Assembly: GCA_043797085.1 (NCBI GenBank) | Contig: JAZDQA010000008.1 | Coordinates: 138,814 to 202,813, forward strand | Direction: 5' to 3' | Origin: Pseudomonadota bacterium | Lineage (GTDB): Bacteria > Campylobacterota > Campylobacteria > Campylobacterales > Sulfurimonadaceae | Length of the DNA: 64,000 nt | Shown here: positions 1-64,000 of the stretch, piece by piece | How the letters are laid out: each line of letters begins with the position of its first letter | Numbering within the stretch: the stretch's first letter is position 1 | The notes under the pieces: model-generated | Seen by the model: the letters and a program-made list of their open reading frames with translations, nothing else | What the model was told of the DNA's origin: nothing | The model's database searches: none | Made by a program: the position numbers and the translations under genes

Positions 1-395
1 TCACCATTGCCTCCTAAGCCATCGATAAAAGCAATAATGGCTTTGGTATCGTCTTGGATCACGGCTGATGCCAAATCGCTCCCCGCTTGATGATAGGAAT
101 CAAAGGTATCGGAGATATACGACTTCAGACGTACTGATTCAAAGGTTGAGAAACTAATGACGGTTTTATGGGTCGATACATAGCCGTCTTTTATCTCTCC
201 ATCCGTAGTGGTTCCGATGAGTGCAGAGAGGGGAAAATAGATCGAAAAAAAGTTTGTAAGTTTGGTAATAAATTTGAAATCATTTTGGGCAGTAAAAATT
301 TGGATTAGAAGTTTGGAAGAATCTTGTAAATTATGATCCTCAATGAACTCGTTTAAAAGGGTATCGGAGGTGTAATAAGTGTTTAGAGTAATCAT
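1..395 (-). CDS. Partial (runs off window) signalling protein with N-terminal FIST (NosP-like) domain
   Basis: Not in ORF track. Manual translation from ATG at 395: MITLNTYYTSDTLLNEFIEDHNLQDSSKLLIQIFTAQ...LIGTTTDGEI...TVISFSTFE...IIAFIDGLGGNG. The 'IGTTTxGEI' motif is typical of FIST_N; frame is open to the window edge. Confidence 0.75.
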   Translation of the reverse strand, partial: MITLNTYYTSDTLLNEFIEDHNLQDSSKLLIQIFTAQNDFKFITKLTNFFSIYFPLSALIGTTTDGEIKDGYVSTHKTVISFSTFESVRLKSYISDTFDSYHQAGSDLASAVIQDDTKAIIAFIDGLGGNG

Positions 396-571
396 TCAAG
401 GGTTCTTTAATAAGATAAATTAATATAAAAGATTATAGCGTATATTATGTAGCTTATTTTTTTTGCTAAAATATTATTTATATTGATAATTTTTTTATCT
501 CAGTAACAATAACTGTTTCAGATTGCATGGTATGATTATAGACTAATGAGTTAACAGTGAGGAGAATGAAG

Positions 572-874
572 ATGAACCCTTCTAAAGTGATCCGAGACAA
601 AGTTACAAAACTCACCGATCTCCCAAATATCGGCAAGACGGTAGCCCATGATCTGACATTGATCGGGATTACCTCTCCTGAACAGCTCAAAGGGGAAGAC
701 CCTTATGATTTGTATATTCGTTTTTGCGAAGCATTCGGGGAGAGGCAAGATCCGTGTATGCTCGATGTTTTGATGTCGATCACCGATTTTATGAACGGCG
801 GTGAGGCTAGAGTGTGGTGGGACTATACCGCAGAGCGCAAAAAGCGGTACGGCAATGGGAGAATCGAAAATTAA
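572..874 (+). CDS. Helix-hairpin-helix protein, Cdd1/mitomycin-resistance-like family
   Basis: LTDLPNIGK HhH motif, DPYDLY, QDPCMLDV and WWDYTAERK; GAGGAG RBS before ATG 572 (ORF track begins at 557). Confidence 0.7.
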   Translation: MNPSKVIRDKVTKLTDLPNIGKTVAHDLTLIGITSPEQLKGEDPYDLYIRFCEAFGERQDPCMLDVLMSITDFMNGGEARVWWDYTAERKKRYGNGRIEN

Positions 875-913
875 AAGCAGGTCTTTTCAAAATCGTTTCG
901 CATCGCTAATTCC

Positions 914-1504
914 TTATTTTATATTTTGTTTTAAATGTTCATTCAATCCGTTAAGGACACTGTTTAGATCAAATTCTGATTTATAGACATCATGGACACT
1001 GTAGCTTGGATAGGGTTGCGCACCACAAAATTGCAGTGTCTTATGTAGAGCAACATTAGCCTCATCGACGCTCATTCCCTCAAAAAAGCCTTTGGGATTA
1101 TTGAACTCACTCTCGGGACAGTTATAGGTGAAACTGAGCATGTATCGCTTGCCCTCCATCAATCCTCCGCTTCCATAAGTCTTTGATGGATCATTTCGAC
1201 TGCGACCATCACTGGAATATGTGACCGTATTTACTCCGCTTGAGAAAATGTCATCAATGTATTTTTTACCTAGCCATGGTAATCCCATCCAAAAAACGGG
1301 TGACTGGATAAAAAAGAGATCAGCCCATTGAAATTTTTCCAACTCAGATGCTGTGTTGTAGCCTTCGTCAATATTGGTTTCTTTTACTTCATAGCCATTG
1401 TGTAGAAAAAAAGTTTTTGCTTCATTTAACAGATCTCTTGTTAAATTGCCGTTGGCAAAACCTTCATATTTTTGGTGTAGATTTAGTAATAGTACACGTT
1501 TCAT
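914..1504 (-). CDS. mdaB: NAD(P)H:quinone oxidoreductase, MdaB / flavodoxin-2 family
   Basis: QSPVFWMGLPW, KKYID, DGRSRNDPSKTYGSGGLM, YMLSFTYNCP motifs typical of MdaB. Confidence 0.8.
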   Translation of the reverse strand: MKRVLLLNLHQKYEGFANGNLTRDLLNEAKTFFLHNGYEVKETNIDEGYNTASELEKFQWADLFFIQSPVFWMGLPWLGKKYIDDIFSSGVNTVTYSSDGRSRNDPSKTYGSGGLMEGKRYMLSFTYNCPESEFNNPKGFFEGMSVDEANVALHKTLQFCGAQPYPSYSVHDVYKSEFDLNSVLNGLNEHLKQNIK

Positions 1505-1567
1505 TTATGCTCCTTAAAAGTAATCTTAGGTGAGATTTTATACAATACAGTGTTTTAAATCAAGAAC

Positions 1568-1600
1568 GTACTAAAAAGTACTGTACATACTAAAAGGTAA
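1568..1600. promoter_or_regulatory. Putative HxlR-family operator (two TACT-N4-(A/G)GTA boxes) between divergent mdaB and hxlR
   Basis: gtact-aaaa-agtac perfect inverted repeat at 1568-1581 and the related atactaaaaggtaa at 1587-1600. Confidence 0.5.
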
Positions 1601-1607
1601 CTATAAT

Positions 1608-1955
1608 ATGATTCAAGCTAACTTTAATTGCCATTTTGAGCTTACACTTGAATTGATAGGCGGAAAATGGAAAGGGCTTATCTTATGGCATCTGCTTGAT
1701 AAAAAAGTTCTGCGTAACGGTGAAATGCTTCGTTTAATGCCGCGCATCACCCAAAAAATGCTGACTCAGCAACTGCGTGAGATGGAAGAGAATGGATTGA
1801 TTTTGAGAGTGATTTATGAGCAAGTACCGCCCAAGGTAGAATACAGTCTAACGCCACATGGGACATCACTTCGCCCAATATTAGAAATGATGATTGATTG
1901 GGGTGTGGATTACGCACAGGATAAAAATATCGTAATAGTTTGTAATAAAGGATAA
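1608..1955 (+). CDS. HxlR-family winged-helix transcriptional regulator
   Basis: C-x5-LELIGGKWKGLIL, ITQKMLTQQLREME, VPPKVEYSLT; N-terminal Cys as in redox-sensing HxlR proteins. Confidence 0.9.
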   Translation: MIQANFNCHFELTLELIGGKWKGLILWHLLDKKVLRNGEMLRLMPRITQKMLTQQLREMEENGLILRVIYEQVPPKVEYSLTPHGTSLRPILEMMIDWGVDYAQDKNIVIVCNKG

Positions 1956-1957
1956 AT

Positions 1958-2185
1958 ATGGTTTCGGTTAAATATCTTCATGAGGTTCAAGCTGCATTGC
2001 TTTCAGGATTTATGAGTTTTATCATGTCAGGAGCGATTACGTTTATAAATCTTGGATTTGTTGATGGATTTATTGGGATATGGCTTCATGCGTGGTTGGT
2101 TGCGTATGCCATTGCGTTTCCGACGATATTGCTAGTATTTCCATTTGCACGTAAGCTGGCGATGAAGATAGCAGCAAAACATTAG
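1958..2185 (+). CDS. Small membrane protein, DUF2798-like
   Basis: MSFIMSG..., two hydrophobic segments, WLHAWLVAYAIAFP. Confidence 0.7.
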   Translation: MVSVKYLHEVQAALLSGFMSFIMSGAITFINLGFVDGFIGIWLHAWLVAYAIAFPTILLVFPFARKLAMKIAAKH

Positions 2186-2224
2186 GACAGAAAAAATTAT
2201 TGTTTTGATGATTAAAAAAAGAAG

Positions 2225-2301
<77 letters not shown>

Positions 2302-2473
2302 ACACTAGATGAAAGTATAGCAAAAAATCGAGGCATTTTTGATTGAATTGGTAGAATGTTTTCAATTTTGTCATGATTTGGCGTTTTTTCTAACAGTTTT
2401 TTCATAATCAAAATATGGTAACTCTATTGATTGTATGTTACAATTATTTACAATACACATAAAAGGCAAATGG

Positions 2474-3283
2474 ATGAAATTTTTTTTACTAATGGTGATT
2501 AATATTCTTTTTTTAACCGCTCTTTTTGGAGAAAATCTTACATTTGGTGTCGTTCCGCAACAAAGTCCTATGAAACTTATGCAGGACTGGAAGCCAATAA
2601 TTGATTATCTTGAAAAAGCCACCGGGGATAAGATTACACTAAAAGTTGAACGTTCTATTCCGGAATTTGAAAAAGTTTTATACAGCGGCGGATACGACAT
2701 CGCGTATATGAATCCGTATCATTATGTTGTTGCGCATAAAAAACAGGGGTATATCGCCAGTGTACGCGATGAAAAGAATTTAGTTGGGATTTTAGTGGTA
2801 CGTAAAGAGAGCGGACTGCGTGATATTTCTATGCTCAAAGGAAAACAATTTCTTTTTCCTGCTCCGGATGCATTTGCAGCGACTTTGTTGACCAAATATG
2901 AGTTACTAAAAAAATACAATATCGATGTTGACCATAAGGAACAATTTCGTTATGTCAATTCTCATGATTCGGTTTATAAAGGTGTTGCTCGTGGAATCGG
3001 TGACGTAGGTGGGGGAATTCAAAGAACATTGGAAAATCTAAATGATCCAGAGGCAAAAGAAGCATTGATAATATTGTATAAAACAAAAGCCTATCCAAGC
3101 CATCCTTTTGCGATAAAACCATCAATCTCAGACAGAACAAAAGCAAAGCTAAGGAAAGCTCTTTTAGCCACACCTGAGGATCTTCTGGAGGATTTAAGCA
3201 TAAAACATCTTATCAAAATTGAAGATTCTGAGTATGACAGTATCCGAGATATTGCAAAAGCTCTATCGCCGAATCAAGATTAA
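2474..3283 (+). CDS. PhnD/SsuA-type periplasmic substrate-binding protein, probably a sensory partner of the downstream kinase
   Basis: Signal peptide, LTFGVVPQ, DIAYMNPYHYV, FPAPDAFAAT, SHDSV, PSHPF; no permease or ATPase genes nearby. Confidence 0.8.
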   Translation: MKFFLLMVINILFLTALFGENLTFGVVPQQSPMKLMQDWKPIIDYLEKATGDKITLKVERSIPEFEKVLYSGGYDIAYMNPYHYVVAHKKQGYIASVRDEKNLVGILVVRKESGLRDISMLKGKQFLFPAPDAFAATLLTKYELLKKYNIDVDHKEQFRYVNSHDSVYKGVARGIGDVGGGIQRTLENLNDPEAKEALIILYKTKAYPSHPFAIKPSISDRTKAKLRKALLATPEDLLEDLSIKHLIKIEDSEYDSIRDIAKALSPNQD

Positions 3284-3286
3284 AGG

Positions 3287-6200
3287 ATGAGACTACCATT
3301 CCGTTATCAGTTTATTCTCTCTTTTTTGAGCATCGAGATCGTTTTTATCTCTTTGATTGTTTTTTTTAATTTTACATCACTTAGTAAGTTGTCACATTCT
3401 CTGATTGAAGAAAAAATTCAAACAGCGACAAGCCTTTTTGGTGAGATGATAAAAACTCCAATGATTACCTACGATCTTGGAACACTGGATAATCAAGTAG
3501 AAAGCTTTACCAATATCAAAAATATTGTAGCGGTGAAACTCTTTGATAATCAAAACAAACTGCTCAGCAATATCACATCAGATCCTAAATTTACTGTAGA
3601 TAGTTTTCCAGAAGCCACAGGTGATATTCAACAAGAAAATCGAATATTTAGGCTGGTGAATGTCCCTATTACGGTTGATGGTGAAATATTGGGTAACGCT
3701 AAGGTACTGTTTGAACTGACAGAAAGTCTACATACAATTGATAAAAATAGAAACTTGACTTTTTTACTTATATTTATTGAGATTACTCTTAGCTCAATCG
3801 CTGCTTACCTTATTGGTCGTAAGCTCACAGGTGCATTGAATCAGTTAACATCATCTGCAGAGCAGATAGCACAAAGTGATGATGTTATCATTCCTGATGT
3901 AGGCAAAGAGGGTGATGAGATGTCACTTCTTTCTCATACACTGCATCTAATGCAAAAACGCATCGCCGAACGTAATAGTAAATTACGAGATGTTGTTGAG
4001 AAGCTTCAAGAAGACATAATTGAACGTAAAGAGCTTGAAAGTAAACTTCTATACGAGCGAAATTTCAATAAAGCGCTCGTTGATAATGCAAATGCCATCA
4101 TTGCGGTCATTGATTCAAATGGGGTGATGAATTCAATTAATCCTTATGGCGAAGACTTTAGCGGATATACACAAGAGGAGATCGCTTCAGAGCCCTATTT
4201 TTGGAAGAGATTTCTGCACCCTCAGATGCAAGAAAAAGTTTTTGGCATCATAGAGAATGCAAAATCCGGAAAAATTGTCAAAAGTTTTCAGAATTCATGG
4301 ATTTCAAAAGAGGGGAAAGAAGGTTTTTTTGAATGGTCTAATATGTTGGTTTGTAAGCCTGACGGGTCAATGGATTATCTTGCGACGATTGGGATTGATA
4401 TTTCGGATCAAGAATGGCAAAAGATGGAACTGCAACGACAAAAAGAAGAATTTGAAACCATTTTTAATATCTCAAAAGATGGAATCGCAATTCTTGATAT
4501 GGAATCAAACTTTTTGGATTTTAATGATTCATATTTAGAAATGACCGGATTTTCCAGAGAAGATTTACTTACTAAATCATGCATCGGATTAAGTGCTCCT
4601 GAAGACGTTTCTCGATCAATTGAAGCATTGAAGATTGTTTTTGAAAAAGGTTCAATAAGCAATTATGAAAAAACATGTATTGTAAAAGACGAGAAGCGTG
4701 TTGTCATCAATATGTCAGTTTCATTGATGCCGGATAAAAAGAGAATACTCATTAGTACAAAAGATATTACGCACAAGAAAAAAATTGAAGAAGCTATCCT
4801 CTTGGCAAAAGAACAAGCAGAATATGCTAACAAAGCTAAAAGTGAATTTTTGGCAAACATGAGCCATGAAATACGGACTCCGCTTAACGGTATTATCGGA
4901 TTAAATGATTTGGTATTAAAAACTTCTTTAACGGAAATACAGCACGATTACCTGACAAAAACACAGCAGTCGTCTAAAGCATTGCTAAGTGTTATCAATG
5001 ATATCTTGGATTACTCTAAAATTGAAGCAGGTAAATTGGAATTTGAGGAAAAAGTTTTTTCCATTGAGAACCTATTGCGAAATGTTTCAGATTTGTTTGA
5101 ATATGCCATTTCGGGGAAATCTCTTGAGATGCACATTGATATTCACCCTGATACACCGAGAATGCTAAAAGGAGATTCTCTTCGCGTAGGGCAAGTATTT
5201 AATAACCTTGTCGGGAATGCTATTAAGTTTACAGAAAAAGGGGATGTCACCCTCCATGTGAAACCGATTGCTCAAACAGATACCCATGTTCAGCTGCAAT
5301 GCTCTATTACGGATACGGGTATCGGAATGAGTGAAGAAGAGCAATCAAGACTGTTTCAGGCATTTTCTCAAACCGATACTTCCAATACTCGTAAATATGG
5401 CGGAACCGGTCTTGGGCTTACGATTTGTAAACAACTGATTGAGCTCATGGGTGGGGAGATTTGGCAAGAGAGTGTAAAAGGAAGCGGGTCAACATTTACG
5501 TTTACACTGCAGCTTAAAAAAGATGAATCCCAAGAGACAGTAGCATATAGCAGCAATTATTTGCGTGACCAACGCTTTTTAGTTGTTGATGATAATCAGC
5601 TTGAGCGCGAGCTGATCGGAGGCATACTCACTTCATGGGGTGCTAATCCAACATTGTGCGGAAGTGGTGAAGATGCAATTAATTTAGCAGAAAACCAGCC
5701 GTTTGATTATTTAATCGTTGATTGGCAAATGCCTGGTATTGATGGACTTGATGTTATTAAAACTCTTCAAGAGGGCTTGAATACTAAATTTCCTAAAGTT
5801 ATAATGGTGACGGCTCATCTTAAAGATGAACTTTTGAAAGTTGCGGCAGCTCGACATATCACGGTAGAAAAAATTCTTCATAAACCGGTGAGCCCCTCTA
5901 TATTATTTGAATCCATTACGGAGACGGTAAAGTCTGAAATAGACAAAGAAACAATGTCCGAAAAACGTTTTGTTGCTCACGGTAATATACTGGTTGTTGA
6001 GGATAACGAGATCAACCAATTGGTAGCAAGAGATCTGCTTGAATTTTTTGGACTGAATGTAAGTATGGCAAATAATGGGCAAGAAGGGGTAGAAAAAGTT
6101 AAAAATCAATCCTATGATTTAGTTTTAATGGATCTGCAAATGCCCATAATGGACGGTTTTGAAGCAACTCGTAAGATTCGTGAGTTTAATCAAGATATCC

Positions 6201-6937
6201 CGATTATTGCTTTGAGTGCTGCTGTGATGGATCATGATAAAAAACTGACAAGAGATGTCGGAATGAATGAGCATCTTTCTAAACCAATCGACATGGAAGA
6301 ATTACAGCATCTGCTTAGTAACTATCTTGAAACAGATTGGATAGCTGAAGATGTGATTGTTGAAAAAAGTGATGATGTTTATGGAATCGATATGACAGAT
6401 TTATCCAATAAACTGAAAAAACCTGAACAAATCGAACGTTTTCTAAAGCTTTTTGCCCATGGATATCGTGAATTTTCACAAAAGATCATGAATGTTCCTA
6501 TCGGAAGTGAAGAGTTTAAGCAGCTGATTCATGGTATCAAAGGAGTCAGCGGTAATGTATCGGCAATGATGGTCTATGCTATTGTCAAAGTAATCGATGA
6601 ATGCGACGATGCGGACATTCAAAAAGAGCTGGTACCCTCTTTAATTGAGGAACTGGATCATGTGATAGCCTCAATCGACGAGCGGTATCCCAAAACAGCT
6701 ATTGCAGCATCCAAAAATACTGATGCAGAGACTATGCGTTTAATTATAGAAGACATCGTCTCCAAACTGGAGAACAAAGAATTTATTGATGATGATCAGC
6801 TGGAAGATTGCATAGGCAGGCTCTCACAATTTATAGACGAAGAAACAATTTCGAAAATCAATAATTCAATAGAAAATTTTGAGTATGATACGGCAAAAAA
6901 ATTATTTCAAAGCGTCAAGGAACAATTGAATGGATAA
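3287..6937 (+). CDS. Hybrid sensor histidine kinase (TM-HAMP-PAS-PAS-HisKA-HATPase-REC-REC-HPt)
   Basis: [15 protein letters not shown]-box, [22 protein letters not shown]; two receivers (DWQMP, DLQMP); HPt [10 protein letters not shown]. Confidence 0.92.
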
Positions 6938-8177
6938 GCCTAGTATTTTAATTGTTGATGATGAACCGCTTAATCTTAAGCTAGTAGCACAAAGCTTGAG
7001 AGAACGTTACTCTATATTTGTTGTTCGCAGTGGAGTAGAAGCCCTTGCTTTGTTGGTTGACCATAACATAAATTTAATTTTACTTGATATAAATATGCCC
7101 GATATGGATGGGTTTGAAGTAGCTCATGAGCTGAAAAAACTACCAAATACTGCAAAGATCCCGGTCATCTTTTTAACGGCGGATAAGACGCAAGAAACCA
7201 TTGTCAGAGCATTTCAAGCAGGTGCGGTTGATTACATCACAAAGCCCTTTCAGCCTGAAGAGCTAAATGCTCGGGTAGACAATCATATCCGAGCTAATCA
7301 ACTCCAAAAAGAGTTAAAAAAAGCGTCGAAAAACAATATCCATTTGCTTGAGATTATTAATGCCTATGTCTCATTTATAAAAGTAGATCCAAAAGGAATC
7401 ATTCAAGAAATTAGCGACAATTTTTGTAAGCAGCTTGAATGTAATAAAGAATATATCATAGGTAAGAATATCAATATACTTAAGTCTGGCAATATGGATC
7501 ATTCTTTTTATCAAGAAATATGGCAGAGGATACTTTCTGGGGAAACATTTTCATATGATATTGAAGACGGAAATTTTTCAGGAGGAACCAATTGGTATCA
7601 TGTTACGGTATCACAGGATTACAATCATAAAAATGAACTTATTGGATTTATCGCTTTTTATGAAAATATTGATGAAAAAATGCGTTATATGTATGATGCT
7701 CAAACGGATAGATTAACGGGATTACTTAACAGAGCAAAAATAGATGATATTTTACAATCTGAAATCAAACGTGCCACACGCAATGAGTTTGCACTTTCTG
7801 TGATCCTTGTAGACATTGATTATTTTAAAGAGGTCAATGACAAATATGGCCATCAGACAGGTGACTTGATTTTGAGTGAGTTTGCAACTTTATTGTCCAA
7901 CAATATACGAGAAACAGATTTTATAGGACGATGGGGAGGAGAAGAATTTTTGATAATCTGCCCTCATACGGATTCTGATGGTACTTTTGCATTGGCAGAA
8001 AATCTTAGAAAAAGAGTAGAATCGACTACTTTTTCTGTAATTGGCAATAAAACATCAAGTTTTGGAATTGCTCAATTATACAAAAGTGATACGATTGAAG
8101 ACATATTCAAGAACGTTGATTTTGCTCTTTATCATGCGAAAAAAATGGGAAGAAATCAAGTTCAGCGTTATAAATAA
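6930..8177 (+). CDS. REC-PAS-GGDEF diguanylate cyclase
   Basis: ILIVDDE/LDINMP/DYITKP receiver; DIDYFKEVND, RWGGEEF; overlaps the kinase stop codon. Confidence 0.92.
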   Translation: MDKPSILIVDDEPLNLKLVAQSLRERYSIFVVRSGVEALALLVDHNINLILLDINMPDMDGFEVAHELKKLPNTAKIPVIFLTADKTQETIVRAFQAGAVDYITKPFQPEELNARVDNHIRANQLQKELKKASKNNIHLLEIINAYVSFIKVDPKGIIQEISDNFCKQLECNKEYIIGKNINILKSGNMDHSFYQEIWQRILSGETFSYDIEDGNFSGGTNWYHVTVSQDYNHKNELIGFIAFYENIDEKMRYMYDAQTDRLTGLLNRAKIDDILQSEIKRATRNEFALSVILVDIDYFKEVNDKYGHQTGDLILSEFATLLSNNIRETDFIGRWGGEEFLIICPHTDSDGTFALAENLRKRVESTTFSVIGNKTSSFGIAQLYKSDTIEDIFKNVDFALYHAKKMGRNQVQRYK

Positions 8178-8205
8178 ACACAGAATCCACAATCCAATAT
8201 AAATC

Positions 8206-9120
8206 TTAAATACCTCTTTTGAAAATCAAATTTTTAAGGCTTCGGTCTTCATTGCTTGCGGGGAAGCTCTTTAGATTCTCCAGTCTTTCAATATAACGAA
8301 ATTCAGGGGCATTTTCTTTAAAAAGAGTTTTAATAAATTCAGGGTCCAATTCTGGAGCATTGAGTGCGGATAAAATAGTACATTCTTCTGACGCGAATTC
8401 ATGAAGTCTACGGATGATTTTCTCATAGTCGCTGGTTGCTGCGAACGAGCCTTTTTGGAAGCTTGGTGGATCGATGATGATCAGGTCGTAAGGTCCTGAT
8501 TTACGGATACGACTCCATGATTTTAGAATATTGTACGGCATAAATTCCACTTTTTTTGTGTCAAGTCCGTTTAGTCGATGATTTTCTCTTCCTATGCTGA
8601 GAACATTTTTGTTCATATCGACATTTACAACGGCCTTTGCTTCTGCTGCAATAGCTGCAACAGAGAAAGAACAGGTATAGGAAAAGAGATTTAAGACATT
8701 TTTGTTACTGGCATGAGCACGGACAAACGATCTTCCATTTTTCATGTCGGGAAAGAAACCAATATTTTGGGCATTGAGAAAATTGAGATGATATTTGAGA
8801 CCGTTTTCTGTGGCGAACGTCTCTTGGGGTAACTCTCCTGCAATCACCGTAGAGGGAGCCTGTGGAAGATAGCGTTGTTGGACGATCATTGCGTCCCATT
8901 TTTGCTCATGATAATAGAAATCACTTAACATGGCAATAATCGTTTCTTCATCATCAGCCGCGTCAAATAATACGATAAATAATACCTTGTCCACACTGTC
9001 TACTGTGAGAAATCGATACCCCTCGTATACGTCGCCTCGTCCGTGAAATAATCGGGTATATTCTTCGGTTTTGTTTTGAGCGTTGATGCTTATGAGCTGC
9101 TGTAAATCATTTAGGGTCAT
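8206..9120 (-). CDS. Class I SAM-dependent methyltransferase, RlmI/RlmK-like
   Basis: RLFHGRG, NIGFFPDM, VLNLFSYTCSFS, IIIDPPSF. Confidence 0.85.
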   Translation of the reverse strand: MTLNDLQQLISINAQNKTEEYTRLFHGRGDVYEGYRFLTVDSVDKVLFIVLFDAADDEETIIAMLSDFYYHEQKWDAMIVQQRYLPQAPSTVIAGELPQETFATENGLKYHLNFLNAQNIGFFPDMKNGRSFVRAHASNKNVLNLFSYTCSFSVAAIAAEAKAVVNVDMNKNVLSIGRENHRLNGLDTKKVEFMPYNILKSWSRIRKSGPYDLIIIDPPSFQKGSFAATSDYEKIIRRLHEFASEECTILSALNAPELDPEFIKTLFKENAPEFRYIERLENLKSFPASNEDRSLKNLIFKRGI

Positions 9121-9233
9121 ATTTATGTATCTTTTATATAAGTGGTGAAAGTATAGCAGGAGTTGGATGGATCGCTCAGAAGAGTTCAGGATGCAATATC
9201 ATCGTGATATAATACCTCAAGCGAGGGAACGGC

Positions 9234-10493
9234 ATGGAAATAATGGATTACAGTGACCGTTCTAAAATAGAGTTTGGCTTAACTGAAAAAATAGCTTCCA
9301 AAACGATGCAGTGGGCAGTAAAAAAGTACCTTCATCTAAAAACAACTCAAAAAGTATTACCGACTGCACCTGATCAAACACTGCGTCTATTGTACATTCA
9401 CATCCCTTTTTGTCTGACACTGTGCCCGTATTGCTCATTCCATAAATTCAGATTTGACGAGCCAAGCGCCAAACGATATTTTAAACTGTTGCACAAAGAG
9501 ATGCAGATGATTCACTCTCTTGGGTATCGATTTGATTCGATTTATTTAGGAGGCGGAACGACGACGATTTTACCCTCAGAGTTGGGAGAGACAATCGATT
9601 TGGCTAAATCGATATTCGATATCCGTGAGGTGTCGTGTGAGAGCGATCCACAACATTTGATAGATTTGGAGGATGCAAATCTAATCGGTAAGATTGATCG
9701 TCTTTCTATAGGGATTCAGAGTTTTAATGATGATACTCTCAAACAAATTGGGCGATATAAAAAGTTTGGTTCTGCTGAAAACCAGTATGCAAAAGTAGAA
9801 CGTGCTATCCAGAATTTTCCGATCGTAAACATAGATATGATTTATAATTATCCGAATCAAAGCGAAGAAGCTTTGCACCATGAGATCGATACGATTCTCA
9901 AACTCCGCCCGCCACAAGTGACTTTTTATCCGCTGATGTATGCACCTGGAATTCGAGAGAGTCTCAGTAAGCGGTGGGGAGATCTCAGCGATACCAAGGA
10001 AGCAAAACTTTATCGTATCATCATGGAAAGGATGAACGGGATTTATACTCAGCGGTCGAGTTGGGCATGGTCATTGGAGAAAGAGGGCATTATCGATGAA
10101 TACGTGATCGAGAGGAGTGAATATGTCGGGATCGGAAGCGGTGCATTTAGCTTTATAAGTGATACTCTCTACGCTAATACGTTTTCATTGCCTGAATATG
10201 CAGAAGCATTAGCTGATAACCGATTGCCCATCACGTACGCGATCTCTTTCCCCTCACGTGCAATTCGTCAATATAGGATGATGGTGGAATTGTTTGGTTT
10301 CTCACCAGCAACAGAGCACTTATGGATAGAAAATACTCTTTTAAAACTGTTTGGTGGATACACAAAAGGGAAAGTAAATGCCAAAGGCTCTTATCTTTTT
10401 TCCGTCATGATGAGGGAGTTTTATAACGGAATGGATTACGTCCGCGAGACAATGCGTCATAATCTGACGAATAAAGATGGTTTGATCGAGTAG
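9234..10493 (+). CDS. HemN-family class C radical SAM enzyme, probably menaquinone C-methyltransferase (MenK/MqnK-type)
   Basis: YIHIPFCLTLCPYCSF CxxxCxxC motif; QVTFYPLM matches the QxTxYPLM signature I recall for MenK/MqnK; C-terminal MMREFY. Confidence 0.65.
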   Translation: MEIMDYSDRSKIEFGLTEKIASKTMQWAVKKYLHLKTTQKVLPTAPDQTLRLLYIHIPFCLTLCPYCSFHKFRFDEPSAKRYFKLLHKEMQMIHSLGYRFDSIYLGGGTTTILPSELGETIDLAKSIFDIREVSCESDPQHLIDLEDANLIGKIDRLSIGIQSFNDDTLKQIGRYKKFGSAENQYAKVERAIQNFPIVNIDMIYNYPNQSEEALHHEIDTILKLRPPQVTFYPLMYAPGIRESLSKRWGDLSDTKEAKLYRIIMERMNGIYTQRSSWAWSLEKEGIIDEYVIERSEYVGIGSGAFSFISDTLYANTFSLPEYAEALADNRLPITYAISFPSRAIRQYRMMVELFGFSPATEHLWIENTLLKLFGGYTKGKVNAKGSYLFSVMMREFYNGMDYVRETMRHNLTNKDGLIE

Positions 10494-10630
10494 AAATATA
10501 CTTTGAAACCGTTAAGTGAGCGAAAAAGTAATGATTTTTTTTATGGACTTCAAAATAAAGATTAATATTAAACTTTAAAATAAAAATATATTTTGCTACA
10601 ATAGTTATATAAATTTGAGATTTATGCAGG

Positions 10631-13600
10631 ATGATACGTATGAAAAGAACAACATTGGCCTCGATATTAACTAAAAATGTAACCACACTTTCCATTGATG
10701 TCACGGTATCGTATGCCATGGAAGTGATGACTCTTGGTAACCTCAGTTCTTTAATTATTGTTGATGCTGATAATAGACCGATAGGAATTTTCACTGAACG
10801 AGACAGTTTAAAAGTAATTTCAGGAAAAATAGCCTTAGACTCTCATTTAGGTGATGCGATGAGCCAGGGGGTTTATACAGTACATCGGGATGATGAGATC
10901 CATGACACCTACGCCATTATGTCTGACAAAGGTTTTCGGCATTTGGTTATCGTAGATGATGAAGGAAGGCTAGAAGGAGTAGCGACCCAAGGCGATTTCC
11001 TTCGTCATATCGGTTTTGACAATATGACGTATAGCAAAAATATTACGACAGTAATGACCAAATCGGTTGTGATGCTGAATCGTGATTCAACTATCACCTA
11101 TGCAGCTTCTTTGATGGCAGAGCATCATAGTGACTATGCTGTCATTACGGAGGGTACGATTCCGGTTGGTCTTATTACTGAACGGGATATTTTGCAGTAT
11201 GCTTCAGCTAAAAATGAATTCGGTGATGATCCGATTTGGAGTGTCTATCAGAGTGATTTTCCTGTGTGCACAGAAGAGACATCTTTGTCTGAAGCGGCTT
11301 CACTTATGGAGCATCATGGTGTTCATCAACTGATTATTGCGGATGATGATGGGAATCTCGTCGGATTATTGACGCGTTATGATCTTTTACAGGCATTGCA
11401 TGGGAGTTATTTTGAGTTTTTGATTCGCCAAGTTGATAGCAAAAGTACAGCTTTGACTGAACTCAAAGATGTATATGCTAAGCTGGTACAAGACCAAGAT
11501 GATTTGAGCAAAAGTGAAGAAAAATTCCGAACGTTATTTGACATGCTTCCTGATGGGGTTGTGCTTGTAGATCCTATTACCCATCAAACCGTTGATTTTA
11601 ACAGTGTTGCTGCACAGCAATTGGGTTATACGGCAGATGAGTTTTTAGAGATCAATATAAGTGATTATGAAACGATTGAAACAAAAGAAGAAACAAATGC
11701 ACATGTTCAAGCGATTCTTCATGATGGACAACATGAATTTGATACGGTTCACCGTCGAAAAAATGGATCATTGATGGACGTTCGTGTGACTGTTTCTGGA
11801 GTGACTATTCGAGAAAATCCCTATCTTTTAGCCTATTATCGTGATATTACAGATAAAAAAAGACAAGCGATTCGTTTACAAGCACAGTTAGATCTTTTAG
11901 GGATAATAGCTACAAATATACCGATGCAGGAATTGCTTGAAACGATCTCATTATTTGTTGAAAAGCAATGTAATGGAATCAAGTGCTCGATTTTATTGGC
12001 TGACGATAAAACACAGACGCTTCAAAATGGTGCGGCACCGAGTATTCCTTTATCGTATACAAATTCAATTATTGGAGTGCCTATAGCGCAAGGAAATGGT
12101 TCTTGCGGAACTGCGTGTGCGACTAGATTGCCCGTTGTTGTGAGTGACGTCTTAACTGATCCTCTTTGGCATCAGTATCTTTCGTTGATTAAACCGTATT
12201 CATGGCTTCGTGCATGCTGGTCAACACCATTTTTTGATCAAGACAAAAATTTACTTGGTACATTTGCCCTTTATGCCGATACCCAGAGAAATCCTGATGC
12301 CAATGAACAAGAACTAATGACGTATTCCGCGTCACTTGCGGGTATGGTAGTAGAACGCTTTTCACGGCAGGAAGCATACGCTCAGCAAGCCGTATTTTTA
12401 CATACACTGATCAATACAATTCCCGATTTAGTCTGGGTGAAAGATATGGCAGGAGTATATCTCGCGTGTAATGAGATGTTTGAACGTCTTTATAATGCCA
12501 AAGAGCTAGAGATTATAGGTAAAACAGATTTTGATTTTGTAGATTCTGAGCTTGCGCAATTTTTTCAAGATCATGATCGAGCAGCCATAGCAGCAGGGGG
12601 ATCAAAAACCAATGAAGAATTTTTAAAATTTGCCGATGGAAGCTATGAAGGGTTGTTTGATACGATCAAAACACCCATGAAAGATGCAGAGGGTACTATT
12701 ATCGGAGTACTTGGAATTGCCCGTGATATTACCGATCGAAAACGTTATGAAGAGCGACTCGAGACGTTGGCAAACTATGATACATTGACAGGCTTAGCAA
12801 ATCGTGCATTATTCTCTTCACATCTGCAAAGCTCGATTGAAAAAGCTAAGCGTCACAAAACTCAAATTGCTGTATTAATGTTTGATTTAGACCGCTTTAA
12901 AGATGTTAATGACAGCTTCGGGCATGCAGCAGGAGATGAGCTGCTTCAGCAAGTAGCACAGCGGTTTGATGTGAGATTACGCGATGGAGATATTATCAGC
13001 CGTTTGGGCGGAGATGAGTTTGCTATTGTCTTGGAACATCTTAATCGTCCAGAAGATGCGGGTAGGATCGCAAAAGAAATGATCGATGCACAAAATGCTC
13101 CCTATAAACTGATCGGCGGCGCACTAGTGCATATCGGGATGAGTGCCGGGATTGTTCTTTTTCCTGATCATGGAGAGAGTGCTTCTGAGTTACTTCAGCA
13201 TGCTGATGCAGCTTTGTATAAAGCGAAAGGGGAGGGGCGAGGTATCTATCGCTACTATACCGATGAATTAACCGATTCCGCACGTCAACGGATTGAATAT
13301 GAAACCTGTTTGCGTCGAGCAGTTACGAATAATGAATTTGAGGTGTATTATCAGCCACAGGTTCATATCGCAACCGGAAAGATTGTTGGTGCTGAAGCGT
13401 TGGTACGCTGGAATGATCCTGAGAAAGGGATAATCTATCCTAGTCTGTTTATTCCTATCGCTGAGGATACGGGTCTGATTGGTGCAATCGGTGAATGGGT
13501 ACTAAACGAGACGTGCCGACAGGGAAAAATTTGGCTGGACGGCGGGCATCGACTGACGCTTGCGGTCAATCTCTCTGCGCATCAAGTACGTCACCAGAAT

Positions 13601-14047
13601 ATTCCGGCAATGGTTGAATCAGCTCTTAAAAAGTCAGGATATCCGGCAGATAAGCTCGAGCTCGAACTCACAGAAAGCGCTCTTATGCAAAGGGAAGAGG
13701 AGACGGTGGCAATGCTTCATATGCTTCGTGCACAGGGGATACGACTTGCCATTGATGACTTCGGTACTGGATATTCGTCACTCTCCTATCTGAAACGGTT
13801 TCCGATTGATGTATTAAAAATTGATAAAAGTTTTGTGGATGATCTTCCGTTTGATGCAGATGATATGGCGATTGTTACGGCCATTATCGCTATGGGGACA
13901 GCACTTGGTTTTCAGATTTTAGCGGAGGGAACAGAGCGTATCGAGCAGATTGAATTCTTAAAAGAGCGTGGATGTACAATGTATCAAGGGTATTATAAAA
14001 GTCCGCCACTACCTGCAAAAGAGTTTTTTGAACTGTTATGCAAATAG
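10631..14047 (+). CDS. CBS-CBS-PAS-GAF-PAS-GGDEF-EAL c-di-GMP enzyme
   Basis: Repeated CBS motifs (GIFTERD, GLITERD), PAS (ARDITDRK), GAF (GSCGTA, CWSTP), RLGGDEF, EALVRW, IDDFGTGYSSL. Confidence 0.92.
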   Translation: MIRMKRTTLASILTKNVTTLSIDVTVSYAMEVMTLGNLSSLIIVDADNRPIGIFTERDSLKVISGKIALDSHLGDAMSQGVYTVHRDDEIHDTYAIMSDKGFRHLVIVDDEGRLEGVATQGDFLRHIGFDNMTYSKNITTVMTKSVVMLNRDSTITYAASLMAEHHSDYAVITEGTIPVGLITERDILQYASAKNEFGDDPIWSVYQSDFPVCTEETSLSEAASLMEHHGVHQLIIADDDGNLVGLLTRYDLLQALHGSYFEFLIRQVDSKSTALTELKDVYAKLVQDQDDLSKSEEKFRTLFDMLPDGVVLVDPITHQTVDFNSVAAQQLGYTADEFLEINISDYETIETKEETNAHVQAILHDGQHEFDTVHRRKNGSLMDVRVTVSGVTIRENPYLLAYYRDITDKKRQAIRLQAQLDLLGIIATNIPMQELLETISLFVEKQCNGIKCSILLADDKTQTLQNGAAPSIPLSYTNSIIGVPIAQGNGSCGTACATRLPVVVSDVLTDPLWHQYLSLIKPYSWLRACWSTPFFDQDKNLLGTFALYADTQRNPDANEQELMTYSASLAGMVVERFSRQEAYAQQAVFLHTLINTIPDLVWVKDMAGVYLACNEMFERLYNAKELEIIGKTDFDFVDSELAQFFQDHDRAAIAAGGSKTNEEFLKFADGSYEGLFDTIKTPMKDAEGTIIGVLGIARDITDRKRYEERLETLANYDTLTGLANRALFSSHLQSSIEKAKRHKTQIAVLMFDLDRFKDVNDSFGHAAGDELLQQVAQRFDVRLRDGDIISRLGGDEFAIVLEHLNRPEDAGRIAKEMIDAQNAPYKLIGGALVHIGMSAGIVLFPDHGESASELLQHADAALYKAKGEGRGIYRYYTDELTDSARQRIEYETCLRRAVTNNEFEVYYQPQVHIATGKIVGAEALVRWNDPEKGIIYPSLFIPIAEDTGLIGAIGEWVLNETCRQGKIWLDGGHRLTLAVNLSAHQVRHQNIPAMVESALKKSGYPADKLELELTESALMQREEETVAMLHMLRAQGIRLAIDDFGTGYSSLSYLKRFPIDVLKIDKSFVDDLPFDADDMAIVTAIIAMGTALGFQILAEGTERIEQIEFLKERGCTMYQGYYKSPPLPAKEFFELLCK

Positions 14048-14067
14048 GAAGCTCTTCTTTGTATGAA

Positions 14068-15261
<1,194 letters not shown>

Positions 15262-15287
15262 TCATGTGTCGTTATTATAAGGACTAA

Positions 15288-15303
15288 TGCAAGATTTGTT
15301 CGA
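15288..15303 (-). promoter_or_regulatory. Putative sigma54 (-24/-12)-type promoter of nifS
   Basis: Minus strand tCGAACaaatcTTGCA, 10 nt between the CG and GC dinucleotides. Confidence 0.55.
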
Positions 15304-15317
15304 GAAGGAAGGTCACT

Positions 15318-17225
15318 CTACTTGATCCACTCCGAGTGTGAACGCCAAGTAGCTAACCAATCAGGTAACTCATGCGCTGGCATTGGGCGAGCGATGGCGT
15401 AGCCTTGTGCACATTCACATCCCATTTTTAATAACAGTTCTCCGTGCGCTATGGTTTCTACCCCCTCAGCGATTATATTCAAATGAAATGCATCAGCAAG
15501 GCTGATAATCCCTGATAAGATTGCAAGATCATTGGGATTATTAAACATATCGCGAATAAAGCTTTGATCAATCTTTATCGTGGCGATGGGTAACTGCTGG
15601 AGATACGTGAGAGAGGAATAACCGGTACCAAAATCATCAAGCGAAAATAATACTTCGAACTCTCTGCACGATTGTATGATTTTAGAGATTCGGCTCATGT
15701 CTTCTAGCTTACTGGTTTCCAACACTTCCAGTTCTAAATGAGCAGGGTTTATGTCCGGATGTAATGCTAAAATCTCCTGCAAACGGTTGACGAAATTATC
15801 TTCTTGAAGCTGTCGGGCACTAATATTAACGCTTACGTGAACATCGACTCCCTCGTGATGCCAAAGTTCCATTTGGGTTAAGGCAGCATTGATAACCCAC
15901 TCTCCTAGATCAATTGAGAGTGGATGATCTTCGATCATAGGTAAAAAGTGGGCTGGTTGTAAGAGACCGTTTTGGGGATGTTGCCATCGAATCAGCGCCT
16001 CTACTCCAATAACGACACCTGTTTTCATATTGACTTTTGGCTGATAATAGAGGAGAAATTCAGATAATTGCATTGCTTTATGCATATTTTCTATAAATTC
16101 ATATCTTTCTCGAAGAAGTGTATCTTGCTGTGTATCAAAAACATGATAGCGATTTCTGCCGGCTAATTTGGCTTGATACATTGCTTGATCTGCTTGTCGC
16201 AAGAGTAAATCTGTATCTATTTTTTGAGCTTGCGGGTAAAAAGTGACCCCAAGACTTGCAGTGATTTGTAATAATAGATTATCGACATTTAATGGCTTGG
16301 AAGTTGCCTCTAAAAGACGGATAATCATAGGAATAGCATCTTCGATAGTATTCAAATCAAGTAAAAGTATAACGAACTCATCTCCACCTATTCGAGCGAT
16401 GGTATCCCCCTCTCGAAGGGTTTGTTTCATTTGATTAGAGAGGGTAATGAGGACATGATCTCCTACTTCATGACCATGAGTATCATTGACTTCTTTAAAT
16501 CCATCCAAGTCGAGATAAACAACGGCCAAAGGGAGTCCATGACGTTGGGACTGAGCCATCCCTTGACTGAGGCGATCGGATAGCAGTACACGATTGGGAA
16601 GATTGGTCAGTGCATCGTATTGGGCAATTCGGTTTAATTCATTTTCGTATATCTTTTTTTCGGTAATATCGCTCATTACTAAGCGAACGACGGAAATGTC
16701 ATCACTGTTTTTTGTAACAGTCGTCACTAGATGTGCCCAAAAAGGGGGATTTTCTTCACGAAGCAAACGTAATTCAAAAGAGAATTTTTCATCCGATTTA
16801 AAGAATTTTTTGCGGTACAGATAGTAGTTGTTTTGATCTTCTTTGTGGACAAATTCAGACATGAGCCGTCCAACTAGCTTACTTCGACTAATCCCAAACA
16901 GTACAGCAGCGGTTAAGTTGGCTTCTAAAATTAATCCCGTCTCAGAAAGAGTACAATAGCCTACAGGCGCCAGGTCATAGAGATCAAAATAACGCTCACG
17001 TTGGGCATCAAGCTCTATTTGCGTTTGACGTAATTCCTCGTTTTGCATTTCCAATTCGATTTGATGAACACGTAATTCATGCAGTATACGACCGATTTCT
17101 TCGGGCAACATTTTTTCTAAGTTTTCTCGTGACTCATCCATGTTTTCGCGAGCGATTCTTTCGGCTTGCAAACGTAAGTTTTTTGGTAGGATGTCTACGT
17201 CTTTAAAGTTTCCATCCATAATCAT
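15318..17225 (-). CDS. PAS-GGDEF-EAL protein
   Basis: ELRVHQIELEMQNEEL coiled coil, PAS, RIGGDEF, EALIRW, LDDFGTGYSS. Confidence 0.92.
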   Translation of the reverse strand: MIMDGNFKDVDILPKNLRLQAERIARENMDESRENLEKMLPEEIGRILHELRVHQIELEMQNEELRQTQIELDAQRERYFDLYDLAPVGYCTLSETGLILEANLTAAVLFGISRSKLVGRLMSEFVHKEDQNNYYLYRKKFFKSDEKFSFELRLLREENPPFWAHLVTTVTKNSDDISVVRLVMSDITEKKIYENELNRIAQYDALTNLPNRVLLSDRLSQGMAQSQRHGLPLAVVYLDLDGFKEVNDTHGHEVGDHVLITLSNQMKQTLREGDTIARIGGDEFVILLLDLNTIEDAIPMIIRLLEATSKPLNVDNLLLQITASLGVTFYPQAQKIDTDLLLRQADQAMYQAKLAGRNRYHVFDTQQDTLLRERYEFIENMHKAMQLSEFLLYYQPKVNMKTGVVIGVEALIRWQHPQNGLLQPAHFLPMIEDHPLSIDLGEWVINAALTQMELWHHEGVDVHVSVNISARQLQEDNFVNRLQEILALHPDINPAHLELEVLETSKLEDMSRISKIIQSCREFEVLFSLDDFGTGYSSLTYLQQLPIATIKIDQSFIRDMFNNPNDLAILSGIISLADAFHLNIIAEGVETIAHGELLLKMGCECAQGYAIARPMPAHELPDWLATWRSHSEWIK

Positions 17226-20200
17226 GAGTCTACTCTCTTCATATTGATTTTTGATTCAATCATCCGTTCCGTGGTGGCTACTGCATAGATATTACCGCTT
17301 TCGTTTACTAAAGCAGTAGCCGTCAACCAGACTTCTACTATTTGAGCGTCTTTTCTCATTCGTTGCGTAAATAATGGCTCCAAAATTTCAGCTTGGCTCA
17401 ACTGATGTACTCGCACTAGCGCTTCTTCTTGGAGAGCTTTTGGTATGCGGTCGCATACATTCATTTTTAGCGCTTCCTCTTCACTCCAACCATACATTTT
17501 CACGGCTCCGGGATTCCAGGCAAGAATCGTACCATCCAAGCTTTGAACGGTAATGGCATCATGCGCATCACGTACAACTACGGCTAAACGGAGTAACTCA
17601 TTGACTTTGAGCTGTGCTTCTGCTGCTTCTTTGCGAGCCGTATTGTCTGTACCGATGAGTAAGTAGCCGATAATCTTCTCTTTATCGTCACGTAAAGCCG
17701 TCACAGAAACGACTGCGGGGAAGCGACTGCCATCTTTACGAACATACGTAAGCTCATAAATATCCTCGATCTCACGGGAAGCTTTAAACACCAATGCTTC
17801 AAAGCCCGGGGCTATGGGTGTGTTGAATTCCAAACTTAAACTTTCAGCCCTCTGGATGATTTCTGTCGGATCAGAAATATCCGCCGGTGTGATTTTGTTC
17901 ATCACCTCCGTGGCGGCATAGCCTAACATTTTCTCTGCACCAACGTTGAAAATTTGAATAACTCCCTTTTTATCGGTAGCAATACTGGAGAAATTAGTAC
18001 TGTTAAAAATAGCTCTTTGAAGCGTTCCTGCTTTATAGAGTGCGGCTTCGGCTTCTTTACGGGCGGTATTGTCTATAAAAGTAATGACAGCACCCTCTAT
18101 GACGTTGTCAATCGTTCGGTAGGGGAGGATACGCATCGTGTACCATTTACCAATCACGGTTTGGACATCCAACTCTTTTGGCATCAAGGTATCCAGCACC
18201 GCCTGCACATCATCCACTAGGTTACTATAGCCGATTAAGTTGGAACCAATATGAGAGACAGGTCTTCCTTCATCGCCGGATATAAGGTTGATTATCATTT
18301 TAGCTTCAGGAGTGAAACGGAGAATACGCAGTTGGTGATCCACAAAAACCGTACCAACCCCCGTACCCGCGAGTAAATTGTTCATATCATTATTGGCAAG
18401 GGATAAATCAGAGACTTTGGTTTGCAGTTCGATATTAACGGTCGCCAACTCTTCATTCGCGGATTGCAACTCTTCTTTCGACGTTTCAAGCTCTTCATTG
18501 GTCGATTGTAACTCTTCGTTTATGGATTGCATCTCTTCGTTTGAGGATTTCAGCTTTTCATTGGAGCTTTCCATCTCTTCATTGGCAATTTGAAGATATT
18601 CTTCTTTCGCCCACAACTCTTTTTTCAATAGCTCAATACTAAAATGCTCTTCTTGATTTGATCCATCTTCTTGTGATAATGCTTGGAGGGCCTTTTTTTG
18701 AGCTCTTTGTACCTCTATAATCGGTACTTCTTCAAGAATAATCAAGTACAAAGGCGACTCAGGTGTTACCGTAGGATCGACAGAAACCACTACGGGGCGG
18801 ATGGTGAGATTGATGGTATTGAAATGGCCATTAACATTGATGCTCAAACTAGAGTAGCGAACAATCTCTTTTGAGGAGACGGCTTTATGCAAAGCAATCG
18901 TCAAATCACGCTGTAAGCCTTCACGTGCCATTTTTAGAATATTAATACGGCTGGTTTCACCCACAGGTAATTCCAGATACATTCCCATACGCCCATAAAG
19001 ATAGAGAATGTCACCTTTTATAGTTACAAGTGCTCCTGCGGGTGCAATTTGCTGTAAGAGTGCCTGTTCGGTTAGCTCGCGAAGGGGTAGTTTTCGCTCA
19101 GAGGGCTTTCCTGCTGGCTGAGAAATGACCGTGCGAATGGTGCTTATAGAGGGAAGGAGCTGTTTTATATTAGTCCGTTTTACTCCATAGAGCTGTTCTT
19201 TTCGTTGGTAAATTTTTGCTTTTCGATCCATTACCGAAAATAGGTCGGTAAAATCGCCGATGCATTCGGAGGTGCCTAAAAAAAGGATACCATTGGAATT
19301 AAGTGCATAATGAAATAATGGAAAAAGTTTTTTTTGCAACTCTGACCCCATATAAATGAGAAGATTGCGGCAGGAAATGAGGTCCAGCCTAGAGAAGGGA
19401 GGATCTTTAATAATATTATGCTCTGAAAAAATCAGCATATCACGAATATTTTTATGGATTCGATACATACTGCCATCGGGCTCAGCTGTAAAAAAACGTC
19501 CCAGTCGTTCTGCTGTAACATCAGTTGAAATACTGGATGAAAATAGCCCTGTACGGGCTTTTGCTATTGCTTGAGCATCGATGTCCGTAGCAAAGATCTG
19601 AACCACATGGTGCAATTTCATGGCTTCCATATACTCTGACAAAAGTATTGCTATGGAGTACGCTTCTTCGCCCGTAGAACATCCCGTCGACCAAATTCGA
19701 ATGACACTTCCTTCGGGTTTAGCGATAAAAAGTTTGGGAATGATATATTCTTCAAGTAGCTTAAATGCTTCTGGGTCACGGAAAAAATTGGTGACACCAA
19801 TTAACAAGTCACGAAACAATGCTACTATCTCGGTCGGTGTATTTTGTAAATATTTAACGTATTTGCCTATCTCATCAATTTGGTGAACCACCATGCGTCG
19901 TTCAATACGACGATAAATGGTACTAGGCTTATAGAGAGAAAAATCATGACTAGTTTGGGCACGAAGAAGGATAAAAATTTTCTTGAGCGAATTTTCATAC
20001 TGTAATGTTGGAGAGGTGGGAGTGCGTGGCAGAGTTCCAAACGCATGGGTCACATAGTCTATCAGTTTGAGGGGCATTTCAGAGGGCGTAAGCTCGTAAT
20101 CCACAAGTCCTGTTGCAATGGCACTGCTAGGCATTCCATCGTACTCAGCAGAATTGAGGCTTTGAGCCATCACCATTCCACCTTCTGCCTTAATGGCTTG

Positions 20201-20695
20201 TATTCCTAATGTTCCATCACTGCCAGTACCGGTCAAGATGATAGCGATAGCTTTTTGTGCCTGATCTTGTGCCAAAGAACGAAAAAAGTAATTAATGGGT
20301 AAACGATGACCATGCAGTTCAGTAGGCTCAAAAAGTTGCAGGATTCCATTTAAAATAGCCATATCCTGACCTGGTGGAATGACATAAACACAGTTGGGCT
20401 GTACCGCCATACCATCTTCAACTTCGAAAACTTTCATACTGGTATAGTGGCTGATGAGTTCTGTCAGGATACTTTTATGCTCGGGAGAAAGATGCTGAAC
20501 GAGCACATACGCCATTTCAGAATCAACATTAGCGGGCAAACCTGAAAAGAAAGCCTCAAAAGCCGCTAAACCTCCAGCGGAAGCACCTATGCCTACAATG
20601 GGAAAATTTAATTGGGTATCAGTATCGTAAGGTTCAATGGTATTTTTGGTTTCAGAGAATTGGTCTGGTTGAGCATTCTCCGTTATTACTGTCAT
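17222..20695 (-). CDS. CheB-CheR-coiled coil-PAS fusion protein
   Basis: GASAGG/VQH/GTGSDG CheB triad, IGVTNFFRD, GCSTGEEAYS, ISCRNLLIY CheR motifs, SNEELQS heptads, C-terminal PAS domains. Confidence 0.92.
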   Translation of the reverse strand: MTVITENAQPDQFSETKNTIEPYDTDTQLNFPIVGIGASAGGLAAFEAFFSGLPANVDSEMAYVLVQHLSPEHKSILTELISHYTSMKVFEVEDGMAVQPNCVYVIPPGQDMAILNGILQLFEPTELHGHRLPINYFFRSLAQDQAQKAIAIILTGTGSDGTLGIQAIKAEGGMVMAQSLNSAEYDGMPSSAIATGLVDYELTPSEMPLKLIDYVTHAFGTLPRTPTSPTLQYENSLKKIFILLRAQTSHDFSLYKPSTIYRRIERRMVVHQIDEIGKYVKYLQNTPTEIVALFRDLLIGVTNFFRDPEAFKLLEEYIIPKLFIAKPEGSVIRIWSTGCSTGEEAYSIAILLSEYMEAMKLHHVVQIFATDIDAQAIAKARTGLFSSSISTDVTAERLGRFFTAEPDGSMYRIHKNIRDMLIFSEHNIIKDPPFSRLDLISCRNLLIYMGSELQKKLFPLFHYALNSNGILFLGTSECIGDFTDLFSVMDRKAKIYQRKEQLYGVKRTNIKQLLPSISTIRTVISQPAGKPSERKLPLRELTEQALLQQIAPAGALVTIKGDILYLYGRMGMYLELPVGETSRINILKMAREGLQRDLTIALHKAVSSKEIVRYSSLSINVNGHFNTINLTIRPVVVSVDPTVTPESPLYLIILEEVPIIEVQRAQKKALQALSQEDGSNQEEHFSIELLKKELWAKEEYLQIANEEMESSNEKLKSSNEEMQSINEELQSTNEELETSKEELQSANEELATVNIELQTKVSDLSLANNDMNNLLAGTGVGTVFVDHQLRILRFTPEAKMIINLISGDEGRPVSHIGSNLIGYSNLVDDVQAVLDTLMPKELDVQTVIGKWYTMRILPYRTIDNVIEGAVITFIDNTARKEAEAALYKAGTLQRAIFNSTNFSSIATDKKGVIQIFNVGAEKMLGYAATEVMNKITPADISDPTEIIQRAESLSLEFNTPIAPGFEALVFKASREIEDIYELTYVRKDGSRFPAVVSVTALRDDKEKIIGYLLIGTDNTARKEAAEAQLKVNELLRLAVVVRDAHDAITVQSLDGTILAWNPGAVKMYGWSEEEALKMNVCDRIPKALQEEALVRVHQLSQAEILEPLFTQRMRKDAQIVEVWLTATALVNESGNIYAVATTERMIESKINMKRVDS

Positions 20696-20845
20696 AGGTA
20701 TTTCCCTGTTGTATAAACTTATTACTTATTGATCATAATAAGCTTATACATATTAACTGGCTACCCTTAAGATTGAGCGTAATTGTATACTTTGACAGAC
20801 AAAGCATACAAAAGAGTGAATTCTCTACGGTGATGATACAGAAGC

Positions 20846-22060
20846 TTACGCCTGTACGCTCTCTTCTTTATAAACATAGATAGGTTCGTTACTCGAATCT
20901 TCGATCACCGCTTCGGTGATGGTGAGGCTTTGTAGATTCTTTTTTGACGGACAGCTAAATTGCAACGGCAACATTGCTTCTTCGATAATACTGCGTAATC
21001 CGCGTGCTCCGACACCACGATCGATTGCTTTTTGGGCAACGGCATCGAGGGCTTTGGCTTCAAAGTTCAGCTCGATACCGTCCATATCAAACAGCGCTTG
21101 AAACTGTTTGATGAGGGCATTATCCGGTTCTTGGAGAATCTGAACCATTTGCTCTTTGGTTAGCTCGGTTAGCTGTGCAACGACGGGAATACGTCCGATA
21201 AACTCAGGGATGATTCCATAGTGAACGAGCGCTTTGGCATCAATCTTTTTAGGTTTAACGACGGTTTCGGCAGTGCTTTTGCTAAATCCGACTTTATTCG
21301 ATTTTTTAGTATGGGTATCGGGTACAAGTCCTACGAACGCACCTCCACAGACGAAGAGGACGTGGGTGGTGTTAAACAATACCGTTTCAGTGGTGGAATT
21401 TTTACGGCTCCCTTTGACGGGGACGTAGACTTCTGCCCCTTCTAGGATTTTGAGTAAGCCTTGTTGTACACCTTCACCTGAAACATCACGTCCCATGGTA
21501 GAAGATTCCGATTTACGGGCGATTTTATCAATCTCGTCGATGTAGATGATCCCGCGCTGAGCCAATTCGATGTCATAGTTTGCTGCCGCAAGCAAACGAG
21601 AGAGGATACTCTCAACGTCTTCTCCTACGTAGCCAGCTTCGGTGAGTGCGGTCGCATCGGCAACGGCAAACGGAACTTGCATGATTTTCGAGAGCGATTT
21701 GGCGAGCAATGTTTTACCGCTACCCGTTGGACCTACGAGCATAATGTTGGATTTTTCGAGTTCTACGTTGTTGTAGATCGGGTTTTCAATCCGTTTGTAA
21801 TGGTTGTAGAGAGCAACGGCAAGGACTTTTTTCGCATCGACTTGACCGATGATGTATTTGTCCAAAAACTCAACGATTTTTTCAGGAGTAGGGAGCTGTT
21901 GCTGCATAGCAGAGCGTTGCTCGTACCGTACCTCTTTTTGCAAAATTGCAGAACAGGTGGTGATACACTCATTACAAATATGGGTTGTCTCCGAGGAGAA
22001 CATTTTTTTTACTTCGCTCTGTTTACGACCACAAAATGAGCAGGTTTTTTCAGTATTCAT
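20846..22060 (-). CDS. clpX: ATP-dependent Clp protease ATPase ClpX (nif-associated paralogue)
   Basis: CSFC...CNEC zinc finger, [37 protein letters not shown] loop, GARGLR. Confidence 0.93.
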
Positions 22061-22063
22061 CAC

Positions 22064-22657
22064 TCAATCCTTCGCACTGAATTTAGTCAAAATTGTATCC
22101 GCTAATCCAAACTCGATCGCTTCATGGGCTTCCATGTAGTTGTCACGGTCGGACTCTTTTTCGATGATTTTGGCACTTTTACCGGTTGCCTCGGCTAAGA
22201 TGGCATACAAACGACGTTTGAGATTGAGGATATGTTTCGTATGAATCTCGATGTCGCTCGCCTGACCCGAATACCCGCCCAGTGGTTGATGAATCATCAC
22301 TTCGGCATTAGGGAGCATATAACGATGCCCTTTTTCCCCGCAGGTAAACAGTACCGCCGCCATTGATGCAACCATTCCCATGGCGTAGGTATGCACGGGG
22401 GCATTGATTAAGTTCATAGTATCTAATATGGCTAATCCGCTCATCACTGAACCACCCGGTGAACTGATGTAAACATGAATCGGCTCTTCGGAATCCATAG
22501 CTTCCAAATAAAGCAGTTGAGAGACGACAATCCCCATCATGTGATCATCAATCGCTTCAGTGATAACGATGACACGATCGCCTAAAAGTTTGGAAAACAA
22601 ATCGAAATATCGCTCTCCGCGAGGCGAAACATCTTTAACAGTTGGTAAATATGGCAT
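22064..22657 (-). CDS. clpP: ATP-dependent Clp protease proteolytic subunit ClpP
   Basis: ISSPGG, ASM (Ser), MIHQP (His), RDNYM (Asp). Confidence 0.93.
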   Translation of the reverse strand: MPYLPTVKDVSPRGERYFDLFSKLLGDRVIVITEAIDDHMMGIVVSQLLYLEAMDSEEPIHVYISSPGGSVMSGLAILDTMNLINAPVHTYAMGMVASMAAVLFTCGEKGHRYMLPNAEVMIHQPLGGYSGQASDIEIHTKHILNLKRRLYAILAEATGKSAKIIEKESDRDNYMEAHEAIEFGLADTILTKFSAKD

Positions 22658-22669
22658 CTTAAGCTCCTT

Positions 22670-23500
22670 TTATACAAATGCTTGAATAAATTCTTGAAGT
22701 GACATAGGGATCACTTCAATATTGTGTTTCTCGATAAACTTTTTCTCTTTTTTCCCCAGCTCTTGATCGGTGATGACGTATCCCCCCTCCAAATCAAAGC
22801 TAAGCTCATTGGCAACCATCCGATCGGTATCGTGACCGAAGGATGTCCCTAAAAAGAGATATTTTTTCGCTTTACGGTAGGTTTTGAGTACCTTCGGCAC
22901 GGCAAATCCACCCATCGCTTCGGTAAGCCAATCGACGTAATCGGCATCGGAGATGACAAAGGTCGGATTAGGAAGCGGTGATCCCATCGGTTTAAAGAGG
23001 ATTTTTTCGGCATTATCCAGTACCTCGTCATCTACGAGAAAATACTTTTGATTTTCAACATCGTACTCATACGTTTCATAGCGATTTAGATCACCCATGA
23101 TACGTGATTTTCCGATGATGAGACAGTGCGGTGTAAATGCGAGAAGCTCTTGAAGCTTCGTGTCGCGGTTGGTATCAACGATGTAGCGAGGAAGCATATC
23201 GACTATCGCTTTGTGCAACGGTGTCGGGTCAAACGGCTTGGTATAAATATGATTGATAAGCTGTGTCATATACTCCACACCGCGACGCTGTTCCAAATGC
23301 ATCGCCGCACGTGAGTACTCAAACATGAGGCGTGGTGCCATAGCCCGCCCGCCATTCATCGCCAAAATCAGCGAATCACTGTCATGAGGAACCGCTTCAC
23401 CCTCTTTGGTCATGATTCCCTCAAATACACCTAATCCGAAGTAGGGAATGGTGGTCTGATTGCGTAACTCTTTTTTGATTGTTTCGATTTGTGTATCCAT
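22670..23500 (-). CDS. SIR2-like (SIR2_2) protein of the type found in nif clusters
   Basis: IPYFGLG, DTNRD (cf. TTNYD), KPMGSP (cf. KLHGS), ISDADYVDWL, LFLGTS (cf. LFIGYS). Confidence 0.75.
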   Translation of the reverse strand: MDTQIETIKKELRNQTTIPYFGLGVFEGIMTKEGEAVPHDSDSLILAMNGGRAMAPRLMFEYSRAAMHLEQRRGVEYMTQLINHIYTKPFDPTPLHKAIVDMLPRYIVDTNRDTKLQELLAFTPHCLIIGKSRIMGDLNRYETYEYDVENQKYFLVDDEVLDNAEKILFKPMGSPLPNPTFVISDADYVDWLTEAMGGFAVPKVLKTYRKAKKYLFLGTSFGHDTDRMVANELSFDLEGGYVITDQELGKKEKKFIEKHNIEVIPMSLQEFIQAFV

Positions 23501-23532
23501 CGTGATCCCTTTTGGAACTTTGAATGGAATAT

Positions 23533-23548
23533 TGCATTTTGCGTTCTT
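23533..23548 (-). promoter_or_regulatory. Putative sigma54-type promoter of SIR2-clpP-clpX
   Basis: Minus strand aAGAACgcaaaATGCA, AG-N10-GC spacing. Confidence 0.5.
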
Positions 23549-23630
23549 GTTGGAAATAGGAGTAAAATTATCTTATTTTGTAGGATTTTGGAGAGAATGG
23601 GGTGATAAGGGACAAAAATGTCACCTCTAC

Positions 23631-24137
23631 TTACCCGTGACACCCTTTGCCTGTATAACAGCTATTGGCAGCGACGATCTTTGCAAGTGCTTTGTCAATA
23701 CTAAATGGAGCGTTTAGATCACTTAGTATTTCATGGTAGAAGACTGCTCCATCTTTGGAGATAATAAATAGCGATTTGGCAAGTTCTTTGCTAGAAAGTC
23801 GAACACCGTAATAATCCCCGTATGCCTCATCATAATCATATCCGCTTAACCACTCTTGGAGTGTTGGCAATTCATGTTGGTCATTTGCGACGATGAGCGC
23901 TTTGGTAATTCCTCCCAGTGCATTGAGCGAGAGAAGCGTATCCACCTCAGTTAACTGAGAAATGAGTGCTTCATCGATAAATGCTGTACTAATAAGGAGT
24001 TGTGTAAATCCGTTTTGCCCTCCGATGGTAAATGTCTCATCCTTGTGATTTTTAAGGCTCACTTTTTCAGAGGCATAACCGACATCGAGAGGCATATCTT
24101 CAAGATACAGCGTGGATGTGTTGTAATTTATCTGCAA
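23631..24137 (-). CDS. Thiol peroxidase (Tpx)-fold / redoxin-like protein lacking the peroxidatic Cys
   Basis: Resembles Tpx (LDVG, YGDYYGV, LAKSLFIISKDGAVFYHEI); only Cys are in the C-terminal CYTGKGCH; TTG start with AGGAG RBS. Confidence 0.6.
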   Translation of the reverse strand: MQINYNTSTLYLEDMPLDVGYASEKVSLKNHKDETFTIGGQNGFTQLLISTAFIDEALISQLTEVDTLLSLNALGGITKALIVANDQHELPTLQEWLSGYDYDEAYGDYYGVRLSSKELAKSLFIISKDGAVFYHEILSDLNAPFSIDKALAKIVAANSCYTGKGCHG

Positions 24138-24543
24138 TTTCGACTCCTATAATAAAATGGTTCATTGCTTCGTGTATCGTTTTCATAAAGGGAGGAATCT
24201 TATGAATTTTTATCCCGACGTTGCGCATCGCATAAAAGGTATTGAGACAATATTGACCTGTGATGAGATAGTCGCATTTGCCGATGACTTCCAAAAGTGC
24301 GTAATGCTCACTGATGTGGTGAGGATCGAGGCTCTTATCTGTGTCGCAGCTGCTTTCTTTCATCTTTGGATCACACACCATCTCCCCATCGCATTTCTTC
24401 CAAGGGTTAAGTTTGGACCCAATATGCCGATAGCGAATGTCGTTACGTTCTCCGGTAAGCTCATACAGTGCGAACATTATTGCGCTACACGGATTGTAGT
24501 GGTAGACACGCTTGAATGCATCTATCGGTATAGCAACGATCAT
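24100..24543 (-). CDS. NifX/NifB-like (FeMo-co binding fold) protein, divergent
   Basis: MIVAIP...FALYE...CDYLI...GIKI...IHEAM pattern of the NifX/NifB/IssA fold, with an extra Cys-rich insert; AAGGAG RBS before ATG 24543. Confidence 0.55.
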   Translation of the reverse strand: MIVAIPIDAFKRVYHYNPCSAIMFALYELTGERNDIRYRHIGSKLNPWKKCDGEMVCDPKMKESSCDTDKSLDPHHISEHYALLEVIGKCDYLITGQYCLNTFYAMRNVGIKIHKIPPFMKTIHEAMNHFIIGVEIADKLQHIHAVS

Positions 24544-24571
24544 TGTCAGCTCCTTATATTGACTAGATTTA

Positions 24572-24587
24572 TGCAATTTTTATTCTT
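24572..24587 (-). promoter_or_regulatory. Putative sigma54-type promoter of the NifX-like/Tpx-like genes
   Basis: Minus strand aAGAATaaaaaTTGCA, AG-N10-GC. Confidence 0.45.
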
Positions 24588-24628
24588 GCTTTCATTATGT
24601 ATAGGGTTTAAAAAGAAGACAACGGCTT

Positions 24629-24644
24629 TGTTTGGATAAATACA
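24629..24644. promoter_or_regulatory. NifA-type upstream activator site TGT-N10-ACA between the divergent nif promoters
   Basis: TGT-ttggataaat-ACA, midway between the two divergent sigma54-like motifs. Confidence 0.5.
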
Positions 24645-24683
24645 AAATTGTCACGATTGCACTCCGATTTCTTCATAATCGAT

Positions 24684-24699
24684 AAGAACGCTATTTGCA
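24684..24699 (+). promoter_or_regulatory. Putative sigma54-type promoter of the nifB operon
   Basis: aAGAACgctatTTGCA, AG-N10-GC. Confidence 0.55.
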
Positions 24700-24773
24700 T
24701 AACTGGATTTCAGATAATGATTGGCACCGGATGAGGCAAGATCATTGAAAAATGATAATAACAAGGAGATACT

Positions 24774-26189
24774 ATGAGCTGTTCATCAACTGGAACTGAA
24801 GCTTTTATGCCCGATGATATTAAGGAAAAGATCCACAATCATCCATGCTATTCTGAGGGTGCCCACCACCACTATGCCCGTATTCACGTAGCGGTTGCCC
24901 CTGCGTGCAATATCCAATGCAATTATTGTAACCGTAAATACGACTGTTCGAACGAGTCACGTCCGGGTGTAACCTCTGAGCGCCTCTCGCCTGTGGAAGC
25001 CGCGAAGAAAGTCATGTTCGTCGGCGGAGAAGTACAACGTATGAGCGTACTTGGGATTGCAGGTCCCGGCGATGCGTTGGCGAATCCTAAAAAGACGTTT
25101 GAGACGTTTGGAATGGTGCGTGAGTTTGCTCCGGATCTTAAACTGTGTCTCTCTACAAACGGATTGGAATTGCCTAATTTTATCGATGAAATGGTCGAAT
25201 ACAATATCGATCATATCACCGTCACCATTAACAGCGTTGATGAGACGGGAGAGATCGGAAGTTTGATTTATCCGTGGATTTTCCATAATAACAAGCGTAT
25301 TTATGGAAAAGAAGCCGCACAAATCCTCCTTGAAAATCAGCTTGAGGGGATGCGTAAATGTGTCGAAAAAGGGATTTTGATCAAAGCCAATTCCGTTTTG
25401 ATCCCAGGTATTAACGATCAGCATCTACCGGAAGTATCCCGCAAACTCAAAGAGATCGGCGTGTTTTTGCACAACATTATGCCTATTCTTTCCGAGCCTG
25501 AGTTCGGAACCAAATTTGCCCTCGATGGCGTTCCTAGTGCGACCGATCAAGAGCAAATGGCAGCTCAAGAAGCATGCGGTCATGATATGAAACTCATGCA
25601 GCACTGCCGTCAGTGCCGTGCGGATGCCGTAGGGCTTATCGGTGAAGACCGTGGCGGAGAGTTTACGAAAGATACGTTTGCAGGGCTTAGTTTCGATGAG
25701 CTACAAATCAAATACGATCTCGAAGCGCGTCAAGAAGCACAAGCGAAGATCGAAGAATTCCGATTCTTCCTTGATCGTGCAAATGACCGTGTTCGAAAAG
25801 AAAAAGAAGAACTCAGCTCCAACGGTGTGACAATCCTCGTTGCGGTTACGACTGCGGGCGAGGGGATGATTAACATGCACTTCGGAAGCGTTAAAGAGTT
25901 CTTGATTTACGAAGCAGGGGACAAAGGTATACGATTTATCCATCATCGTAAAGTCGATGCAGAATATTGTGCAGGTCCAGACGGTACTAATCCGCTCGCT
26001 CCGATTTTAGAGAAACTCAAAGACGTACAGATGGTTCTGACTGCAAAAATCGGCGGATGCCCGCAAGATGATCTAAAAGCAGCCGGAATTGTGGCAGATC
26101 AAAGCTATGCGTATGAGCCGATTGAGATTTCGGTACTGAAAGCATCACGCAAATATTTCGGTGTGGATGAAAACGCGGAAGTGAATTAA
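24774..26189 (+). CDS. nifB: Nitrogenase cofactor biosynthesis radical SAM protein NifB, with C-terminal NifX-like domain
   Basis: HPC, RIHVAVAPACNIQCNYCNR, ESRPG, AGPGDAL, HCRQCRADAVG; C-terminal HFG domain. Confidence 0.97.
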   Translation: MSCSSTGTEAFMPDDIKEKIHNHPCYSEGAHHHYARIHVAVAPACNIQCNYCNRKYDCSNESRPGVTSERLSPVEAAKKVMFVGGEVQRMSVLGIAGPGDALANPKKTFETFGMVREFAPDLKLCLSTNGLELPNFIDEMVEYNIDHITVTINSVDETGEIGSLIYPWIFHNNKRIYGKEAAQILLENQLEGMRKCVEKGILIKANSVLIPGINDQHLPEVSRKLKEIGVFLHNIMPILSEPEFGTKFALDGVPSATDQEQMAAQEACGHDMKLMQHCRQCRADAVGLIGEDRGGEFTKDTFAGLSFDELQIKYDLEARQEAQAKIEEFRFFLDRANDRVRKEKEELSSNGVTILVAVTTAGEGMINMHFGSVKEFLIYEAGDKGIRFIHHRKVDAEYCAGPDGTNPLAPILEKLKDVQMVLTAKIGGCPQDDLKAAGIVADQSYAYEPIEISVLKASRKYFGVDENAEVN

Positions 26190-26193
26190 TACC

Positions 26194-27309
26194 ATGGCAC
26201 TCATAAATGACACTACTTTGCGCGACGGAGAGCAAGCTGCTTACGTCGCATTCAATACCGAGGAAAAAATCCGCATCGCAACATTGCTGGATGCATGCGG
26301 AGCGGATGAACTCGAAATTGGTATTGCGGCAATGGGTGTCAAAGAACGCGAGGATATAAAAACGCTTCTTTCTCTGGGTTTGAGAGCGCGAATGATGACG
26401 TGGAATCGGATGAAGATGGAGGATCTTGATGCATCGCTTTCTTGCGGTGTGCAAGCGGTTGATTTATCGATTCCCATTTCGGATCTTTTGATCGATGTCA
26501 AATTCGGCGGAAGTAAAATAAAAGTATTGCACGAACTCGAACGTGTCGTTACGGCTGCCACTCGCGAAGGACTGTTTGTCTGTATTGGCGGCGAAGACAG
26601 TTCACGGGGCAGTTTTGAATTTATCAAAGATGTGATGGAACTTTCCCGTGAATGCGGAGCACAGCGTTTCCGCTATTGCGATACGATCGGTATTATGACA
26701 CCTACACAAACGTATAAAGCGGTCAAGTCACTGACGGATTTAAATCTCCTCCCGATAGAAATGCACACGCACAACGATTTTGGACTCGCCAACGCCAATG
26801 CCCTCAGCGGCATCGACGCAGGGGCAATCAGTATGAACACGACGGTCATGGGTTTAGGCGAGAGGGCGGGTAATGCTTCATTTGAACAGATTCTCATGGC
26901 ATTGAAACATCTTTACGGCGAGGCACGCCCCATTGACCCTCTCTTGATACGAAATCTGGTTGGAACGGTAGCAAGTGCCGCTAACATGACACTTGCACCC
27001 AATGCCCCTATCGTGGGAGAACATATCTTCGCCCACGAGAGTGGCATTCATGCAAGCGGTATGATGAAAGACTCCCATGCGTATGAACCGTATTCAGCAT
27101 GTGAAGTAGGATTGGAAAGTTCGTATCCTATCGGTAAACACTCTGGAAGTGCAACGATCCGCTACCATCTCAAACGGATGGGAATCAGTGCGGATAACAG
27201 CATCTTAAGTGATCTTCTCCCAAAAATCCGAGAGATCGTTACTTCACGTAAGCGGGTATTGGATGTATTCGAACTTAAATCTCTCTATCAGGATGCAGCA
27301 TGTATATAG
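26194..27309 (+). CDS. nifV: Homocitrate synthase NifV
   Basis: DTTLRDGEQ, EDSSR, HTHNDFGLA, GLGERAGNA, HESGIH, GKHSG; directly after nifB. Confidence 0.9.
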   Translation: MALINDTTLRDGEQAAYVAFNTEEKIRIATLLDACGADELEIGIAAMGVKEREDIKTLLSLGLRARMMTWNRMKMEDLDASLSCGVQAVDLSIPISDLLIDVKFGGSKIKVLHELERVVTAATREGLFVCIGGEDSSRGSFEFIKDVMELSRECGAQRFRYCDTIGIMTPTQTYKAVKSLTDLNLLPIEMHTHNDFGLANANALSGIDAGAISMNTTVMGLGERAGNASFEQILMALKHLYGEARPIDPLLIRNLVGTVASAANMTLAPNAPIVGEHIFAHESGIHASGMMKDSHAYEPYSACEVGLESSYPIGKHSGSATIRYHLKRMGISADNSILSDLLPKIREIVTSRKRVLDVFELKSLYQDAACI

Positions 27310-28127
27310 GGTGGTTAAAGTTTGTTGATGTTCCTGAATTGATTAAAATTTCCGAAGAGACGGGCTGGCTGCTGGATGGTTATCATGTCAAACTCATGAT
27401 GATGCATGCCCCGCATTTGTGTTATGGAGCATACGATGAGGGGGTTCTTGTCGGTGCTGTGATGGCAATCGAGTTTGAATCCTCCGCAATGATAAAATAT
27501 TTCATGGTTAAACCCACACATCAAAAGCAGGGGATCGGACGGCGGCTTTTTAATACCCTCTTTGGTGTTTTAAAAGAAGAACACCCATCGCTGTATTTGC
27601 ACGCCAATCCGCATCTTCAAACTTTTTTCGAGCAGAGCGGTTTTAAAGCGGTTATGGAAGTAGGGCGATATCTGAATGTCGGCAAAGTCCCTCCGTTTAG
27701 TTTTACCAATGCACAAGCCAAAGAGCTTGACGGCGGAAACTTCGACGCGATGATTCGCAAAATTGATTTTGAGACGTTCGGTGAAGATCGGATGGGCTTT
27801 ATGCTCGATGAGATGGAACGTAACAGTTCGCTGAAATTTGCTCTTCCAAACTCGTTTCAGCACTCAAGCGTTATCAATGCGCGCGGAGTTTATCTGGGAC
27901 CATGGCAATGCCGTGAGGGGTTTGAAGAGGAAGCGGAAAAAATGATGCAGGGAGTTTTGTATTTTAGAGGATTAAAGAAAGTCCTCTCCGATATTCCAAT
28001 GGGAAATACAAAAGCCGTTGCATTGTACGAGAAATACCACTTTCAACAAAAAGGGACGTTTATCCACATGTCGTATGGTGAAGCTCATGCTGTCAAATTT
28101 GAAAATATCTACGCATTTTCACTTTAA
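27300..28127 (+). CDS. GNAT-family acetyltransferase (two-domain, YitH-like)
   Basis: VKPTHQKQGIGRRL acetyl-CoA motif A; second degenerate domain (LGPW, NTKAVALYEKYHF). Confidence 0.75.
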   Translation: MYIGWLKFVDVPELIKISEETGWLLDGYHVKLMMMHAPHLCYGAYDEGVLVGAVMAIEFESSAMIKYFMVKPTHQKQGIGRRLFNTLFGVLKEEHPSLYLHANPHLQTFFEQSGFKAVMEVGRYLNVGKVPPFSFTNAQAKELDGGNFDAMIRKIDFETFGEDRMGFMLDEMERNSSLKFALPNSFQHSSVINARGVYLGPWQCREGFEEEAEKMMQGVLYFRGLKKVLSDIPMGNTKAVALYEKYHFQQKGTFIHMSYGEAHAVKFENIYAFSL

Positions 28128-28134
28128 TTTGAAC

Positions 28135-28202
28135 GAGGCAGGAGTAAAACCCCTGCCTCTACGCTTGCCGCTATGGCACTAAAGCTTGCCCCTTTGGGGG
28201 CA
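28135..28202 (-). repeat. REP-like hairpin cluster (GTAG-type)
   Basis: Minus strand GTAG-AGGCAGG-ggttttact-CCTGCCT, plus a second hairpin TGCCCC-tttg-GGGGCA at 28187-28202. Confidence 0.5.
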
Positions 28203-28224
28203 GAATTTTTGAAAGGATTATTCC

Positions 28225-28449
28225 ATGAACCTGCTTGAAAGCTGTGTGAATGAAAAATGCAAAGTCCTTTCTATAGATTTGAGTGATGATCTAAAGCGAC
28301 ATCTTTGTGATATGGGACTGTGTGCGAATGCTACCGTGTGCGTTAAACGGTATGGTTTGTTCAAAAGCAGTGTCCAAGTCCAAATTGGTCAGAGATTGAT
28401 TGCACTGGGAAAAAATCAAGCCCGAAACATTGAGATACGTGTAGCCTAA
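28225..28449 (+). CDS. feoA: FeoA-family SH3-like protein
   Basis: LCDMGL...VCVKR...VQVQI...IALGKNQARNIEI FeoA pattern. Confidence 0.8.
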   Translation: MNLLESCVNEKCKVLSIDLSDDLKRHLCDMGLCANATVCVKRYGLFKSSVQVQIGQRLIALGKNQARNIEIRVA

Positions 28450-28486
28450 CTTTAGGCGTATAAAATTAAATAAAAAGGGAACGATT

Positions 28487-28684
28487 ATGTCTGAAATGAC
28501 CGAAGTAGAACACAAAAAAGAGTTGGCAAAGCTCAAACGTTTGGCGATTGAAGTTGCCTCTGAAATTCACGATATTGTTGAAGACACGGTTTGGAGTAAT
28601 CACGTGAAAATGCCTGAACTGGCTGAAAAACTCTACATTGCCGTCGAAAAAGCAAATGCGTATAAAGCAGAGCACTCTCTGTAA
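28487..28684 (+). CDS. CCE_0567 / DUF683 (Rop-like) nif-associated small protein
   Basis: KLKRLA...EIHDIVED.....H helical hairpin pattern of nif-cluster DUF683; RBS present. Confidence 0.7.
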   Translation: MSEMTEVEHKKELAKLKRLAIEVASEIHDIVEDTVWSNHVKMPELAEKLYIAVEKANAYKAEHSL

Positions 28685-28695
28685 AGGAGGCTCGT

Positions 28696-28974
28696 ATGCC
28701 TACCAAAGAAGAAATCTTAGCCCACGAAATCTGTGAATGCGGCGGCAAGAGTGTTGCCGATGCTATCAAAATATTTCAAGATACCTCCCTTCCTTATAAA
28801 AAAGCCAAAAAACTCGTTACCGAGTGTGACAAGAGCTGCTGCCGTGCTGCACTTCTACGAATATTTGATATGGCGTATACGGGTAAATTTGATTACGATG
28901 AGATCGATCGACTCATTCAATTACGCAACGATAAACTGGGCGAAATACTCGAGAGGATGAAAAGTGGGCGCTGA
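28696..28974 (+). CDS. Small BFD-like putative [2Fe-2S] protein
   Basis: ICEC...CDKSCC spacing resembling the BFD / NifU central domain; AAGGAGG RBS. Confidence 0.5.
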   Translation: MPTKEEILAHEICECGGKSVADAIKIFQDTSLPYKKAKKLVTECDKSCCRAALLRIFDMAYTGKFDYDEIDRLIQLRNDKLGEILERMKSGR

Positions 28975-29425
28975 AATAACCATTCGAGACGCTCATTATG
29001 ATGATGTTGGCGTAATGGCTGCTTTGTTGGTAGAGTTGTTTCTTATAGAAGACGATTTTAGCATTGACATTGAGAAACAAATACAGGGGTTAGAACTCTT
29101 ACTCGAAACCCAAAACTGCCTTGTTTTGGTTGCTGAAATTTCCGGACAAGTGATAGGAATGATTTCCATGCAAGGTCTTGTTTCTACTGCGATGGGTGAA
29201 CGTGTAGGTTTAATCGAAGACATGATCGTATCGCATGAGTTTCGCGGTATCGGAGTTGGTCGATTACTTCTTGGTTCTATGCTTGAACATGCAAATAGTC
29301 TTGGGTATGGACGTATTGCATTGGGAGCGGATAGACGAAATGAACGAGCTATTAATTTTTATTCTAAGTTTGGATTTGAGACGAGCAATATGGGGTTGAT
29401 GTATTATCTACCCCGTGCTCCATAA
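28964..29425 (+). CDS. GNAT-family N-acetyltransferase
   Basis: IEDMIVSHEFRGIGVGRLLL, NERAINFYSKFGF. Confidence 0.88.
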   Translation: MGAEITIRDAHYDDVGVMAALLVELFLIEDDFSIDIEKQIQGLELLLETQNCLVLVAEISGQVIGMISMQGLVSTAMGERVGLIEDMIVSHEFRGIGVGRLLLGSMLEHANSLGYGRIALGADRRNERAINFYSKFGFETSNMGLMYYLPRAP

Positions 29426-29961
29426 TGATAAGCGCCTTTATCTTCGAAAACCTCTTTGATTTCTAATACAACAGGTGTTGATTTCTCTTGCTGGGTAAAA
29501 TGGCTTAATTCGTCAAATTTCTCATCCGATAAACTCATCAGCTGTGCTTCAAAAATACGGAGTTTTTGTTTTAGTTTATCTGAGAGCTGGACAATCTCTT
29601 CATAATAGCGTTGAGAGAATTCGATTTCATGGGAACTTGCACGCGTTTTCCCCCCTAAAAATTCACTCAGAAGATTACGTTTTCTATTTCCATAATAGAT
29701 AGGATAAATTTTCGTGTATTTATCATGTAACTCCATTAAGAGAGTTTCAATATCTTCGAGTGCTAATTGACTTGTTCCTAAGCTAAAAAGCATTGCTTCA
29801 TTGTAATACCATACTCCAAATTGTGAATGGGTTGCATCCAGCGTGATTTGTTTCTCATCGACATCAATACCGGAAACCAGCAGTTTGATTGCGTTGACCC
29901 AGCGTATATGTGCGGTTCTGGCTTGATGCATGTTATGGATAAATTTTTCTTTATTGGTCAT
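29404..29961 (-). CDS. Stand-alone, degenerate CZB (chemoreceptor zinc-binding) domain protein
   Basis: AHIRWV...SQFGVWYY...ELH matches the CZB pattern, with the Cys replaced by Ser. Confidence 0.65.
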   Translation of the reverse strand: MTNKEKFIHNMHQARTAHIRWVNAIKLLVSGIDVDEKQITLDATHSQFGVWYYNEAMLFSLGTSQLALEDIETLLMELHDKYTKIYPIYYGNRKRNLLSEFLGGKTRASSHEIEFSQRYYEEIVQLSDKLKQKLRIFEAQLMSLSDEKFDELSHFTQQEKSTPVVLEIKEVFEDKGAYHYGARGR

Positions 29962-30162
29962 AGCAGCCCCTTTTTTACGGAAGTTTAACCATTTAGGATG
30001 ATTTATTCGCAGATAGACAGTTTAATTTTTAATCAGTTGATAAATATTGGGTGAGAAATGTCGTAATTTTAACGAAGCTGACCCCTGCAACTCATATTCC
30101 TACAATTTTGTTTCATTGTCGTAACTTTGTAACGGTTGTTTTGCTAAATGTCCAAAAAACCG

Positions 30163-30178
30163 TAGAACACCCTTTGCA
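30163..30178 (+). promoter_or_regulatory. Putative sigma54-type promoter of nifH
   Basis: tAGAACaccctTTGCA, AG-N10-GC, about 35 nt before the nifH ATG; near-UAS TGT-N10-ACG at 30059-30074. Confidence 0.6.
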
Positions 30179-30204
30179 TCTATCTGGATGAAGTTCAAAA
30201 ATAA

Positions 30205-31128
<924 letters not shown>

Positions 31129-31137
31129 GTAAAACGG

Positions 31138-31153
31138 TTCCTCTTTTGAGGAA
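31138..31153 (+). terminator. Intercistronic hairpin after nifH (mRNA stability element or partial terminator)
   Basis: TTCCTC-tttt-GAGGAA, 10 nt after the nifH stop. Confidence 0.45.
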
Positions 31154-31230
31154 TCTTCAATGGCTGTCATGTAAATGACCAATAACATCTTGTTAATAAT
31201 GAAAAGAAAACAACAGAAAAAGGAGATTAG

Positions 31231-31590
31231 ATGTTTGTATTAGGTTTTCACTTCCCAGCTTCAATGGGGAATCAAGTTCCAGACGAATTAGTTGCAGAAA
31301 AAATTGCCGATGTTGATATCAGTGACGTTAAAGAGATCAAACTTTTGATGGGTACTAAAGAGAGAGATAAAGAGTGGTTGAGCTACACGAACAAAGATAC
31401 GTTCTTGTTCCGTGCAATGGTTCATTACTTCAAAGAAGAGAACCCAGATAGTATTCAAAAATACATGATCTACATGAACCGTTACCAAATGTCTGCTATC
31501 TCTAAACGTGTTGATGCAGCAGATGATGAGACAATGAAATTGTGTCATAACTTAGATTCGATGGAACAATTCCGCATCGAAATCGCGTAA
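31231..31590 (+). CDS. Hypothetical protein between nifH and nifD
   Basis: Strong AAGGAG RBS, 119 aa, codon style like the flanking nif structural genes; family not recognised. Confidence 0.8.
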
Positions 31591-31604
31591 GGAAGAGGTG
31601 TACT

Positions 31605-33074
31605 ATGGGTCCAGAAACACTAGAAGCTAAACAAAAAGCGGCCATTGAAGAGATCTTAAAAGCGTATCCTGAGAAAGCGGCGAAAAACCGTGAAAAACAT
31701 CTCGGTGTCGGATCTCCAAATGATGAAAATCAAAAAACGTGCGGTGATGTCCGTTCAAACAAAAAAACCGTTCCCGGAGTTATGAGCCAACGCGGTTGTG
31801 CTTATGCAGGTTCTAAAGGGGTTGTATGGGGTCCGATCAAAGATATGATTCATATCTCTCACGGTCCTATCGGGTGTGGTCAATATAGCCGTGCAGGTCG
31901 TCGTAACTATTATATCGGTGTAACCGGTGTTGATACGTTCGTAACGATGAACTTTAGCTCGGATTTCCAAGAGAACAACATCGTTTTCGGTGGAGACAAA
32001 AAATTGGGTAAATGTATCGATGAAATCGAAGAACTTTTCCCATTGAATAACGGTATCTCTGTTCAATCAGAATGTCCAATCGGTTTGATCGGGGATGATA
32101 TCAACGCGGTAGCAAAAATGAAAGCGAAAGAGATCGGTAAAACGATCGTTCCTGTAAACTGTGAAGGTTTCCGTGGGGTTTCTCAATCACTTGGTCACCA
32201 CATCGCAAATGACACGATTCGTGACTATATCTTTGATGGCGATTTGAGTCACATCGATATCAGTGATGTGACACCGACTGAGTATGACGTTGCGATCATC
32301 GGGGACTACAACATCGGTGGTGACACATGGTCAAGCCGTATCCTTCTCGAAGAGATGGGTCTACGTGTTGTAGCACAATGGTCAGGCGATGCGACAATGA
32401 AAGAGATGGCATTGACACCTAAAGTTAAATTGAACTTGCTTCACTGCTACCGTTCAATGAACTACATCAGCCGTCACATGGAAAAAGAGTTCGGGATTCC
32501 TTGGATCGAATATAACTTCTTTGGACCATCACAAACCATCAAATCACTTCGCAAAATTGCGTCGTTCTTTGACGAGAGCATCCAAGCTAAATGTGAAGAA
32601 GTTATCGCTAAATATCAACCAATGATCGATGCGGTTATTGCAAAATATAAACCTCGTCTCGAAGGTAAAACAGTAATGTTGTTCGTCGGCGGTCTTCGTC
32701 CTCGTCACGTTATCGGTGCTTACGAAGATTTAGGTATGGAAGTAATCGGAACAGGATATGAGTTCGCTCATGATGATGACTACAAACGTACTAAAGAAGA
32801 GATCTTCCGTTCAACTGTTATCTACGATGACGTTAACGAGTATGAGCTTGAAGCATTTGTAAAAAAACTTCAACCTGACCTAGTAGCTTCTGGGATCAAA
32901 GAGAAGTATGTATTCCAAAAAATGGGTCTTCCGTATCGTCAGATGCACTCATGGGATTACAGCGGACCTTACCACGGGTACGACGGATTTGCGATTTTCG
33001 CACAAGATATGGATTTAGCAATTAATTCACCTGTATGGGCGCACTCAAAAGCACCATGGGAAAAGGAAGGTTGA
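31605..33074 (+). CDS. nifD: Nitrogenase MoFe protein alpha chain
   Basis: [36 protein letters not shown] (FeMo-co Cys), GGLRPRH, QMHSWDY (FeMo-co His). Confidence 0.99.
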
Positions 33075-33078
33075 GACT

Positions 33079-34623
33079 ATGCAAGAAGTAGAAAAAATTG
33101 TAAACGGGAAAGACCTGTTTAAACGCCCTGAGTACAAAGAAGTACTCGCAAACAAAAAACAATTCGAATCGTCTATGCTCGCAATCAACCCTGCGAAAGT
33201 AGATGAAATCGCTGAGTGGACTAAATCATGGGATTACCGTGAGAAAAACTTGGCCCGTGAAGCGGTTACCGTCAATCCTGCAAAAGCATGTCAGCCTCTT
33301 GGGGCTGTTATGGTTGCACTCGGGTTTGAGGGTACTATGCCTTACGTTCATGGTTCTCATGGATGTGTTGCGTATTTCCGTTCATACTTTACCAAACACT
33401 TCAAAGAGCCGACTCCATGTGTTTCTGACTCTATGACTGAAGATGCTGCGGTATTCGGTGGATTGGTGAATATGAAAGAGGGTCTTAAAAACTGTGCAGC
33501 AGTGTATAAACCTAAAATGATCGCGGTTTCTACTACTTGTATGGCAGAAGTTATCGGGGATGATTTACAAGCGTTTATCATTGCGGCTAAAGAAGAAGAT
33601 AAAGGTGAGTTTTTAGCAGCTGATTATCCAATTCCTTATGCACATACTCCTTCATTCGTAGGAAGTCATATCACTGGATATGACAACATGATGCACGGTA
33701 TCATGTCACAGCTTACAGAAGGACAAAAAGGTGAAACAAAACAACGTATCAACATCATCCCTGGTTTTGAAACGTATATCGGAAGCCTTCGTTCAGTAAA
33801 AACTATCGTAGAAGCGTTCGGCACAGACTATATCATGTTGGGTGACCACTCTGATCAATGGGATATGCCTGCCGGTAACTATGAAATGTTCCAAGGCGGA
33901 ACAAAATTGGATGATGCAAAAGATTGTATCAATTCAAGTGCAACTATCAGTTTGCAAAAATATGCAACGGCTAAAACCATGAAAATGGTCGAAAAACGTT
34001 GGAAACATGCAGGTGGATTCTCTAACCCAGTCGGTCTCAAAGGGACAGATGAGTTCGTTATGAAACTTGCAGAATTAACAGGAACCGAAGTTCCACAAAA
34101 ACTCAAAGTAGAGCGCGGCCGTTTGGTTGATGCTATGCAAGATAGCTATCCGTACATGCACGGTAAAAAATTCGCTATCTGGGGTGATCCTGACTTCCTA
34201 ATCGGTGCAGTATCATTCCTTCTTGAGATGGGTGCTGAGCCTACTCACGTTCTTTGTCACAATGCACCAAACGGTTGGGAAGCAGAGATGAGAGCAATGC
34301 TCGATACTTCTCCTGCAAAAGACAGTTTGAATGTATGGGCTGGTAAAGATTTATGGGCAATGCGTTCACTTCTCTTCACTGAGCCTGTTGATTTCATGAT
34401 CGGTAACAGCTACGGTAAAGAGTTGATGCGTGACACTGGTACTCCGTTGATCTACATCGGATTCCCAATCTTTGACCGTCACCACCTACACCGTTACTCT
34501 ATCAGCGGGTACGATGGAGCGTTGAACCTTCTTACTTGGATCACGAACAAAGTTCTTGACCAATTGGATGAAGATACCAAAGGTATCGCAACAACTGACT
34601 ATTTCTTCGACCTCGTTCGCTAA
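33079..34623 (+). CDS. nifK: Nitrogenase MoFe protein beta chain
   Basis: NPAKACQPLGA, HGSHGCVAYFR, TTCMAEVIGDD, HTPSF, GFPIFDRH, C-terminal DLVR. Confidence 0.99.
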   Translation: MQEVEKIVNGKDLFKRPEYKEVLANKKQFESSMLAINPAKVDEIAEWTKSWDYREKNLAREAVTVNPAKACQPLGAVMVALGFEGTMPYVHGSHGCVAYFRSYFTKHFKEPTPCVSDSMTEDAAVFGGLVNMKEGLKNCAAVYKPKMIAVSTTCMAEVIGDDLQAFIIAAKEEDKGEFLAADYPIPYAHTPSFVGSHITGYDNMMHGIMSQLTEGQKGETKQRINIIPGFETYIGSLRSVKTIVEAFGTDYIMLGDHSDQWDMPAGNYEMFQGGTKLDDAKDCINSSATISLQKYATAKTMKMVEKRWKHAGGFSNPVGLKGTDEFVMKLAELTGTEVPQKLKVERGRLVDAMQDSYPYMHGKKFAIWGDPDFLIGAVSFLLEMGAEPTHVLCHNAPNGWEAEMRAMLDTSPAKDSLNVWAGKDLWAMRSLLFTEPVDFMIGNSYGKELMRDTGTPLIYIGFPIFDRHHLHRYSISGYDGALNLLTWITNKVLDQLDEDTKGIATTDYFFDLVR

Positions 34624-34670
34624 AAAATCCCCTTCTCCGGGGGAACTAATTTCATTGATTCTCGTCACTT

Positions 34671-34690
34671 TCTCCCTTCGGGGAGATTTT
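34671..34690 (+). terminator. Rho-independent terminator after nifK
   Basis: TCTCCC-TTCG-GGGAGA followed by a T run; another hairpin at about 34628-34644. Confidence 0.75.
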
Positions 34691-34737
34691 TGGTTGAATA
34701 TTCTTAGGAATGTTGAGTCAAACAAAGAGGAAAATTT

Positions 34738-34926
34738 ATGGCAGACGTTCACGAAAAAATCAAAGAGCAGCTTATGGTTGAAATTTATGCGAGTATCGAT
34801 CGTATCTACGACTCAATCGAGCAGCATTTTGAGTTGGATGAAACACGACGTGATAATGTTATCAAACATCTCAACACGCTCAAAGACGAACTGTATTTTG
34901 TGGTTCAGACGACACCATTGTCTTAA
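34738..34926 (+). CDS. Small hypothetical protein (62 aa)
   Basis: AGAGG RBS; amphipathic helical sequence. Confidence 0.55.
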   Translation: MADVHEKIKEQLMVEIYASIDRIYDSIEQHFELDETRRDNVIKHLNTLKDELYFVVQTTPLS

Positions 34927-35162
34927 AGTGATTCTTCGTCTTCAAATTCTTGAAATGCTTCGCTAAGGTCAGAGGGCTTGACAATCTCATTCTCCATCTT
35001 CTCAGCATATTCAGCTTCTTCAACTTTTGCATGCGCTTCTTCGACATAATCAATAAATGTTTCGATATCTTGCTGGGGTTGATAAAATTGTGCATACCCC
35101 AACGCAATATCTATAAATTCTGTTCCACACCCATAATTCACTAATTGCTGTTTTAAATCCAT
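34923..35162 (-). CDS. Small acidic hypothetical protein (79 aa)
   Basis: GAGG RBS; convergent with and overlapping the previous ORF at the stop codons. Confidence 0.55.
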   Translation of the reverse strand: MDLKQQLVNYGCGTEFIDIALGYAQFYQPQQDIETFIDYVEEAHAKVEEAEYAEKMENEIVKPSDLSEAFQEFEDEESL

Positions 35163-35235
35163 AATAGTTACCTCTTCTTTTAATTCGCGGTATTATAAAC
35201 AAGAACAGTTGAAATACCAATGTCTTAGAAATAAG

Positions 35236-35787
35236 TTACTTTTCTTTTAGATCATCTCGAAGTTTTGGGAGTTCTTTGCGATAACGTTCACCGTCTCCGT
35301 AAGGGGTAAATTTAAAGTAATGGGCGTGGTGAAAGCGCAGTTTGCGTGCGTGTCGAATCGGGCACCAAAATTGTTCTGTTCGTGCGATTATTTCAGTCGT
35401 ATAAGCCAAAAGACCGCTAAAGTATGAGCAATAAAAGCAGTTAATTTTTTCAACAATATTTAGAAATTCCAAGCTTGCACGATCAAAGGCAAAATACTCT
35501 TTACGCACAACCGGGTTGATCTTATAGACCCGAAAATTGATCATTTGATAGACAAACAAGAAAAATTCCAAAATAAATGCAGGGATGATACCGGCATAGA
35601 TAATAGGAGCTGTCAAAAGATGCAGTAACGGTGCGCGAGCTAAATAAACAAGCAAATTGACTTTAAACTTCTTTTGTGCAGCTAGAAGATCGCGTGAAAG
35701 CTTTTGCTCTTCTTTATCTATTTCTTTCAACAGGTTCTCTTCCAGAAGACGCATTGCAAGGAAAAGTTCATCTATTTTTGAGTTCAT
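35236..35787 (-). CDS. Hypothetical membrane protein with CxYCxY...WCPIxH motif
   Basis: Hydrophobic segment, then KINCFYCSY and TEQFWCPIRHA. Confidence 0.7.
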   Translation of the reverse strand: MNSKIDELFLAMRLLEENLLKEIDKEEQKLSRDLLAAQKKFKVNLLVYLARAPLLHLLTAPIIYAGIIPAFILEFFLFVYQMINFRVYKINPVVRKEYFAFDRASLEFLNIVEKINCFYCSYFSGLLAYTTEIIARTEQFWCPIRHARKLRFHHAHYFKFTPYGDGERYRKELPKLRDDLKEK

Positions 35788-35859
35788 GAAGTATCTTTGA
35801 ATCTAGGATACATAATACTATCAGGTGAACCCTCAAAGCCTTATGATTTTAGAAAATAA

Positions 35860-36357
35860 CTAGCGAATCAATATTTTCTTTGCTGTTTTCTTTCCATTTT
35901 TTGGAATGGTTATTATTAATGATCCTTTTTTAAAAACAGCATCTATTTTATTAATATCAGCATTTTCGGGTAAGACGATACTTTGATGATAAGAGCTATA
36001 CGATTGTTGTGATTTATTTTTTATTTTTTCTTTAACATTTCGTTCGGCAGCAATGACGAGCACATTGTTTACGACATTGATGAAAATGTCTTTTTTTTCG
36101 ATATCAGGTAAGAAAACATTAATGGTGTAAAATTTACCGGTTTCTTTGAAACTCATGGATGATTGATAATGAAGGGTAGGATGAACAAGAATTGAACGGC
36201 TAAATATTTCATCAATATTAGGAAACCACAACCCTTGACATTCGTATTCATTGGGTATTGCCGGTTCTTTGGCAGCAAAGGCAACGGAAGATGTTGCCAG
36301 TACTGTCATGAGAAGACTGGATAGAAGGACATTTTTTATTATAGAATGTGCATACAT
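35860..36357 (-). CDS. Hsp20/alpha-crystallin protein with N-terminal signal peptide
   Basis: LPDIEKKDI, LPENADINKIDAVFKKGSLIITIPK; hydrophobic leader ending in AFA. Confidence 0.8.
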   Translation of the reverse strand: MYAHSIIKNVLLSSLLMTVLATSSVAFAAKEPAIPNEYECQGLWFPNIDEIFSRSILVHPTLHYQSSMSFKETGKFYTINVFLPDIEKKDIFINVVNNVLVIAAERNVKEKIKNKSQQSYSSYHQSIVLPENADINKIDAVFKKGSLIITIPKNGKKTAKKILIR

Positions 36358-36442
36358 TGTTATTCCTCCACTTATTATGTAATATCAAATTGTAAATTAG
36401 TGAAATTAGATTTTTATGAGATAAGTCTATGGCAGTGTAAAT

Positions 36443-37057
36443 TTATGTGATAAGCGGAACGAAACGAAAGCCCGGTAATTCATAGACGTTTATTTCACCG
36501 TTGATTTCTTTTGTAATACGCCAAACGCTCTCTAAAATAGGAATAACCAGCACTCCAACGGGTTTGAGCTGATTTAATAATGCCATTGGCATATCCTCAG
36601 CACTTGCAGAGACGAGGATACGGTCATACAGATGTCCTGGTTTTCCAAGAACAGAGGCTTTTGCCAATTCAATCGATGCATTGTCAATATGCGCCTTCTT
36701 TAAATTTTTTTGACCATATTCCACGAGAGAGGGGATACGCTCAATCCCTTCCACAAATCCATCTTTACCGACTGCTGTTGCTAAAAGGGCGGTTGTCCAT
36801 CCTGAACCTGAACCAATATCTAAGATCTTGTCACCTTGTTTAGGCTGTAAAAGTTCCAGCATAATCGAGACGGTGGTGGGTTGAGAAATAGTTTGTCCTA
36901 TACCGATTGGCAGAGGGTAATCTCCGTAGATATCATCCAATGACCTTTCAGGGACAAAAAGACTACGGTCACATTTGCGAAATGCTTTTATCAGCACAGG
37001 GGAGTGAAGAACACCTGAGTTAATGAGATGATTAATAAGTTCTGTATTGCTGTTCAT
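36443..37057 (-). CDS. pcm: Protein-L-isoaspartate O-methyltransferase
   Basis: PLPIGIGQTISQP, LDIGSGSGW, YDRILVSA, FRFVPL. Confidence 0.9.
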   Translation of the reverse strand: MNSNTELINHLINSGVLHSPVLIKAFRKCDRSLFVPERSLDDIYGDYPLPIGIGQTISQPTTVSIMLELLQPKQGDKILDIGSGSGWTTALLATAVGKDGFVEGIERIPSLVEYGQKNLKKAHIDNASIELAKASVLGKPGHLYDRILVSASAEDMPMALLNQLKPVGVLVIPILESVWRITKEINGEINVYELPGFRFVPLIT

Positions 37058-37082
37058 CGTATTGCAATTCTACTGAATATGT

Positions 37083-37421
37083 TTAGACATGAACAACGGT
37101 TCTTGCTGATGGATTGGCTATCAATCGCTCAATGGGAATCTTTTTGGCGGTTTTTTCACATATACCGTAAACTCCCGATTTGATACGATTTAATGCCGCA
37201 TCAATCTCGGCTAATTCTGTTTCAAGCCTATGCAAAAGTGCTTGATCGGAAGTGTTGTCGATTTGCAATTGCGCCATATCTTCGATATCATCAATATCAT
37301 CATCAATGACAAGCGCATCGATTTCCGCTTTTAAAGTGTCAATATTACTAAGGACTTTTTTCTTATCTGCAAGGAGAATTTTTTCAAAAACCTTGTGGTT
37401 TAAATCATTTCTGGTGCTCAT
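37083..37421 (-). CDS. DksA/TraR-family RNA polymerase-binding protein, single-Cys type
   Basis: Coiled coil with DIED tip, IDAALNRI..GVYGICEKT..IPIERLIANP.ART. Confidence 0.8.
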   Translation of the reverse strand: MSTRNDLNHKVFEKILLADKKKVLSNIDTLKAEIDALVIDDDIDDIEDMAQLQIDNTSDQALLHRLETELAEIDAALNRIKSGVYGICEKTAKKIPIERLIANPSARTVVHV

Positions 37422-37445
37422 TTTTTATCCTTTTTCGGTTAAATT

Positions 37446-38471
37446 TTACTGCCAAATACCATGAAGCGGATAAGCACATGCAGGGCACTGATTGTTATTG
37501 ACTAAATGGTTCGTTACATACTGTCCAATATGGCCGTGACGGTCGATGACCAGCATCCCGCATTTCGGACAGTAGGTTGATTCTCTTGCCTCATCATCAA
37601 TGTTTCCGACATACACATACTTTAATCCAACGTCTTTGCCGATATCATAGGCACGTCGGAGTGTTTGAGCGGGTGTACGAGGAACATTTAACATTTTATA
37701 CATCGGATGGAAGGCACTGATGTGCCATGGCATGTTTGTATCAAGATTCGCTTGAAATTGGGCAATTGAGCGAATCTCTTCATCCGAATCGTTGTATCCC
37801 GAAATGAGCAGAGTTGTTGTCTCTATCCATATCCCTTTTTTGTGGGCGTATTCGATCGTATCCAGCACAGGCTTGAGAGATGCACCGCAAATGTCTTTGT
37901 AAAATGACTGACTATATCCTTTAATATCAATATTCATACCATCCAAATAAGGAGCTATGGTATCGATGGCTTTGTGCGTTTCATACCCGCTGGTGACGTA
38001 GATGTTTTTTAAACCTGCTTCATGCGCGAGTTTCGCGGTATCGTAGGTGTATTCGAAAAAGACAACCGGTTCATTGTACGTGTATGCAATGCTTTTACAG
38101 CCGTTTTTAAGTGCAAAATCAACGGCTCGCTGAGGAGACAAAGGATGCCCGATTATTTCGTGATTATGCTCTTTCGGATATTGCGAAATATCGGCGTTTT
38201 GACAAAATTTACAGGATAAATTACACCCGACCGTTCCAAATGAAAAAACGCTTGAACCGGGTAAAAAATGAAACATCGGTTTTTTCTCTATCGGGTCGAC
38301 ATTAACCGCTGCTGCAAGTCCATACGTCAGCAAATAAAGCTCACCGTTTTCGACTTTACGAATCCCGCAAATACCGTATTCGCCTTCGTTTAGTATGCAG
38401 TGCTGATTGCATGCCTCACACGCGATCCTGCCATCGTCTAGTTTTTTGGACAGCCATGCTATGGATGACAT
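37446..38471 (-). CDS. amrS: AmmeMemoRadiSam system radical SAM enzyme
   Basis: CEACNQHC..GICGIR, DPIEKKPMFHF, GCNLSCKFCQN, AYTYNEP, VYVGN, C-terminal CPKC/CPAC. Confidence 0.9.
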   Translation of the reverse strand: MSSIAWLSKKLDDGRIACEACNQHCILNEGEYGICGIRKVENGELYLLTYGLAAAVNVDPIEKKPMFHFLPGSSVFSFGTVGCNLSCKFCQNADISQYPKEHNHEIIGHPLSPQRAVDFALKNGCKSIAYTYNEPVVFFEYTYDTAKLAHEAGLKNIYVTSGYETHKAIDTIAPYLDGMNIDIKGYSQSFYKDICGASLKPVLDTIEYAHKKGIWIETTTLLISGYNDSDEEIRSIAQFQANLDTNMPWHISAFHPMYKMLNVPRTPAQTLRRAYDIGKDVGLKYVYVGNIDDEARESTYCPKCGMLVIDRHGHIGQYVTNHLVNNNQCPACAYPLHGIWQ

Positions 38472-38498
38472 TTGGACCCCTTTAAAAAAATATCTGCG

Positions 38499-38930
38499 TT
38501 ATTTTGTAAAATGTTCCAATAACTGATCATCAGGAGTTTTGGTCAAATCCGAATGAAGGTTTATAAACATCGTCATTTTGACTTTTGGATTCAGTAATTC
38601 GACTATTTGCTTATTGATGGCTTTAGGTGCCGCAAAATACCAGGATAATGGTGCATGCTGTTCAATCGTTTTGTTGATTTGGTCTGCGATATCTTTAATA
38701 CGGCGATGCTCTTCTTCCAGTTCTATATTATGATCTTCCCCTGATCCGCTGGCACCGAAACCTTTAAAATTCCCCTGCTGATCTGAAACTTTTTCTCTCA
38801 ATCGCTGATGTATATCGAGGCTTTCACTCCCTTCCATGAGTTCAACGGCTTCTCTTCCTAGCGGATCTTCTTTGGTAACAAAGAGTTTAAAACGCTGTAA
38901 ATCAGCTACGATAATAAGTTTTGATGACAT
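38499..38930 (-). CDS. Host-attachment protein (Host_attach / baeRF-related)
   Basis: IIVADL.RFKLF, SDQQG.F, FAAPK, DLTK motifs; GGGAG RBS before ATG 38930. Confidence 0.75.
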   Translation of the reverse strand: MSSKLIIVADLQRFKLFVTKEDPLGREAVELMEGSESLDIHQRLREKVSDQQGNFKGFGASGSGEDHNIELEEEHRRIKDIADQINKTIEQHAPLSWYFAAPKAINKQIVELLNPKVKMTMFINLHSDLTKTPDDQLLEHFTK

Positions 38931-38994
38931 GATAACTCCCTTCTTCATTAAGTTTATTTATCGTAACAATAATTAATGAGCAAAATATGATTTT

Positions 38995-39240
38995 TTATCT
39001 CTGATGCAGTGAAAAATACCCCACCATATGCTCCAGTGTATCGACTTTTGCATAATCGGATTCGGGAACTTCGACTCCTAGTATCTCACTTAAAGCCGTT
39101 AATATTTTTAAAAAATCGAACGAATCGATTTCCAATGAACGCTGAATATTATTATCGGGAATAATTTGAGCTTCGTCAATATCAGGGGCAATTTCTAATA
39201 TTTGTTCGATGATAGCGGATTTTATTTGCTCTTGGTTCAT
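38995..39240 (-). CDS. Acyl carrier protein (phosphopantetheine-binding)
   Basis: LEIDSFDF (DS phosphopantetheine site), LGVEVPESDY. Confidence 0.85.
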   Translation of the reverse strand: MNQEQIKSAIIEQILEIAPDIDEAQIIPDNNIQRSLEIDSFDFLKILTALSEILGVEVPESDYAKVDTLEHMVGYFSLHQR

Positions 39241-40313
39241 AGTAGCTCCTGTGGGTGTTGTAATAGATCGTTTAGTTTTTCCAGAAACTTTGCACCGGTT
39301 CGTCCATCTGTGGCGCGGTGGTCCCCTGCGAGTGTTGCCTTCATCACTTTACGTACACACAGAGCATCTCCCTCTGCCCATGGAGTGTCTAAAATACGCC
39401 CCAGCCCAACAAGAGCAATCTGTGGCGGATAGATAACACCGGATACGCTCTCTACGCCTAAATCTCCGAGATTGGTGATTGTGATAGTTTGCTGAGTGAT
39501 CTCAGTGTTTCTCAATTTTCCTGATCGGGTGCGTGTGATTAGATCATCAAGCTGATGCATTGTTTCATCCAGTCCCATCGTATCGGCAGCTAAAAGAGCC
39601 GGAGTAATCAGTCCCTCTTTGCGTAAAGCTATGGCGATTGCGGGATTAATCTCAGTCATGATTTTGGGAGCATCATTTTCCCAAAACCCGTTGAGTTCAG
39701 GGACTGTTTTAAGAGAAAGTACGACGGCACGAATCAGCAAGGCAGCGGGGAGAATCCGCTCTTTGATACCTCTGGCAGCATTGAGAGTTTCAAGCCAGTG
39801 GAGTGCCGGTGTCATGTTGATGGAGGTGGTGAGATAATAGTGGGGAATTTCGGCATTGGAACGGCTCATGGCACGAGCAATGGCCTGACGCATAGCACTC
39901 GTTTGGGGAGAATTGTCGAGCTTTTTTGAACTAGCTTCTACTTCAGCCAGTCCGACTCCCCTTGTATCGGAGGCTAAATCGGCAAGTTCGATTCCCAGCT
40001 CTTTTGCTTTTTTCCTTGCGGCAGGGGAGGCTTTTATTCGTTGGCTTTGGGGAACATCTTGTGTGATAGGTGTTTCTCCCTCAGCACGGATGATTGCCAA
40101 CGGGGTGCCAACTGTGCATTCTGTCTCCTCGTTTACGAGAATCTTTTCGATAATTCCCTCTTCGAATATTTCTATTTCTATGACTCCTTTACTCGTTTCC
40201 ACCTCTGCGACAACTTGTCCTTTGGTGACGTGATCTCCCTCTTTTATATGCCATTGCATCAATACAGCAGATTCCATGTCGGCACCCAAGCTGGGCATTA
40301 CAAAGTTGCTCAT
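39237..40313 (-). CDS. pdhC: 2-oxoacid (pyruvate) dehydrogenase E2 dihydrolipoamide acyltransferase
   Basis: [13 protein letters not shown] lipoyl Lys, ASPAARK E3-binding domain, IPHYY, DHRATDG. Confidence 0.9.
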
Positions 40314-41293
40314 GATTTCTCCATTAGTTTTTTAGCCATCGCCACAATCTTATACGGTTGCGGGAGGGCAGCATCTTCGAGATGTTTGGGATAGGGCATG
40401 GGTATATCAACCGTACATACCCGCTCCATCGGGGCATCAAGTTCAAAAAAAATCTGTTCGTTGATTCGTGCCATAATCTCAGCCGAAATGCTTCCCGATT
40501 TCCATCCCTCATCAACAATCATGACACGGTGGGTTTTTGTCACCGATTTCATGATACTTTCATCATCTAAAGGGCGAAGAGAACGCAAATCGATTACTTC
40601 AGCATCAATTCCATCAGTCGCTAGAGTTTTCGCCGCCTCAAGTGCTTTGAAGAGGCTGCTTCCGTAGGTTAAAATGGTTAGATCTTTGCCTTCTCGCTGT
40701 ATTTGTGCTTTTCCAATAGCCAAGGGAAGGGCTTGGGTATCTAGTTCCCCTTTAGAATTGTAAAGGATCGCGCTCTCAAAAATCAGTACCGGATCAGGAT
40801 CTGCAAGCGCCAAACCTAGCATATCATGTGCATCTTGTATGGTTGCAGGGGTTAGTACTTTTAGTCCGGGGATATGCGCATACCAGCCTTCCAGAGAATG
40901 AGAGTGTTGTGCAGCGAGCTGGTTGCCTCCTCCGGTTGCCATTCGGATGACCAGCGGAACATTAAACTGACCTCCCGACATCTCCAAAAATGTTGCTGCA
41001 TTGTTCATGATTTGATCAAGTGCCAAGAGGCTGAAGTTGACCGTCATAATCTCGACTATGGGTCGCATTCCGCCCAAAGCAGCACCGATACCCGCACCGG
41101 TAAATGCCGACTCAGACAAGGGAGTGTCAATAATCCGCTTTGGACCAAAGTGTTGAAAAAGTCCCATACTTACGGCGTAACTTCCTCCATAGCGTCCGAC
41201 ATCTTCGCCCATCAAAAAAACTCGTTCATCGTGTTCCATGGCTTCTCGCAGTGCGAGTCGTACTGCTTTTCGATAGGTCATAATTGAGTTCAT
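40310..41293 (-). CDS. pdhB: Pyruvate dehydrogenase E1 beta subunit
   Basis: [31 protein letters not shown]. Confidence 0.92.
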
Positions 41294-42240
41294 TGGACAA
41301 CCTCACTGGAGTAAACAAATTTTTCTAAATCTTCGATGGGTTCGAATGTACCGTTTTCGGCAAAGGTTACCGCTTCGTTGATGATGTCGGCAATCTCGAT
41401 TTCATATTTATCAATATCAATATCCTGCCAATGCTGATGCAATAGAATAAGAGGATCTTTTTTCTTCCACTCAGCCACCTCTGTTTTTTCACGGTAAAGT
41501 TCTGCATCAAACATGGAGTGGGCTCGAAAACGGTACGTGAAGTATTCGATAAATATCGGACCATTGCCCAATCGAATTTCTGCAACTGCTTCTTGTGCTG
41601 ATTTTGTGACCTCTGAAATATCCATGCCATCTGCTTGTCGGGAACTGATACGGTAGGATGCTGCCTTTTTAGCAAGATTTGTTTCTGACTGGGTGAACTC
41701 AAGTGCGGTTCCCATCGCGTAGAGGTTATTTTCACAGACGAAGAGAATCGGAAGATGCCATAAAGCGGCTAGATTGAGTGATTCATGAAATTCTCCCTCA
41801 GCTACGGCACCGTCACCGAAAATACATAGGGTAACTCTGTTGCGTTTCATCAGCTTATCTGAGAGAGCCATTCCCACAGCCAAGGGCAAACCACTTGCCA
41901 CAATAGCACTACCGCCGTAAAATCGTGTCGCAACATCAAAAAGGTGCATGGAACCGCCTCTCCCGTGAGAGCATCCTTGCGCTTTACCGTACAACTCCGC
42001 CATGATCTTTTTCGGATCAATTCCGCGTGCGATAGCTTGTCCATGATCTCGATAAGTAGTAAAGATGGCATCTTCAGGGGAGAGAGCATGCATAAGACCC
42101 ACACCAATGGCTTCTTGCCCGATGTACAGATGCAAAAATCCTCTGATTTTCTCTTTACCGTAAAGCTCTATGCATTTTTCTTCAAATCGACGAATCAAAA
42201 GCATCTTTCGATATAACTCATTTGCTAAAACTAAATCCAT
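41290..42240 (-). CDS. pdhA: Pyruvate dehydrogenase E1 alpha subunit
   Basis: [27 protein letters not shown]...ENN TPP motif, [11 protein letters not shown]. Confidence 0.92.
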
Positions 42241-42252
42241 TTTTAACCCCTT

Positions 42253-44004
42253 TTAATCTTCTAATGTAGAGATATCGCCCTCTGGCAATCCCATTTCTCG
42301 CGCTTTTAGTAAACGCCGCATGATTTTTCCGCTTCGTGTTTTTGGTATGTTTTGAATAAATTCTATCTCTTTGGGTGCTACGGCACTGCCTAGTCTCTTG
42401 CGCCCAAATCCGATTAGTTCGCGTCGGAGTTCTTCGCTTGGCTCAAAACCGGTTTTTAGAGCAATAAAAGCTTTGACCAATTGCCCTATCATCGCATCCG
42501 GTTTGCCGATGACACCTGCTTCCGCAACACTTGGATGTTCCATCAGGGTGCTTTCGACTTCAAAAGGTCCCACCATGTGTCCGGAGGTTTTGATGATGTC
42601 ATCACTGCGTCCGACAAACCAGAAATAGCCATCTTCGTCTTTATAGGCGAGGTCGCCTGAGAGATACCAACCACCGACAAAACACTTTGAATAGCGATCA
42701 TCATCATGAAGATAGTTGCGAAACATGGAGGGCCAGCCTGGTTTTAGGGCGAGCTCTCCTTCTTTATTTGCTTCGGTAACTTCCGTAACAGTACCATCAT
42801 CATGTTGATGGACTATGGATGCTTCGATTCCCGGAAGCGGTCGTCCCATCGAACCTGCGCGTATGTGCTGAGAGAGGAAGTTGGCAATCATAATTCCCCC
42901 CGTTTCCGTTTGCCACCAGTTATCATGGATCGGCATTTTCAGTTTTTCCATACCCCAAATGACTGCTTCAGGATTGAGCGGTTCGCCGACGCTTTGGATG
43001 AGGCGCAAATGAGACAGATCATATTCTTTGGTCGGTTCATTATCCAGTCTCATTAACCGTCTGATCGCTGTCGGTGCCGTATACCAAACCGTGACCTTCT
43101 CGTTTTGCAAAACACTGTACCATCGTGCGGCGTCAAACTCGGCTTCATCGACTATATTGGTAATGCCATGCAGCCAAGGGGTGATAATCCCATATGAGGT
43201 TCCAGTAACCCATCCCGGATCGGCGGTGCACCAGTAAACATCATTGGGATGAAAATCGAGAACATAGTAACCGCTCATCCAGTGATTGTACAGGGCTTTA
43301 TGGACATGAACTACCCCTTTTGGCATACCCGTCGTTCCGCTTGTGAAGTGCAGTATCGACATATCTTCAGGATCGGTAGGCAAAATGGTAAAGGAGTCGG
43401 AGGCTTTTTCCATCAGGCGAGGGAGTGAGCGGATACGTTCACTCTCGTCTTCTTGAGAATCGATCAAGAGTACATAGCGAAGATCGTTCAGTTGTTCCAT
43501 TAGAGGACGAACTTTTTTTTCAAAAAGAGCTTTGGTCGTCAGAAGAACTTTGGCATCCCCTCGTTGCATTCGCTGAAATATAGGTTCAGGACCGAATTGG
43601 GAAAAAAGAGGGCAAAGGACACTACGGTTTTTGAGAATACCAATCGCGGCGATATAGAGTTCAGGCAACCGTGTAGAGAGGGTAAATATCCGCTCCCCTT
43701 TGGAAATTCCCAAAGATTGGAGTAGGTTGGCAAATTTGGCACTTTGTTTTTTTAAATCGATAAAAGTATAGGTTTTTCTCTCACCGTTTTCTCCTACCCA
43801 TATCAATGCCGCTTTATCGCAAAGCGGACCATTAGCATGTCGGTCGATTGCTTCATGGGCGATATTGAGCCCGCCTGAGGGTAATCCATCAAACTCTTTA
43901 GCCACATTTTCCCAACTGAAAGATTCTCGTTCATGGAGGTACTCCATTAGGTTTGGTTTGATGGAAAAAGCGTTCAGATTTTTTTCGATCCAATTTTTAT
44001 TCAT
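42253..44004 (-). CDS. acsA: Acetate--CoA ligase (AMP-forming)
   Basis: [44 protein letters not shown]. Confidence 0.9.
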
Positions 44005-44112
44005 CGTCTTTTTACCTCATTTAAAACTTCGTTCTGTTTGATAAAATCAAGTTTCGATTGAAAAAAGTATAAGTTAAATTAGTGATAAAAAAATGAAGTA
44101 AAGGGCGCAATT

Positions 44113-44901
44113 ATGATGACGCATACCGCATGGCGTTTCTTCGATACAGGGATGAAAAATGGTGCGTGGAATATGGCGGTAGATGAACTGTTTTTGGAGG
44201 ATTTCAAAGAGGGGGATATGCCGATCATAAGAGTGTATGGATGGGAAAATACCCTGAGTCTCGGACGATTTTCGATGTTTTCAAAGAATCTTCATCATGA
44301 AAATATTCAGTCAAAAAATATTCCATTGGTTCGGCGTATGAGCGGAGGAGGAATATTGATCCATGGCGGTGATCTCTCTTACACTCTCATCATGCCGCGC
44401 ATGAGAGACAGAAGCGTCAAAGATAATTATCGGTATGTATGCGGATTTCTCATCTCTTTGTATCAAAAGATGGGTTATGAGGCTCAATTTGCGTGTGAAC
44501 TTCATCTCAACGAACAACGCTCAACCCTTTGTCTTGGAGGAATTGAACCCTATGATATTGTAATTGAGGGAAAAAAGATGGGAGGAAATGCTCAGCGTTA
44601 TACGAGACATGCGGTATTTCAGCACGGAAGTATCCCTATGAGAATCGATGAATCCTTTTTTAAACCGCTTTTTTTGGAAGATTCAGGATTAGAGCGGGCG
44701 GCAACATTGGAGATGCTTGGAACTGTGATGTCGTATGAGGAGCTTTGCGCATTGGTTCGAGAAGCATTTTGTGAAACATTTGCTGTTGAGCTCGTAACGG
44801 ATTTTCTCACCGTATCGCAAGAGCAGCGCGTGATGCAACTAAGTGCGGAAAAATACACTCAGGAAAGTTGGAATCTACATGGAAAAAACACTCATTCATA
44901 A
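44113..44901 (+). CDS. Lipoate-protein ligase / octanoyltransferase (LplA/LipM-like)
   Basis: NMAVDE, RVYGW, VRRMSGGG, KKMGGNAQR, QHGSI. Confidence 0.85.
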   Translation: MMTHTAWRFFDTGMKNGAWNMAVDELFLEDFKEGDMPIIRVYGWENTLSLGRFSMFSKNLHHENIQSKNIPLVRRMSGGGILIHGGDLSYTLIMPRMRDRSVKDNYRYVCGFLISLYQKMGYEAQFACELHLNEQRSTLCLGGIEPYDIVIEGKKMGGNAQRYTRHAVFQHGSIPMRIDESFFKPLFLEDSGLERAATLEMLGTVMSYEELCALVREAFCETFAVELVTDFLTVSQEQRVMQLSAEKYTQESWNLHGKNTHS

Positions 44902-45736
44902 GCCGCTATGGCTTCGTAAAAAGATTATTTTAAGTGACCTAAGCGCAATGGAGAGAGTATTGTCTCAAGGGCGTGTTCACACCATTTGTGAAGAGGCGAT
45001 GTGTCCGAATATCAGCGAGTGCTTTAGTCAAAATGTGGCAAGCTTTATGATTTTAGGGACAGTTTGTACACGCGCATGCAGTTTTTGTGCTGTTGGCAGG
45101 GGAATTCCGTTGGCTTTAAATCCTTATGAACCTGAGAATGTTGCACGAACGGTTTCGCATCTGGGATTAAAACATGTGGTCATTACCAGTTCTACCCGTG
45201 ATGATTTGAGTGATGGAGGCGCCGATCATTTTTGTAAAACGGTTCGTGCGATAAAGGCATTGGATAATTCTATCCTCGTAGAGCTTCTGATACCCGATAT
45301 GAAAGAAAATCTCTCGGCACTGCGACAAGTGGCGGTAAGTGGAGCTGAGATTATCGGACATAATCTCGAAACCGTACCGAGGTTGTATCATGTCCGAAAA
45401 GGGTCTGATTATGAACGCTCTCTTAGGGTATTGGCGATGCTTCATATTTTGAATCCTGATATTGCGCTCAAAAGCGGCATTATGCTTGGCTTTGGTGAGC
45501 GAGATGATGAGGTGGTGAGTCTTATGGAAGATTTACGGGAGGCGGGCTGTCGCTATTTGAGTATCGGACAGTATCTTGCCCCCTCGAATAAACATGAAAC
45601 GCTTGTAGAGTATGTGGAGCCAAAACGGTTCGAGTATCTTCGAGCGCGGGGAATGAAGATGGGTTTTTCATATATTAAAAGCTCTCCCTATACCCGCAGC
45701 AGCTATATGGCACATGAATATTTGGAGACAAGATGA
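44879..45736 (+). CDS. lipA: Lipoyl synthase
   Basis: CEEAMCPNISEC, CTRACSFC, GQYL, RSSY. Confidence 0.93.
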   Translation: MEKTLIHKPLWLRKKIILSDLSAMERVLSQGRVHTICEEAMCPNISECFSQNVASFMILGTVCTRACSFCAVGRGIPLALNPYEPENVARTVSHLGLKHVVITSSTRDDLSDGGADHFCKTVRAIKALDNSILVELLIPDMKENLSALRQVAVSGAEIIGHNLETVPRLYHVRKGSDYERSLRVLAMLHILNPDIALKSGIMLGFGERDDEVVSLMEDLREAGCRYLSIGQYLAPSNKHETLVEYVEPKRFEYLRARGMKMGFSYIKSSPYTRSSYMAHEYLETR

Positions 45737-47079
45737 AACACTTTGATGCAGTCGTAATCGGGGCAGGACCGGGGGGATATGAAGGGGCTATTGAGCTTGG
45801 AAGGGCAGGGCTAAAAACACTGCTGATCGATAAAAGTAAAGACCGTATTGGAGGGACTTGTCTAAATGAGGGGTGTATCTCAACCAAAAATTATTTAGAG
45901 AGTGCTTCATATGCGTCAAAAGCAGCTTATTTTTCTGATTGCGGATTGGAGATGGAAGTCAAGGGACTGGACATGGAGCGTCTTCGCCAGAAGACATTAG
46001 CGCTTAAAAATGAGCTGCGTTCAGGTGTCGTATGGAGGCTGGAGCAAGCCGGTGTTGAAACTTTTTTTGGTGAAGCATCTTTTATTGATTTTCACACAAT
46101 TGATGTTTCGGGTGAGAAAATCGGTTTTGAGAAATGCATTATCGCCACAGGTGCGAAAGTTCGAGAGACACCGCTGCTTGCTCTGGATGGTAAACGTATC
46201 CTTTCTAGCCGTGAGGTATTTGAACTGACAGCTCTCCCTAAATCGATCGTTATCGTCGGAGGAGGAGCCATCGGATGCGAATTCGCGACATTTTTCAACG
46301 CTTTTGGAGTAAAAGTGACACTCATAGCACGAGGCATTCAACTCCTCTCCGGTGAAGATGAAGAGATTTCCAAGGCGTTACTGCGAAGCTTCAAAAAATC
46401 CGCTATCACGGTCATGACCTCCACCTCGATTTTAAAAGCCCAAGTGCATACCGATGGGGTTACACTGAGCGTTCAAGGGGAAATGGAAGAGACTATTGAG
46501 TGTGAACTCGTACTGTGTGCAATAGGGCGAGATCCCTATACCCAAGAGCTTCATCTTGAAAACGCAGGAGTGCAATTGTCTCACAAAGGTTTTATCCGTG
46601 TGAATGACTCTTTTCAAACCATTCAACCTAATATTTACGCGCTCGGTGATTGCATTGACACACCGGCATACGCCCATATCGCCTACAGCGAAGCAAAAAT
46701 CGCCGCTCATAATCTCATCAGCGGCGGTACGCAATGCAATGACCATATTAATCCCACCACCGTCTTTTCGAATCCTCAAATTGCAAGCTGCGGATTGAGT
46801 GAAAAAGGGGCGCAAGCGCAAGAGAGAGCTATACACGTTAAAAAAGCTTTTTTTAAAGCCAATGCAAAAGCGAAGATTAACGGAGATGATTCCGGATTTG
46901 TGAAGATGATTGTCTGCTCGCAAAGTGATGTGATTTTAGGAGCTTCGATCATTGGAGGAGAAGCAACGGAAATGATTCACGAGATGGTCGTGGCGGTTGA
47001 GAAAAAACTCACGTCCAAAGAGCTTACGAATATGATCCATGTCCACCCAAGCGTCTCTGAAATCTTTAGGAATCTTTGA
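45733..47079 (+). CDS. lpdA: Dihydrolipoamide dehydrogenase (E3)
   Basis: GAGPGG, GGTCLNEGC, GGGAIG, HVHPSVSE. Confidence 0.9.
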   Translation: MKHFDAVVIGAGPGGYEGAIELGRAGLKTLLIDKSKDRIGGTCLNEGCISTKNYLESASYASKAAYFSDCGLEMEVKGLDMERLRQKTLALKNELRSGVVWRLEQAGVETFFGEASFIDFHTIDVSGEKIGFEKCIIATGAKVRETPLLALDGKRILSSREVFELTALPKSIVIVGGGAIGCEFATFFNAFGVKVTLIARGIQLLSGEDEEISKALLRSFKKSAITVMTSTSILKAQVHTDGVTLSVQGEMEETIECELVLCAIGRDPYTQELHLENAGVQLSHKGFIRVNDSFQTIQPNIYALGDCIDTPAYAHIAYSEAKIAAHNLISGGTQCNDHINPTTVFSNPQIASCGLSEKGAQAQERAIHVKKAFFKANAKAKINGDDSGFVKMIVCSQSDVILGASIIGGEATEMIHEMVVAVEKKLTSKELTNMIHVHPSVSEIFRNL

Positions 47080-47112
47080 TAGAGTATTTATATAAAAACA
47101 TGAGGCGAATGT

Positions 47113-49719
47113 ATGAATACGATGACTCTTCCCGAAGTATTTTTAGCATTTGACACCTCGGATGAGGGATTGAATGAGGATGAAGTTATACGGCGGAAGC
47201 AGCGATACGGACTGAACGTACTCTCCAAGATACCCACAAAACCATGGCTCTATAAATTAGCCGCACAATTTACCCATTTCTTCGCCCTGTTGCTTTGGGC
47301 TGCAGCGATCATCAGTTTCGGTACGGCGTGGATTGATCCTGCTTCCAATATGCTTCCAATTGGCTGGGCCATTGTTATTGTTATTATTTTAAATGGGGCT
47401 TTTGGTTTTTATCAGGAGTTTCGTACCGAAAAAAGCTTGGAAGCTCTGCGAAATTTTCTTCCTCTGAAAGTCACTGTGTACCGTGAAGGAAATGAGCAAG
47501 AAATATTAGCCGAAGAACTGGTTCCAGGGGACATCATACTTTTGAATGAAGGGGATAAAGTTCCCTCCGATGTTTATGTCATACAGGCATTTGACTTGTG
47601 GCTTAATGAAAGTACCTTGACCGGTGAGAGTGAACTGGTTTCAGCCGATGCCGTTGGATCGGGTCATGTCAAAACAATTCTTTATTCGGGGACGTATGTC
47701 GTTAAAGGGGAAGCGAAAGGATTGGTCTTTGCAACAGGAAAGGAGAGCCGATACGGAACGATTGCCGCATTGACACAGAGTGTGGATGCGGGAGAGAGTC
47801 ACCTGCAAAAAGAGATTGCTCATATTTCAAAAGTTGTTGCTTTGACATCCGTGGTGATTGCCGGAAGTTTGATCATTCTCTCAGGATTCGGAGAAAATGA
47901 ATTATGGAAAACATTTTTGTTTTCACTGGGTGTACTGGTCGCATTGATCCCCGAGGGGCTATTGCCTACCGTTACCTTGTCATTAGCTTTTGGTGCACAG
48001 CGGATGGCTTCTAAGGGATTTTTAGTCAATGGACTTTCTGTTATTGAGAATCTTGGAGCCGTGACGGTGATTGCGACGGACAAAACGGGGACGATTACTC
48101 AAAACAAGATGGAAGTGGCCGCATGGGACGAGGATGAAAAACAAGAGCCGTCACAAGAATTGCTTGATGCTGCACTTTTGTGCAACCGGGCTGACGCATC
48201 GACCGGGGATCCGGTAGAGCAAGCTCTTTTTAAATTCGCAGCCGGCTATATCGATGTTGCAGCAAGGCGTAATGAATATCCGCTTGTGGGTGATTATACC
48301 TTTGATTATCATCTCAAACGGATGAGTACCGTACACAAGACCAAAGAAGGTTTCTTCGTTTTTTGCAAAGGGGCACCTGAAGTGATTTTGGAGTTATGTA
48401 ATAAGGTCTTTACGTCCGAAGGAGAAAAAGAGATCACCGCCGATGAAACCCAAAAACTGATGGAAAAGCATGACCGTATGGCGGCACTTGGGTATCGGGT
48501 AATCGCATTTGCCAAACGTGATTGTGCTGCGTTGCCAACCTCACGAACACAAGCCGAAAGCGGATTGATCTTTATCGGTTTTATTGCTATGGTTGATCCG
48601 ATGAGAGATGATATTATTGAATCCATTGGATTGTGTCATCTGGCTGGGATACGACTATTGATGATTACTGGGGATCATCCCCTGACGGCTGGAGCGATTG
48701 GGATGAGTGCAGGGATTATTACGTCAATAACAGAAGTCACGACGGGGGAATTACTGGATAAACTTCCCCCGTCGGCAATCAAACATTTGTTACGGAAAAA
48801 TCATGTTTTTGCCCGTGTCTCTCCGGAGCAAAAACTCACCCTCGTGACACTCCTTAAAGAGATGGGAGAAACGGTGGCGGTGACCGGTGATGGGGTAAAC
48901 GATGCACCCGCACTCAAACGTGCCGATGTCGGGATCGCTATGGGATCAGGGACCGATGTGGCGAAACAATCCGCCGATGTGATTTTAATGGACAATCATT
49001 TTGCGACGATTGTCAAAGGGATCGAAGAGGGGAGAGCCGTCTATGAAAACATACGAAGGTTTATCACCTATATGTTGGCGAGCAATCTCCCTGAAGCCGT
49101 TCCGTATGTTATTTTCTTTTTGCTCGGTCTCCCTTTGGCGCTTCCCGTTCCGCTGGTCTTGGCGATTGATTTGGGGACGGACATTCTTCCGGGGATGGCT
49201 TTGGGAACGGAATTACCGCATAAGGGATTGATGAATCAAAAACCCCGAAGCCGTAAAGAGCATATCTTGACGATGGGTGTCTATTGGCGGGCCTTTGGAT
49301 TTTTGGGACTCTTGACGGCGGTGCTCTCTATAGGGCTTTTTTGGTTCTATCTTAATGCACACGGTTGGAACGGTGAACCCTTGTCGTGGACGAATCCTCT
49401 CTATCTTCAAGCGACAACTGTGACGTTTACGGCGATTGTTTTTGCACAGATCGCAAACGGTCTCTCGTGCCGAAGCGTAGATGAGTCTTTATTTGCGATC
49501 GGATGGTGGAGTAATCGTTATTACTGGATCGGTGTTGCGGTGGAATTGAGCGTTTTGGGAATAATTATTTTTTTCACCCCTCTCACGCATATTTTCGGAA
49601 CCGCTCCATTCGACCCGATTTATTGGTGGGCGGTTGTAGCCGTTACTGTGATCGTTTTGGCAGCGGAAGAGGGGAGAAAAGGGTTGATGAGGTATTGGAA
49701 TAAAAAACGCAGCCGATAA
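47113..49719 (+). CDS. Cation-transporting P-type ATPase (type II)
   Basis: TGES, PEGL, DKTGT, KGAPE, TGD, TGDGVNDAPALK. Confidence 0.93.
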   Translation: MNTMTLPEVFLAFDTSDEGLNEDEVIRRKQRYGLNVLSKIPTKPWLYKLAAQFTHFFALLLWAAAIISFGTAWIDPASNMLPIGWAIVIVIILNGAFGFYQEFRTEKSLEALRNFLPLKVTVYREGNEQEILAEELVPGDIILLNEGDKVPSDVYVIQAFDLWLNESTLTGESELVSADAVGSGHVKTILYSGTYVVKGEAKGLVFATGKESRYGTIAALTQSVDAGESHLQKEIAHISKVVALTSVVIAGSLIILSGFGENELWKTFLFSLGVLVALIPEGLLPTVTLSLAFGAQRMASKGFLVNGLSVIENLGAVTVIATDKTGTITQNKMEVAAWDEDEKQEPSQELLDAALLCNRADASTGDPVEQALFKFAAGYIDVAARRNEYPLVGDYTFDYHLKRMSTVHKTKEGFFVFCKGAPEVILELCNKVFTSEGEKEITADETQKLMEKHDRMAALGYRVIAFAKRDCAALPTSRTQAESGLIFIGFIAMVDPMRDDIIESIGLCHLAGIRLLMITGDHPLTAGAIGMSAGIITSITEVTTGELLDKLPPSAIKHLLRKNHVFARVSPEQKLTLVTLLKEMGETVAVTGDGVNDAPALKRADVGIAMGSGTDVAKQSADVILMDNHFATIVKGIEEGRAVYENIRRFITYMLASNLPEAVPYVIFFLLGLPLALPVPLVLAIDLGTDILPGMALGTELPHKGLMNQKPRSRKEHILTMGVYWRAFGFLGLLTAVLSIGLFWFYLNAHGWNGEPLSWTNPLYLQATTVTFTAIVFAQIANGLSCRSVDESLFAIGWWSNRYYWIGVAVELSVLGIIIFFTPLTHIFGTAPFDPIYWWAVVAVTVIVLAAEEGRKGLMRYWNKKRSR

Positions 49720-49829
49720 TTATTATATTGATCTTTATTCAGCGTAAAATTTTTACGCTTTATTTTACGCGAGACAATGCCAATCTTTGGCATATCCAAA
49801 CCATTGGTATGGAAAAAGATAAAAAATGA

Positions 49830-50330
49830 TTATAGTGCCCACTCCTTCACTATTTCATAGTGTGCTCCATCACTGTGAAGAACACTTTTGTAGAGGGCTA
49901 TTTTAGATTCAAGAATACCAATCGTTTCACATGGAGGATTTGTGAGGAGATGGGTGAAAATATCGGAGTCATTGATTTTTTTAACCCGTATCATAGTGAC
50001 ATGAGGATTTAATTCAATAGGTTCAAGCCCAAGAAAAAGTGCAAGTCGGTCATAAAGAATTTGCAGAGTATGGTTTTGTGTTGTTGCTACAAATACGCGG
50101 CTTGCAGAAAAATAATCGAATTTTGTTAATTCGGATGGTTTAAATGACCAATCAAAGTCACAAAGCTTATCGATCAGTATATCCTGCTGAAATTGATGAC
50201 CAAAAAAAGCGATCGTAGCATGAAGATAATCTTCTTCTCTCCATCTTCCTTCTAGCAGTGGGCTAAATTCTTGTTTAATTCGTTCATAGTTGTAAAGACG
50301 TACCGGAACGGCTAGGAAAAGACGTATCAT
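49830..50330 (-). CDS. thpR: RNA 2',3'-cyclic phosphodiesterase (2H phosphoesterase, ThpR/LigT)
   Basis: RLFLA N-terminus; two HxT motifs (HAT, HVT). Confidence 0.8.
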   Translation of the reverse strand: MIRLFLAVPVRLYNYERIKQEFSPLLEGRWREEDYLHATIAFFGHQFQQDILIDKLCDFDWSFKPSELTKFDYFSASRVFVATTQNHTLQILYDRLALFLGLEPIELNPHVTMIRVKKINDSDIFTHLLTNPPCETIGILESKIALYKSVLHSDGAHYEIVKEWAL

Positions 50331-50340
50331 ATAAAATTCT

Positions 50341-50817
50341 TTATTTTTTTTCCTGTGCGATTATTTGGTCAAGATGGTAAAAAAGATTTGGATATTTTTG
50401 TTTGATCTCATTAAGAAGCCAATTCAGATCAAGATTTACTACAGTGCTCTCAGGACGACCTAGCGCAAGTGTACGTATTCGATCCATGGCAACTTCCCAT
50501 ACGTCATGAAAATCGATCGGTAGATGCTGCCAAATCACTTTTTCAAGTTTAAGTTTAAAGTTTTCACTCTGTGCAGAGGTCAAAAATCGAACCATCTGTG
50601 TGAGCGATTCAGCTGTTGAGAGTGTATAGATATTATCTTCATCGTCAAGAATTATCCACGGATGTTTTTTATCCCAGCTGCCTTGAAGAAGCTCTAAATT
50701 TTTGTGCCGCTCATCACTGCCTGGTCTCATCCTTACAACAGTCAATTCTAAAATATTGATTCCCATATTTTCAGCTATTTGTCCAAAATCTTTTTTTAGA
50801 TGTTCTGGATAAGTCAT
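50341..50817 (-). CDS. DUF2603-like Campylobacterota protein
   Basis: ENFKLKLEKVIWQHLPIDFHDVWEVAM, IKQKYPNLF. Confidence 0.7.
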   Translation of the reverse strand: MTYPEHLKKDFGQIAENMGINILELTVVRMRPGSDERHKNLELLQGSWDKKHPWIILDDEDNIYTLSTAESLTQMVRFLTSAQSENFKLKLEKVIWQHLPIDFHDVWEVAMDRIRTLALGRPESTVVNLDLNWLLNEIKQKYPNLFYHLDQIIAQEKK

Positions 50818-50964
50818 AAATCACCTCTTTCTAAAATAGTTTGAGTAGTACATTTTATGTTATTATTAATAATAACATATATTTATGAGATGATGCATGC
50901 TTAGTATTTTTTTGACATCACATAAGCGATTTGGGTACACTAAACAACTTTATAAATCGGGACA

Positions 50965-51828
50965 ATGCCAATGAAACAGATGATGCAGATATATCGTGAT
51001 AACCGAGAAGCCGTTGAGGGGTTTTTGCTGACGACGATCAGTGACAATCCTCACCAAGATTTGGATGATGTGCAGGTACAAAACTTTTTCAAACGGCTCC
51101 CATGTCTGAGTGATATGTATCTGATTAACGAAAAAGGGGAACAAATTACCCCAACTTGGCGAAGAAAAGGTCATGATATGGCGATGAAAGGGACGGATAG
51201 GGGATATTTCATCAACCGTATCCGATTTGATGACAACGGCAACTACGTCTCCAGCCCTTACATCTGCGCCAACAGCGGCGTATCAAAAGTTTCCATTGCA
51301 CGCAAATATTCGGATGGCAGAATTGCCGTATTTGATTTGGATCTTGTTTCTGTACTGACCAAAATGCATCTGATTGACAGTGACCGTATTATTTCAAAAC
51401 TTTCCGTTTGGGTTTACGCACTTTTGGGCGGGGGATTAGTGTTGTTGGCGCTGTTTCTCGGTGTCTATGGATTGATCGGATTTGCAAAAGCGCTAATGAG
51501 TTTCGGAGATGAGACGCTGCAGCATGTGTTCAAATCGATCATCGGGATAACCCTTGCGATTGCGATTTACGATTTGGCGAAAACGATTTTGGAACAGGAA
51601 GTATTCTATCGTTCTTTGACGCTCGAAGAAGGGAACGAATACAAAACCCTCACTAAATTCCTCACCTCGATCATCATCGCCCTCTCTATCGAATCACTTA
51701 TGGTCGTATTTAAAGTAGCGATTGACGATATCCGCAACATGAATTATGCTTTTTATCTCATCAGCGGGGTCGGTATTTTGATCGTCTCCATGGCGGTTTT
51801 AAATTATGTCAGCCGTAAAAATCGGTAA
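50965..51828 (+). CDS. PDC/Cache sensor domain plus PsiE-like membrane domain (PglG/WlaA-like)
   Basis: YVSSPYI sensor motif; TLAIAIYDLAKTILEQEV, KFLTSIIIALSIESLMVVFK. Confidence 0.6.
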   Translation: MPMKQMMQIYRDNREAVEGFLLTTISDNPHQDLDDVQVQNFFKRLPCLSDMYLINEKGEQITPTWRRKGHDMAMKGTDRGYFINRIRFDDNGNYVSSPYICANSGVSKVSIARKYSDGRIAVFDLDLVSVLTKMHLIDSDRIISKLSVWVYALLGGGLVLLALFLGVYGLIGFAKALMSFGDETLQHVFKSIIGITLAIAIYDLAKTILEQEVFYRSLTLEEGNEYKTLTKFLTSIIIALSIESLMVVFKVAIDDIRNMNYAFYLISGVGILIVSMAVLNYVSRKNR

Positions 51829-51834
51829 CTTTTA

Positions 51835-53415
51835 CTAGCTGATGTTACGCAGCAGTTTTTCTATTGCATCCAGTGGCATTGGCTTGTGATAGTAGTATCC
51901 TTGGATCGAGTCAATGCCGTTCTTACGTAAAAATTCAACTTCTTCTTGGGATTCTGCCCCTTCGGCTAGCACTTGCATATTTAACCCTTTAGCCAGTGCA
52001 ATAATCGTTTGAACAATAATCTGATTTTTGGGTTCATGAGTCACATTTCGGACAAAAGATATGTCGATTTTTAGTTTATCGATGGGGAGATTTTTGAGAT
52101 AGGAGAGTGAGGAATAACCGGTGCCGAAATCATCGATCGAGATGTAAAATCCTTTACTTTTAATTACCCACAGTAAAGCAATGATTTTTTCGGGATTTTC
52201 TAAAATTGAGCTTTCAGTGATTTCCAGTTCGAGCCACTGCGGATTACAATTTGTTTCCTCTAATATGACCTCTAAGATAGAGATGAAATTTGGATGGATT
52301 AGTTGACGTGCTGAAACATTTATGGCAATACGTCCCTGCAATATTCCTGCTTCATGCCATCTTGTTGCAGTTTTGCACCCCTCACGAAGTACAAGTTCCC
52401 CAATTTCTAAAATAAGACCTGTATTTTCTGCTACAGGAATAAAGAGTGAAGGAGCGATCATACCAGTGGGACTAAACCACCGTAGTAATGCTTCCATGCC
52501 GAGTATTTTTTGATTTTTAGGATCAATTTGAGGTTGAAAATAGAGACTAAACTCTCCATTTTGAAGTGCTTTTTTCAAATTAGTGGTTATAGTAGTTTGT
52601 TGGAGGGCTTTTAGTGTCAGGTTTTGAGTGTAAAAACTAAAGGTATTTTTCCCCATTCTTTTTGCATTGTACATAGCCGCATCGGCTTTTTGGAGAAGTT
52701 CTTCAGCGTTATTGGCATCGTTTGGATACATGACAATCCCGATACTTGCCGTGATATAAACATCAGTTTCATCGATGTGGAGAGGATGATTGAGTATCTC
52801 GATTAGCCGATTCATTGTAAGGTTAATGATATCCTGATTTTTTTGACATGACAGCAGTATGACAAATTCATCGCCTCCGGTATGAACAATAAAGGTTTCA
52901 GGCGGAAATATTTCCTGCAATAAGGAGGAAACACGAATCAAAAGTTCATCTCCAAATCGGTGACCGTAGGAATCATTAATTTCTTTGAAGCCATCCAAAT
53001 CGAGGAAGAAAAGGGCAAAAGGGTGATCTTCCATTTCGAATGTTTTGAGTTGTAGCTTTTCGGTTAAACTGAGGCGATTAGGGAGATTGGTGAGGGTGTC
53101 GAAGTGTGCTAAACGATCAAATCGTTCTTTGGCTTCAAAAATTTTGATTTCATGCTTTTTTTGTTCGCTGATGTGCTGTGTGTACTCAATAAATCGTTTA
53201 TGAAAAAAACGGTAGTTTAAAAAATAAAGCAATAAAGCGGTACTTACAATGAAAAACCAACCTTTATAGTTTTGTAAAAGGTTGATTTCCGTAGTATTTT
53301 TAGATATTGCTGCTACAAAAGAATCTGAAAAATAAATCCAAATGGCTCCAAAAATGAGATAAATAAATGAGATCTTTAAAGCACTTTTAACACTTTCAAA
53401 ATCTCTGATATTCAT
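51835..53415 (-). CDS. Membrane-anchored GGDEF-EAL protein
   Basis: Two TM helices (W.YFSD, KGWFFI), GGDEF, EALLRW, IDDFGTGYSS. Confidence 0.9.
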   Translation of the reverse strand: MNIRDFESVKSALKISFIYLIFGAIWIYFSDSFVAAISKNTTEINLLQNYKGWFFIVSTALLLYFLNYRFFHKRFIEYTQHISEQKKHEIKIFEAKERFDRLAHFDTLTNLPNRLSLTEKLQLKTFEMEDHPFALFFLDLDGFKEINDSYGHRFGDELLIRVSSLLQEIFPPETFIVHTGGDEFVILLSCQKNQDIINLTMNRLIEILNHPLHIDETDVYITASIGIVMYPNDANNAEELLQKADAAMYNAKRMGKNTFSFYTQNLTLKALQQTTITTNLKKALQNGEFSLYFQPQIDPKNQKILGMEALLRWFSPTGMIAPSLFIPVAENTGLILEIGELVLREGCKTATRWHEAGILQGRIAINVSARQLIHPNFISILEVILEETNCNPQWLELEITESSILENPEKIIALLWVIKSKGFYISIDDFGTGYSSLSYLKNLPIDKLKIDISFVRNVTHEPKNQIIVQTIIALAKGLNMQVLAEGAESQEEVEFLRKNGIDSIQGYYYHKPMPLDAIEKLLRNIS

Positions 53416-53588
53416 GTGTGTCCTTTTTCGCTCTTAATGTTTATATTATACACTTTAATAAGGCGCCAGAGAGTATATGATAATAAAAAATAAAAAATTG
53501 CAAAGAGTGTATTGCTAAATAAGTAAACATTGGATTCTTTTTATCTATAATGACTTGATTTTTTTAAAATAATAAAGGGAGATAAAAT

Positions 53589-54806
53589 ATGGGAACTTCG
53601 TATTTAGAATCACATCCGGATGAAAACGGATATTTCGGTAAATTTGGAGGGGCATATATTCCTCCCGTCTTAGAGCAGCCGTTTGCTGATATCGCCAAAG
53701 CGTATGCCGAGCTAAAAAACTCACCGGCATTTATTGAAGAGCTAAAATATGTTCGAAAACATTATCAAGGGCGTCCTACTCCTATTTCATTTGCTAAAAA
53801 TCTTACCGAATATTGCGGTGGTGCAAAAATATATCTTAAACGTGAAGACCTAAACCATACAGGTGCGCACAAACTCAACCACTGCATGGCGGAAGTCATT
53901 CTAGCTAAACATTTAGGTAAGAAAAAAGTGATTGCAGAAACAGGAGCAGGACAGCATGGAGTTGCGTTAGCAACTGCGGCGGCATATTTTGGTCTGGAGT
54001 GTGAGATCCACATGGGAGAAGTAGACATTGCCAAAGAACATCCCAATGTCGTACGGATGAAGATTTTAGGGGCACGTGTAGTTCCCGCAACACACGGGTT
54101 GAAAACGCTTAAAGAGGCAGTTGACTCAGCATTTGAGGAATACATCAAAGACCCTGTAAATGCAATGTATTGTATCGGTTCGGTTGTCGGTCCTCATCCG
54201 TTTCCGATGATGGTACGTGATTTTCAGTCAGTGATAGGCTTTGAAGCGAAAGAGCAGTTTCATGAAATGGAAGGAAAACTTCCCGATAATGTCATCGCCT
54301 GTGTCGGTGGAGGATCCAACGCAATGGGTATTTTTGCAGGATTTATCGATGATGCATCGGTCAATCTTTATGGGGTAGAACCATTGGGACGAGGTGAAGC
54401 ATTAGGAGATCATGCCGCTACCTTAACCTATGGAGAAGAGGGGATAATGCATGGCTTCAATTCTATCATGCTCAAAGACGCTAACGGCGATCCAGCTCCT
54501 GTATACTCGATCGGTTCAGGGATTGATTATCCCTCTGTAGGGCCTGAACATGCTTACTTAAAAGAGATTGGGCGAACAAAAGTAGGTCTATGTAACGATG
54601 ATGAAGCAGTAGATGCGTTTTATAAACTTTCTCAATTAGAGGGAATAATCCCAGCACTCGAATCGGCTCACGCAGTAGCCTATGCTATGAAACTTGCAAA
54701 AACATTAGGCAAAGACAAAACTATTTTGGTCAATCTAAGCGGCAGAGGAGATAAGGATATCGATTTTGTGATAGCAAACTATCCTATCCCGAATGCAAAG
54801 TTTTAA
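53589..54806 (+). CDS. trpB: Tryptophan synthase beta subunit (no adjacent trpA)
   Basis: [53 protein letters not shown]. Confidence 0.95.
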
Positions 54807-54820
54807 AAGTAGGCGATTAA

Positions 54821-54836
54821 AGGAACGCATTATGCA
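54821..54836 (+). promoter_or_regulatory. Putative sigma54 promoter of the tandem small Cys proteins
   Basis: aGGAACgcattATGCA, GG-N10-GC. Confidence 0.55.
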
Positions 54837-54868
54837 TTTATTCTTCAAATTACTGTTGGAGAATGACT

Positions 54869-55090
54869 ATGGAACATCATGTTGTAATCGAAAAACTTTG
54901 CAGTTGTGCAAAAAAAGAGGGACTTTCCCAAATTGAAACCTATGAAGCAAAAGATACCGCACTTGAAGCGGCCCAAACGCAGCTTGCCCACATGAACGGA
55001 AGCTTTTGCGGCAAACATGAGTTTCAACTGGTAGAAGTGGACGACAATTTTGTCATAGGTATGGTCGGCGGCGGCTGTGGCTGTAAATAG
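54869..55090 (+). CDS. Small CxC...FCxxH protein, paralogue 1 (C-terminal GGGCGCK)
   Basis: GGAG RBS; clearly homologous to the next ORF. Confidence 0.75.
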   Translation: MEHHVVIEKLCSCAKKEGLSQIETYEAKDTALEAAQTQLAHMNGSFCGKHEFQLVEVDDNFVIGMVGGGCGCK

Positions 55091-55099
55091 GGGGACGAT

Positions 55100-55312
55100 A
55101 TGGAACATCATGTTGTTGTTGAAAAACTATGCGCGTGCGCAAAACGTAAACAAATGCCTCAGATTAAAACATTAGATGACAAAGAAAATGCAATGCGTAT
55201 CGCACGAGCATGGGCACAAGAGATGAATGAAAGCTTTTGCGGTCAGCATTCATTTGGTGTTGTAGAAGTGGATGATAACTACGTTATTACGGTAGGTGAG
55301 GGAAGTTATTAA
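55100..55312 (+). CDS. Small CxC...FCxxH protein, paralogue 2
   Basis: MEHHVVVEKLCACAK...MNESFCGQHSF.VVEVDDNYVI; GGGGA RBS. Confidence 0.75.
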   Translation: MEHHVVVEKLCACAKRKQMPQIKTLDDKENAMRIARAWAQEMNESFCGQHSFGVVEVDDNYVITVGEGSY

Positions 55313-55420
55313 TACTTTCATCTCACGTTTCCTCTTAGTATCTTTACTTGTTATTTTATTCTCATTTTATTCTCATTTATCATTCAAGCTGTGCTAGAAT
55401 AATAGTATAAAGGAGTCAAG

Positions 55421-58400
55421 ATGAAAGAAATGATTTATATTGGAATCGGAGCCAGTGCAGGAGGATTGCACGCGCTTCAAAAGTTTGTGGCACTTCTTCC
55501 TGAAAATTCTAATACTATTTACATCATAGCTCAACATCTTCTTCCGGACAAAAAAAGCTCGTTAGCAGATATTTTGTCCCATCATACACAGCTTAGTGTC
55601 ACCGAGATCGAACCCACTACCAAATTCCATAGCAATCACATCTACGTTATCCCTCCAGGATGCAATCTCAACTTGATAAAACACCGTCTGGTCCTCGAAC
55701 GCAGTGAAATACTTCCTCATCATGCGACCCCTTCGGTTGATATTCTTTTCGAGAGCTTGGCAGGTTATGCACGAAAAAATTCTGTCGGTATTATTCTAAG
55801 CGGTACGGGGCATGATGGAACAAAGGGGATGAGGCACATCAAAGAAGCAGGTGGAATCACCATCGCACAGTCTCCCGATGAAACACAGCACAAAGGGATG
55901 CCGCAAAGTGCCATCGATGCAGGGGTTATCGATCATGTCCACAATGTTGAAGAGATAGCGGCAAATTTATTTCATCTTCTTTCTCAAAGTGTTACAGAAA
56001 CTTCCATGCATGATTTGACACCATTAGAATCGATTCACGCACTTTTACGCACTCAAGAACGCCTCGATTTATCCAAATACAAAGAGGAAACAATCCTTCG
56101 ACGGATCAACAAGCGAATGATGTTTTTGCATCTTTCTGACATTAACGCTTATGCTGAATATTTAGCGGTTCATCACGACGAAGCTCATCTCCTGTATCAG
56201 GATATTTTGATCGGGGTTACCTCTTTTTTTCGTGATCCTGAATCGTTTACGGCACTGGAAACTTCTTTAACCGAAGTGTTGCAAAAACGTCCGGATCATT
56301 CTGAGTTTCGTATATGGTGTGTGGCATGCGCGAGTGGTGAAGAAGCATATACATTAGGAATTGTGATAAGTGAAATTTCCAAACGTCTGGATAAAACATT
56401 CGATGTCCGTATTTTTGCCACCGATATCGATGATGTGTCACTTGCCAAAGCACGTTTGGCGGAATATTCACGAGAGTCGCTCGAGGAAATGGAGCCGGCC
56501 CTCCTTGCATTGTATTTCAGCCCAACCGAAAATGGGTACAAAGTCAATCAATCACTGCGCCAAAATATCGTTTTTACACATCACAATCTGCTGCAGGATC
56601 CGCCGTTTATCAACCAGGATTTTATCAGCTGTCGAAATTTTTTGATCTATATTTTACCGACGGCACAAAAGGAGATCTTTGCCCTTTTTCATTATTCACT
56701 CAAATCCAAGGGACTGCTGTTCTTAGGATCATCGGAATCGACACTTTTGAGTCTCAACTATTTTACCCCGATGGATCCTCAGCATAAAATTTACGAAAAA
56801 GAAGCGTTGCAAAATCCGCCTAAAATTTCCAACCACTATTTTTCTAAACATCTCGATCAGATTGTTGATCGAAGAGCACCCAGTATATCGAGTATGGGAA
56901 CAACGACGATCGATGAAGAGATCAGCAAGGCAATTTTTAATTTTTTCGCCCCTCACTGTGTGATTGTGGATCGAAATTACACCATGGTATACAAGAAGGG
57001 AGACATACCGGTGCTGCGATTGGGCGATGGTATTCCCAGTCTCAATCTTTTGCACAATCTCGATGAATTACTTCGCTACGATGTTAAATCGCTTATGGAC
57101 CGTGCTTTCGTATCAAAATCGTATGAAGTGTCAAAGTTCATTGAAATTTCCGCATCACAGGAGAGCACTTTGTTCATACGCGCAGTTGCGTATCCGTTTG
57201 AAGATATACAAAACACGCCGATACTCATGCTGTATTTTCAAGAGCTTGGAAGTAATGATCTGCAATTTAACACAGCAGCGCTCAATCTTCCGGATGAATC
57301 GATGATGCTCAAAAATCTAAATGCACAGCTGATGACAACACGCGAAGAGCTGCGATTTCTTTCCGATGAGCTGATCCTCTCAAAAGAGACAACCCAGCTC
57401 ATGAACGAAGAGCTTCAAAGTTCAAACGAAGAACTCCAAAGCTCCAACGAAGAGCTCGAAACCTCCAACGAAGAACTTCAAAGCAGCAATGAAGAACTGC
57501 ACGCATCACTCTCTCACATCGAAAAGCTGCAAAACCATCTTACTCTCATTTTCAACTCCTCGTTTGATGGGATCATGGGGCTGGATATACATGCGCGTCA
57601 TACGTTTGTTAACGTTGCGGCGGCGCAGATGCTGGGTTACACACCCGATGAGCTCATCGGCAAAGACTCTCATAAACTTTGGCACCATACCAAACTTGAT
57701 GGTACGTATTTTCCTGAGGAAGAATGTCCGACAATAAAAGTCCTGACAGAAGGGATCCATAGACGGGATGAAGATCTTTTCTGGCGCAAAGACGGAACAT
57801 CGTTCGAAGTCGAACTCCTCCAAAGCCCCATCATCGAAAATGGAAAAATAATCGGAGCGGTCATGTCATTTCATGATATCACCGAAATAAAACGGCTTGA
57901 GAAAATGGCAACCCATGAGCATCAGCTCTCTGAACTTTATATGGGAATAGGCGGAATGCTCATGATGGCGTTGGATATGAACGGCAATGTGACGATGATC
58001 AATGGAGAAGGGTGTGCGATATTAGGACTCTCGCACAAACAGATGATCGGGAAAAATTTTATCGACCATTTTATTCCTGTAAAACTGCGGGATGAAGTTC
58101 ATTCGGTGCTCATCTCAGTGCTCAATGGTGAAGCATCGATGGCGACACACCATACGAACGACATCATCGATGTTAATGGTCAGATCCATCATATGTCGTG
58201 GACCAATGCACTATTAAAAGATGAAAAAGGAAACATCAAGGGGATCATAACCTCCGGAATGGATATCACCAAAGAAGAACTTTTGTCACAAAAGCTTGCG
58301 GATACCGAGCGGCTTTATGAACTTACTTTTCAAGAGGCAGATGTCGGAATTACTCATATAAGACTCGATGGGGTATTGACCGATGCAAACAACTATCTGT

Positions 58401-59764
58401 GCCGACTTTTGGAGTACACCAAAGAAGAGCTAAAAACCAAAACACTGGTAGCTCTTACCCATCCGGATGATGTCCAGCTCGGGTCAACTCTGTTTGCGGA
58501 AATTTTGGAGAACAAACGTACCGGCTATCGCATTGAAAAACGACTTCTGCGGAAAAATGGAAGCATCGTATGGGTCAATATTGCCGTCGTCTTACTGAAA
58601 AATTCTGCAGGAGTACCGCTTTATTTTCTTTCGGTTATTCGCGATATTTCTGAGATTAAGCTGCTGATGCTTGAGTTGGAAACCGAAAAAACGCAGTTGC
58701 AGCATGTCATCGAGTTTGCTCCTATTCCCATCATGCTACATGATGAAGAGGGACAAATTATTTTGATCAACCATGCCCTTAAAGAGAGTATTGGCTACGA
58801 TCAAAAAGAGATAGTAACAATGCAGACGTGGATGGATACCCTCTATCCAAGCACGAATGAAGATGCTAAAAAACAATACCGAAAATGTTACGAATTTTCC
58901 TTAGACAATGAGCCAAGGGAGCATACGGTTATCACAAAATTAGGAGAACAACGATCATGGCTTGTGAGTTCTGTCCCATTAAGTCAACTTCATAAAGGCA
59001 AACGGCTTATCGTCTCTTCGATCATTGATATTACGGAGATACAGCGCAAAGACGAGATTATGATCTCTCAGTCACGACAAGCGGCGATGGGGGATATGTT
59101 GGCAATGATAGCGCATCAGTGGCGCCAGCCTCTGAGTGTTATAGCGATGTCAATCAATACGCTTAAAGCCCATCTCGAGCTTGAGGAAGCCATTACACCG
59201 GATATTCTAAAAGAATTAATTGAAACGATCAATAAACAAGCACACTATCTCTCGCATACTATTGATGACTTCAGAGACTTTTTTAAACCGGACAAAGTAA
59301 AAGAAAAAATAGCGATGTCCGTCATTTTAGAAAGATTGGTAACACTAATCGAAAAAGGGCTAGAAAATAATTCCATAACACTGGAACTTCCCCAAAATCA
59401 GAAGATCGAACTTTTAACGTATCCCAATGAGCTTCTTCAGGCACTGATTAACATCATTAACAACGCCAAAGACGCAATCAAAGAGAAACATCCTGTGGGC
59501 GGTCTCATTCGTATTGCCTTGCACCAAAATAATGGGGAAATGGTCATCGAAATCTGTGACAACGGGGGAGGAATAGCTTCTTCGGTTGATAAACATCTCG
59601 GTGATCCGTACGTCACGACCAAGGCATCAAACGGAACGGGACTGGGGCTGTATATGACGAAAATAATCATTACCAAACATCTGAACGGACGGTTGTGGTG
59701 GAGCAGTGACAGCAATGGCAGTTGTTTCTCGATAGCATTGTCGAGCAGTAGCGAAGGAGTATAA
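55421..59764 (+). CDS. CheB-CheR-PAS(x4-5)-histidine kinase fusion
   Basis: GASAGG, GTGHDG, CASGEEAY, SCRNFLIY, SNEELQS heptads, PAS domains, IAHQWRQPL, NNAKDA, GTGLGL. Confidence 0.92.
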   Translation: MKEMIYIGIGASAGGLHALQKFVALLPENSNTIYIIAQHLLPDKKSSLADILSHHTQLSVTEIEPTTKFHSNHIYVIPPGCNLNLIKHRLVLERSEILPHHATPSVDILFESLAGYARKNSVGIILSGTGHDGTKGMRHIKEAGGITIAQSPDETQHKGMPQSAIDAGVIDHVHNVEEIAANLFHLLSQSVTETSMHDLTPLESIHALLRTQERLDLSKYKEETILRRINKRMMFLHLSDINAYAEYLAVHHDEAHLLYQDILIGVTSFFRDPESFTALETSLTEVLQKRPDHSEFRIWCVACASGEEAYTLGIVISEISKRLDKTFDVRIFATDIDDVSLAKARLAEYSRESLEEMEPALLALYFSPTENGYKVNQSLRQNIVFTHHNLLQDPPFINQDFISCRNFLIYILPTAQKEIFALFHYSLKSKGLLFLGSSESTLLSLNYFTPMDPQHKIYEKEALQNPPKISNHYFSKHLDQIVDRRAPSISSMGTTTIDEEISKAIFNFFAPHCVIVDRNYTMVYKKGDIPVLRLGDGIPSLNLLHNLDELLRYDVKSLMDRAFVSKSYEVSKFIEISASQESTLFIRAVAYPFEDIQNTPILMLYFQELGSNDLQFNTAALNLPDESMMLKNLNAQLMTTREELRFLSDELILSKETTQLMNEELQSSNEELQSSNEELETSNEELQSSNEELHASLSHIEKLQNHLTLIFNSSFDGIMGLDIHARHTFVNVAAAQMLGYTPDELIGKDSHKLWHHTKLDGTYFPEEECPTIKVLTEGIHRRDEDLFWRKDGTSFEVELLQSPIIENGKIIGAVMSFHDITEIKRLEKMATHEHQLSELYMGIGGMLMMALDMNGNVTMINGEGCAILGLSHKQMIGKNFIDHFIPVKLRDEVHSVLISVLNGEASMATHHTNDIIDVNGQIHHMSWTNALLKDEKGNIKGIITSGMDITKEELLSQKLADTERLYELTFQEADVGITHIRLDGVLTDANNYLCRLLEYTKEELKTKTLVALTHPDDVQLGSTLFAEILENKRTGYRIEKRLLRKNGSIVWVNIAVVLLKNSAGVPLYFLSVIRDISEIKLLMLELETEKTQLQHVIEFAPIPIMLHDEEGQIILINHALKESIGYDQKEIVTMQTWMDTLYPSTNEDAKKQYRKCYEFSLDNEPREHTVITKLGEQRSWLVSSVPLSQLHKGKRLIVSSIIDITEIQRKDEIMISQSRQAAMGDMLAMIAHQWRQPLSVIAMSINTLKAHLELEEAITPDILKELIETINKQAHYLSHTIDDFRDFFKPDKVKEKIAMSVILERLVTLIEKGLENNSITLELPQNQKIELLTYPNELLQALINIINNAKDAIKEKHPVGGLIRIALHQNNGEMVIEICDNGGGIASSVDKHLGDPYVTTKASNGTGLGLYMTKIIITKHLNGRLWWSSDSNGSCFSIALSSSSEGV

Positions 59765-59768
59765 AAGG

Positions 59769-61271
59769 ATGGCACACCTAAAAGAGCTCAAAGCAATCAG
59801 TAGCAATATAACTCTTTTATACGTTGAAGACGATGAGGCATTGCGAAAAAGTTTTACAGAGTATCTCAAACTCATTTTTTCATCCGTTGATACGGCAGCT
59901 GATGGTCAAGAGGGACTGGATCTTTTTACTCATAATTCCTACGATATCGTCATTACCGATATACAGATGCCCCGAATAAACGGGATAGAGATGATCAAAG
60001 CGATCAAGGAAATTTCCCCGGATCAGGAGATTATTATCACGACTGCTTTCTCTGAAGTTCCCTATCTTCTCGAAGCGATTTCATTGGGTGCCAGCAGTTA
60101 TTTGATCAAACCGATTGATTTTGATCTGATTAATCAAACTCTTTATAAAATTGTCGATAAAATCAACAAATTTAGTGAAAATGAACGTTACAAGAACATA
60201 CTAGAAGAGATGGTCGAAGAACGAACTCAAGAAAACCTTGCATTAGAAGAAGAAAAAATTAATAACTATGAAAAAACACTCCTTTCACTGGTGGAACTCG
60301 TAGAACAGCGTGATACTTATACAGGAGGACATTCACAGCGTGTTGCGACTTACAGTCGTTTGATCGCCGAAAAAATGGGATACAGTGTTGCTGAATGTGA
60401 TTTGATTTATCGTGCAGGGATTTTGCACGATATCGGCAAAATCGTTACCCCCGATGCCGTATTGCTTAAACCGGGTAAACTTGACGAACTCGAATATCGT
60501 CTCATCCGAGAACATGCAGCTACGGGTGCATCGATGCTTAAAAACATTCCGATGTATGTTGAACTTTCTAAAATTGTTGCTGCTCATCATGAACGTTATG
60601 ATGGAACAGGCTATCCTAACGGAATCAAAGGTGAAGAAATACCGAAACTTGCACGTATTATGATCGTCGCAGATGCGTTTGATGCGATGACAACCAATCG
60701 TATCTATAAGCCTCGAATGAGTATTAAAGATGCTATGTCCGAGTTGAGAAATTTATCCGGGATTCAGTTTCATCCTGAAGTGATCGAAGCATCGCTTGCG
60801 GTGTTGCATGATATTGTGGTTGATACAGGAATTACACAGTTGCCCTCAAGCGAGATGGAAAACAAGCGATTCGCCTATTTTTTCGAAGATGCGCTAACAA
60901 AAACCTACAATCCTCATTATCTTGATTTACTATTGGTCCAAAATCAGCACAGTAGAAAGAAATACTATTTTATGGGCTTGTTTATACATGAATTCACTGC
61001 CTATAATAATAAGTTCAGTTGGGACCAAGGAGACTTTTTTTTAAAAGAGTTTGCAGATATTCTTCGTCAATATTATAGAAACGATTTGATTTTTCGTCTG
61101 CATGGGGATGATTTTATTATTATGTCGGATAGAGCTTTAATCATTAACCAGTCAATTTTTACCGAGCTACTCTCTGTTTCAAATAATCTAGTCACTCTCG
61201 ATTTCAAAGAGTTTAATACAGATGACCATCCTGTTCATTCATTAGCGGAGTTGGAAAAACTCTTAGAGTAA
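59769..61271 (+). CDS. REC / HD-GYP phosphodiesterase with degenerate C-terminal GGDEF-like domain
   Basis: YVEDD/TDIQMP receiver, LHDIGK, HHERYDGTGYP, C-terminal FRLHGDDF. Confidence 0.9.
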   Translation: MAHLKELKAISSNITLLYVEDDEALRKSFTEYLKLIFSSVDTAADGQEGLDLFTHNSYDIVITDIQMPRINGIEMIKAIKEISPDQEIIITTAFSEVPYLLEAISLGASSYLIKPIDFDLINQTLYKIVDKINKFSENERYKNILEEMVEERTQENLALEEEKINNYEKTLLSLVELVEQRDTYTGGHSQRVATYSRLIAEKMGYSVAECDLIYRAGILHDIGKIVTPDAVLLKPGKLDELEYRLIREHAATGASMLKNIPMYVELSKIVAAHHERYDGTGYPNGIKGEEIPKLARIMIVADAFDAMTTNRIYKPRMSIKDAMSELRNLSGIQFHPEVIEASLAVLHDIVVDTGITQLPSSEMENKRFAYFFEDALTKTYNPHYLDLLLVQNQHSRKKYYFMGLFIHEFTAYNNKFSWDQGDFFLKEFADILRQYYRNDLIFRLHGDDFIIMSDRALIINQSIFTELLSVSNNLVTLDFKEFNTDDHPVHSLAELEKLLE

Positions 61272-61292
61272 ATTCTATTAACTAAATAGTGC

Positions 61293-61412
61293 AGATTGAG
61301 TGATTTTTTTGAAAATTCAATTCTAAACTTCATTAGTTAAGAAACTGGGGTGATTTTATTTTACACAATTTAGCATGTGCGTCTTTGAATTTTAAAAAAA
61401 ATCACTCAATCT
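61293..61412. repeat. 120-bp element bounded by 28-bp inverted repeats (MITE-like or structured RNA)
   Basis: agattgagtgatttttttgaaaattcaa (61293-61320) and ttgaattttaaaaaaaatcactcaatct (61385-61412) are 27/28 complementary. Confidence 0.8.
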
Positions 61413-61424
61413 ATATAAAGTCAG

Positions 61425-62663
61425 CTATTTGGCATTTTTAGCAGCATGTTCTCGTAATTTGTCTTTTTTACTTTTTCCCTTACCTTTAACAGGTTCCGGC
61501 CCTTTTTCTCTCATGGGGGCTGTTCCGGTAAGCTCAAATCCTGCTATTTGCTCTCGTTCCAGTTTGATTCCTGATCGTTTTTCGATGAGGGCAAAGTGAT
61601 CTTTGTCTTCGTGGGCAATGAATGAAACAGCAATACCCGATTTTCCGGCTCTTCCCGTACGTCCGATACGGTGGATATAATCAGCAGGTGATCGTGGAAG
61701 GTCGAAGTTGATGACACAGCTAATGTCGTCAATGTCCAATCCGCGTGCGGCAATGTCAGTAGCAAAGAGGATACGAATTTTTTTAGTCTTGAACTGGGAT
61801 AAAGTAAAGTTTCGTTCGTCTTGGAGCAAATCACCATGAAAAGATTCCGCTAAAAAACCATACTTTTTAAACTTTGCAGCGATGTTGTCTGTGGCTCTTT
61901 TGTTCGCCATAAAGACCAGTACTTGTTCCCATTTTTCAGTTTCTAAAAGATTGCGAAGAAGAGGACCGCGATTTTCATGGTTAACTTCGATCACCCGTTG
62001 GACGATACTTTCAACGGTAGGCTCTTCATAATCGAGAGTCACTTCTACCGGATTTTGGGTAATTCGAGAAGCAATGGTTTGCATTTTAGGGGGATAGGTT
62101 GCAGAGAACAAGAGGTTTTGACGCTTAGTCGGAATCTCTTTTAAAATAAGTTCAAGTTCTTCAGCGAAACCAAGATCCAGCATTTTATCTGCTTCATCCA
62201 GAACAAAAAATTCCAGATGGGAGAGATTCATTTGCTTTTTTTTCAGTACTTCGAGTAATCTTCCTGAAGTTGCTACAACGATGTCACACCCTTTTTGAAT
62301 CGCAAAGAGTTGATCACTGAGGCTTTCTCCGCCGATAATGCTCACGACCTTTGGCTTTCTTGGCAAGTAGGTTCCAAACGTTTCGAAAGTCTGGGCAACC
62401 TGAAGGGTCAGCTCACGTGTGGGAGTCAATACCAGCGCTTTTATTTTCGCTTTCCCTTCACCAATATTTTTTGACCAAAGTTCCAAAATAGGCAAAACAA
62501 AGCTTGCGCTTTTCCCACTTCCTGTCTGCGCACGTGCTAAGATGTCATCCCCAGCCAGTACGAGTGGTATGACTTCATTTTGAATAGCTGTTGGTTCATA
62601 ATAATTGCTTTCGTCGAGCGCATTTTGTATTTGAGCTCCGAGACCGAGTGTGGAAAATGACAT
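61425..62663 (-). CDS. DEAD-box RNA helicase
   Basis: Q motif, AQTGSGKS, PTREL, DEAD, SAT, ARGLD, HRIGRTGRAG. Confidence 0.95.
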   Translation of the reverse strand: MSFSTLGLGAQIQNALDESNYYEPTAIQNEVIPLVLAGDDILARAQTGSGKSASFVLPILELWSKNIGEGKAKIKALVLTPTRELTLQVAQTFETFGTYLPRKPKVVSIIGGESLSDQLFAIQKGCDIVVATSGRLLEVLKKKQMNLSHLEFFVLDEADKMLDLGFAEELELILKEIPTKRQNLLFSATYPPKMQTIASRITQNPVEVTLDYEEPTVESIVQRVIEVNHENRGPLLRNLLETEKWEQVLVFMANKRATDNIAAKFKKYGFLAESFHGDLLQDERNFTLSQFKTKKIRILFATDIAARGLDIDDISCVINFDLPRSPADYIHRIGRTGRAGKSGIAVSFIAHEDKDHFALIEKRSGIKLEREQIAGFELTGTAPMREKGPEPVKGKGKSKKDKLREHAAKNAK

Positions 62664-62692
62664 CGAGTGTTTCCTTATATTAAAAGTTTATT

Positions 62693-62797
62693 TTATTCGC
62701 AATCTTCATTTTCATCGTCTGGAGTATTCCGAGAAATAACTTTGTACAGAAGAAATATAACTGCCAAAATGCTGAACCACATCCAATAAGTATTCAT
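62693..62797 (-). CDS. 34-aa single-pass membrane peptide (below ORF-track cutoff)
   Basis: GGAGG RBS then MNTYWMWFSILAVIFLLYKVISRNTPDDENEDCE*. Confidence 0.55.
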   Translation of the reverse strand: MNTYWMWFSILAVIFLLYKVISRNTPDDENEDCE

Positions 62798-62947
62798 TCA
62801 ATCCTCCAGCTATGATAGTGCACCATTATAGCATGATAGGATATTTTTAAATTTCCTCTGAAGAGTATAAAGAACAAAAGTTACAAAGTTAATTCTGAGA
62901 TTGCATTGACTATACTGTGGTTAAGTTCCAACTTGTAGGAGATACTC

Positions 62948-63790
62948 ATGCACGTCCACCCTTACGTTATGACGAATGCAAATGTCAAGATGCCAGCCCT
63001 TATTTACGGTACGGCATGGAAAAAAGAGCATACCGCTGATTTGGTTGTTCAGGCAGTTTTGAACGGATTTCGAGGCATAGATACTGCATGCCAGCCCAAA
63101 CATTATGAAGAATCGCTCGTGGGTGAGGCGATTGGGCGTTTGAGTAATCACGGAATTATGCGAGAAGAATTGTTTATACAAACCAAATTCACCCCCCTCT
63201 CTGGTCAAGATCCCCAACGCATTCCCTATGATCCTAATGCTGCTTTGGATGTTCAAGTAGCAAATTCTTTCGAAGTGTCAAAACGTAATTTTGGGACTAA
63301 CTATATCGATTCACTCGTTTTGCATTCTCCTCTTTTCCCGTATGCGAACTTCCTGAAAGTATGGAAAGCTATGGAAGAAATTTATCATAGTGGCGGTACA
63401 CGTCAGCTTGGAATTAGTAACTGTTATGATTTGGAGCTCTTGCAGCGACTCTATTTTGATGTAAAAGTAAAACCCTCTGTCGTGCAAAATCGATTTTATT
63501 CCGAGAGTGGATACGATGTCGAATTACGCCAATGGTGCGATGAGCAAGGGATTATTTATCAAAGTTTTTGGAGTTTGACAGCAAATCCTCACATACTGGG
63601 AAGTAAAGCTGTCGTTGATTTGGCACAAAAGTATGATAAAACTCCGGCACAAATCGTATATCGTTACCTGACTCAAATAAGGATCGTTCCCTTGATAGGG
63701 TCAACGTCGCAACAGCACATGAAAGAAGATTTGGAGATTTTTAGTTTTGAGCTTACTCTTGATGAGATGATGGGGATTCAGTTAATTTAG
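62948..63790 (+). CDS. Aldo/keto reductase
   Basis: YGTAWK, GFRGIDTA...Y, LFIQTKF, LVLHSP, LGISN, VQNRF. Confidence 0.88.
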   Translation: MHVHPYVMTNANVKMPALIYGTAWKKEHTADLVVQAVLNGFRGIDTACQPKHYEESLVGEAIGRLSNHGIMREELFIQTKFTPLSGQDPQRIPYDPNAALDVQVANSFEVSKRNFGTNYIDSLVLHSPLFPYANFLKVWKAMEEIYHSGGTRQLGISNCYDLELLQRLYFDVKVKPSVVQNRFYSESGYDVELRQWCDEQGIIYQSFWSLTANPHILGSKAVVDLAQKYDKTPAQIVYRYLTQIRIVPLIGSTSQQHMKEDLEIFSFELTLDEMMGIQLI

Positions 63791-64000
63791 GATCTTCTTT
63801 AAATTAGGTAAAAAATAGAGATCAATATTCATATCTGTAAATTCTTTTCCAAAAAACATCAAAAAACATTTTAGTTTAATATTTATTTCGGTATAGTTTA
63901 CGAATTTAAAATAACAACTATTAATCTTAAAGGTTTTTTATTGAATCTTCTTTCGACTCTCATGGGAGCCTCCCCCTTAATCAACCACCGGATAAACTGC

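Follow-up and report, generated by a model that had tools for sequence, protein, structure and literature searches.

The genes for a SIR2-like protein (SIR2L), a second ClpP (ClpP2) and a second ClpX (ClpX2) were found within the nitrogen-fixation gene set of a Sulfuricurvum-like bacterium, in a stretch of 64,000 nucleotides that is referred to here as the window. Judged from the sequence, the best explanation, held at about an even chance, is that the three genes form a single transcription unit of the nif regulon, with regulon membership assigned at the level of a promoter motif. With a similar degree of belief, balanced between acceptance and doubt, the products are taken to be a ClpXP protease devoted to nitrogen fixation and, as its non-catalytic partner, the SIR2-fold protein. 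A NifA/sigma-54-type promoter would drive the SIR2L-clpP2-clpX2 unit within the nif regulon, ClpX2 retains all of the parts needed for unfolding proteins and for docking ClpP, and during the synthesis of nitrogenase the unit would degrade or remodel certain Nif proteins. The ClpX2 of Azotobacter, which belongs to another phylum, suggests by analogy that the targets may be NifB and NifEN, and the SIR2-fold protein may select, gate or protect the substrates. The substrates, the physical contact between SIR2L and ClpX2 and the sensing of a nucleotide are the parts of the ClpXP reading that we infer. The three genes and the two that lie upstream of them are as follows.

20846-22063, minus strand: clpX (ClpX2, second ClpX), 405 aa from GTG
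22064-22657, minus strand: clpP (ClpP2, second ClpP), 197 aa
22670-23500, minus strand: SIR2-like gene (SIR2L), 276 aa; SIR2 fold, most likely PnfA family
23631-24137, minus strand: orf168, thiol-peroxidase-like (profile against solved Tpx, 1.3e-12, full length)
24100-24576, minus strand: orf158, small, Cys/His-rich, weakly NifX/NafY-like (Nitro_FeMo-Co) by family profile

The genes are closely packed. The stop codon of the SIR2-like gene is separated from the clpP ATG by 12 nt, with AAGGAG inside, and the clpP TGA directly abuts the GTG ATG of clpX. The clpX start is a GTG with an ATG 3 nt further on, and the gap is 0 or 3 nt. The tight spacing described in the initial annotation was thus confirmed, with its 13 nt corrected to 12 and its value of about 3 nt read as 0 or 3.

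A -24/-12-type promoter element precedes the SIR2-like gene, and a motif scan placed the same motif before two nif genes.

23533-23546, minus strand: -24/-12-type promoter element GAACGCAAAATGCA, 32 nt upstream of the SIR2-like ATG; context AAGAAC-N6-TGCA
24686-24699, plus strand: same promoter motif before the divergent nifB (24774-26189), by motif scan
15288-15301, minus strand: same promoter motif before nifS (14068-15252), by motif scan

The pattern GAACRMNNNWTGCA occurred at five sites in the window, where 0.46 were expected, and five sites were reached in none of 100 shuffles. Three of the five lie ahead of nifS, nifB and nifH, and a fourth ahead of the SIR2-like gene. In the whole genome there were 18 matches, mostly upstream of nif-type genes, and 12 of them were on contig C8, which makes up 8% of the genome. 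The core positions AAGAAC and TGCA of the SIR2L promoter were unchanged in 11 aligned relatives. The motif had been called sigma54-like and common to nifH, nifB and nifS; its sharing and its conservation in relatives held up, but the sigma-54 GG doublet is absent in this lineage, reading A-G or C-G (xGAAC) in the four window promoters. Relatives outside the Sulfurimonadaceae have GGAAC-N6-TTGCA. The contig that carries the trio also carries two rpoN genes and a NifA-like gene, the latter scoring 526.6 bits, just under the cut-off of 528.85. The upstream activator site with the pattern TGT-N10-ACA was not found before SIR2L and was present at one of 12 motif sites, that of nifB, so that dependence on NifA is likewise something that we infer. 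Between orf168 and SIR2L, a consensus scan found no terminator and the local fold was no better than that of shuffles (z -1.37); it is therefore the promoter motif that argues for a separate SIR2L transcript start. A groundwater RNA library (X5) yielded one contig, 243 nt long and identical to 20775-21017 at the 3' end of clpX2, which by itself is too little for a claim of clpX2 expression. Three further runs (X1-X3) are guessed RNA libraries, of which X1 and X3 were flagged as probably DNA, and the parts that they leave uncovered are uninformative.

The profile and structure search of the SIR2-like protein that the initial annotation had called for supported the family name. The protein scored 28.4 bits against SIR2_2 (PF13289; cut-off 24.5) over residues 153-264, and its AF2 model (pLDDT 95.6) has the SIR2 fold. 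The nearest solved folds are the SIR2 domains of defence proteins, namely ThsA (Z 19.6, 238 residues aligned, rmsd 3.1), KomC, Avs5 and DSR2 (Foldseek 6e-10). The SIR2L family profile gave nothing at E <= 1 against all solved chains, sirtuins included, so the link to SIR2 structures is one of fold comparison only.

The catalytic His was previously suggested to be lost at the sequence KPMGS. These are residues 170-174, with Met172 at the catalytic-His position. Two canonical SIR2_2 paralogues in the same genome read VHGS and IHGS, and when the former was aligned in register its His fell on Met172. The loss was thus borne out; it is not local, however, but family-wide, since the catalytic column of 40 family members contained Met in 26, Leu in 11, Phe, Tyr and Ala in one each, and His in none. 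Other positions are well kept in the same 40 proteins: D109, D113 and G22 are invariant, N111 is found in 37 and G24 in 33. The GxG and Asn motifs to which these belong align with the GTG and TTNYD of the His-bearing paralogue. In sirtuins, GxG and Asn (TN-D) motifs are dinucleotide-binding elements. The retention of these motifs without the catalytic His suggests that SIR2L is probably a binding protein, rather than an NADase or a deacylase. Known ClpX adaptors use a terminal peptide, and the SIR2L alignment showed no conserved terminal peptide of this type. A complex prediction for ClpX2 and SIR2L, run without controls, had a score of 0.00 and a mark of 0.32 and counts neither way.

ClpX2 scored 549.3 bits against NF003745 (cut-off 359), 510.8 bits against TIGR00382 (cut-off 370.75) and 53.5 bits against zf-C4_ClpX. 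The zinc finger, Walker A and B motifs, the GYVG pore loop and a VGF (IGF-type) loop are retained. The RKH loop is altered to GSRKNSTTE, and alignment to solved ClpX and to the housekeeping ClpX of the same genome confirmed the earlier observation that GSRKN stands in place of GGRKH. When 69 linked ClpX2 proteins were compared, the loop was of the type KGSRK[N/S]S (in a few KGGRKN or KGAKK) and RKH was found in none, while the zinc finger and GYVG were present in all and the IGF-type loop in 66, with VGL in the other three. Since the loop change is kept in every linked copy, the substrate set of ClpX2 probably differs from that of the housekeeping ClpX.

ClpP2 matched CLP_protease (PF00574) with 232.7 bits and NF001368 with 259.3 bits (cut-off 249), and fell short of the TIGR00493 equivalog cut-off (239.4 against 308.6). 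Alignment to solved ClpP identified the SM, HQP and DRD motifs, with the Ser-His-Asp triad intact. The trio is not the only clpPX of the genome, as the initial annotation had considered possible: a separate housekeeping clpX, 47% identical to ClpX2, lies elsewhere beside mreB, and a housekeeping clpP, 48% identical to ClpP2, follows tig. In comparison with housekeeping ClpXP of the E. coli type (solved structures 8e91, 6po1 and others), ClpX2 has the full ClpX architecture (434.6 bits to solved ClpX) and ClpP2 is canonical (229.6 bits), with catalytic and docking motifs retained. The differences are the GSRKN of ClpX2 in place of GGRKH, its nif-type promoter and its restriction to nifD-positive genomes.

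The distribution of the genes was determined in 301 Campylobacterota genomes, each at least 90% complete, with the ClpX2 type defined at E <= 1e-130. SIR2L was present in 31 of the 32 nifD-positive genomes and the ClpX2 type in 25, and both were missing from all 269 nifD-negative genomes. The trio does not, therefore, occur independently of nif, which had been left as a possibility. The ClpP2 type was restricted to nine of the 301, all of them Sulfurimonadaceae and always with ClpP2 between SIR2L and ClpX2. Among the 24 genomes holding both SIR2L and ClpX2, which represent several families, the two are adjacent by coordinates in 22; in G169 and G359 they are on different contigs. Five genomes of one Campylobacterota genus (g47) have SIR2L and no ClpX2 type, and one genome (G324) has the ClpX2 type near nifD and no SIR2L. 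In a family sample of 121 genomes, SIR2L was found in 51, NifD/E in 53 and both in 50. The family's lone SIR2L-positive genome without NifD/E (G019) carries SIR2L on a short contig that also includes a NifK/N-like ORF.

Public loci showed the same arrangement. Of 80 loci, 63 had ClpX2 no further than 900 nt downstream from SIR2L; among the 70 that offered 1.5 kb or more of room, 56 did. The available flank encoded one or more of six Nif proteins in 55 of the 80. Where no ClpP2 intervenes, SIR2L and ClpX2 overlap stop to start (TAATG, ATGA) at 30 of 33 junctions; the ClpP2/ClpX2 junctions overlap at 29 of 30. A dedicated ClpP is absent from 30 of the 57 full-length ClpX2 loci, which covers most Campylobacterota families. 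In the seven proteobacterial loci compared, SIR2L homologues lie by nifH, nifSV or nifB and ClpX is not among the adjacent genes; in three proteobacterial loci a hemerythrin gene follows the homologue. Three of the four proteobacterial genomes with a ClpX match hold one ClpX only, and a fifth genome gave no match. The presence of SIR2L beside nifH without a second ClpX in several Proteobacteria indicates that its function is not strictly dependent on ClpX2.

In Campylobacterota, SIR2L is usually preceded by orf168, which was adjacent in 50 of the 80 loci. Its peroxidatic Cys is missing and its C-terminal YTGxGC(H) tail is invariant. The next gene, orf158, likely starts at the ATG at 24543, behind AGGAG. 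A PF02579 match was obtained for eight of 17 members of the orf158 family (best E 3e-4), and the window copy was without a match. On the other side of the unit, nifS directly follows ClpX2 in 11 of 27 ClpP2-bearing loci of relatives, and a GNAT acetyltransferase gene does so in 10 of 30 ClpP2-less loci. The window has a GNAT acetyltransferase gene after nifV.

SIR2L most likely belongs to the nif-associated PnfA or 'SIR2 family' group, a placement that draws on indirect evidence. This group includes PST1325 of Pseudomonas stutzeri A1501, ZMO1821 of Zymomonas mobilis, Rcc03262 of Rhodobacter capsulatus and the Thalassolituus SIR2-2 next to nifH. The PnfA type has been known since 2010 and is needed for full nitrogenase activity. 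A non-polar pnfA (PST1325) mutant had 23% of wild-type nitrogenase activity with unchanged nifH transcription; the phenotype varied with oxygen and nitrate, and a role in oxygen protection or electron supply was proposed. The likeness is that of SIR2-family proteins with a length of about 280 aa, encoded in nif clusters and only in diazotrophs. The group has a NifA/sigma-54-type promoter, to which the -24/-12-type motif of SIR2L in the window may correspond. Gamma- and alphaproteobacterial homologues were 41-45% identical to the window protein (E <= 4e-68, relative to the candidate stretches), and two of them are divergent from nifHDK, as described for pnfA. A branch that is 37% identical (P0134) comprises more than 3100 proteins, including 'SIR2 family' proteins of Rhodocyclaceae. 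A cluster look-up and the ESM Atlas returned 'SIR2 family' names only, from Campylobacterota and Pseudomonadota. A second homologue search listed 120 matches, none of them from P. stutzeri or Azotobacter. The organisms of the PnfA group have the gene either by itself or accompanied by hemerythrin or nifT, whereas in the window and across Campylobacterota it shows translational coupling to a dedicated ClpX, to which the Sulfurimonadaceae add ClpP.

A nif-linked Clp gene is also known elsewhere. NifB and NifEN levels in Azotobacter vinelandii are reported to be under the control of ClpX(P) (PMC3916325; Martinez-Noel 2011). The P. stutzeri nif island with pnfA holds a Clp gene, PST1358, that was induced 8.4-fold. 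Compared by description, Azotobacter ClpX2 and PST1358 resemble the window protein in being a second ClpX in the nif cluster that is expressed with the nif genes. Azotobacter ClpX2 is not known to have an N-terminal zinc finger. By the same comparison of descriptions, the window ClpX2 differs in having one, together with a conserved RKN/RKS loop, and in being encoded in an operon with SIR2L and, in Sulfurimonadaceae, with its own ClpP. Because the PnfA group had been named and a nif-linked ClpX2 was known, the route is not the entirely undescribed one that the initial annotation had considered possible. The papers searched contained no account of SIR2-like and clpX genes joined in an operon, with the overlap of SIR2L and clpX2 in most of the phylum, the altered RKH loop in all of the linked copies and the addition of ClpP in Sulfurimonadaceae.

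SIR2L (or PnfA) may instead have a nif role of its own, for example in oxygen protection or electron supply, with ClpX2 and ClpP2 supporting in a general way the proteostasis of the costly Nif proteome and the operon ensuring joint expression only. This is a possible explanation, if a doubtful one. It accounts for SIR2L without a second ClpX in Proteobacteria and one Campylobacterota genus, and is in keeping with the hemerythrin gene in three proteobacterial loci, the dependence of the pnfA mutant phenotype on oxygen and nitrate, and the peroxidase-like protein as usual upstream neighbour. However, the 30 overlaps at 33 junctions and the adjacency in 22 of 24 genomes of several families exceed the needs of co-regulation, and the conserved loop change of ClpX2 favours specialised over general substrates. 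That ClpX2 is mainly a ClpP-independent unfoldase or chaperone in nitrogenase maturation, for example when cofactors or clusters are inserted, and that SIR2L assists it as a co-chaperone, is unlikely. The ClpP-docking loop in 66 of the 69 linked proteins argues against it, as does the insertion of a catalytically intact ClpP2 between SIR2L and ClpX2 in Sulfurimonadaceae. The lack of a dedicated ClpP in 30 of the 57 loci and the NifX-like protein, nifB and nifS among the neighbours are points in its favour, and in mitochondria ClpX-type unfoldases do act in cofactor insertion.

It is very improbable that SIR2L acts enzymatically on nitrogenase or NifA, as a deacylase or an ADP-ribosyltransferase. 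Deacetylation by the nif SIR2 protein was put forward as speculation in the Zymomonas and Thalassolituus papers, and the fold, the GxG and Asn motifs and the nearby GNAT genes would suit it. On the other hand, none of the 40 family members has His in the catalytic column, no solved sirtuin was matched by the profile at E <= 1, and the form H171A is named in the titles of solved DSR2 entries. DSR2 H171A is catalytically dead, and the His is required in ThsA. An anti-phage defence module, a SIR2 NADase with a protease that merely happens to be located in the nif region, is hardly credible. The best folds over the whole 276 aa are those of Thoeris ThsA, DSR2, Avs5 and KomC (Z 19.6/17.9/16.9), but SIR2L differs from these proteins in lacking the catalytic His and a sensor or effector partner and in being tied to nif. 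A PADLOC search gave only a noise-level match for SIR2L (PDC-M30A, 15.5 bits, E 0.0016), nothing for ClpP and generic AAA matches for ClpX. The 75-93% identity of SIR2L across the genera of the family is unlike that of a defence gene with fast turnover, and the promoter is of the nif type. The defence reading of the trio is effectively refuted by its nif-tied distribution.

The nif-dedicated ClpXP may be elaborated further. The PnfA-type SIR2 pseudo-enzyme and the nif-linked ClpX2 could constitute one machine, a metabolite-gated, nitrogenase-specific proteolytic switch, although we consider this rather unlikely. In such a switch, binding of a dinucleotide or of a metabolite of the ADP-ribose type would prompt the SIR2-fold protein to deliver certain Nif proteins to ClpX2(-ClpP) or to protect them from it. 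If this were true, the operon fusion of Campylobacterota would be a 'Rosetta stone' that exposes the link between two orphan nif genes. How the amounts and lifetimes of Nif proteins are set post-transcriptionally in diazotrophs is poorly understood, and bears on efforts to move nitrogenase into new hosts. SIR2 proteins of the PnfA type, which are common in nif clusters, are usually called deacetylases in papers, a label that the family-wide absence of the catalytic His argues against. The conserved coupled pair of SIR2L and ClpX2 offers a concrete and cheap hypothesis, namely partnership with a dedicated AAA+ protease. Both a pnfA-type gene and a nif-linked clpX are present in Pseudomonas stutzeri and Azotobacter, where genetics is available.

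A DraT family search of the genome gave no match, and control genomes likewise gave none, so that the result does not count as absence. The absence of NifI from the window, also stated in the initial annotation, was confirmed, though a divergent PII-like gene lies behind the same promoter motif on the same contig, about 34 kb before the window.

The three genes lie on C8, the contig bearing the window, which belongs to a 2.4-Mb assembly; the names on the best matches of the window proteins were Sulfuricurvum and Sulfurimonadaceae. The families of the SIR2-like protein (SIR2L), ClpP2 and ClpX2 were confirmed by Pfam and NCBIfam. The genes were placed as follows, in window numbering.

22670-23500, minus strand: SIR2-like gene, 276 aa
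22064-22657, minus strand: clpP (clpP2), 197 aa
20846-22063, minus strand: clpX (clpX2), 405 aa
24774-28127, divergent from the SIR2L operon: nifB-nifV-GNAT
30214-34623: nifH, 119-aa ORF, nifD, nifK
14068-15252: nifS

SIR2L and clpP2 are separated by 12 nt that include AAGGAG, and clpP2 and clpX2 by 0-3 nt. The interval between clpX2 and nifS holds an insertion (15318-20695, minus strand) with genes for two proteins, one CheB-CheR-PAS (1157 aa) and the other PAS-GGDEF-EAL. No Pfam family matched the ORF between nifH and nifD (31231-31590, plus strand; E <= 0.1), and one compared locus (L022) has a homologue at the equivalent position. GNAT acetyltransferase genes are found at 27300-28127 and 28964-29425 (plus strand), one overlapping the end of nifV. 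They recur in L063, L064, L070, L074 and further loci, which is notable beside a sirtuin-fold protein.

The initial annotation placed the operon behind a sigma-54-like motif shared with nif genes. The sequence GAACGCAAAATGCA was located 32 nt 5' of the SIR2L ATG, and the pattern GAACRMNNNWTGCA matched five times in the window against 0.46 expected (at least five in 0 of 100 shuffles). Four of these matches are upstream of nifS, SIR2L, nifB and nifH; the motif is indeed common to the nif genes, but its GG doublet is altered here. Genome-wide there were 18 matches, 12 of them on C8, which makes up 8% of the genome, and the genes behind them include nifU-like and flavodiiron-like genes (both judged from their N-termini) and a PII-like gene. 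The AAGAAC...TGCA core is unchanged in 11 aligned relatives. Since Arcobacter, Sulfurovum and related loci show canonical GGAAC-N6-TTGCAT at the equivalent position, the SIR2L element is, as judged from sequence, a sigma-54-type promoter whose GG doublet has turned into A-G or C-G in Sulfurimonadaceae. The classical NifA site TGT-N10-ACA accompanied one of 12 motif sites (nifB only) and was not found upstream of SIR2L. No terminator between SIR2L and its upstream gene was demonstrated by consensus scan or by local folding against shuffles. The fifth match (54823-54836, plus strand) has the canonical GGAAC form and lies about 585 nt 5' of a 1447-aa CheB/CheR-PAS histidine kinase (55421-59764).

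C8 also encodes a NifA-like activator, whose 526.6 bits fall 2 short of the curated cut-off, and bears two full rpoN genes. One is inside the nif region, outside the window (G000:C8:87592-88890; L116:593-1891), is preceded by a GAAC-N6-TGCA site and scored 318 bits with TIGR02395 against a cut-off of 277; the other is near C8:34034-34495. A nif-dedicated sigma-54 could be the reason for A/C-GAAC instead of GGAAC in the nif promoters of Sulfurimonadaceae. The PII-like gene, likewise outside the window (G000:C8:104421-104726; L117:622-927), sits behind a nif-type motif, divergent from the nifU-like gene judged from its N-terminus. Its product scored 67.8 bits with PF00543, far under the GlnB equivalog cut-offs, and is possibly a nif-specific PII-type regulator. 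A DraT search of the genome gave no match, and none was obtained in control genomes either.

The window pair is not the sole clpPX. Housekeeping clpX, on another contig beside mreB, is 47% identical to clpX2 and encodes GGRKH; housekeeping clpP, also on another contig behind tig, is 48% identical to clpP2. ClpX2 retains the C4 zinc finger, Walker A/B, the GYVG pore loop and VGF at the ClpP-docking position, and in ClpP2 the Ser, His and Asp motifs all align with those of solved ClpP. Alignment to solved ClpX and to the housekeeping copy confirmed the substitution read initially in the RKH loop, GSRKNSTTE in ClpX2 in contrast to GGRKHPxQ. RKH was present in none of 69 SIR2L-linked ClpX2 proteins; KGSRK[N/S] stands there ahead of a segment rich in Ser and Thr, and a few copies read KGGRKN or KGAKK. 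The docking loop is [V/M/L]GF in 66 of the 69 and VGL in three.

Distribution was examined in 121 genomes of the Sulfurimonadaceae family and in 301 Campylobacterota genomes at least 90% complete. Within the family, SIR2L occurred in 51 genomes, 53 had NifD or the paralogous NifE, and 50 had both. Three had nif without SIR2L (two only 76% complete), and one, G019, had SIR2L without NifD/E, with a NifK/N-like ORF on SIR2L's own 10-kb contig. Rather than occurring irrespective of nif, SIR2L (31/301) and the ClpX2 type (E <= 1e-130; 25/301) were confined to NifD-positive genomes across the phylum, and neither was found in the 269 NifD-negative ones. NifD was present in 32 genomes, 31 shared with SIR2L; in the remaining one, G324, nifD is interrupted by an in-frame TGA. 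The ClpX2 type was missing from seven NifD-positive genomes, five of the genus g47 and two with fragmented SIR2L. ClpP2 was restricted to nine genomes, all Sulfurimonadaceae, always between SIR2L and ClpX2, and SIR2L and ClpX2 were adjacent by coordinates in 22 of the 24 genomes carrying both. SIR2L is in three pieces in G081 (G081:C7:2307-3133; nifD intact) and G393 (G393:C1:1431039-1431668; nifD partial). On C1 of G324, which lacks SIR2L, a ClpX2-type gene lies some 8 kb away from the interrupted nifD.

Synteny was compared in 80 public SIR2L loci. In 63 of these (56 of the 70 with sufficient downstream sequence) ClpX2 was located no more than 900 nt downstream. ClpP2 was present in 30, and orf168, a peroxidase-like gene, stood immediately 5' of SIR2L in 50. 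The available flank encoded one or more of six Nif proteins (NifB, V, S, H, D, K) in 55. Junctions overlapped in 30 of 33 SIR2L/ClpX2 pairs without intervening ClpP2 (TAATG, ATGA) and in 29 of 30 ClpP2/ClpX2 pairs. The gene immediately 3' of ClpX2 was nifS in 11 of 27 ClpP2-bearing loci and, where ClpP2 is absent, a GNAT gene in 10 of 30. Three loci with none of the six Nif proteins in the flank have a NifA-like gene (about 500-519 bits) just upstream, directly 5' of SIR2L in L101 (Sulfurospirillum sp.) and 5' of orf168-SIR2L in L074 (Arcobacter iocasae) and L089 (an Arcobacteraceae MAG). Aldo-keto-reductase-like and fumarate-reductase-flavoprotein-like genes precede it in all three, and in L089 SIR2L and ClpX2 are separated by inserted retron/PtuA-like genes.

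The AlphaFold model of SIR2L, built from 40 homologues (pLDDT 95.6), matched defence-type SIR2 domains over its full length (ThsA, Z 19.6; KomC, 17.9; Avs5, 16.9; DSR2, Foldseek 6e-10); classical sirtuins ranked behind (Z 11-12). The SIR2L sequence profile gave no match among solved chains. Two canonical SIR2_2 proteins of the genome (434 and 438 aa; G000:C11:159903-161207, L111:955-2259, and G000:C4:12988-14304, L112:1072-2388) have GxG, TTNYD and xHGS motifs and retain the catalytic His. When SIR2L was aligned jointly with the VHGS paralogue, the one in register, this His fell on Met172 and the Asn on Asn111, confirming the loss first noted by eye. The loss is family-wide: among 40 members the column holds Met (26), Leu (11), Phe, Tyr and Ala (one each) and no His. 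Asn111 is kept in 37, and Gly22, Asp109, Asp113 and Gly173 in all. By this alignment the general base is lost throughout the family, a small one that clusters at 50% into 157 representatives, while the fold persists together with part of the scaffold for nucleotide binding. The two canonical genes are likely defence genes without relation to nif; that of L112 adjoins an ORF resembling, by eye, an SMC/RecF-type ATPase.

Nif-linked 'SIR2 family' genes appear in earlier reports. These include ZMO1821 of Z. mobilis, between nifA and nifHDK and up under fixation; Rcc03262 of R. capsulatus, undetected in a nifA1-A2 mutant; PST_1325 of P. stutzeri; and a gene in 23 of 25 Thalassolituus genomes. Yan et al. 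(2010) named PST1325 pnfA, NifA/sigma-54-dependent and found in diazotrophs only. They describe a non-polar mutant with 23% nitrogenase activity at 0.5% O2 and unaltered nifH transcription, and a Clp gene, PST1358, in the same island. In Azotobacter, ClpX2 is reported to govern how much NifB and NifEN accumulates. Literature searches found no later pnfA work and no paper joining clpX, nifB and Campylobacterota. The components were already known; the SIR2L-Clp fusion and the conserved ClpX2 loop change were not found in print among the matches listed.

SIR2L-clpP2-clpX2 is, by its promoter motif, a nif-regulon operon with a specialised ClpX and its own ClpP, and its SIR2-fold protein is catalytically degenerate and most likely of the PnfA family. 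ClpX2-ClpP2 would degrade or remodel Nif proteins, with the SIR2-fold protein acting as partner; we give such a dedicated protease about an even chance. The possibility was considered that SIR2L and ClpX2/ClpP2 are co-regulated with separate functions. A strict partnership is opposed by SIR2L without ClpX2 in Proteobacteria and one Campylobacterota genus. In seven proteobacterial loci (Neptunomonas, Motiliproteus, Sedimenticolaceae, Lamprocystis, Cohaesibacter) SIR2L lies beside nifHDK, nifSV or nifB, often followed by a hemerythrin gene, and no adjacent ClpX was found; five such genomes had one ClpX (three), two (one) or no match (one). Separate functions are nonetheless the less probable reading, and a chaperone role, real enzymatic activity or defence jointly share what these two leave.

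Two small minus-strand ORFs lie upstream of SIR2L. In orf158 (24100-24576) Cys77, His87, His91 and Cys110 are invariant; a weak Nitro_FeMo-Co (NifX/NafY-like) signal was detected in eight of 17 relatives and not in the window copy. The product of orf168 (23631-24137) is thiol-peroxidase-like without the peroxidatic Cys. Its C-terminal tail, YTGxGC(H), is invariant, and the model leaves it disordered (pLDDT <50, residues 163-168).

Follow-up and report, generated by a model that had tools for sequence, protein, structure and literature searches.

A pyruvate dehydrogenase cassette with a dedicated acyl carrier protein and a divergent lipoylation arm in a member of the Sulfurimonadaceae

Organization of the locus

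The window analyzed here is a stretch of 64,000 nt, and its minus strand carries a five-gene operon that opens with acs (42253..44004), encoding an AMP-forming acetate-activating ligase that scores 920.2 bits against the acetate-CoA ligase model NF003313 (NCBIfam cut-off 729). After a gap of 12 nt follow the genes for the ThDP-binding E1α subunit of the PDH type (41290..42240; PF00676 E1_dh, E = 1.4e-79; TIGR03182 PDH_E1_alph_y, 422.4 against a cut-off of 393.85), E1β with Transket_pyr and Transketolase_C domains (40310..41293; NF006667, 408.8 against 321), the E2 dihydrolipoyl acyltransferase (39237..40313; PF00364, PF02817 and PF00198) and a dedicated ACP of 81 aa (38995..39240; PP-binding, PF00550). 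These last four genes are coupled by 4 nt overlaps, the start codon of acp and the stop codon of the E2 gene sharing the sequence ATGA. Head-to-head with the operon, across an intergenic region of 108 nt read from the sequence (44005..44112), the plus strand encodes the lipoylation and E3 arm: a putative lipoyl/octanoyl-protein transferase of the LplA/LipM-like type that consists of the catalytic domain alone (LplA-B_cat, PF21948; 44113..44901), the lipoyl synthase LipA (44843..45736; NF004019, 352 against 203; TIGR00510, 310.5 against 310.25), whose start is uncertain (GTG 44843 or ATG 44879), and the dihydrolipoyl dehydrogenase Lpd (E3; 45733..47079; TIGR01350, 433.6 against 408.8), the gene of which overlaps lipA by 4 nt. 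All eight genes of the original prediction were recovered at their positions with the order, orientation and coupling it had described, and the family scores agree with its assignments. A scan of the 108 nt region found no excess of promoter-like sites over shuffled sequences, and conservation of this region is limited to the closest kin.

In E2, a lipoyl domain bearing K42 is joined by a short linker, which includes a degenerate E3-binding domain, to a catalytic domain bearing T280, H332 and D336; these four residues are unchanged in 40/40 cassette E2s. The PF02817 match is partial (positions 1-22 of 36), and the Campylobacterota copies have a degenerate subunit-binding domain. The score against the PDH E2 equivalog TIGR01349 is 221 for a cut-off of 445, and among solved E2s mammalian E2p comes closest (179 bits). 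The basic, CoA-phosphate-binding residues R261 and R263 are invariant in cassette E2s. For Acs, the nearest solved chain is the acetyl-CoA synthetase 9g79_B (560 bits); the alignment retains the GWVTG, SVGEP and WWQTETGG stretches, and R535 is aligned to R584 of S. enterica. We take these to be acetate-pocket and CoA-binding residues, R535 presumably being the CoA-binding arginine.

The module resembles the heterotetrameric-E1 PDHs (alphaproteobacterial/mitochondrial and Gram-positive) in that E1α, E1β and Lpd exceed the NCBIfam cut-offs and that E2 holds the lipoyl lysine, a subunit-binding stretch and the catalytic T/S...DHRxxDG residues. It differs from them in the ACP translationally coupled to E2, in the Acs at the head of the operon, in the E2 surface residues R231, I259 and D284 at the predicted ACP site, and in the degenerate subunit-binding domain and low TIGR01349 score.

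Downstream of acp and in the same direction lies a set of stress genes (35236..38948, minus strand) encoding Host_attach/baeRF12 (38499-38948), an AmmeMemoRadiSam radical SAM protein (37446-38471), a DksA-like protein (37083-37421), PCMT (36443-37057), Hsp20 (35860-36357) and orf183 (35236-35787), which are probably co-transcribed with the cassette. This set also stands behind the cassette in one locus of another genome (L020) and partly in three more (L008, L009 and L028). RNA-library contigs at least 99% identical to the window span 36772-43217 and parts of lipA, and a single contig runs from 36772 to 41163; as assembled contigs of one run, they are silent on strand, level and single transcript. 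On the plus strand, lpd is followed by a gene for a P-type cation ATPase (47113..49719; E1-E2_ATPase and Cation_ATPase domains), homologs of which adjoin the cassette in L020, L031, L032, L034, L042, L061 and L084. Sited among protein-repair and stress genes, the module probably operates when cells are stressed or short of energy.

The module is the only lipoyl system of its host

In the genome of the host, a sulfur bacterium, which is rated 95.9% complete, the cassette E2 is the one PF00198 match and the LplA/LipM-like protein is the one LplA-B_cat match and the only lipoyl-attachment enzyme. Searches of this genome returned no GcvH (GCV_H) and no LplB-type domain (Lip_prot_lig_C), and a LipL-type relay was likewise missing from the results, with 21 bits for the LipL model at a cut-off of 450. 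Since neither GcvH nor a LipL relay was found, the LplA/LipM-like enzyme must act directly on E2. These results show that the host has no other lipoic-acid enzymes and that the module is its only lipoyl system, which bears out the earlier description of a self-contained lipoate-dependent module: the sole E2, the sole attachment enzyme, LipA and Lpd all lie inside it. POR, on which the host had been expected to rely, is also present in the genome.

Of 101 family genomes, 25 contain both LipA and E2 and 72 contain neither, while two have E2 alone and two LipA alone; the completeness of these four is 77-90%. LplA-B_cat is found in 25 family genomes, 23 of them with E2, the other two being the LipA-only genomes. 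Cassette-type Lpd occurs in 16, of which 15 hold the ACP. The lipoyl system is shown by these counts to be all-or-none across the family, with four single-gene exceptions among the 101 genomes.

A cross-phylum cassette with an attached lipoylation arm

We compared the arrangement of the operon in other genomes. Of 60 ACP-anchored loci from many phyla, 57 have Acs, E1α, E1β and E2 all preceding the ACP. E2 is directly upstream of the ACP in 68/69 ACP-anchored loci, and the two genes abut in all 19 family genomes that have the ACP. The gene order, repeated in 9/9 congeners holding E2 as well as in the 57 loci, is far above chance expectation. The five-gene core (acs, pdhA, pdhB, E2 and acp) is a widespread cross-phylum cassette, seen here in its Campylobacterota edition, and the same 57 loci rule out the core as a Campylobacterota oddity. 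No published description of the cassette was found in the literature. The novelty of the locus is the lipoylation and E3 arm attached to the cassette, which makes it self-sufficient by providing what the host is without.

Within the family the cassette is patchy, being present in 9/24 congeners and 19/101 family genomes, and the module has a GC content of 45.4%, the genome one of 40.8%; only 0.65% of 10-kb windows reach so high a value. On this compositional deviation and patchy occurrence, the module looks horizontally acquired, as had been supposed.

An ACP-less type-II PDH has already been published for vent Epsilonproteobacteria (Zhang and Sievert, 2014; PMC3958643). It is probably the 'type B' module that we found in the family. 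It is similar to the cassette as a laterally distributed E1α-β PDH in otherwise POR-reliant Campylobacterota, and in the type B loci (L098, L100 and L102) their own Lpd, a LipB-like gene and LipA travel along. In contrast to the cassette, type B is devoid of Acs and ACP; its E1 shares 40-44% identity with the window E1, and a branch of 100% support lies between it and the cassette. A term search of the accessible text of PMC3958643 gave no mention of ACP, lipoate or Acs. Neither the cross-phylum nature of the core nor this vent PDH figured in the original prediction.

Predicted docking of the ACP on E2

The ACP scores 31.9 against PF00550 (cut-off 20.8) and falls below the cut-offs of all NCBIfam ACP models. 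A18, P19, D39, S40, P59 and E60 are invariant in the ACP subfamily, and Ser40 with its flanking DS motif is kept in 34/34 family members. From the motif EIDSFDF, Ser40 is presumed to be the phosphopantetheine site.

In a complex prediction for three copies of E2 residues 130-358 with the ACP, the ipSAE was 0.64 and that of the best of three controls 0.00. Of 157 solved complexes, 116 attained the mark used for docking, as did 2 of 215 mismatched pairs; these counts are only a rough guide because our own alignments were supplied and the job is a trimer. Three runs agreed in at least 94% of contacts, with a partner pLDDT of at least 85. The predicted contacts bring Ser40 and helix II of the ACP to E2 residues 186-190, 231, 259 and 284 and to residues 338-345 of the neighboring subunit, Ser40 being the interface residue with the lowest predicted error; the model covers a trimer on its own, and in a 24- or 60-mer core this site may be buried or poorly accessible. 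Of the six invariant ACP residues, five (A18, D39, S40, P59 and E60) fall in the predicted interface of 16 residues. On the E2 side, R231, I259 and D284 (38/40 each) are cassette-specific: the same positions read D/D/E, K/K/Q and M in the ACP-less E2s of the family, and gap, A and M in mammalian E2p. This support from conservation is partly circular, as the model saw the conserved residues through the alignment.

The lipoyl-domain site of mammalian E2p, given in the available part of PMC11754459 as K552-H556 and F558-G560, maps to residues 266-270 and 272-274 of the cassette E2, outside the predicted ACP interface. The CoA-binding Arg357 of fungal E2, as named in the excerpt of PMC8626477, maps approximately near R261/R263, beside contacts 256 and 259. 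CoA enters the E2 core from the inner cavity, according to the accessible text of PMC8421416.

Possible roles of the ACP

As an explanation of the whole module, we propose that the five-gene cassette and its divergent arm make acetyl-ACP on E2, a model to which we give an even chance. The LipM-like enzyme would place octanoyl on Lys42 of E2, and LipA would then convert octanoyl to lipoyl. E1α-β would decarboxylate pyruvate and acetylate the lipoyl arm, the E2 catalytic trimer would hand the acetyl on to the dedicated holo-ACP at its phosphopantetheine thiol, and Lpd would reoxidize the lipoyl arm with NAD+. Acs, an ordinary-looking acetate-CoA ligase, would link free acetate to the same acetyl pool. 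The ACP thus probably receives acetyl from E2, instead of or besides CoA; the proposal of acetyl-ACP follows from the predicted docking where the active-site channel opens on the CoA side, and CoA may still be the substrate of E2 since R261 and R263 are invariant. Of the two roles originally offered for the ACP, the channeling of acyl units to it by the complex is favored by the predicted E2-ACP docking and by the retention of the ACP with Acs-E1-E2 in phyla without lipoylation genes nearby, and the same observations disfavor its role as a private octanoyl donor. The module encodes nothing that would consume acetyl-ACP, which counts against the acceptor model.

An ordinary PDH that produces acetyl-CoA, with a non-carrier ACP, is unlikely. 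In this reading the ACP would sit at the CoA mouth of E2 and, without taking up acetyl, would regulate or gate it, sense the acyl state or be a structural subunit. E1, E2 and E3 score at or near PDH equivalogs, the CoA-phosphate-binding residues of E2 are kept, and Acs resembles a true CoA ligase; given R535 and its equivalog score, an ordinary acetyl-CoA pathway fits, in which the ACP would be unnecessary. CoA-side docking would suit an inhibitor as well as a substrate, and among solved structures, mitochondrial ACPs that are structural subunits of complex I match the ACP best. However, the invariance of Ser40 and the DS motif indicates a functional pantetheine arm, and the position of Ser40 as the best-predicted interface residue also speaks against a non-carrier role.

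It is quite improbable that the ACP has no catalytic role and serves to deliver octanoate through the LipM-like enzyme to Lys42 before LipA acts. The attachment enzyme (PF21948, 107.4 bits) is below all NCBIfam cut-offs. All 13 full-length orthologs retain a Cys ahead of the conserved Lys, some 17 residues N-terminal to GxKxGGNAQ, and we assume that it is the equivalent of the LipM acyl-Cys. ACP-dependent LipM octanoyltransferases have a catalytic-domain-only architecture in the available text of Tanabe et al. (PMC10332631), an architecture shared by the window enzyme, which adjoins LipA in a genome without LplB. It is unlike them in that its nearest solved chain is lipoate-protein ligase A (2ars_A), and its octanoyltransferase activity is putative. 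LplA directly follows the ACP in L033 and L040, as does a 210-aa LplA-B_cat gene in L060 and L076. In contrast, a tblastn search with the window LplA and LipA found both genes in 0/34 non-Campylobacterota loci that have about 8 kb of upstream sequence, while the ACP is in all of them; the type B modules have LipB-like and LipA genes with no private ACP. Moreover, the module encodes no octanoate loader, Acs keeps the presumed acetate-pocket stretches, and the ACP is predicted to dock on the catalytic domain of E2 rather than on its lipoyl domain or on the ligase.

Adenylate-forming enzymes and carrier proteins are a classical pairing, and Acs could be the partner of the ACP, either loading it with acetate or converting acetyl-ACP, AMP and PPi to ATP, with the predicted E2 docking being spurious. 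Acs is the best conserved partner across phyla (54-82% identity), and in L055 it is directly followed by ACP and a GNAT acetyltransferase without E1 or E2. This role is nevertheless quite improbable: acp abuts the E2 gene and not acs in 68/69 loci, the rearranged L035 (Acs-E2-ACP-E1a-E1b) keeps the ACP with E2, and Acs shows no visible deviation from CoA-using AcsA.

Transfer of a C2 unit from an E2-like acyltransferase to an ACP is proposed or shown, in the accessible part of PMC6335953, for QncN/QncL/QncM (quinocarcin) and SclQ1-4 (scleric acid), glycolyl-ACP systems which, by description, share with the cassette a ThDP enzyme, a lipoyl-bearing E2-type acyltransferase and a small ACP. Despite this precedent and an SDR/KR gene after the ACP in one locus (L029), the natural-product context once suggested, in which an ACP-bound C2 starter would feed a PKS, NRPS or lipid line encoded elsewhere, is the least credible reading and was not upheld, with no KS, C, A-PCP or TE domains in 27 window proteins or 38 recurrent flank representatives, neighbors for stress, repair and energy, and an E1α of the E1_dh/PDH type (Transketolase_N 19.6, below the cut-off of 22). 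The ThDP enzyme of the Qnc and Scl systems is transketolase-like and acts on ketose phosphates, and these systems lie within NRPS clusters and lack Acs, whereas the cassette has a PDH-type E1, a stress-gene context and a distribution over many phyla.

Organization of the cassette and its divergent arm

The ORF list contains all eight genes of the original prediction at exactly the coordinates given there, with five encoded by the minus strand and the other three by the plus strand. The minus-strand core starts with an acetate-CoA ligase gene (Acs; 42253-44004; NF003313, 920 bits against a cut-off of 729), followed by E1alpha (41290-42240; TIGR03182, 422.4 against 393.85), E1beta (40310-41293; NF006667, 408.8 against 321), E2 (39237-40313) and an acyl carrier protein (ACP; 38995-39240). 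The predicted 4-nt overlaps E1alpha/E1beta, E1beta/E2 and E2/ACP (ATGA) were confirmed. The ThDP-dependent E1alpha and E1beta are assigned to the PDH subfamily by TIGR03182 and NF006667. E2 consists of a lipoyl domain (PF00364), a partial E3-binding domain (PF02817, 22/36 positions) and a catalytic domain (PF00198); the whole protein scores below the E2p equivalog cut-off (221 vs 445), and the lipoyl lysine K42 and the catalytic residues T280, H332 and D336 are invariant in 40/40 cassette E2s. The 81-aa ACP is a PP-binding protein that falls under all NCBIfam ACP cut-offs. The core is a PDH-type complex with a dedicated ACP.

The plus-strand arm, separated from the core by a divergent intergenic region of 108 nt, encodes an LplA-family enzyme of 262 aa with the catalytic domain only (44113-44901; PF21948 is the sole match), LipA (44843-45736; NF004019, 352 vs 203; TIGR00510, 310.5 vs 310.25) and Lpd (45733-47079; TIGR01350, 433.6 vs 408.8). 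A TTGAT-N3-ATCAA palindrome at 44038-44050 was rejected as a shared regulator site of the divergent region: congeners do not have it in the corresponding region, and the regions of other clades are unrelated. Scanning for promoters and terminators gave no excess over shuffled sequences (33 vs 32.1 and 8 vs 13.9, respectively).

The peripheral-subunit-binding domain of Campylobacterota E2s is devoid of the 'GTGPxGxI' stretch that other phyla retain. In the window E2 this region spans residues about 93-130 (columns 190-225 of alignment A3), and the Pfam match covers positions 1-22 of 36. Judging from the sequences, E3 docking may be changed in the Campylobacterota E2s, which are the copies with their own Lpd.

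Lipoyl machinery of the host genome

The host genome (2.40 Mb in 14 contigs, 95.9% complete) contains a single match each to 2-oxoacid_dh and LplA-B_cat, no match to GCV_H or Lip_prot_lig_C (PF10437), and two strong matches to POR_N. The module is therefore rightly described as a self-contained lipoate-dependent unit in a lineage that uses pyruvate:ferredoxin/flavodoxin oxidoreductase (POR). Biotin_lipoyl has four further matches in the genome, two scoring far higher and two marginal; going by general knowledge and ORF lengths, we take the former to be biotin enzymes and the latter to be HlyD-like proteins. As the host has no other lipoyl protein, the module brings in both E3 and the lipoylation genes, and this import shows that the complete oxidative lipoyl cycle is required by the cassette. 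For sulfur-oxidising autotrophs equipped with the reverse TCA cycle and POR, the module means a second, NAD-linked connection of pyruvate, acetate and acetyl units.

Lipoate assembly in the arm resembles the LipM/LipA type in that the LplA-family catalytic domain is devoid of the accessory LplB/C-terminal domain and LipA is encoded adjacently. The attachment enzyme has a Cys conserved in 13/13 orthologues, which may correspond to the catalytic acyl-Cys of LipM, an enzyme that uses octanoyl-ACP as its donor. The accessible text on LipM provides the background for this catalytic-domain-only architecture (PMC10332631).

Five PP-binding matches, including the cassette ACP, and one AcpS-type transferase are encoded in the genome. 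Three further PP-binding ORFs are clustered within 5 kb outside the window (contig C7 of the host genome, 119441-124237), constituting an ACP-rich cluster.

Distribution in the family and a second PDH module

The closest relatives of the ACP are labelled Sulfuricurvum, Sulfurimonas and Sulfurovum. A full-length E2 match was present in 9/24 congeners, and the ACP directly follows E2 in all nine. We then counted the components in 101 genomes drawn evenly from the host family, including the host genome; the figures are given as counts and not as a test because kin are not independent. E2 (PF00198) is encoded in 27 genomes, the cassette ACP (E <= 1e-10) in 19, abutting an E2 match in 19/19, and a strong LipA (E <= 1e-30) in 27. 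LipA and E2 are both present in 25 genomes and both absent from 72, while E2 occurs without LipA in G076 (81% complete) and G108 (90%), and LipA without E2 in G073 (77%) and G074 (80%). LplA-B_cat is found in 25 genomes, 23 with E2 and the remaining two being G073 and G074; the E2-positive genomes without it (G076, G092, G108 and G109) are all fragmented assemblies. Lpd exceeds the curated cut-off in 16 genomes, 15 of which carry the ACP (15/19 ACP-positive genomes), and it is also encoded in most Campylobacterota cassette loci. The lipoate machinery is present in this family only where an E2 module exists.

The same family harbors a second PDH module (type B) with the order E1alpha-E1beta-E2-Lpd-(LipB-like, about 195 aa)-LipA, represented by L098 (G106:C1:464000-480000), L100 and L102; four genomes were compared with the window proteins. 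Type B contains neither Acs nor ACP, and the identity of its E1 to that of the window is no more than 40-44%. It is probably the type-II PDH of vent Epsilonproteobacteria (Zhang and Sievert, 2014; PMC3958643), the accessible text of which returned no hit in a term search for 'acyl carrier', 'lipoate', 'lipoyl' or 'acetyl-CoA synthetase'. Since type-B modules have LipB-like and LipA proteins and no ACP, E2 can be lipoylated in this lineage without a private ACP.

G106 carries both module types; its cassette arm comprises Lpd and LplA without LipA, the sole LipA gene is located in the type-B cluster, and the two modules appear to share it. L035 is a hybrid in which Acs-E2-ACP is followed by type-B-like E1 genes. 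A third arrangement seems to exist in G072 and G132, where LipA and LplA lie about 3 kb from a lower-scoring E2 and are oriented divergently to it.

Conservation of the core across phyla

Among 1.84 billion representative proteins, the ACP has 819 relatives at E <= 0.001 and 54 at E <= 1e-10. The window ACP fits a subfamily of these relatives with the pattern IAPE...DIDSFDF...PExDY, in which A18, P19, D39, S40 (the presumed phosphopantetheine site), P59 and E60 are invariant (alignment A1, 34 sequences). Rosetta-stone fusions of the ACP were sought in six longer relatives, which contain PP-binding domains only. Searching species genomes with an 11-sequence ACP alignment yielded at least 506 confirmed places, and the best 80 were kept. 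By record title, these 80 are from Campylobacterota, Thermodesulfobacteriota, Verrucomicrobiota, Chloroflexota, Acidobacteriota, Planctomycetota, Pseudomonadota and one 'Thermotogae' bin.

The original prediction had called for a survey of ACP co-occurrence. Among the best 80 of at least 506 places, the operon accompanies the ACP: the end of E2 lies within 800 nt of the ACP in 68/69 loci having at least 1.2 kb upstream, and Acs, E1alpha, E1beta and E2 are all located upstream on the same strand in 57/60 loci having at least 5.2 kb upstream. As these loci were chosen via the ACP, the counts say that the ACP implies the operon, and the converse is shown within the family only. The three exceptions are L035, which is rearranged, L046, in which extra genes are inserted, and L055. 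L055 (6205-8786), from a betaproteobacterial bin, encodes Acs, a cassette-type ACP and a GNAT protein in this order with no E1 or E2, and is a possible minimal Acs-ACP pair. The ACP is also found on 29 plasmid records, among them those of Cupriavidus and Leisingera, mostly adjoining an annotated dihydrolipoamide acetyltransferase gene. One plasmid is annotated with acsA-pdhA-E1beta-E2-'phosphopantetheine-binding protein' amid nitroreductase, CBS-domain and phosphoribosyltransferase genes.

Of the loci having about 8 kb upstream, tblastn with the window proteins detected both LplA and LipA in 13/16 Campylobacterota-titled loci and in 0/34 others. Missed by this approach were L040 of Desulfobacter latus, in which LplA directly follows the ACP, L060, L076 and L087, which have a 210-aa LplA-B_cat gene beside the cassette, and the LipA genes of L077 and L087 at 41-44% identity. 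Campylobacterota and some Thermodesulfobacteriota thus appear to carry the arm. Members of these two phyla often have no other lipoyl enzymes; in other phyla the host presumably provides lipoylation and E3. Because it carries lipoylation and E3 genes, the window copy is the most complete edition of the cassette, and the Campylobacterota edition offers the cleanest natural test bed, with a minimal eight-gene set for reconstitution.

Full-text searches for PDH or dihydrolipoamide acetyltransferase together with ACP, Acs, host or stress terms found no description of the cassette in the main texts covered, which are mostly outside subscription journals; Table S5 of PMC3958643 may list vent PDH genes.

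Origin of the module

The block 38995-49719 has a GC content of 45.4% compared with 40.8% for the genome, a level reached by just 0.65% of 460 ten-kilobase windows. We constructed an E1beta tree of 38 rows by a quick method, for which a usable ORF was available in 34/82 cassette loci (L017-L096, L099 and L101) and in which relatives of the query are over-represented. Cassette and type-B sequences were split with 100% support. The 12 non-Campylobacterota rows formed one clade, also with 100% support, around which the Campylobacterota rows were unresolved, and D. latus grouped with the Campylobacterota rows (support 86). The high GC content and the patchy distribution fit the suggested gain of the pathway by transfer. 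Neither donor nor direction could be named from the E1beta tree.

Predicted docking of the ACP on E2

2-Oxoacid dehydrogenase complexes are textbook enzymes, in which E2 is taken to pass acyl groups to free CoA. The cassette may depart from this definition of PDH, with free CoA as the acceptor and no carrier, in that the ACP gene is coupled to E2 and the ACP is predicted to dock on E2. Modelled together, the ACP (34-row alignment) and three copies of the E2 catalytic domain (130-358; 40-row alignment) gave an ipSAE of 0.64, compared with 0.00 for the best of three controls; the mark applied is reached by 116/157 solved complexes and 2/215 mismatched pairs, and is a rough guide for self-made alignments and a complex that is not a single-chain pair. 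At least 94% of the contacts were common to three runs, and the partner pLDDT was at least 85. We know of no solved E2-ACP complex, and thus the pass seems unlikely to stem from model memory; a distant structural analogy exists to NRPS condensation domains and their carrier proteins.

On the ACP side, the predicted interface comprises residues 18, 20, 33-34, 37, 39-41, 44, 47-48, 51, 57 and 59-61, which take in Ser40, helix II and all but one of the six residues invariant in the subfamily. On the E2 side, it comprises 175-190, 229-232, 256, 259 and 284-286 of one subunit and 338, 342 and 345 of the neighbouring subunit, just past the catalytic His332. According to the accessible parts of the structural literature, the lipoyl arm enters the E2 core from outside and CoA from the inner cavity (PMC8421416), the lipoyl domain contacts K552-H556 and F558-G560 of mammalian E2p (PMC11754459), Leu521 is the gatekeeper of E2p (PMC9681731), and Arg357 binds CoA in a fungal E2 (PMC8626477). 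By alignment, these lipoyl-domain contacts correspond to 266-270 and 272-274 of the window E2, none of which is within the predicted ACP interface, and Leu521 to L235. Arg357 maps near R261/R263, one helical turn from the contacts 256 and 259, although this position is approximate owing to range offsets. Since the lipoyl-domain site lies outside the interface and the CoA-binding Arg maps near the contacts, we infer that the ACP docks on the CoA side of E2 in the model, an assignment drawn from three papers and approximate residue mapping.

Three E2 surface residues at the predicted contact, R231, I259 and D284, are cassette-specific, each being conserved in 38/40 cassette E2s. The corresponding residues are D/D/E, K/K/Q and M/M/M in type B and a gap, A and M in mammalian E2p, respectively; the comparison covers only three sequences of type B and a single mammalian one, and the conservation was visible to the model via the alignment.

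Possible roles of the ACP

The closest solved relative of Acs is an acetyl-CoA synthetase of 572 aa (9g79, 560 bits). Acs retains the stretches GWVTG, SVGEP and WWQTETGG, which we take to form the acetate pocket, and R535, which aligns with S. enterica R584 and is presumably equivalent to the CoA-binding arginine. Based on these retained residues, Acs would be suited to acetate rather than octanoate, with no sign that CoA use has been lost.

The original prediction proposed two roles for the ACP, an acceptor of acyl units from the complex or a private octanoyl donor for E2 lipoylation. In the former role, as the docking model suggests, E2 would hand the acetyl group of the lipoyl arm to the ACP at its CoA mouth; we consider the chances of this mechanism evenly balanced. 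The octanoyl-donor role would agree with the LipM architecture of the attachment enzyme (a lone catalytic domain, with LplB missing from the genome and the Cys present in 13/13 orthologues) and with the ligase gene directly following the ACP in a few loci. However, the ACP is retained where no lipoylation gene is nearby, type-B modules do without a private ACP, and no component of the module is able to load octanoate, which makes this role unlikely. Acetyl transfer to the ACP is the likeliest reading. The retention of a private carrier by a PDH-type E2 across many phyla, with cassette-specific residues at the predicted contact, would mean either that acetyl is also passed on a protein-bound arm or that the ACP is an unrecognised PDH subunit.

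A bolder extension of acetyl transfer, which we regard as quite improbable, is that the ACP is a protein-bound stand-in for CoA that shuttles acetyl within a closed E1/E2/E3-ACP-Acs machine. In starved or oxygen-limited cells, pyruvate could then be converted to acetate, with Acs running in reverse (acetyl thioester + AMP + PPi to ATP), leaving the free CoA pool untouched. If true, this would be a previously unknown substrate-level phosphorylation built on pyruvate dehydrogenase.

The original interpretation is supported in part; its look to natural-product pathways did not hold up. The module resembles the Qnc/Scl glycolyl-ACP systems in that an E2-like acyltransferase is encoded with a small ACP, but these systems use a transketolase-like ThDP component on ketose phosphates, whereas the window E1alpha belongs to PF00676 (E1_dh) and its Transketolase_N score of 19.6 is under the cut-off of 22. 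Moreover, Qnc/Scl are located in an NRPS/PKS cluster, unlike the window module: no NRPS/PKS domain was found in the 27 window proteins scanned.

Expression and genomic neighbourhood

Of the words sampled from the 8-kb module, 74% were present in the groundwater metatranscriptome run X1. Contigs assembled from this run matched the window at >= 99% identity in 22/23 cases, covering 35093-36383, 41140-43217, 43393-43720 and two pieces of lipA, and a single 4.4-kb contig (36772-41163) extended from PCMT to E1beta. These contigs derive from one RNA library and are adapter-ended, DNA carry-over is possible, and they are silent on strand, level and whether there is a single transcript. They did not cover nifK (33000-34267) or lpd/ATPase (about 46314-50117), and no match was obtained in two other RNA runs from that study, neither of which proves absence.

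Past the ACP, the same strand encodes Host_attach/baeRF12, an AmmeMemoRadiSam radical SAM protein, a DksA-like protein, PCMT, Hsp20 and an ORF without family, while a P-type ATPase gene follows lpd. Directly upstream of this stress/PDH block are plus-strand nifH (30214-31128) with a small ORF next to it, nifD-like (31605-33074) and nifK-like (33079-34623) genes, and a GNAT gene is located at 28964-29425. PCMT (10 loci), Hsp20 (6) and P-type ATPase (6) genes recur beside the cassette across loci, together with those for AmmeMemoRadiSam and Memo, an RF-1-domain protein, a phosphoribosyltransferase, a CMD-family protein, DHH/DHHA2, PPDK_N, malic enzyme, nitroreductase and BON. These surroundings resemble stress or dormancy islands, which we would liken to the mycobacterial DosR regulon. 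The lxa low-oxygen locus of Burkholderia cenocepacia is an analogy only, as the accessible text of PMC3721108 places Pta and AckA but no PDH, Acs or ACP in it.

In Caldilinea-type loci (L050, L068, L086 and L091), genes for Fer4_22, an NAD-binding/FeS domain and a [NiFe]-hydrogenase large-subunit domain are located 3′ of the ACP. These domains hint at a putative NAD(P)H-linked hydrogen production beside the NADH-producing dehydrogenase.

Genes for release-factor-like or ribosome-rescue proteins recur beside the cassette. The AmmeMemoRadiSam gene of the window is preceded by the baeRF12/Host_attach gene (37446-38948), and in several congeners (L018-L022:8268-9505) the genes after the ACP are instead Memo and one with an RF-1 domain (ArfB-like). 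In a DNA contig of run X2 from a 95-99% identical relative, position 49696 is joined to 50908 with 45 other letters between them, and thus this strain is devoid of the LigT-like and DUF2603 genes present at 49697-50907 of the window. Farther downstream, a 1447-aa protein (55421-59764, plus strand) combines CheB methylesterase, CheR methyltransferase, several PAS domains and a histidine kinase in one fusion.
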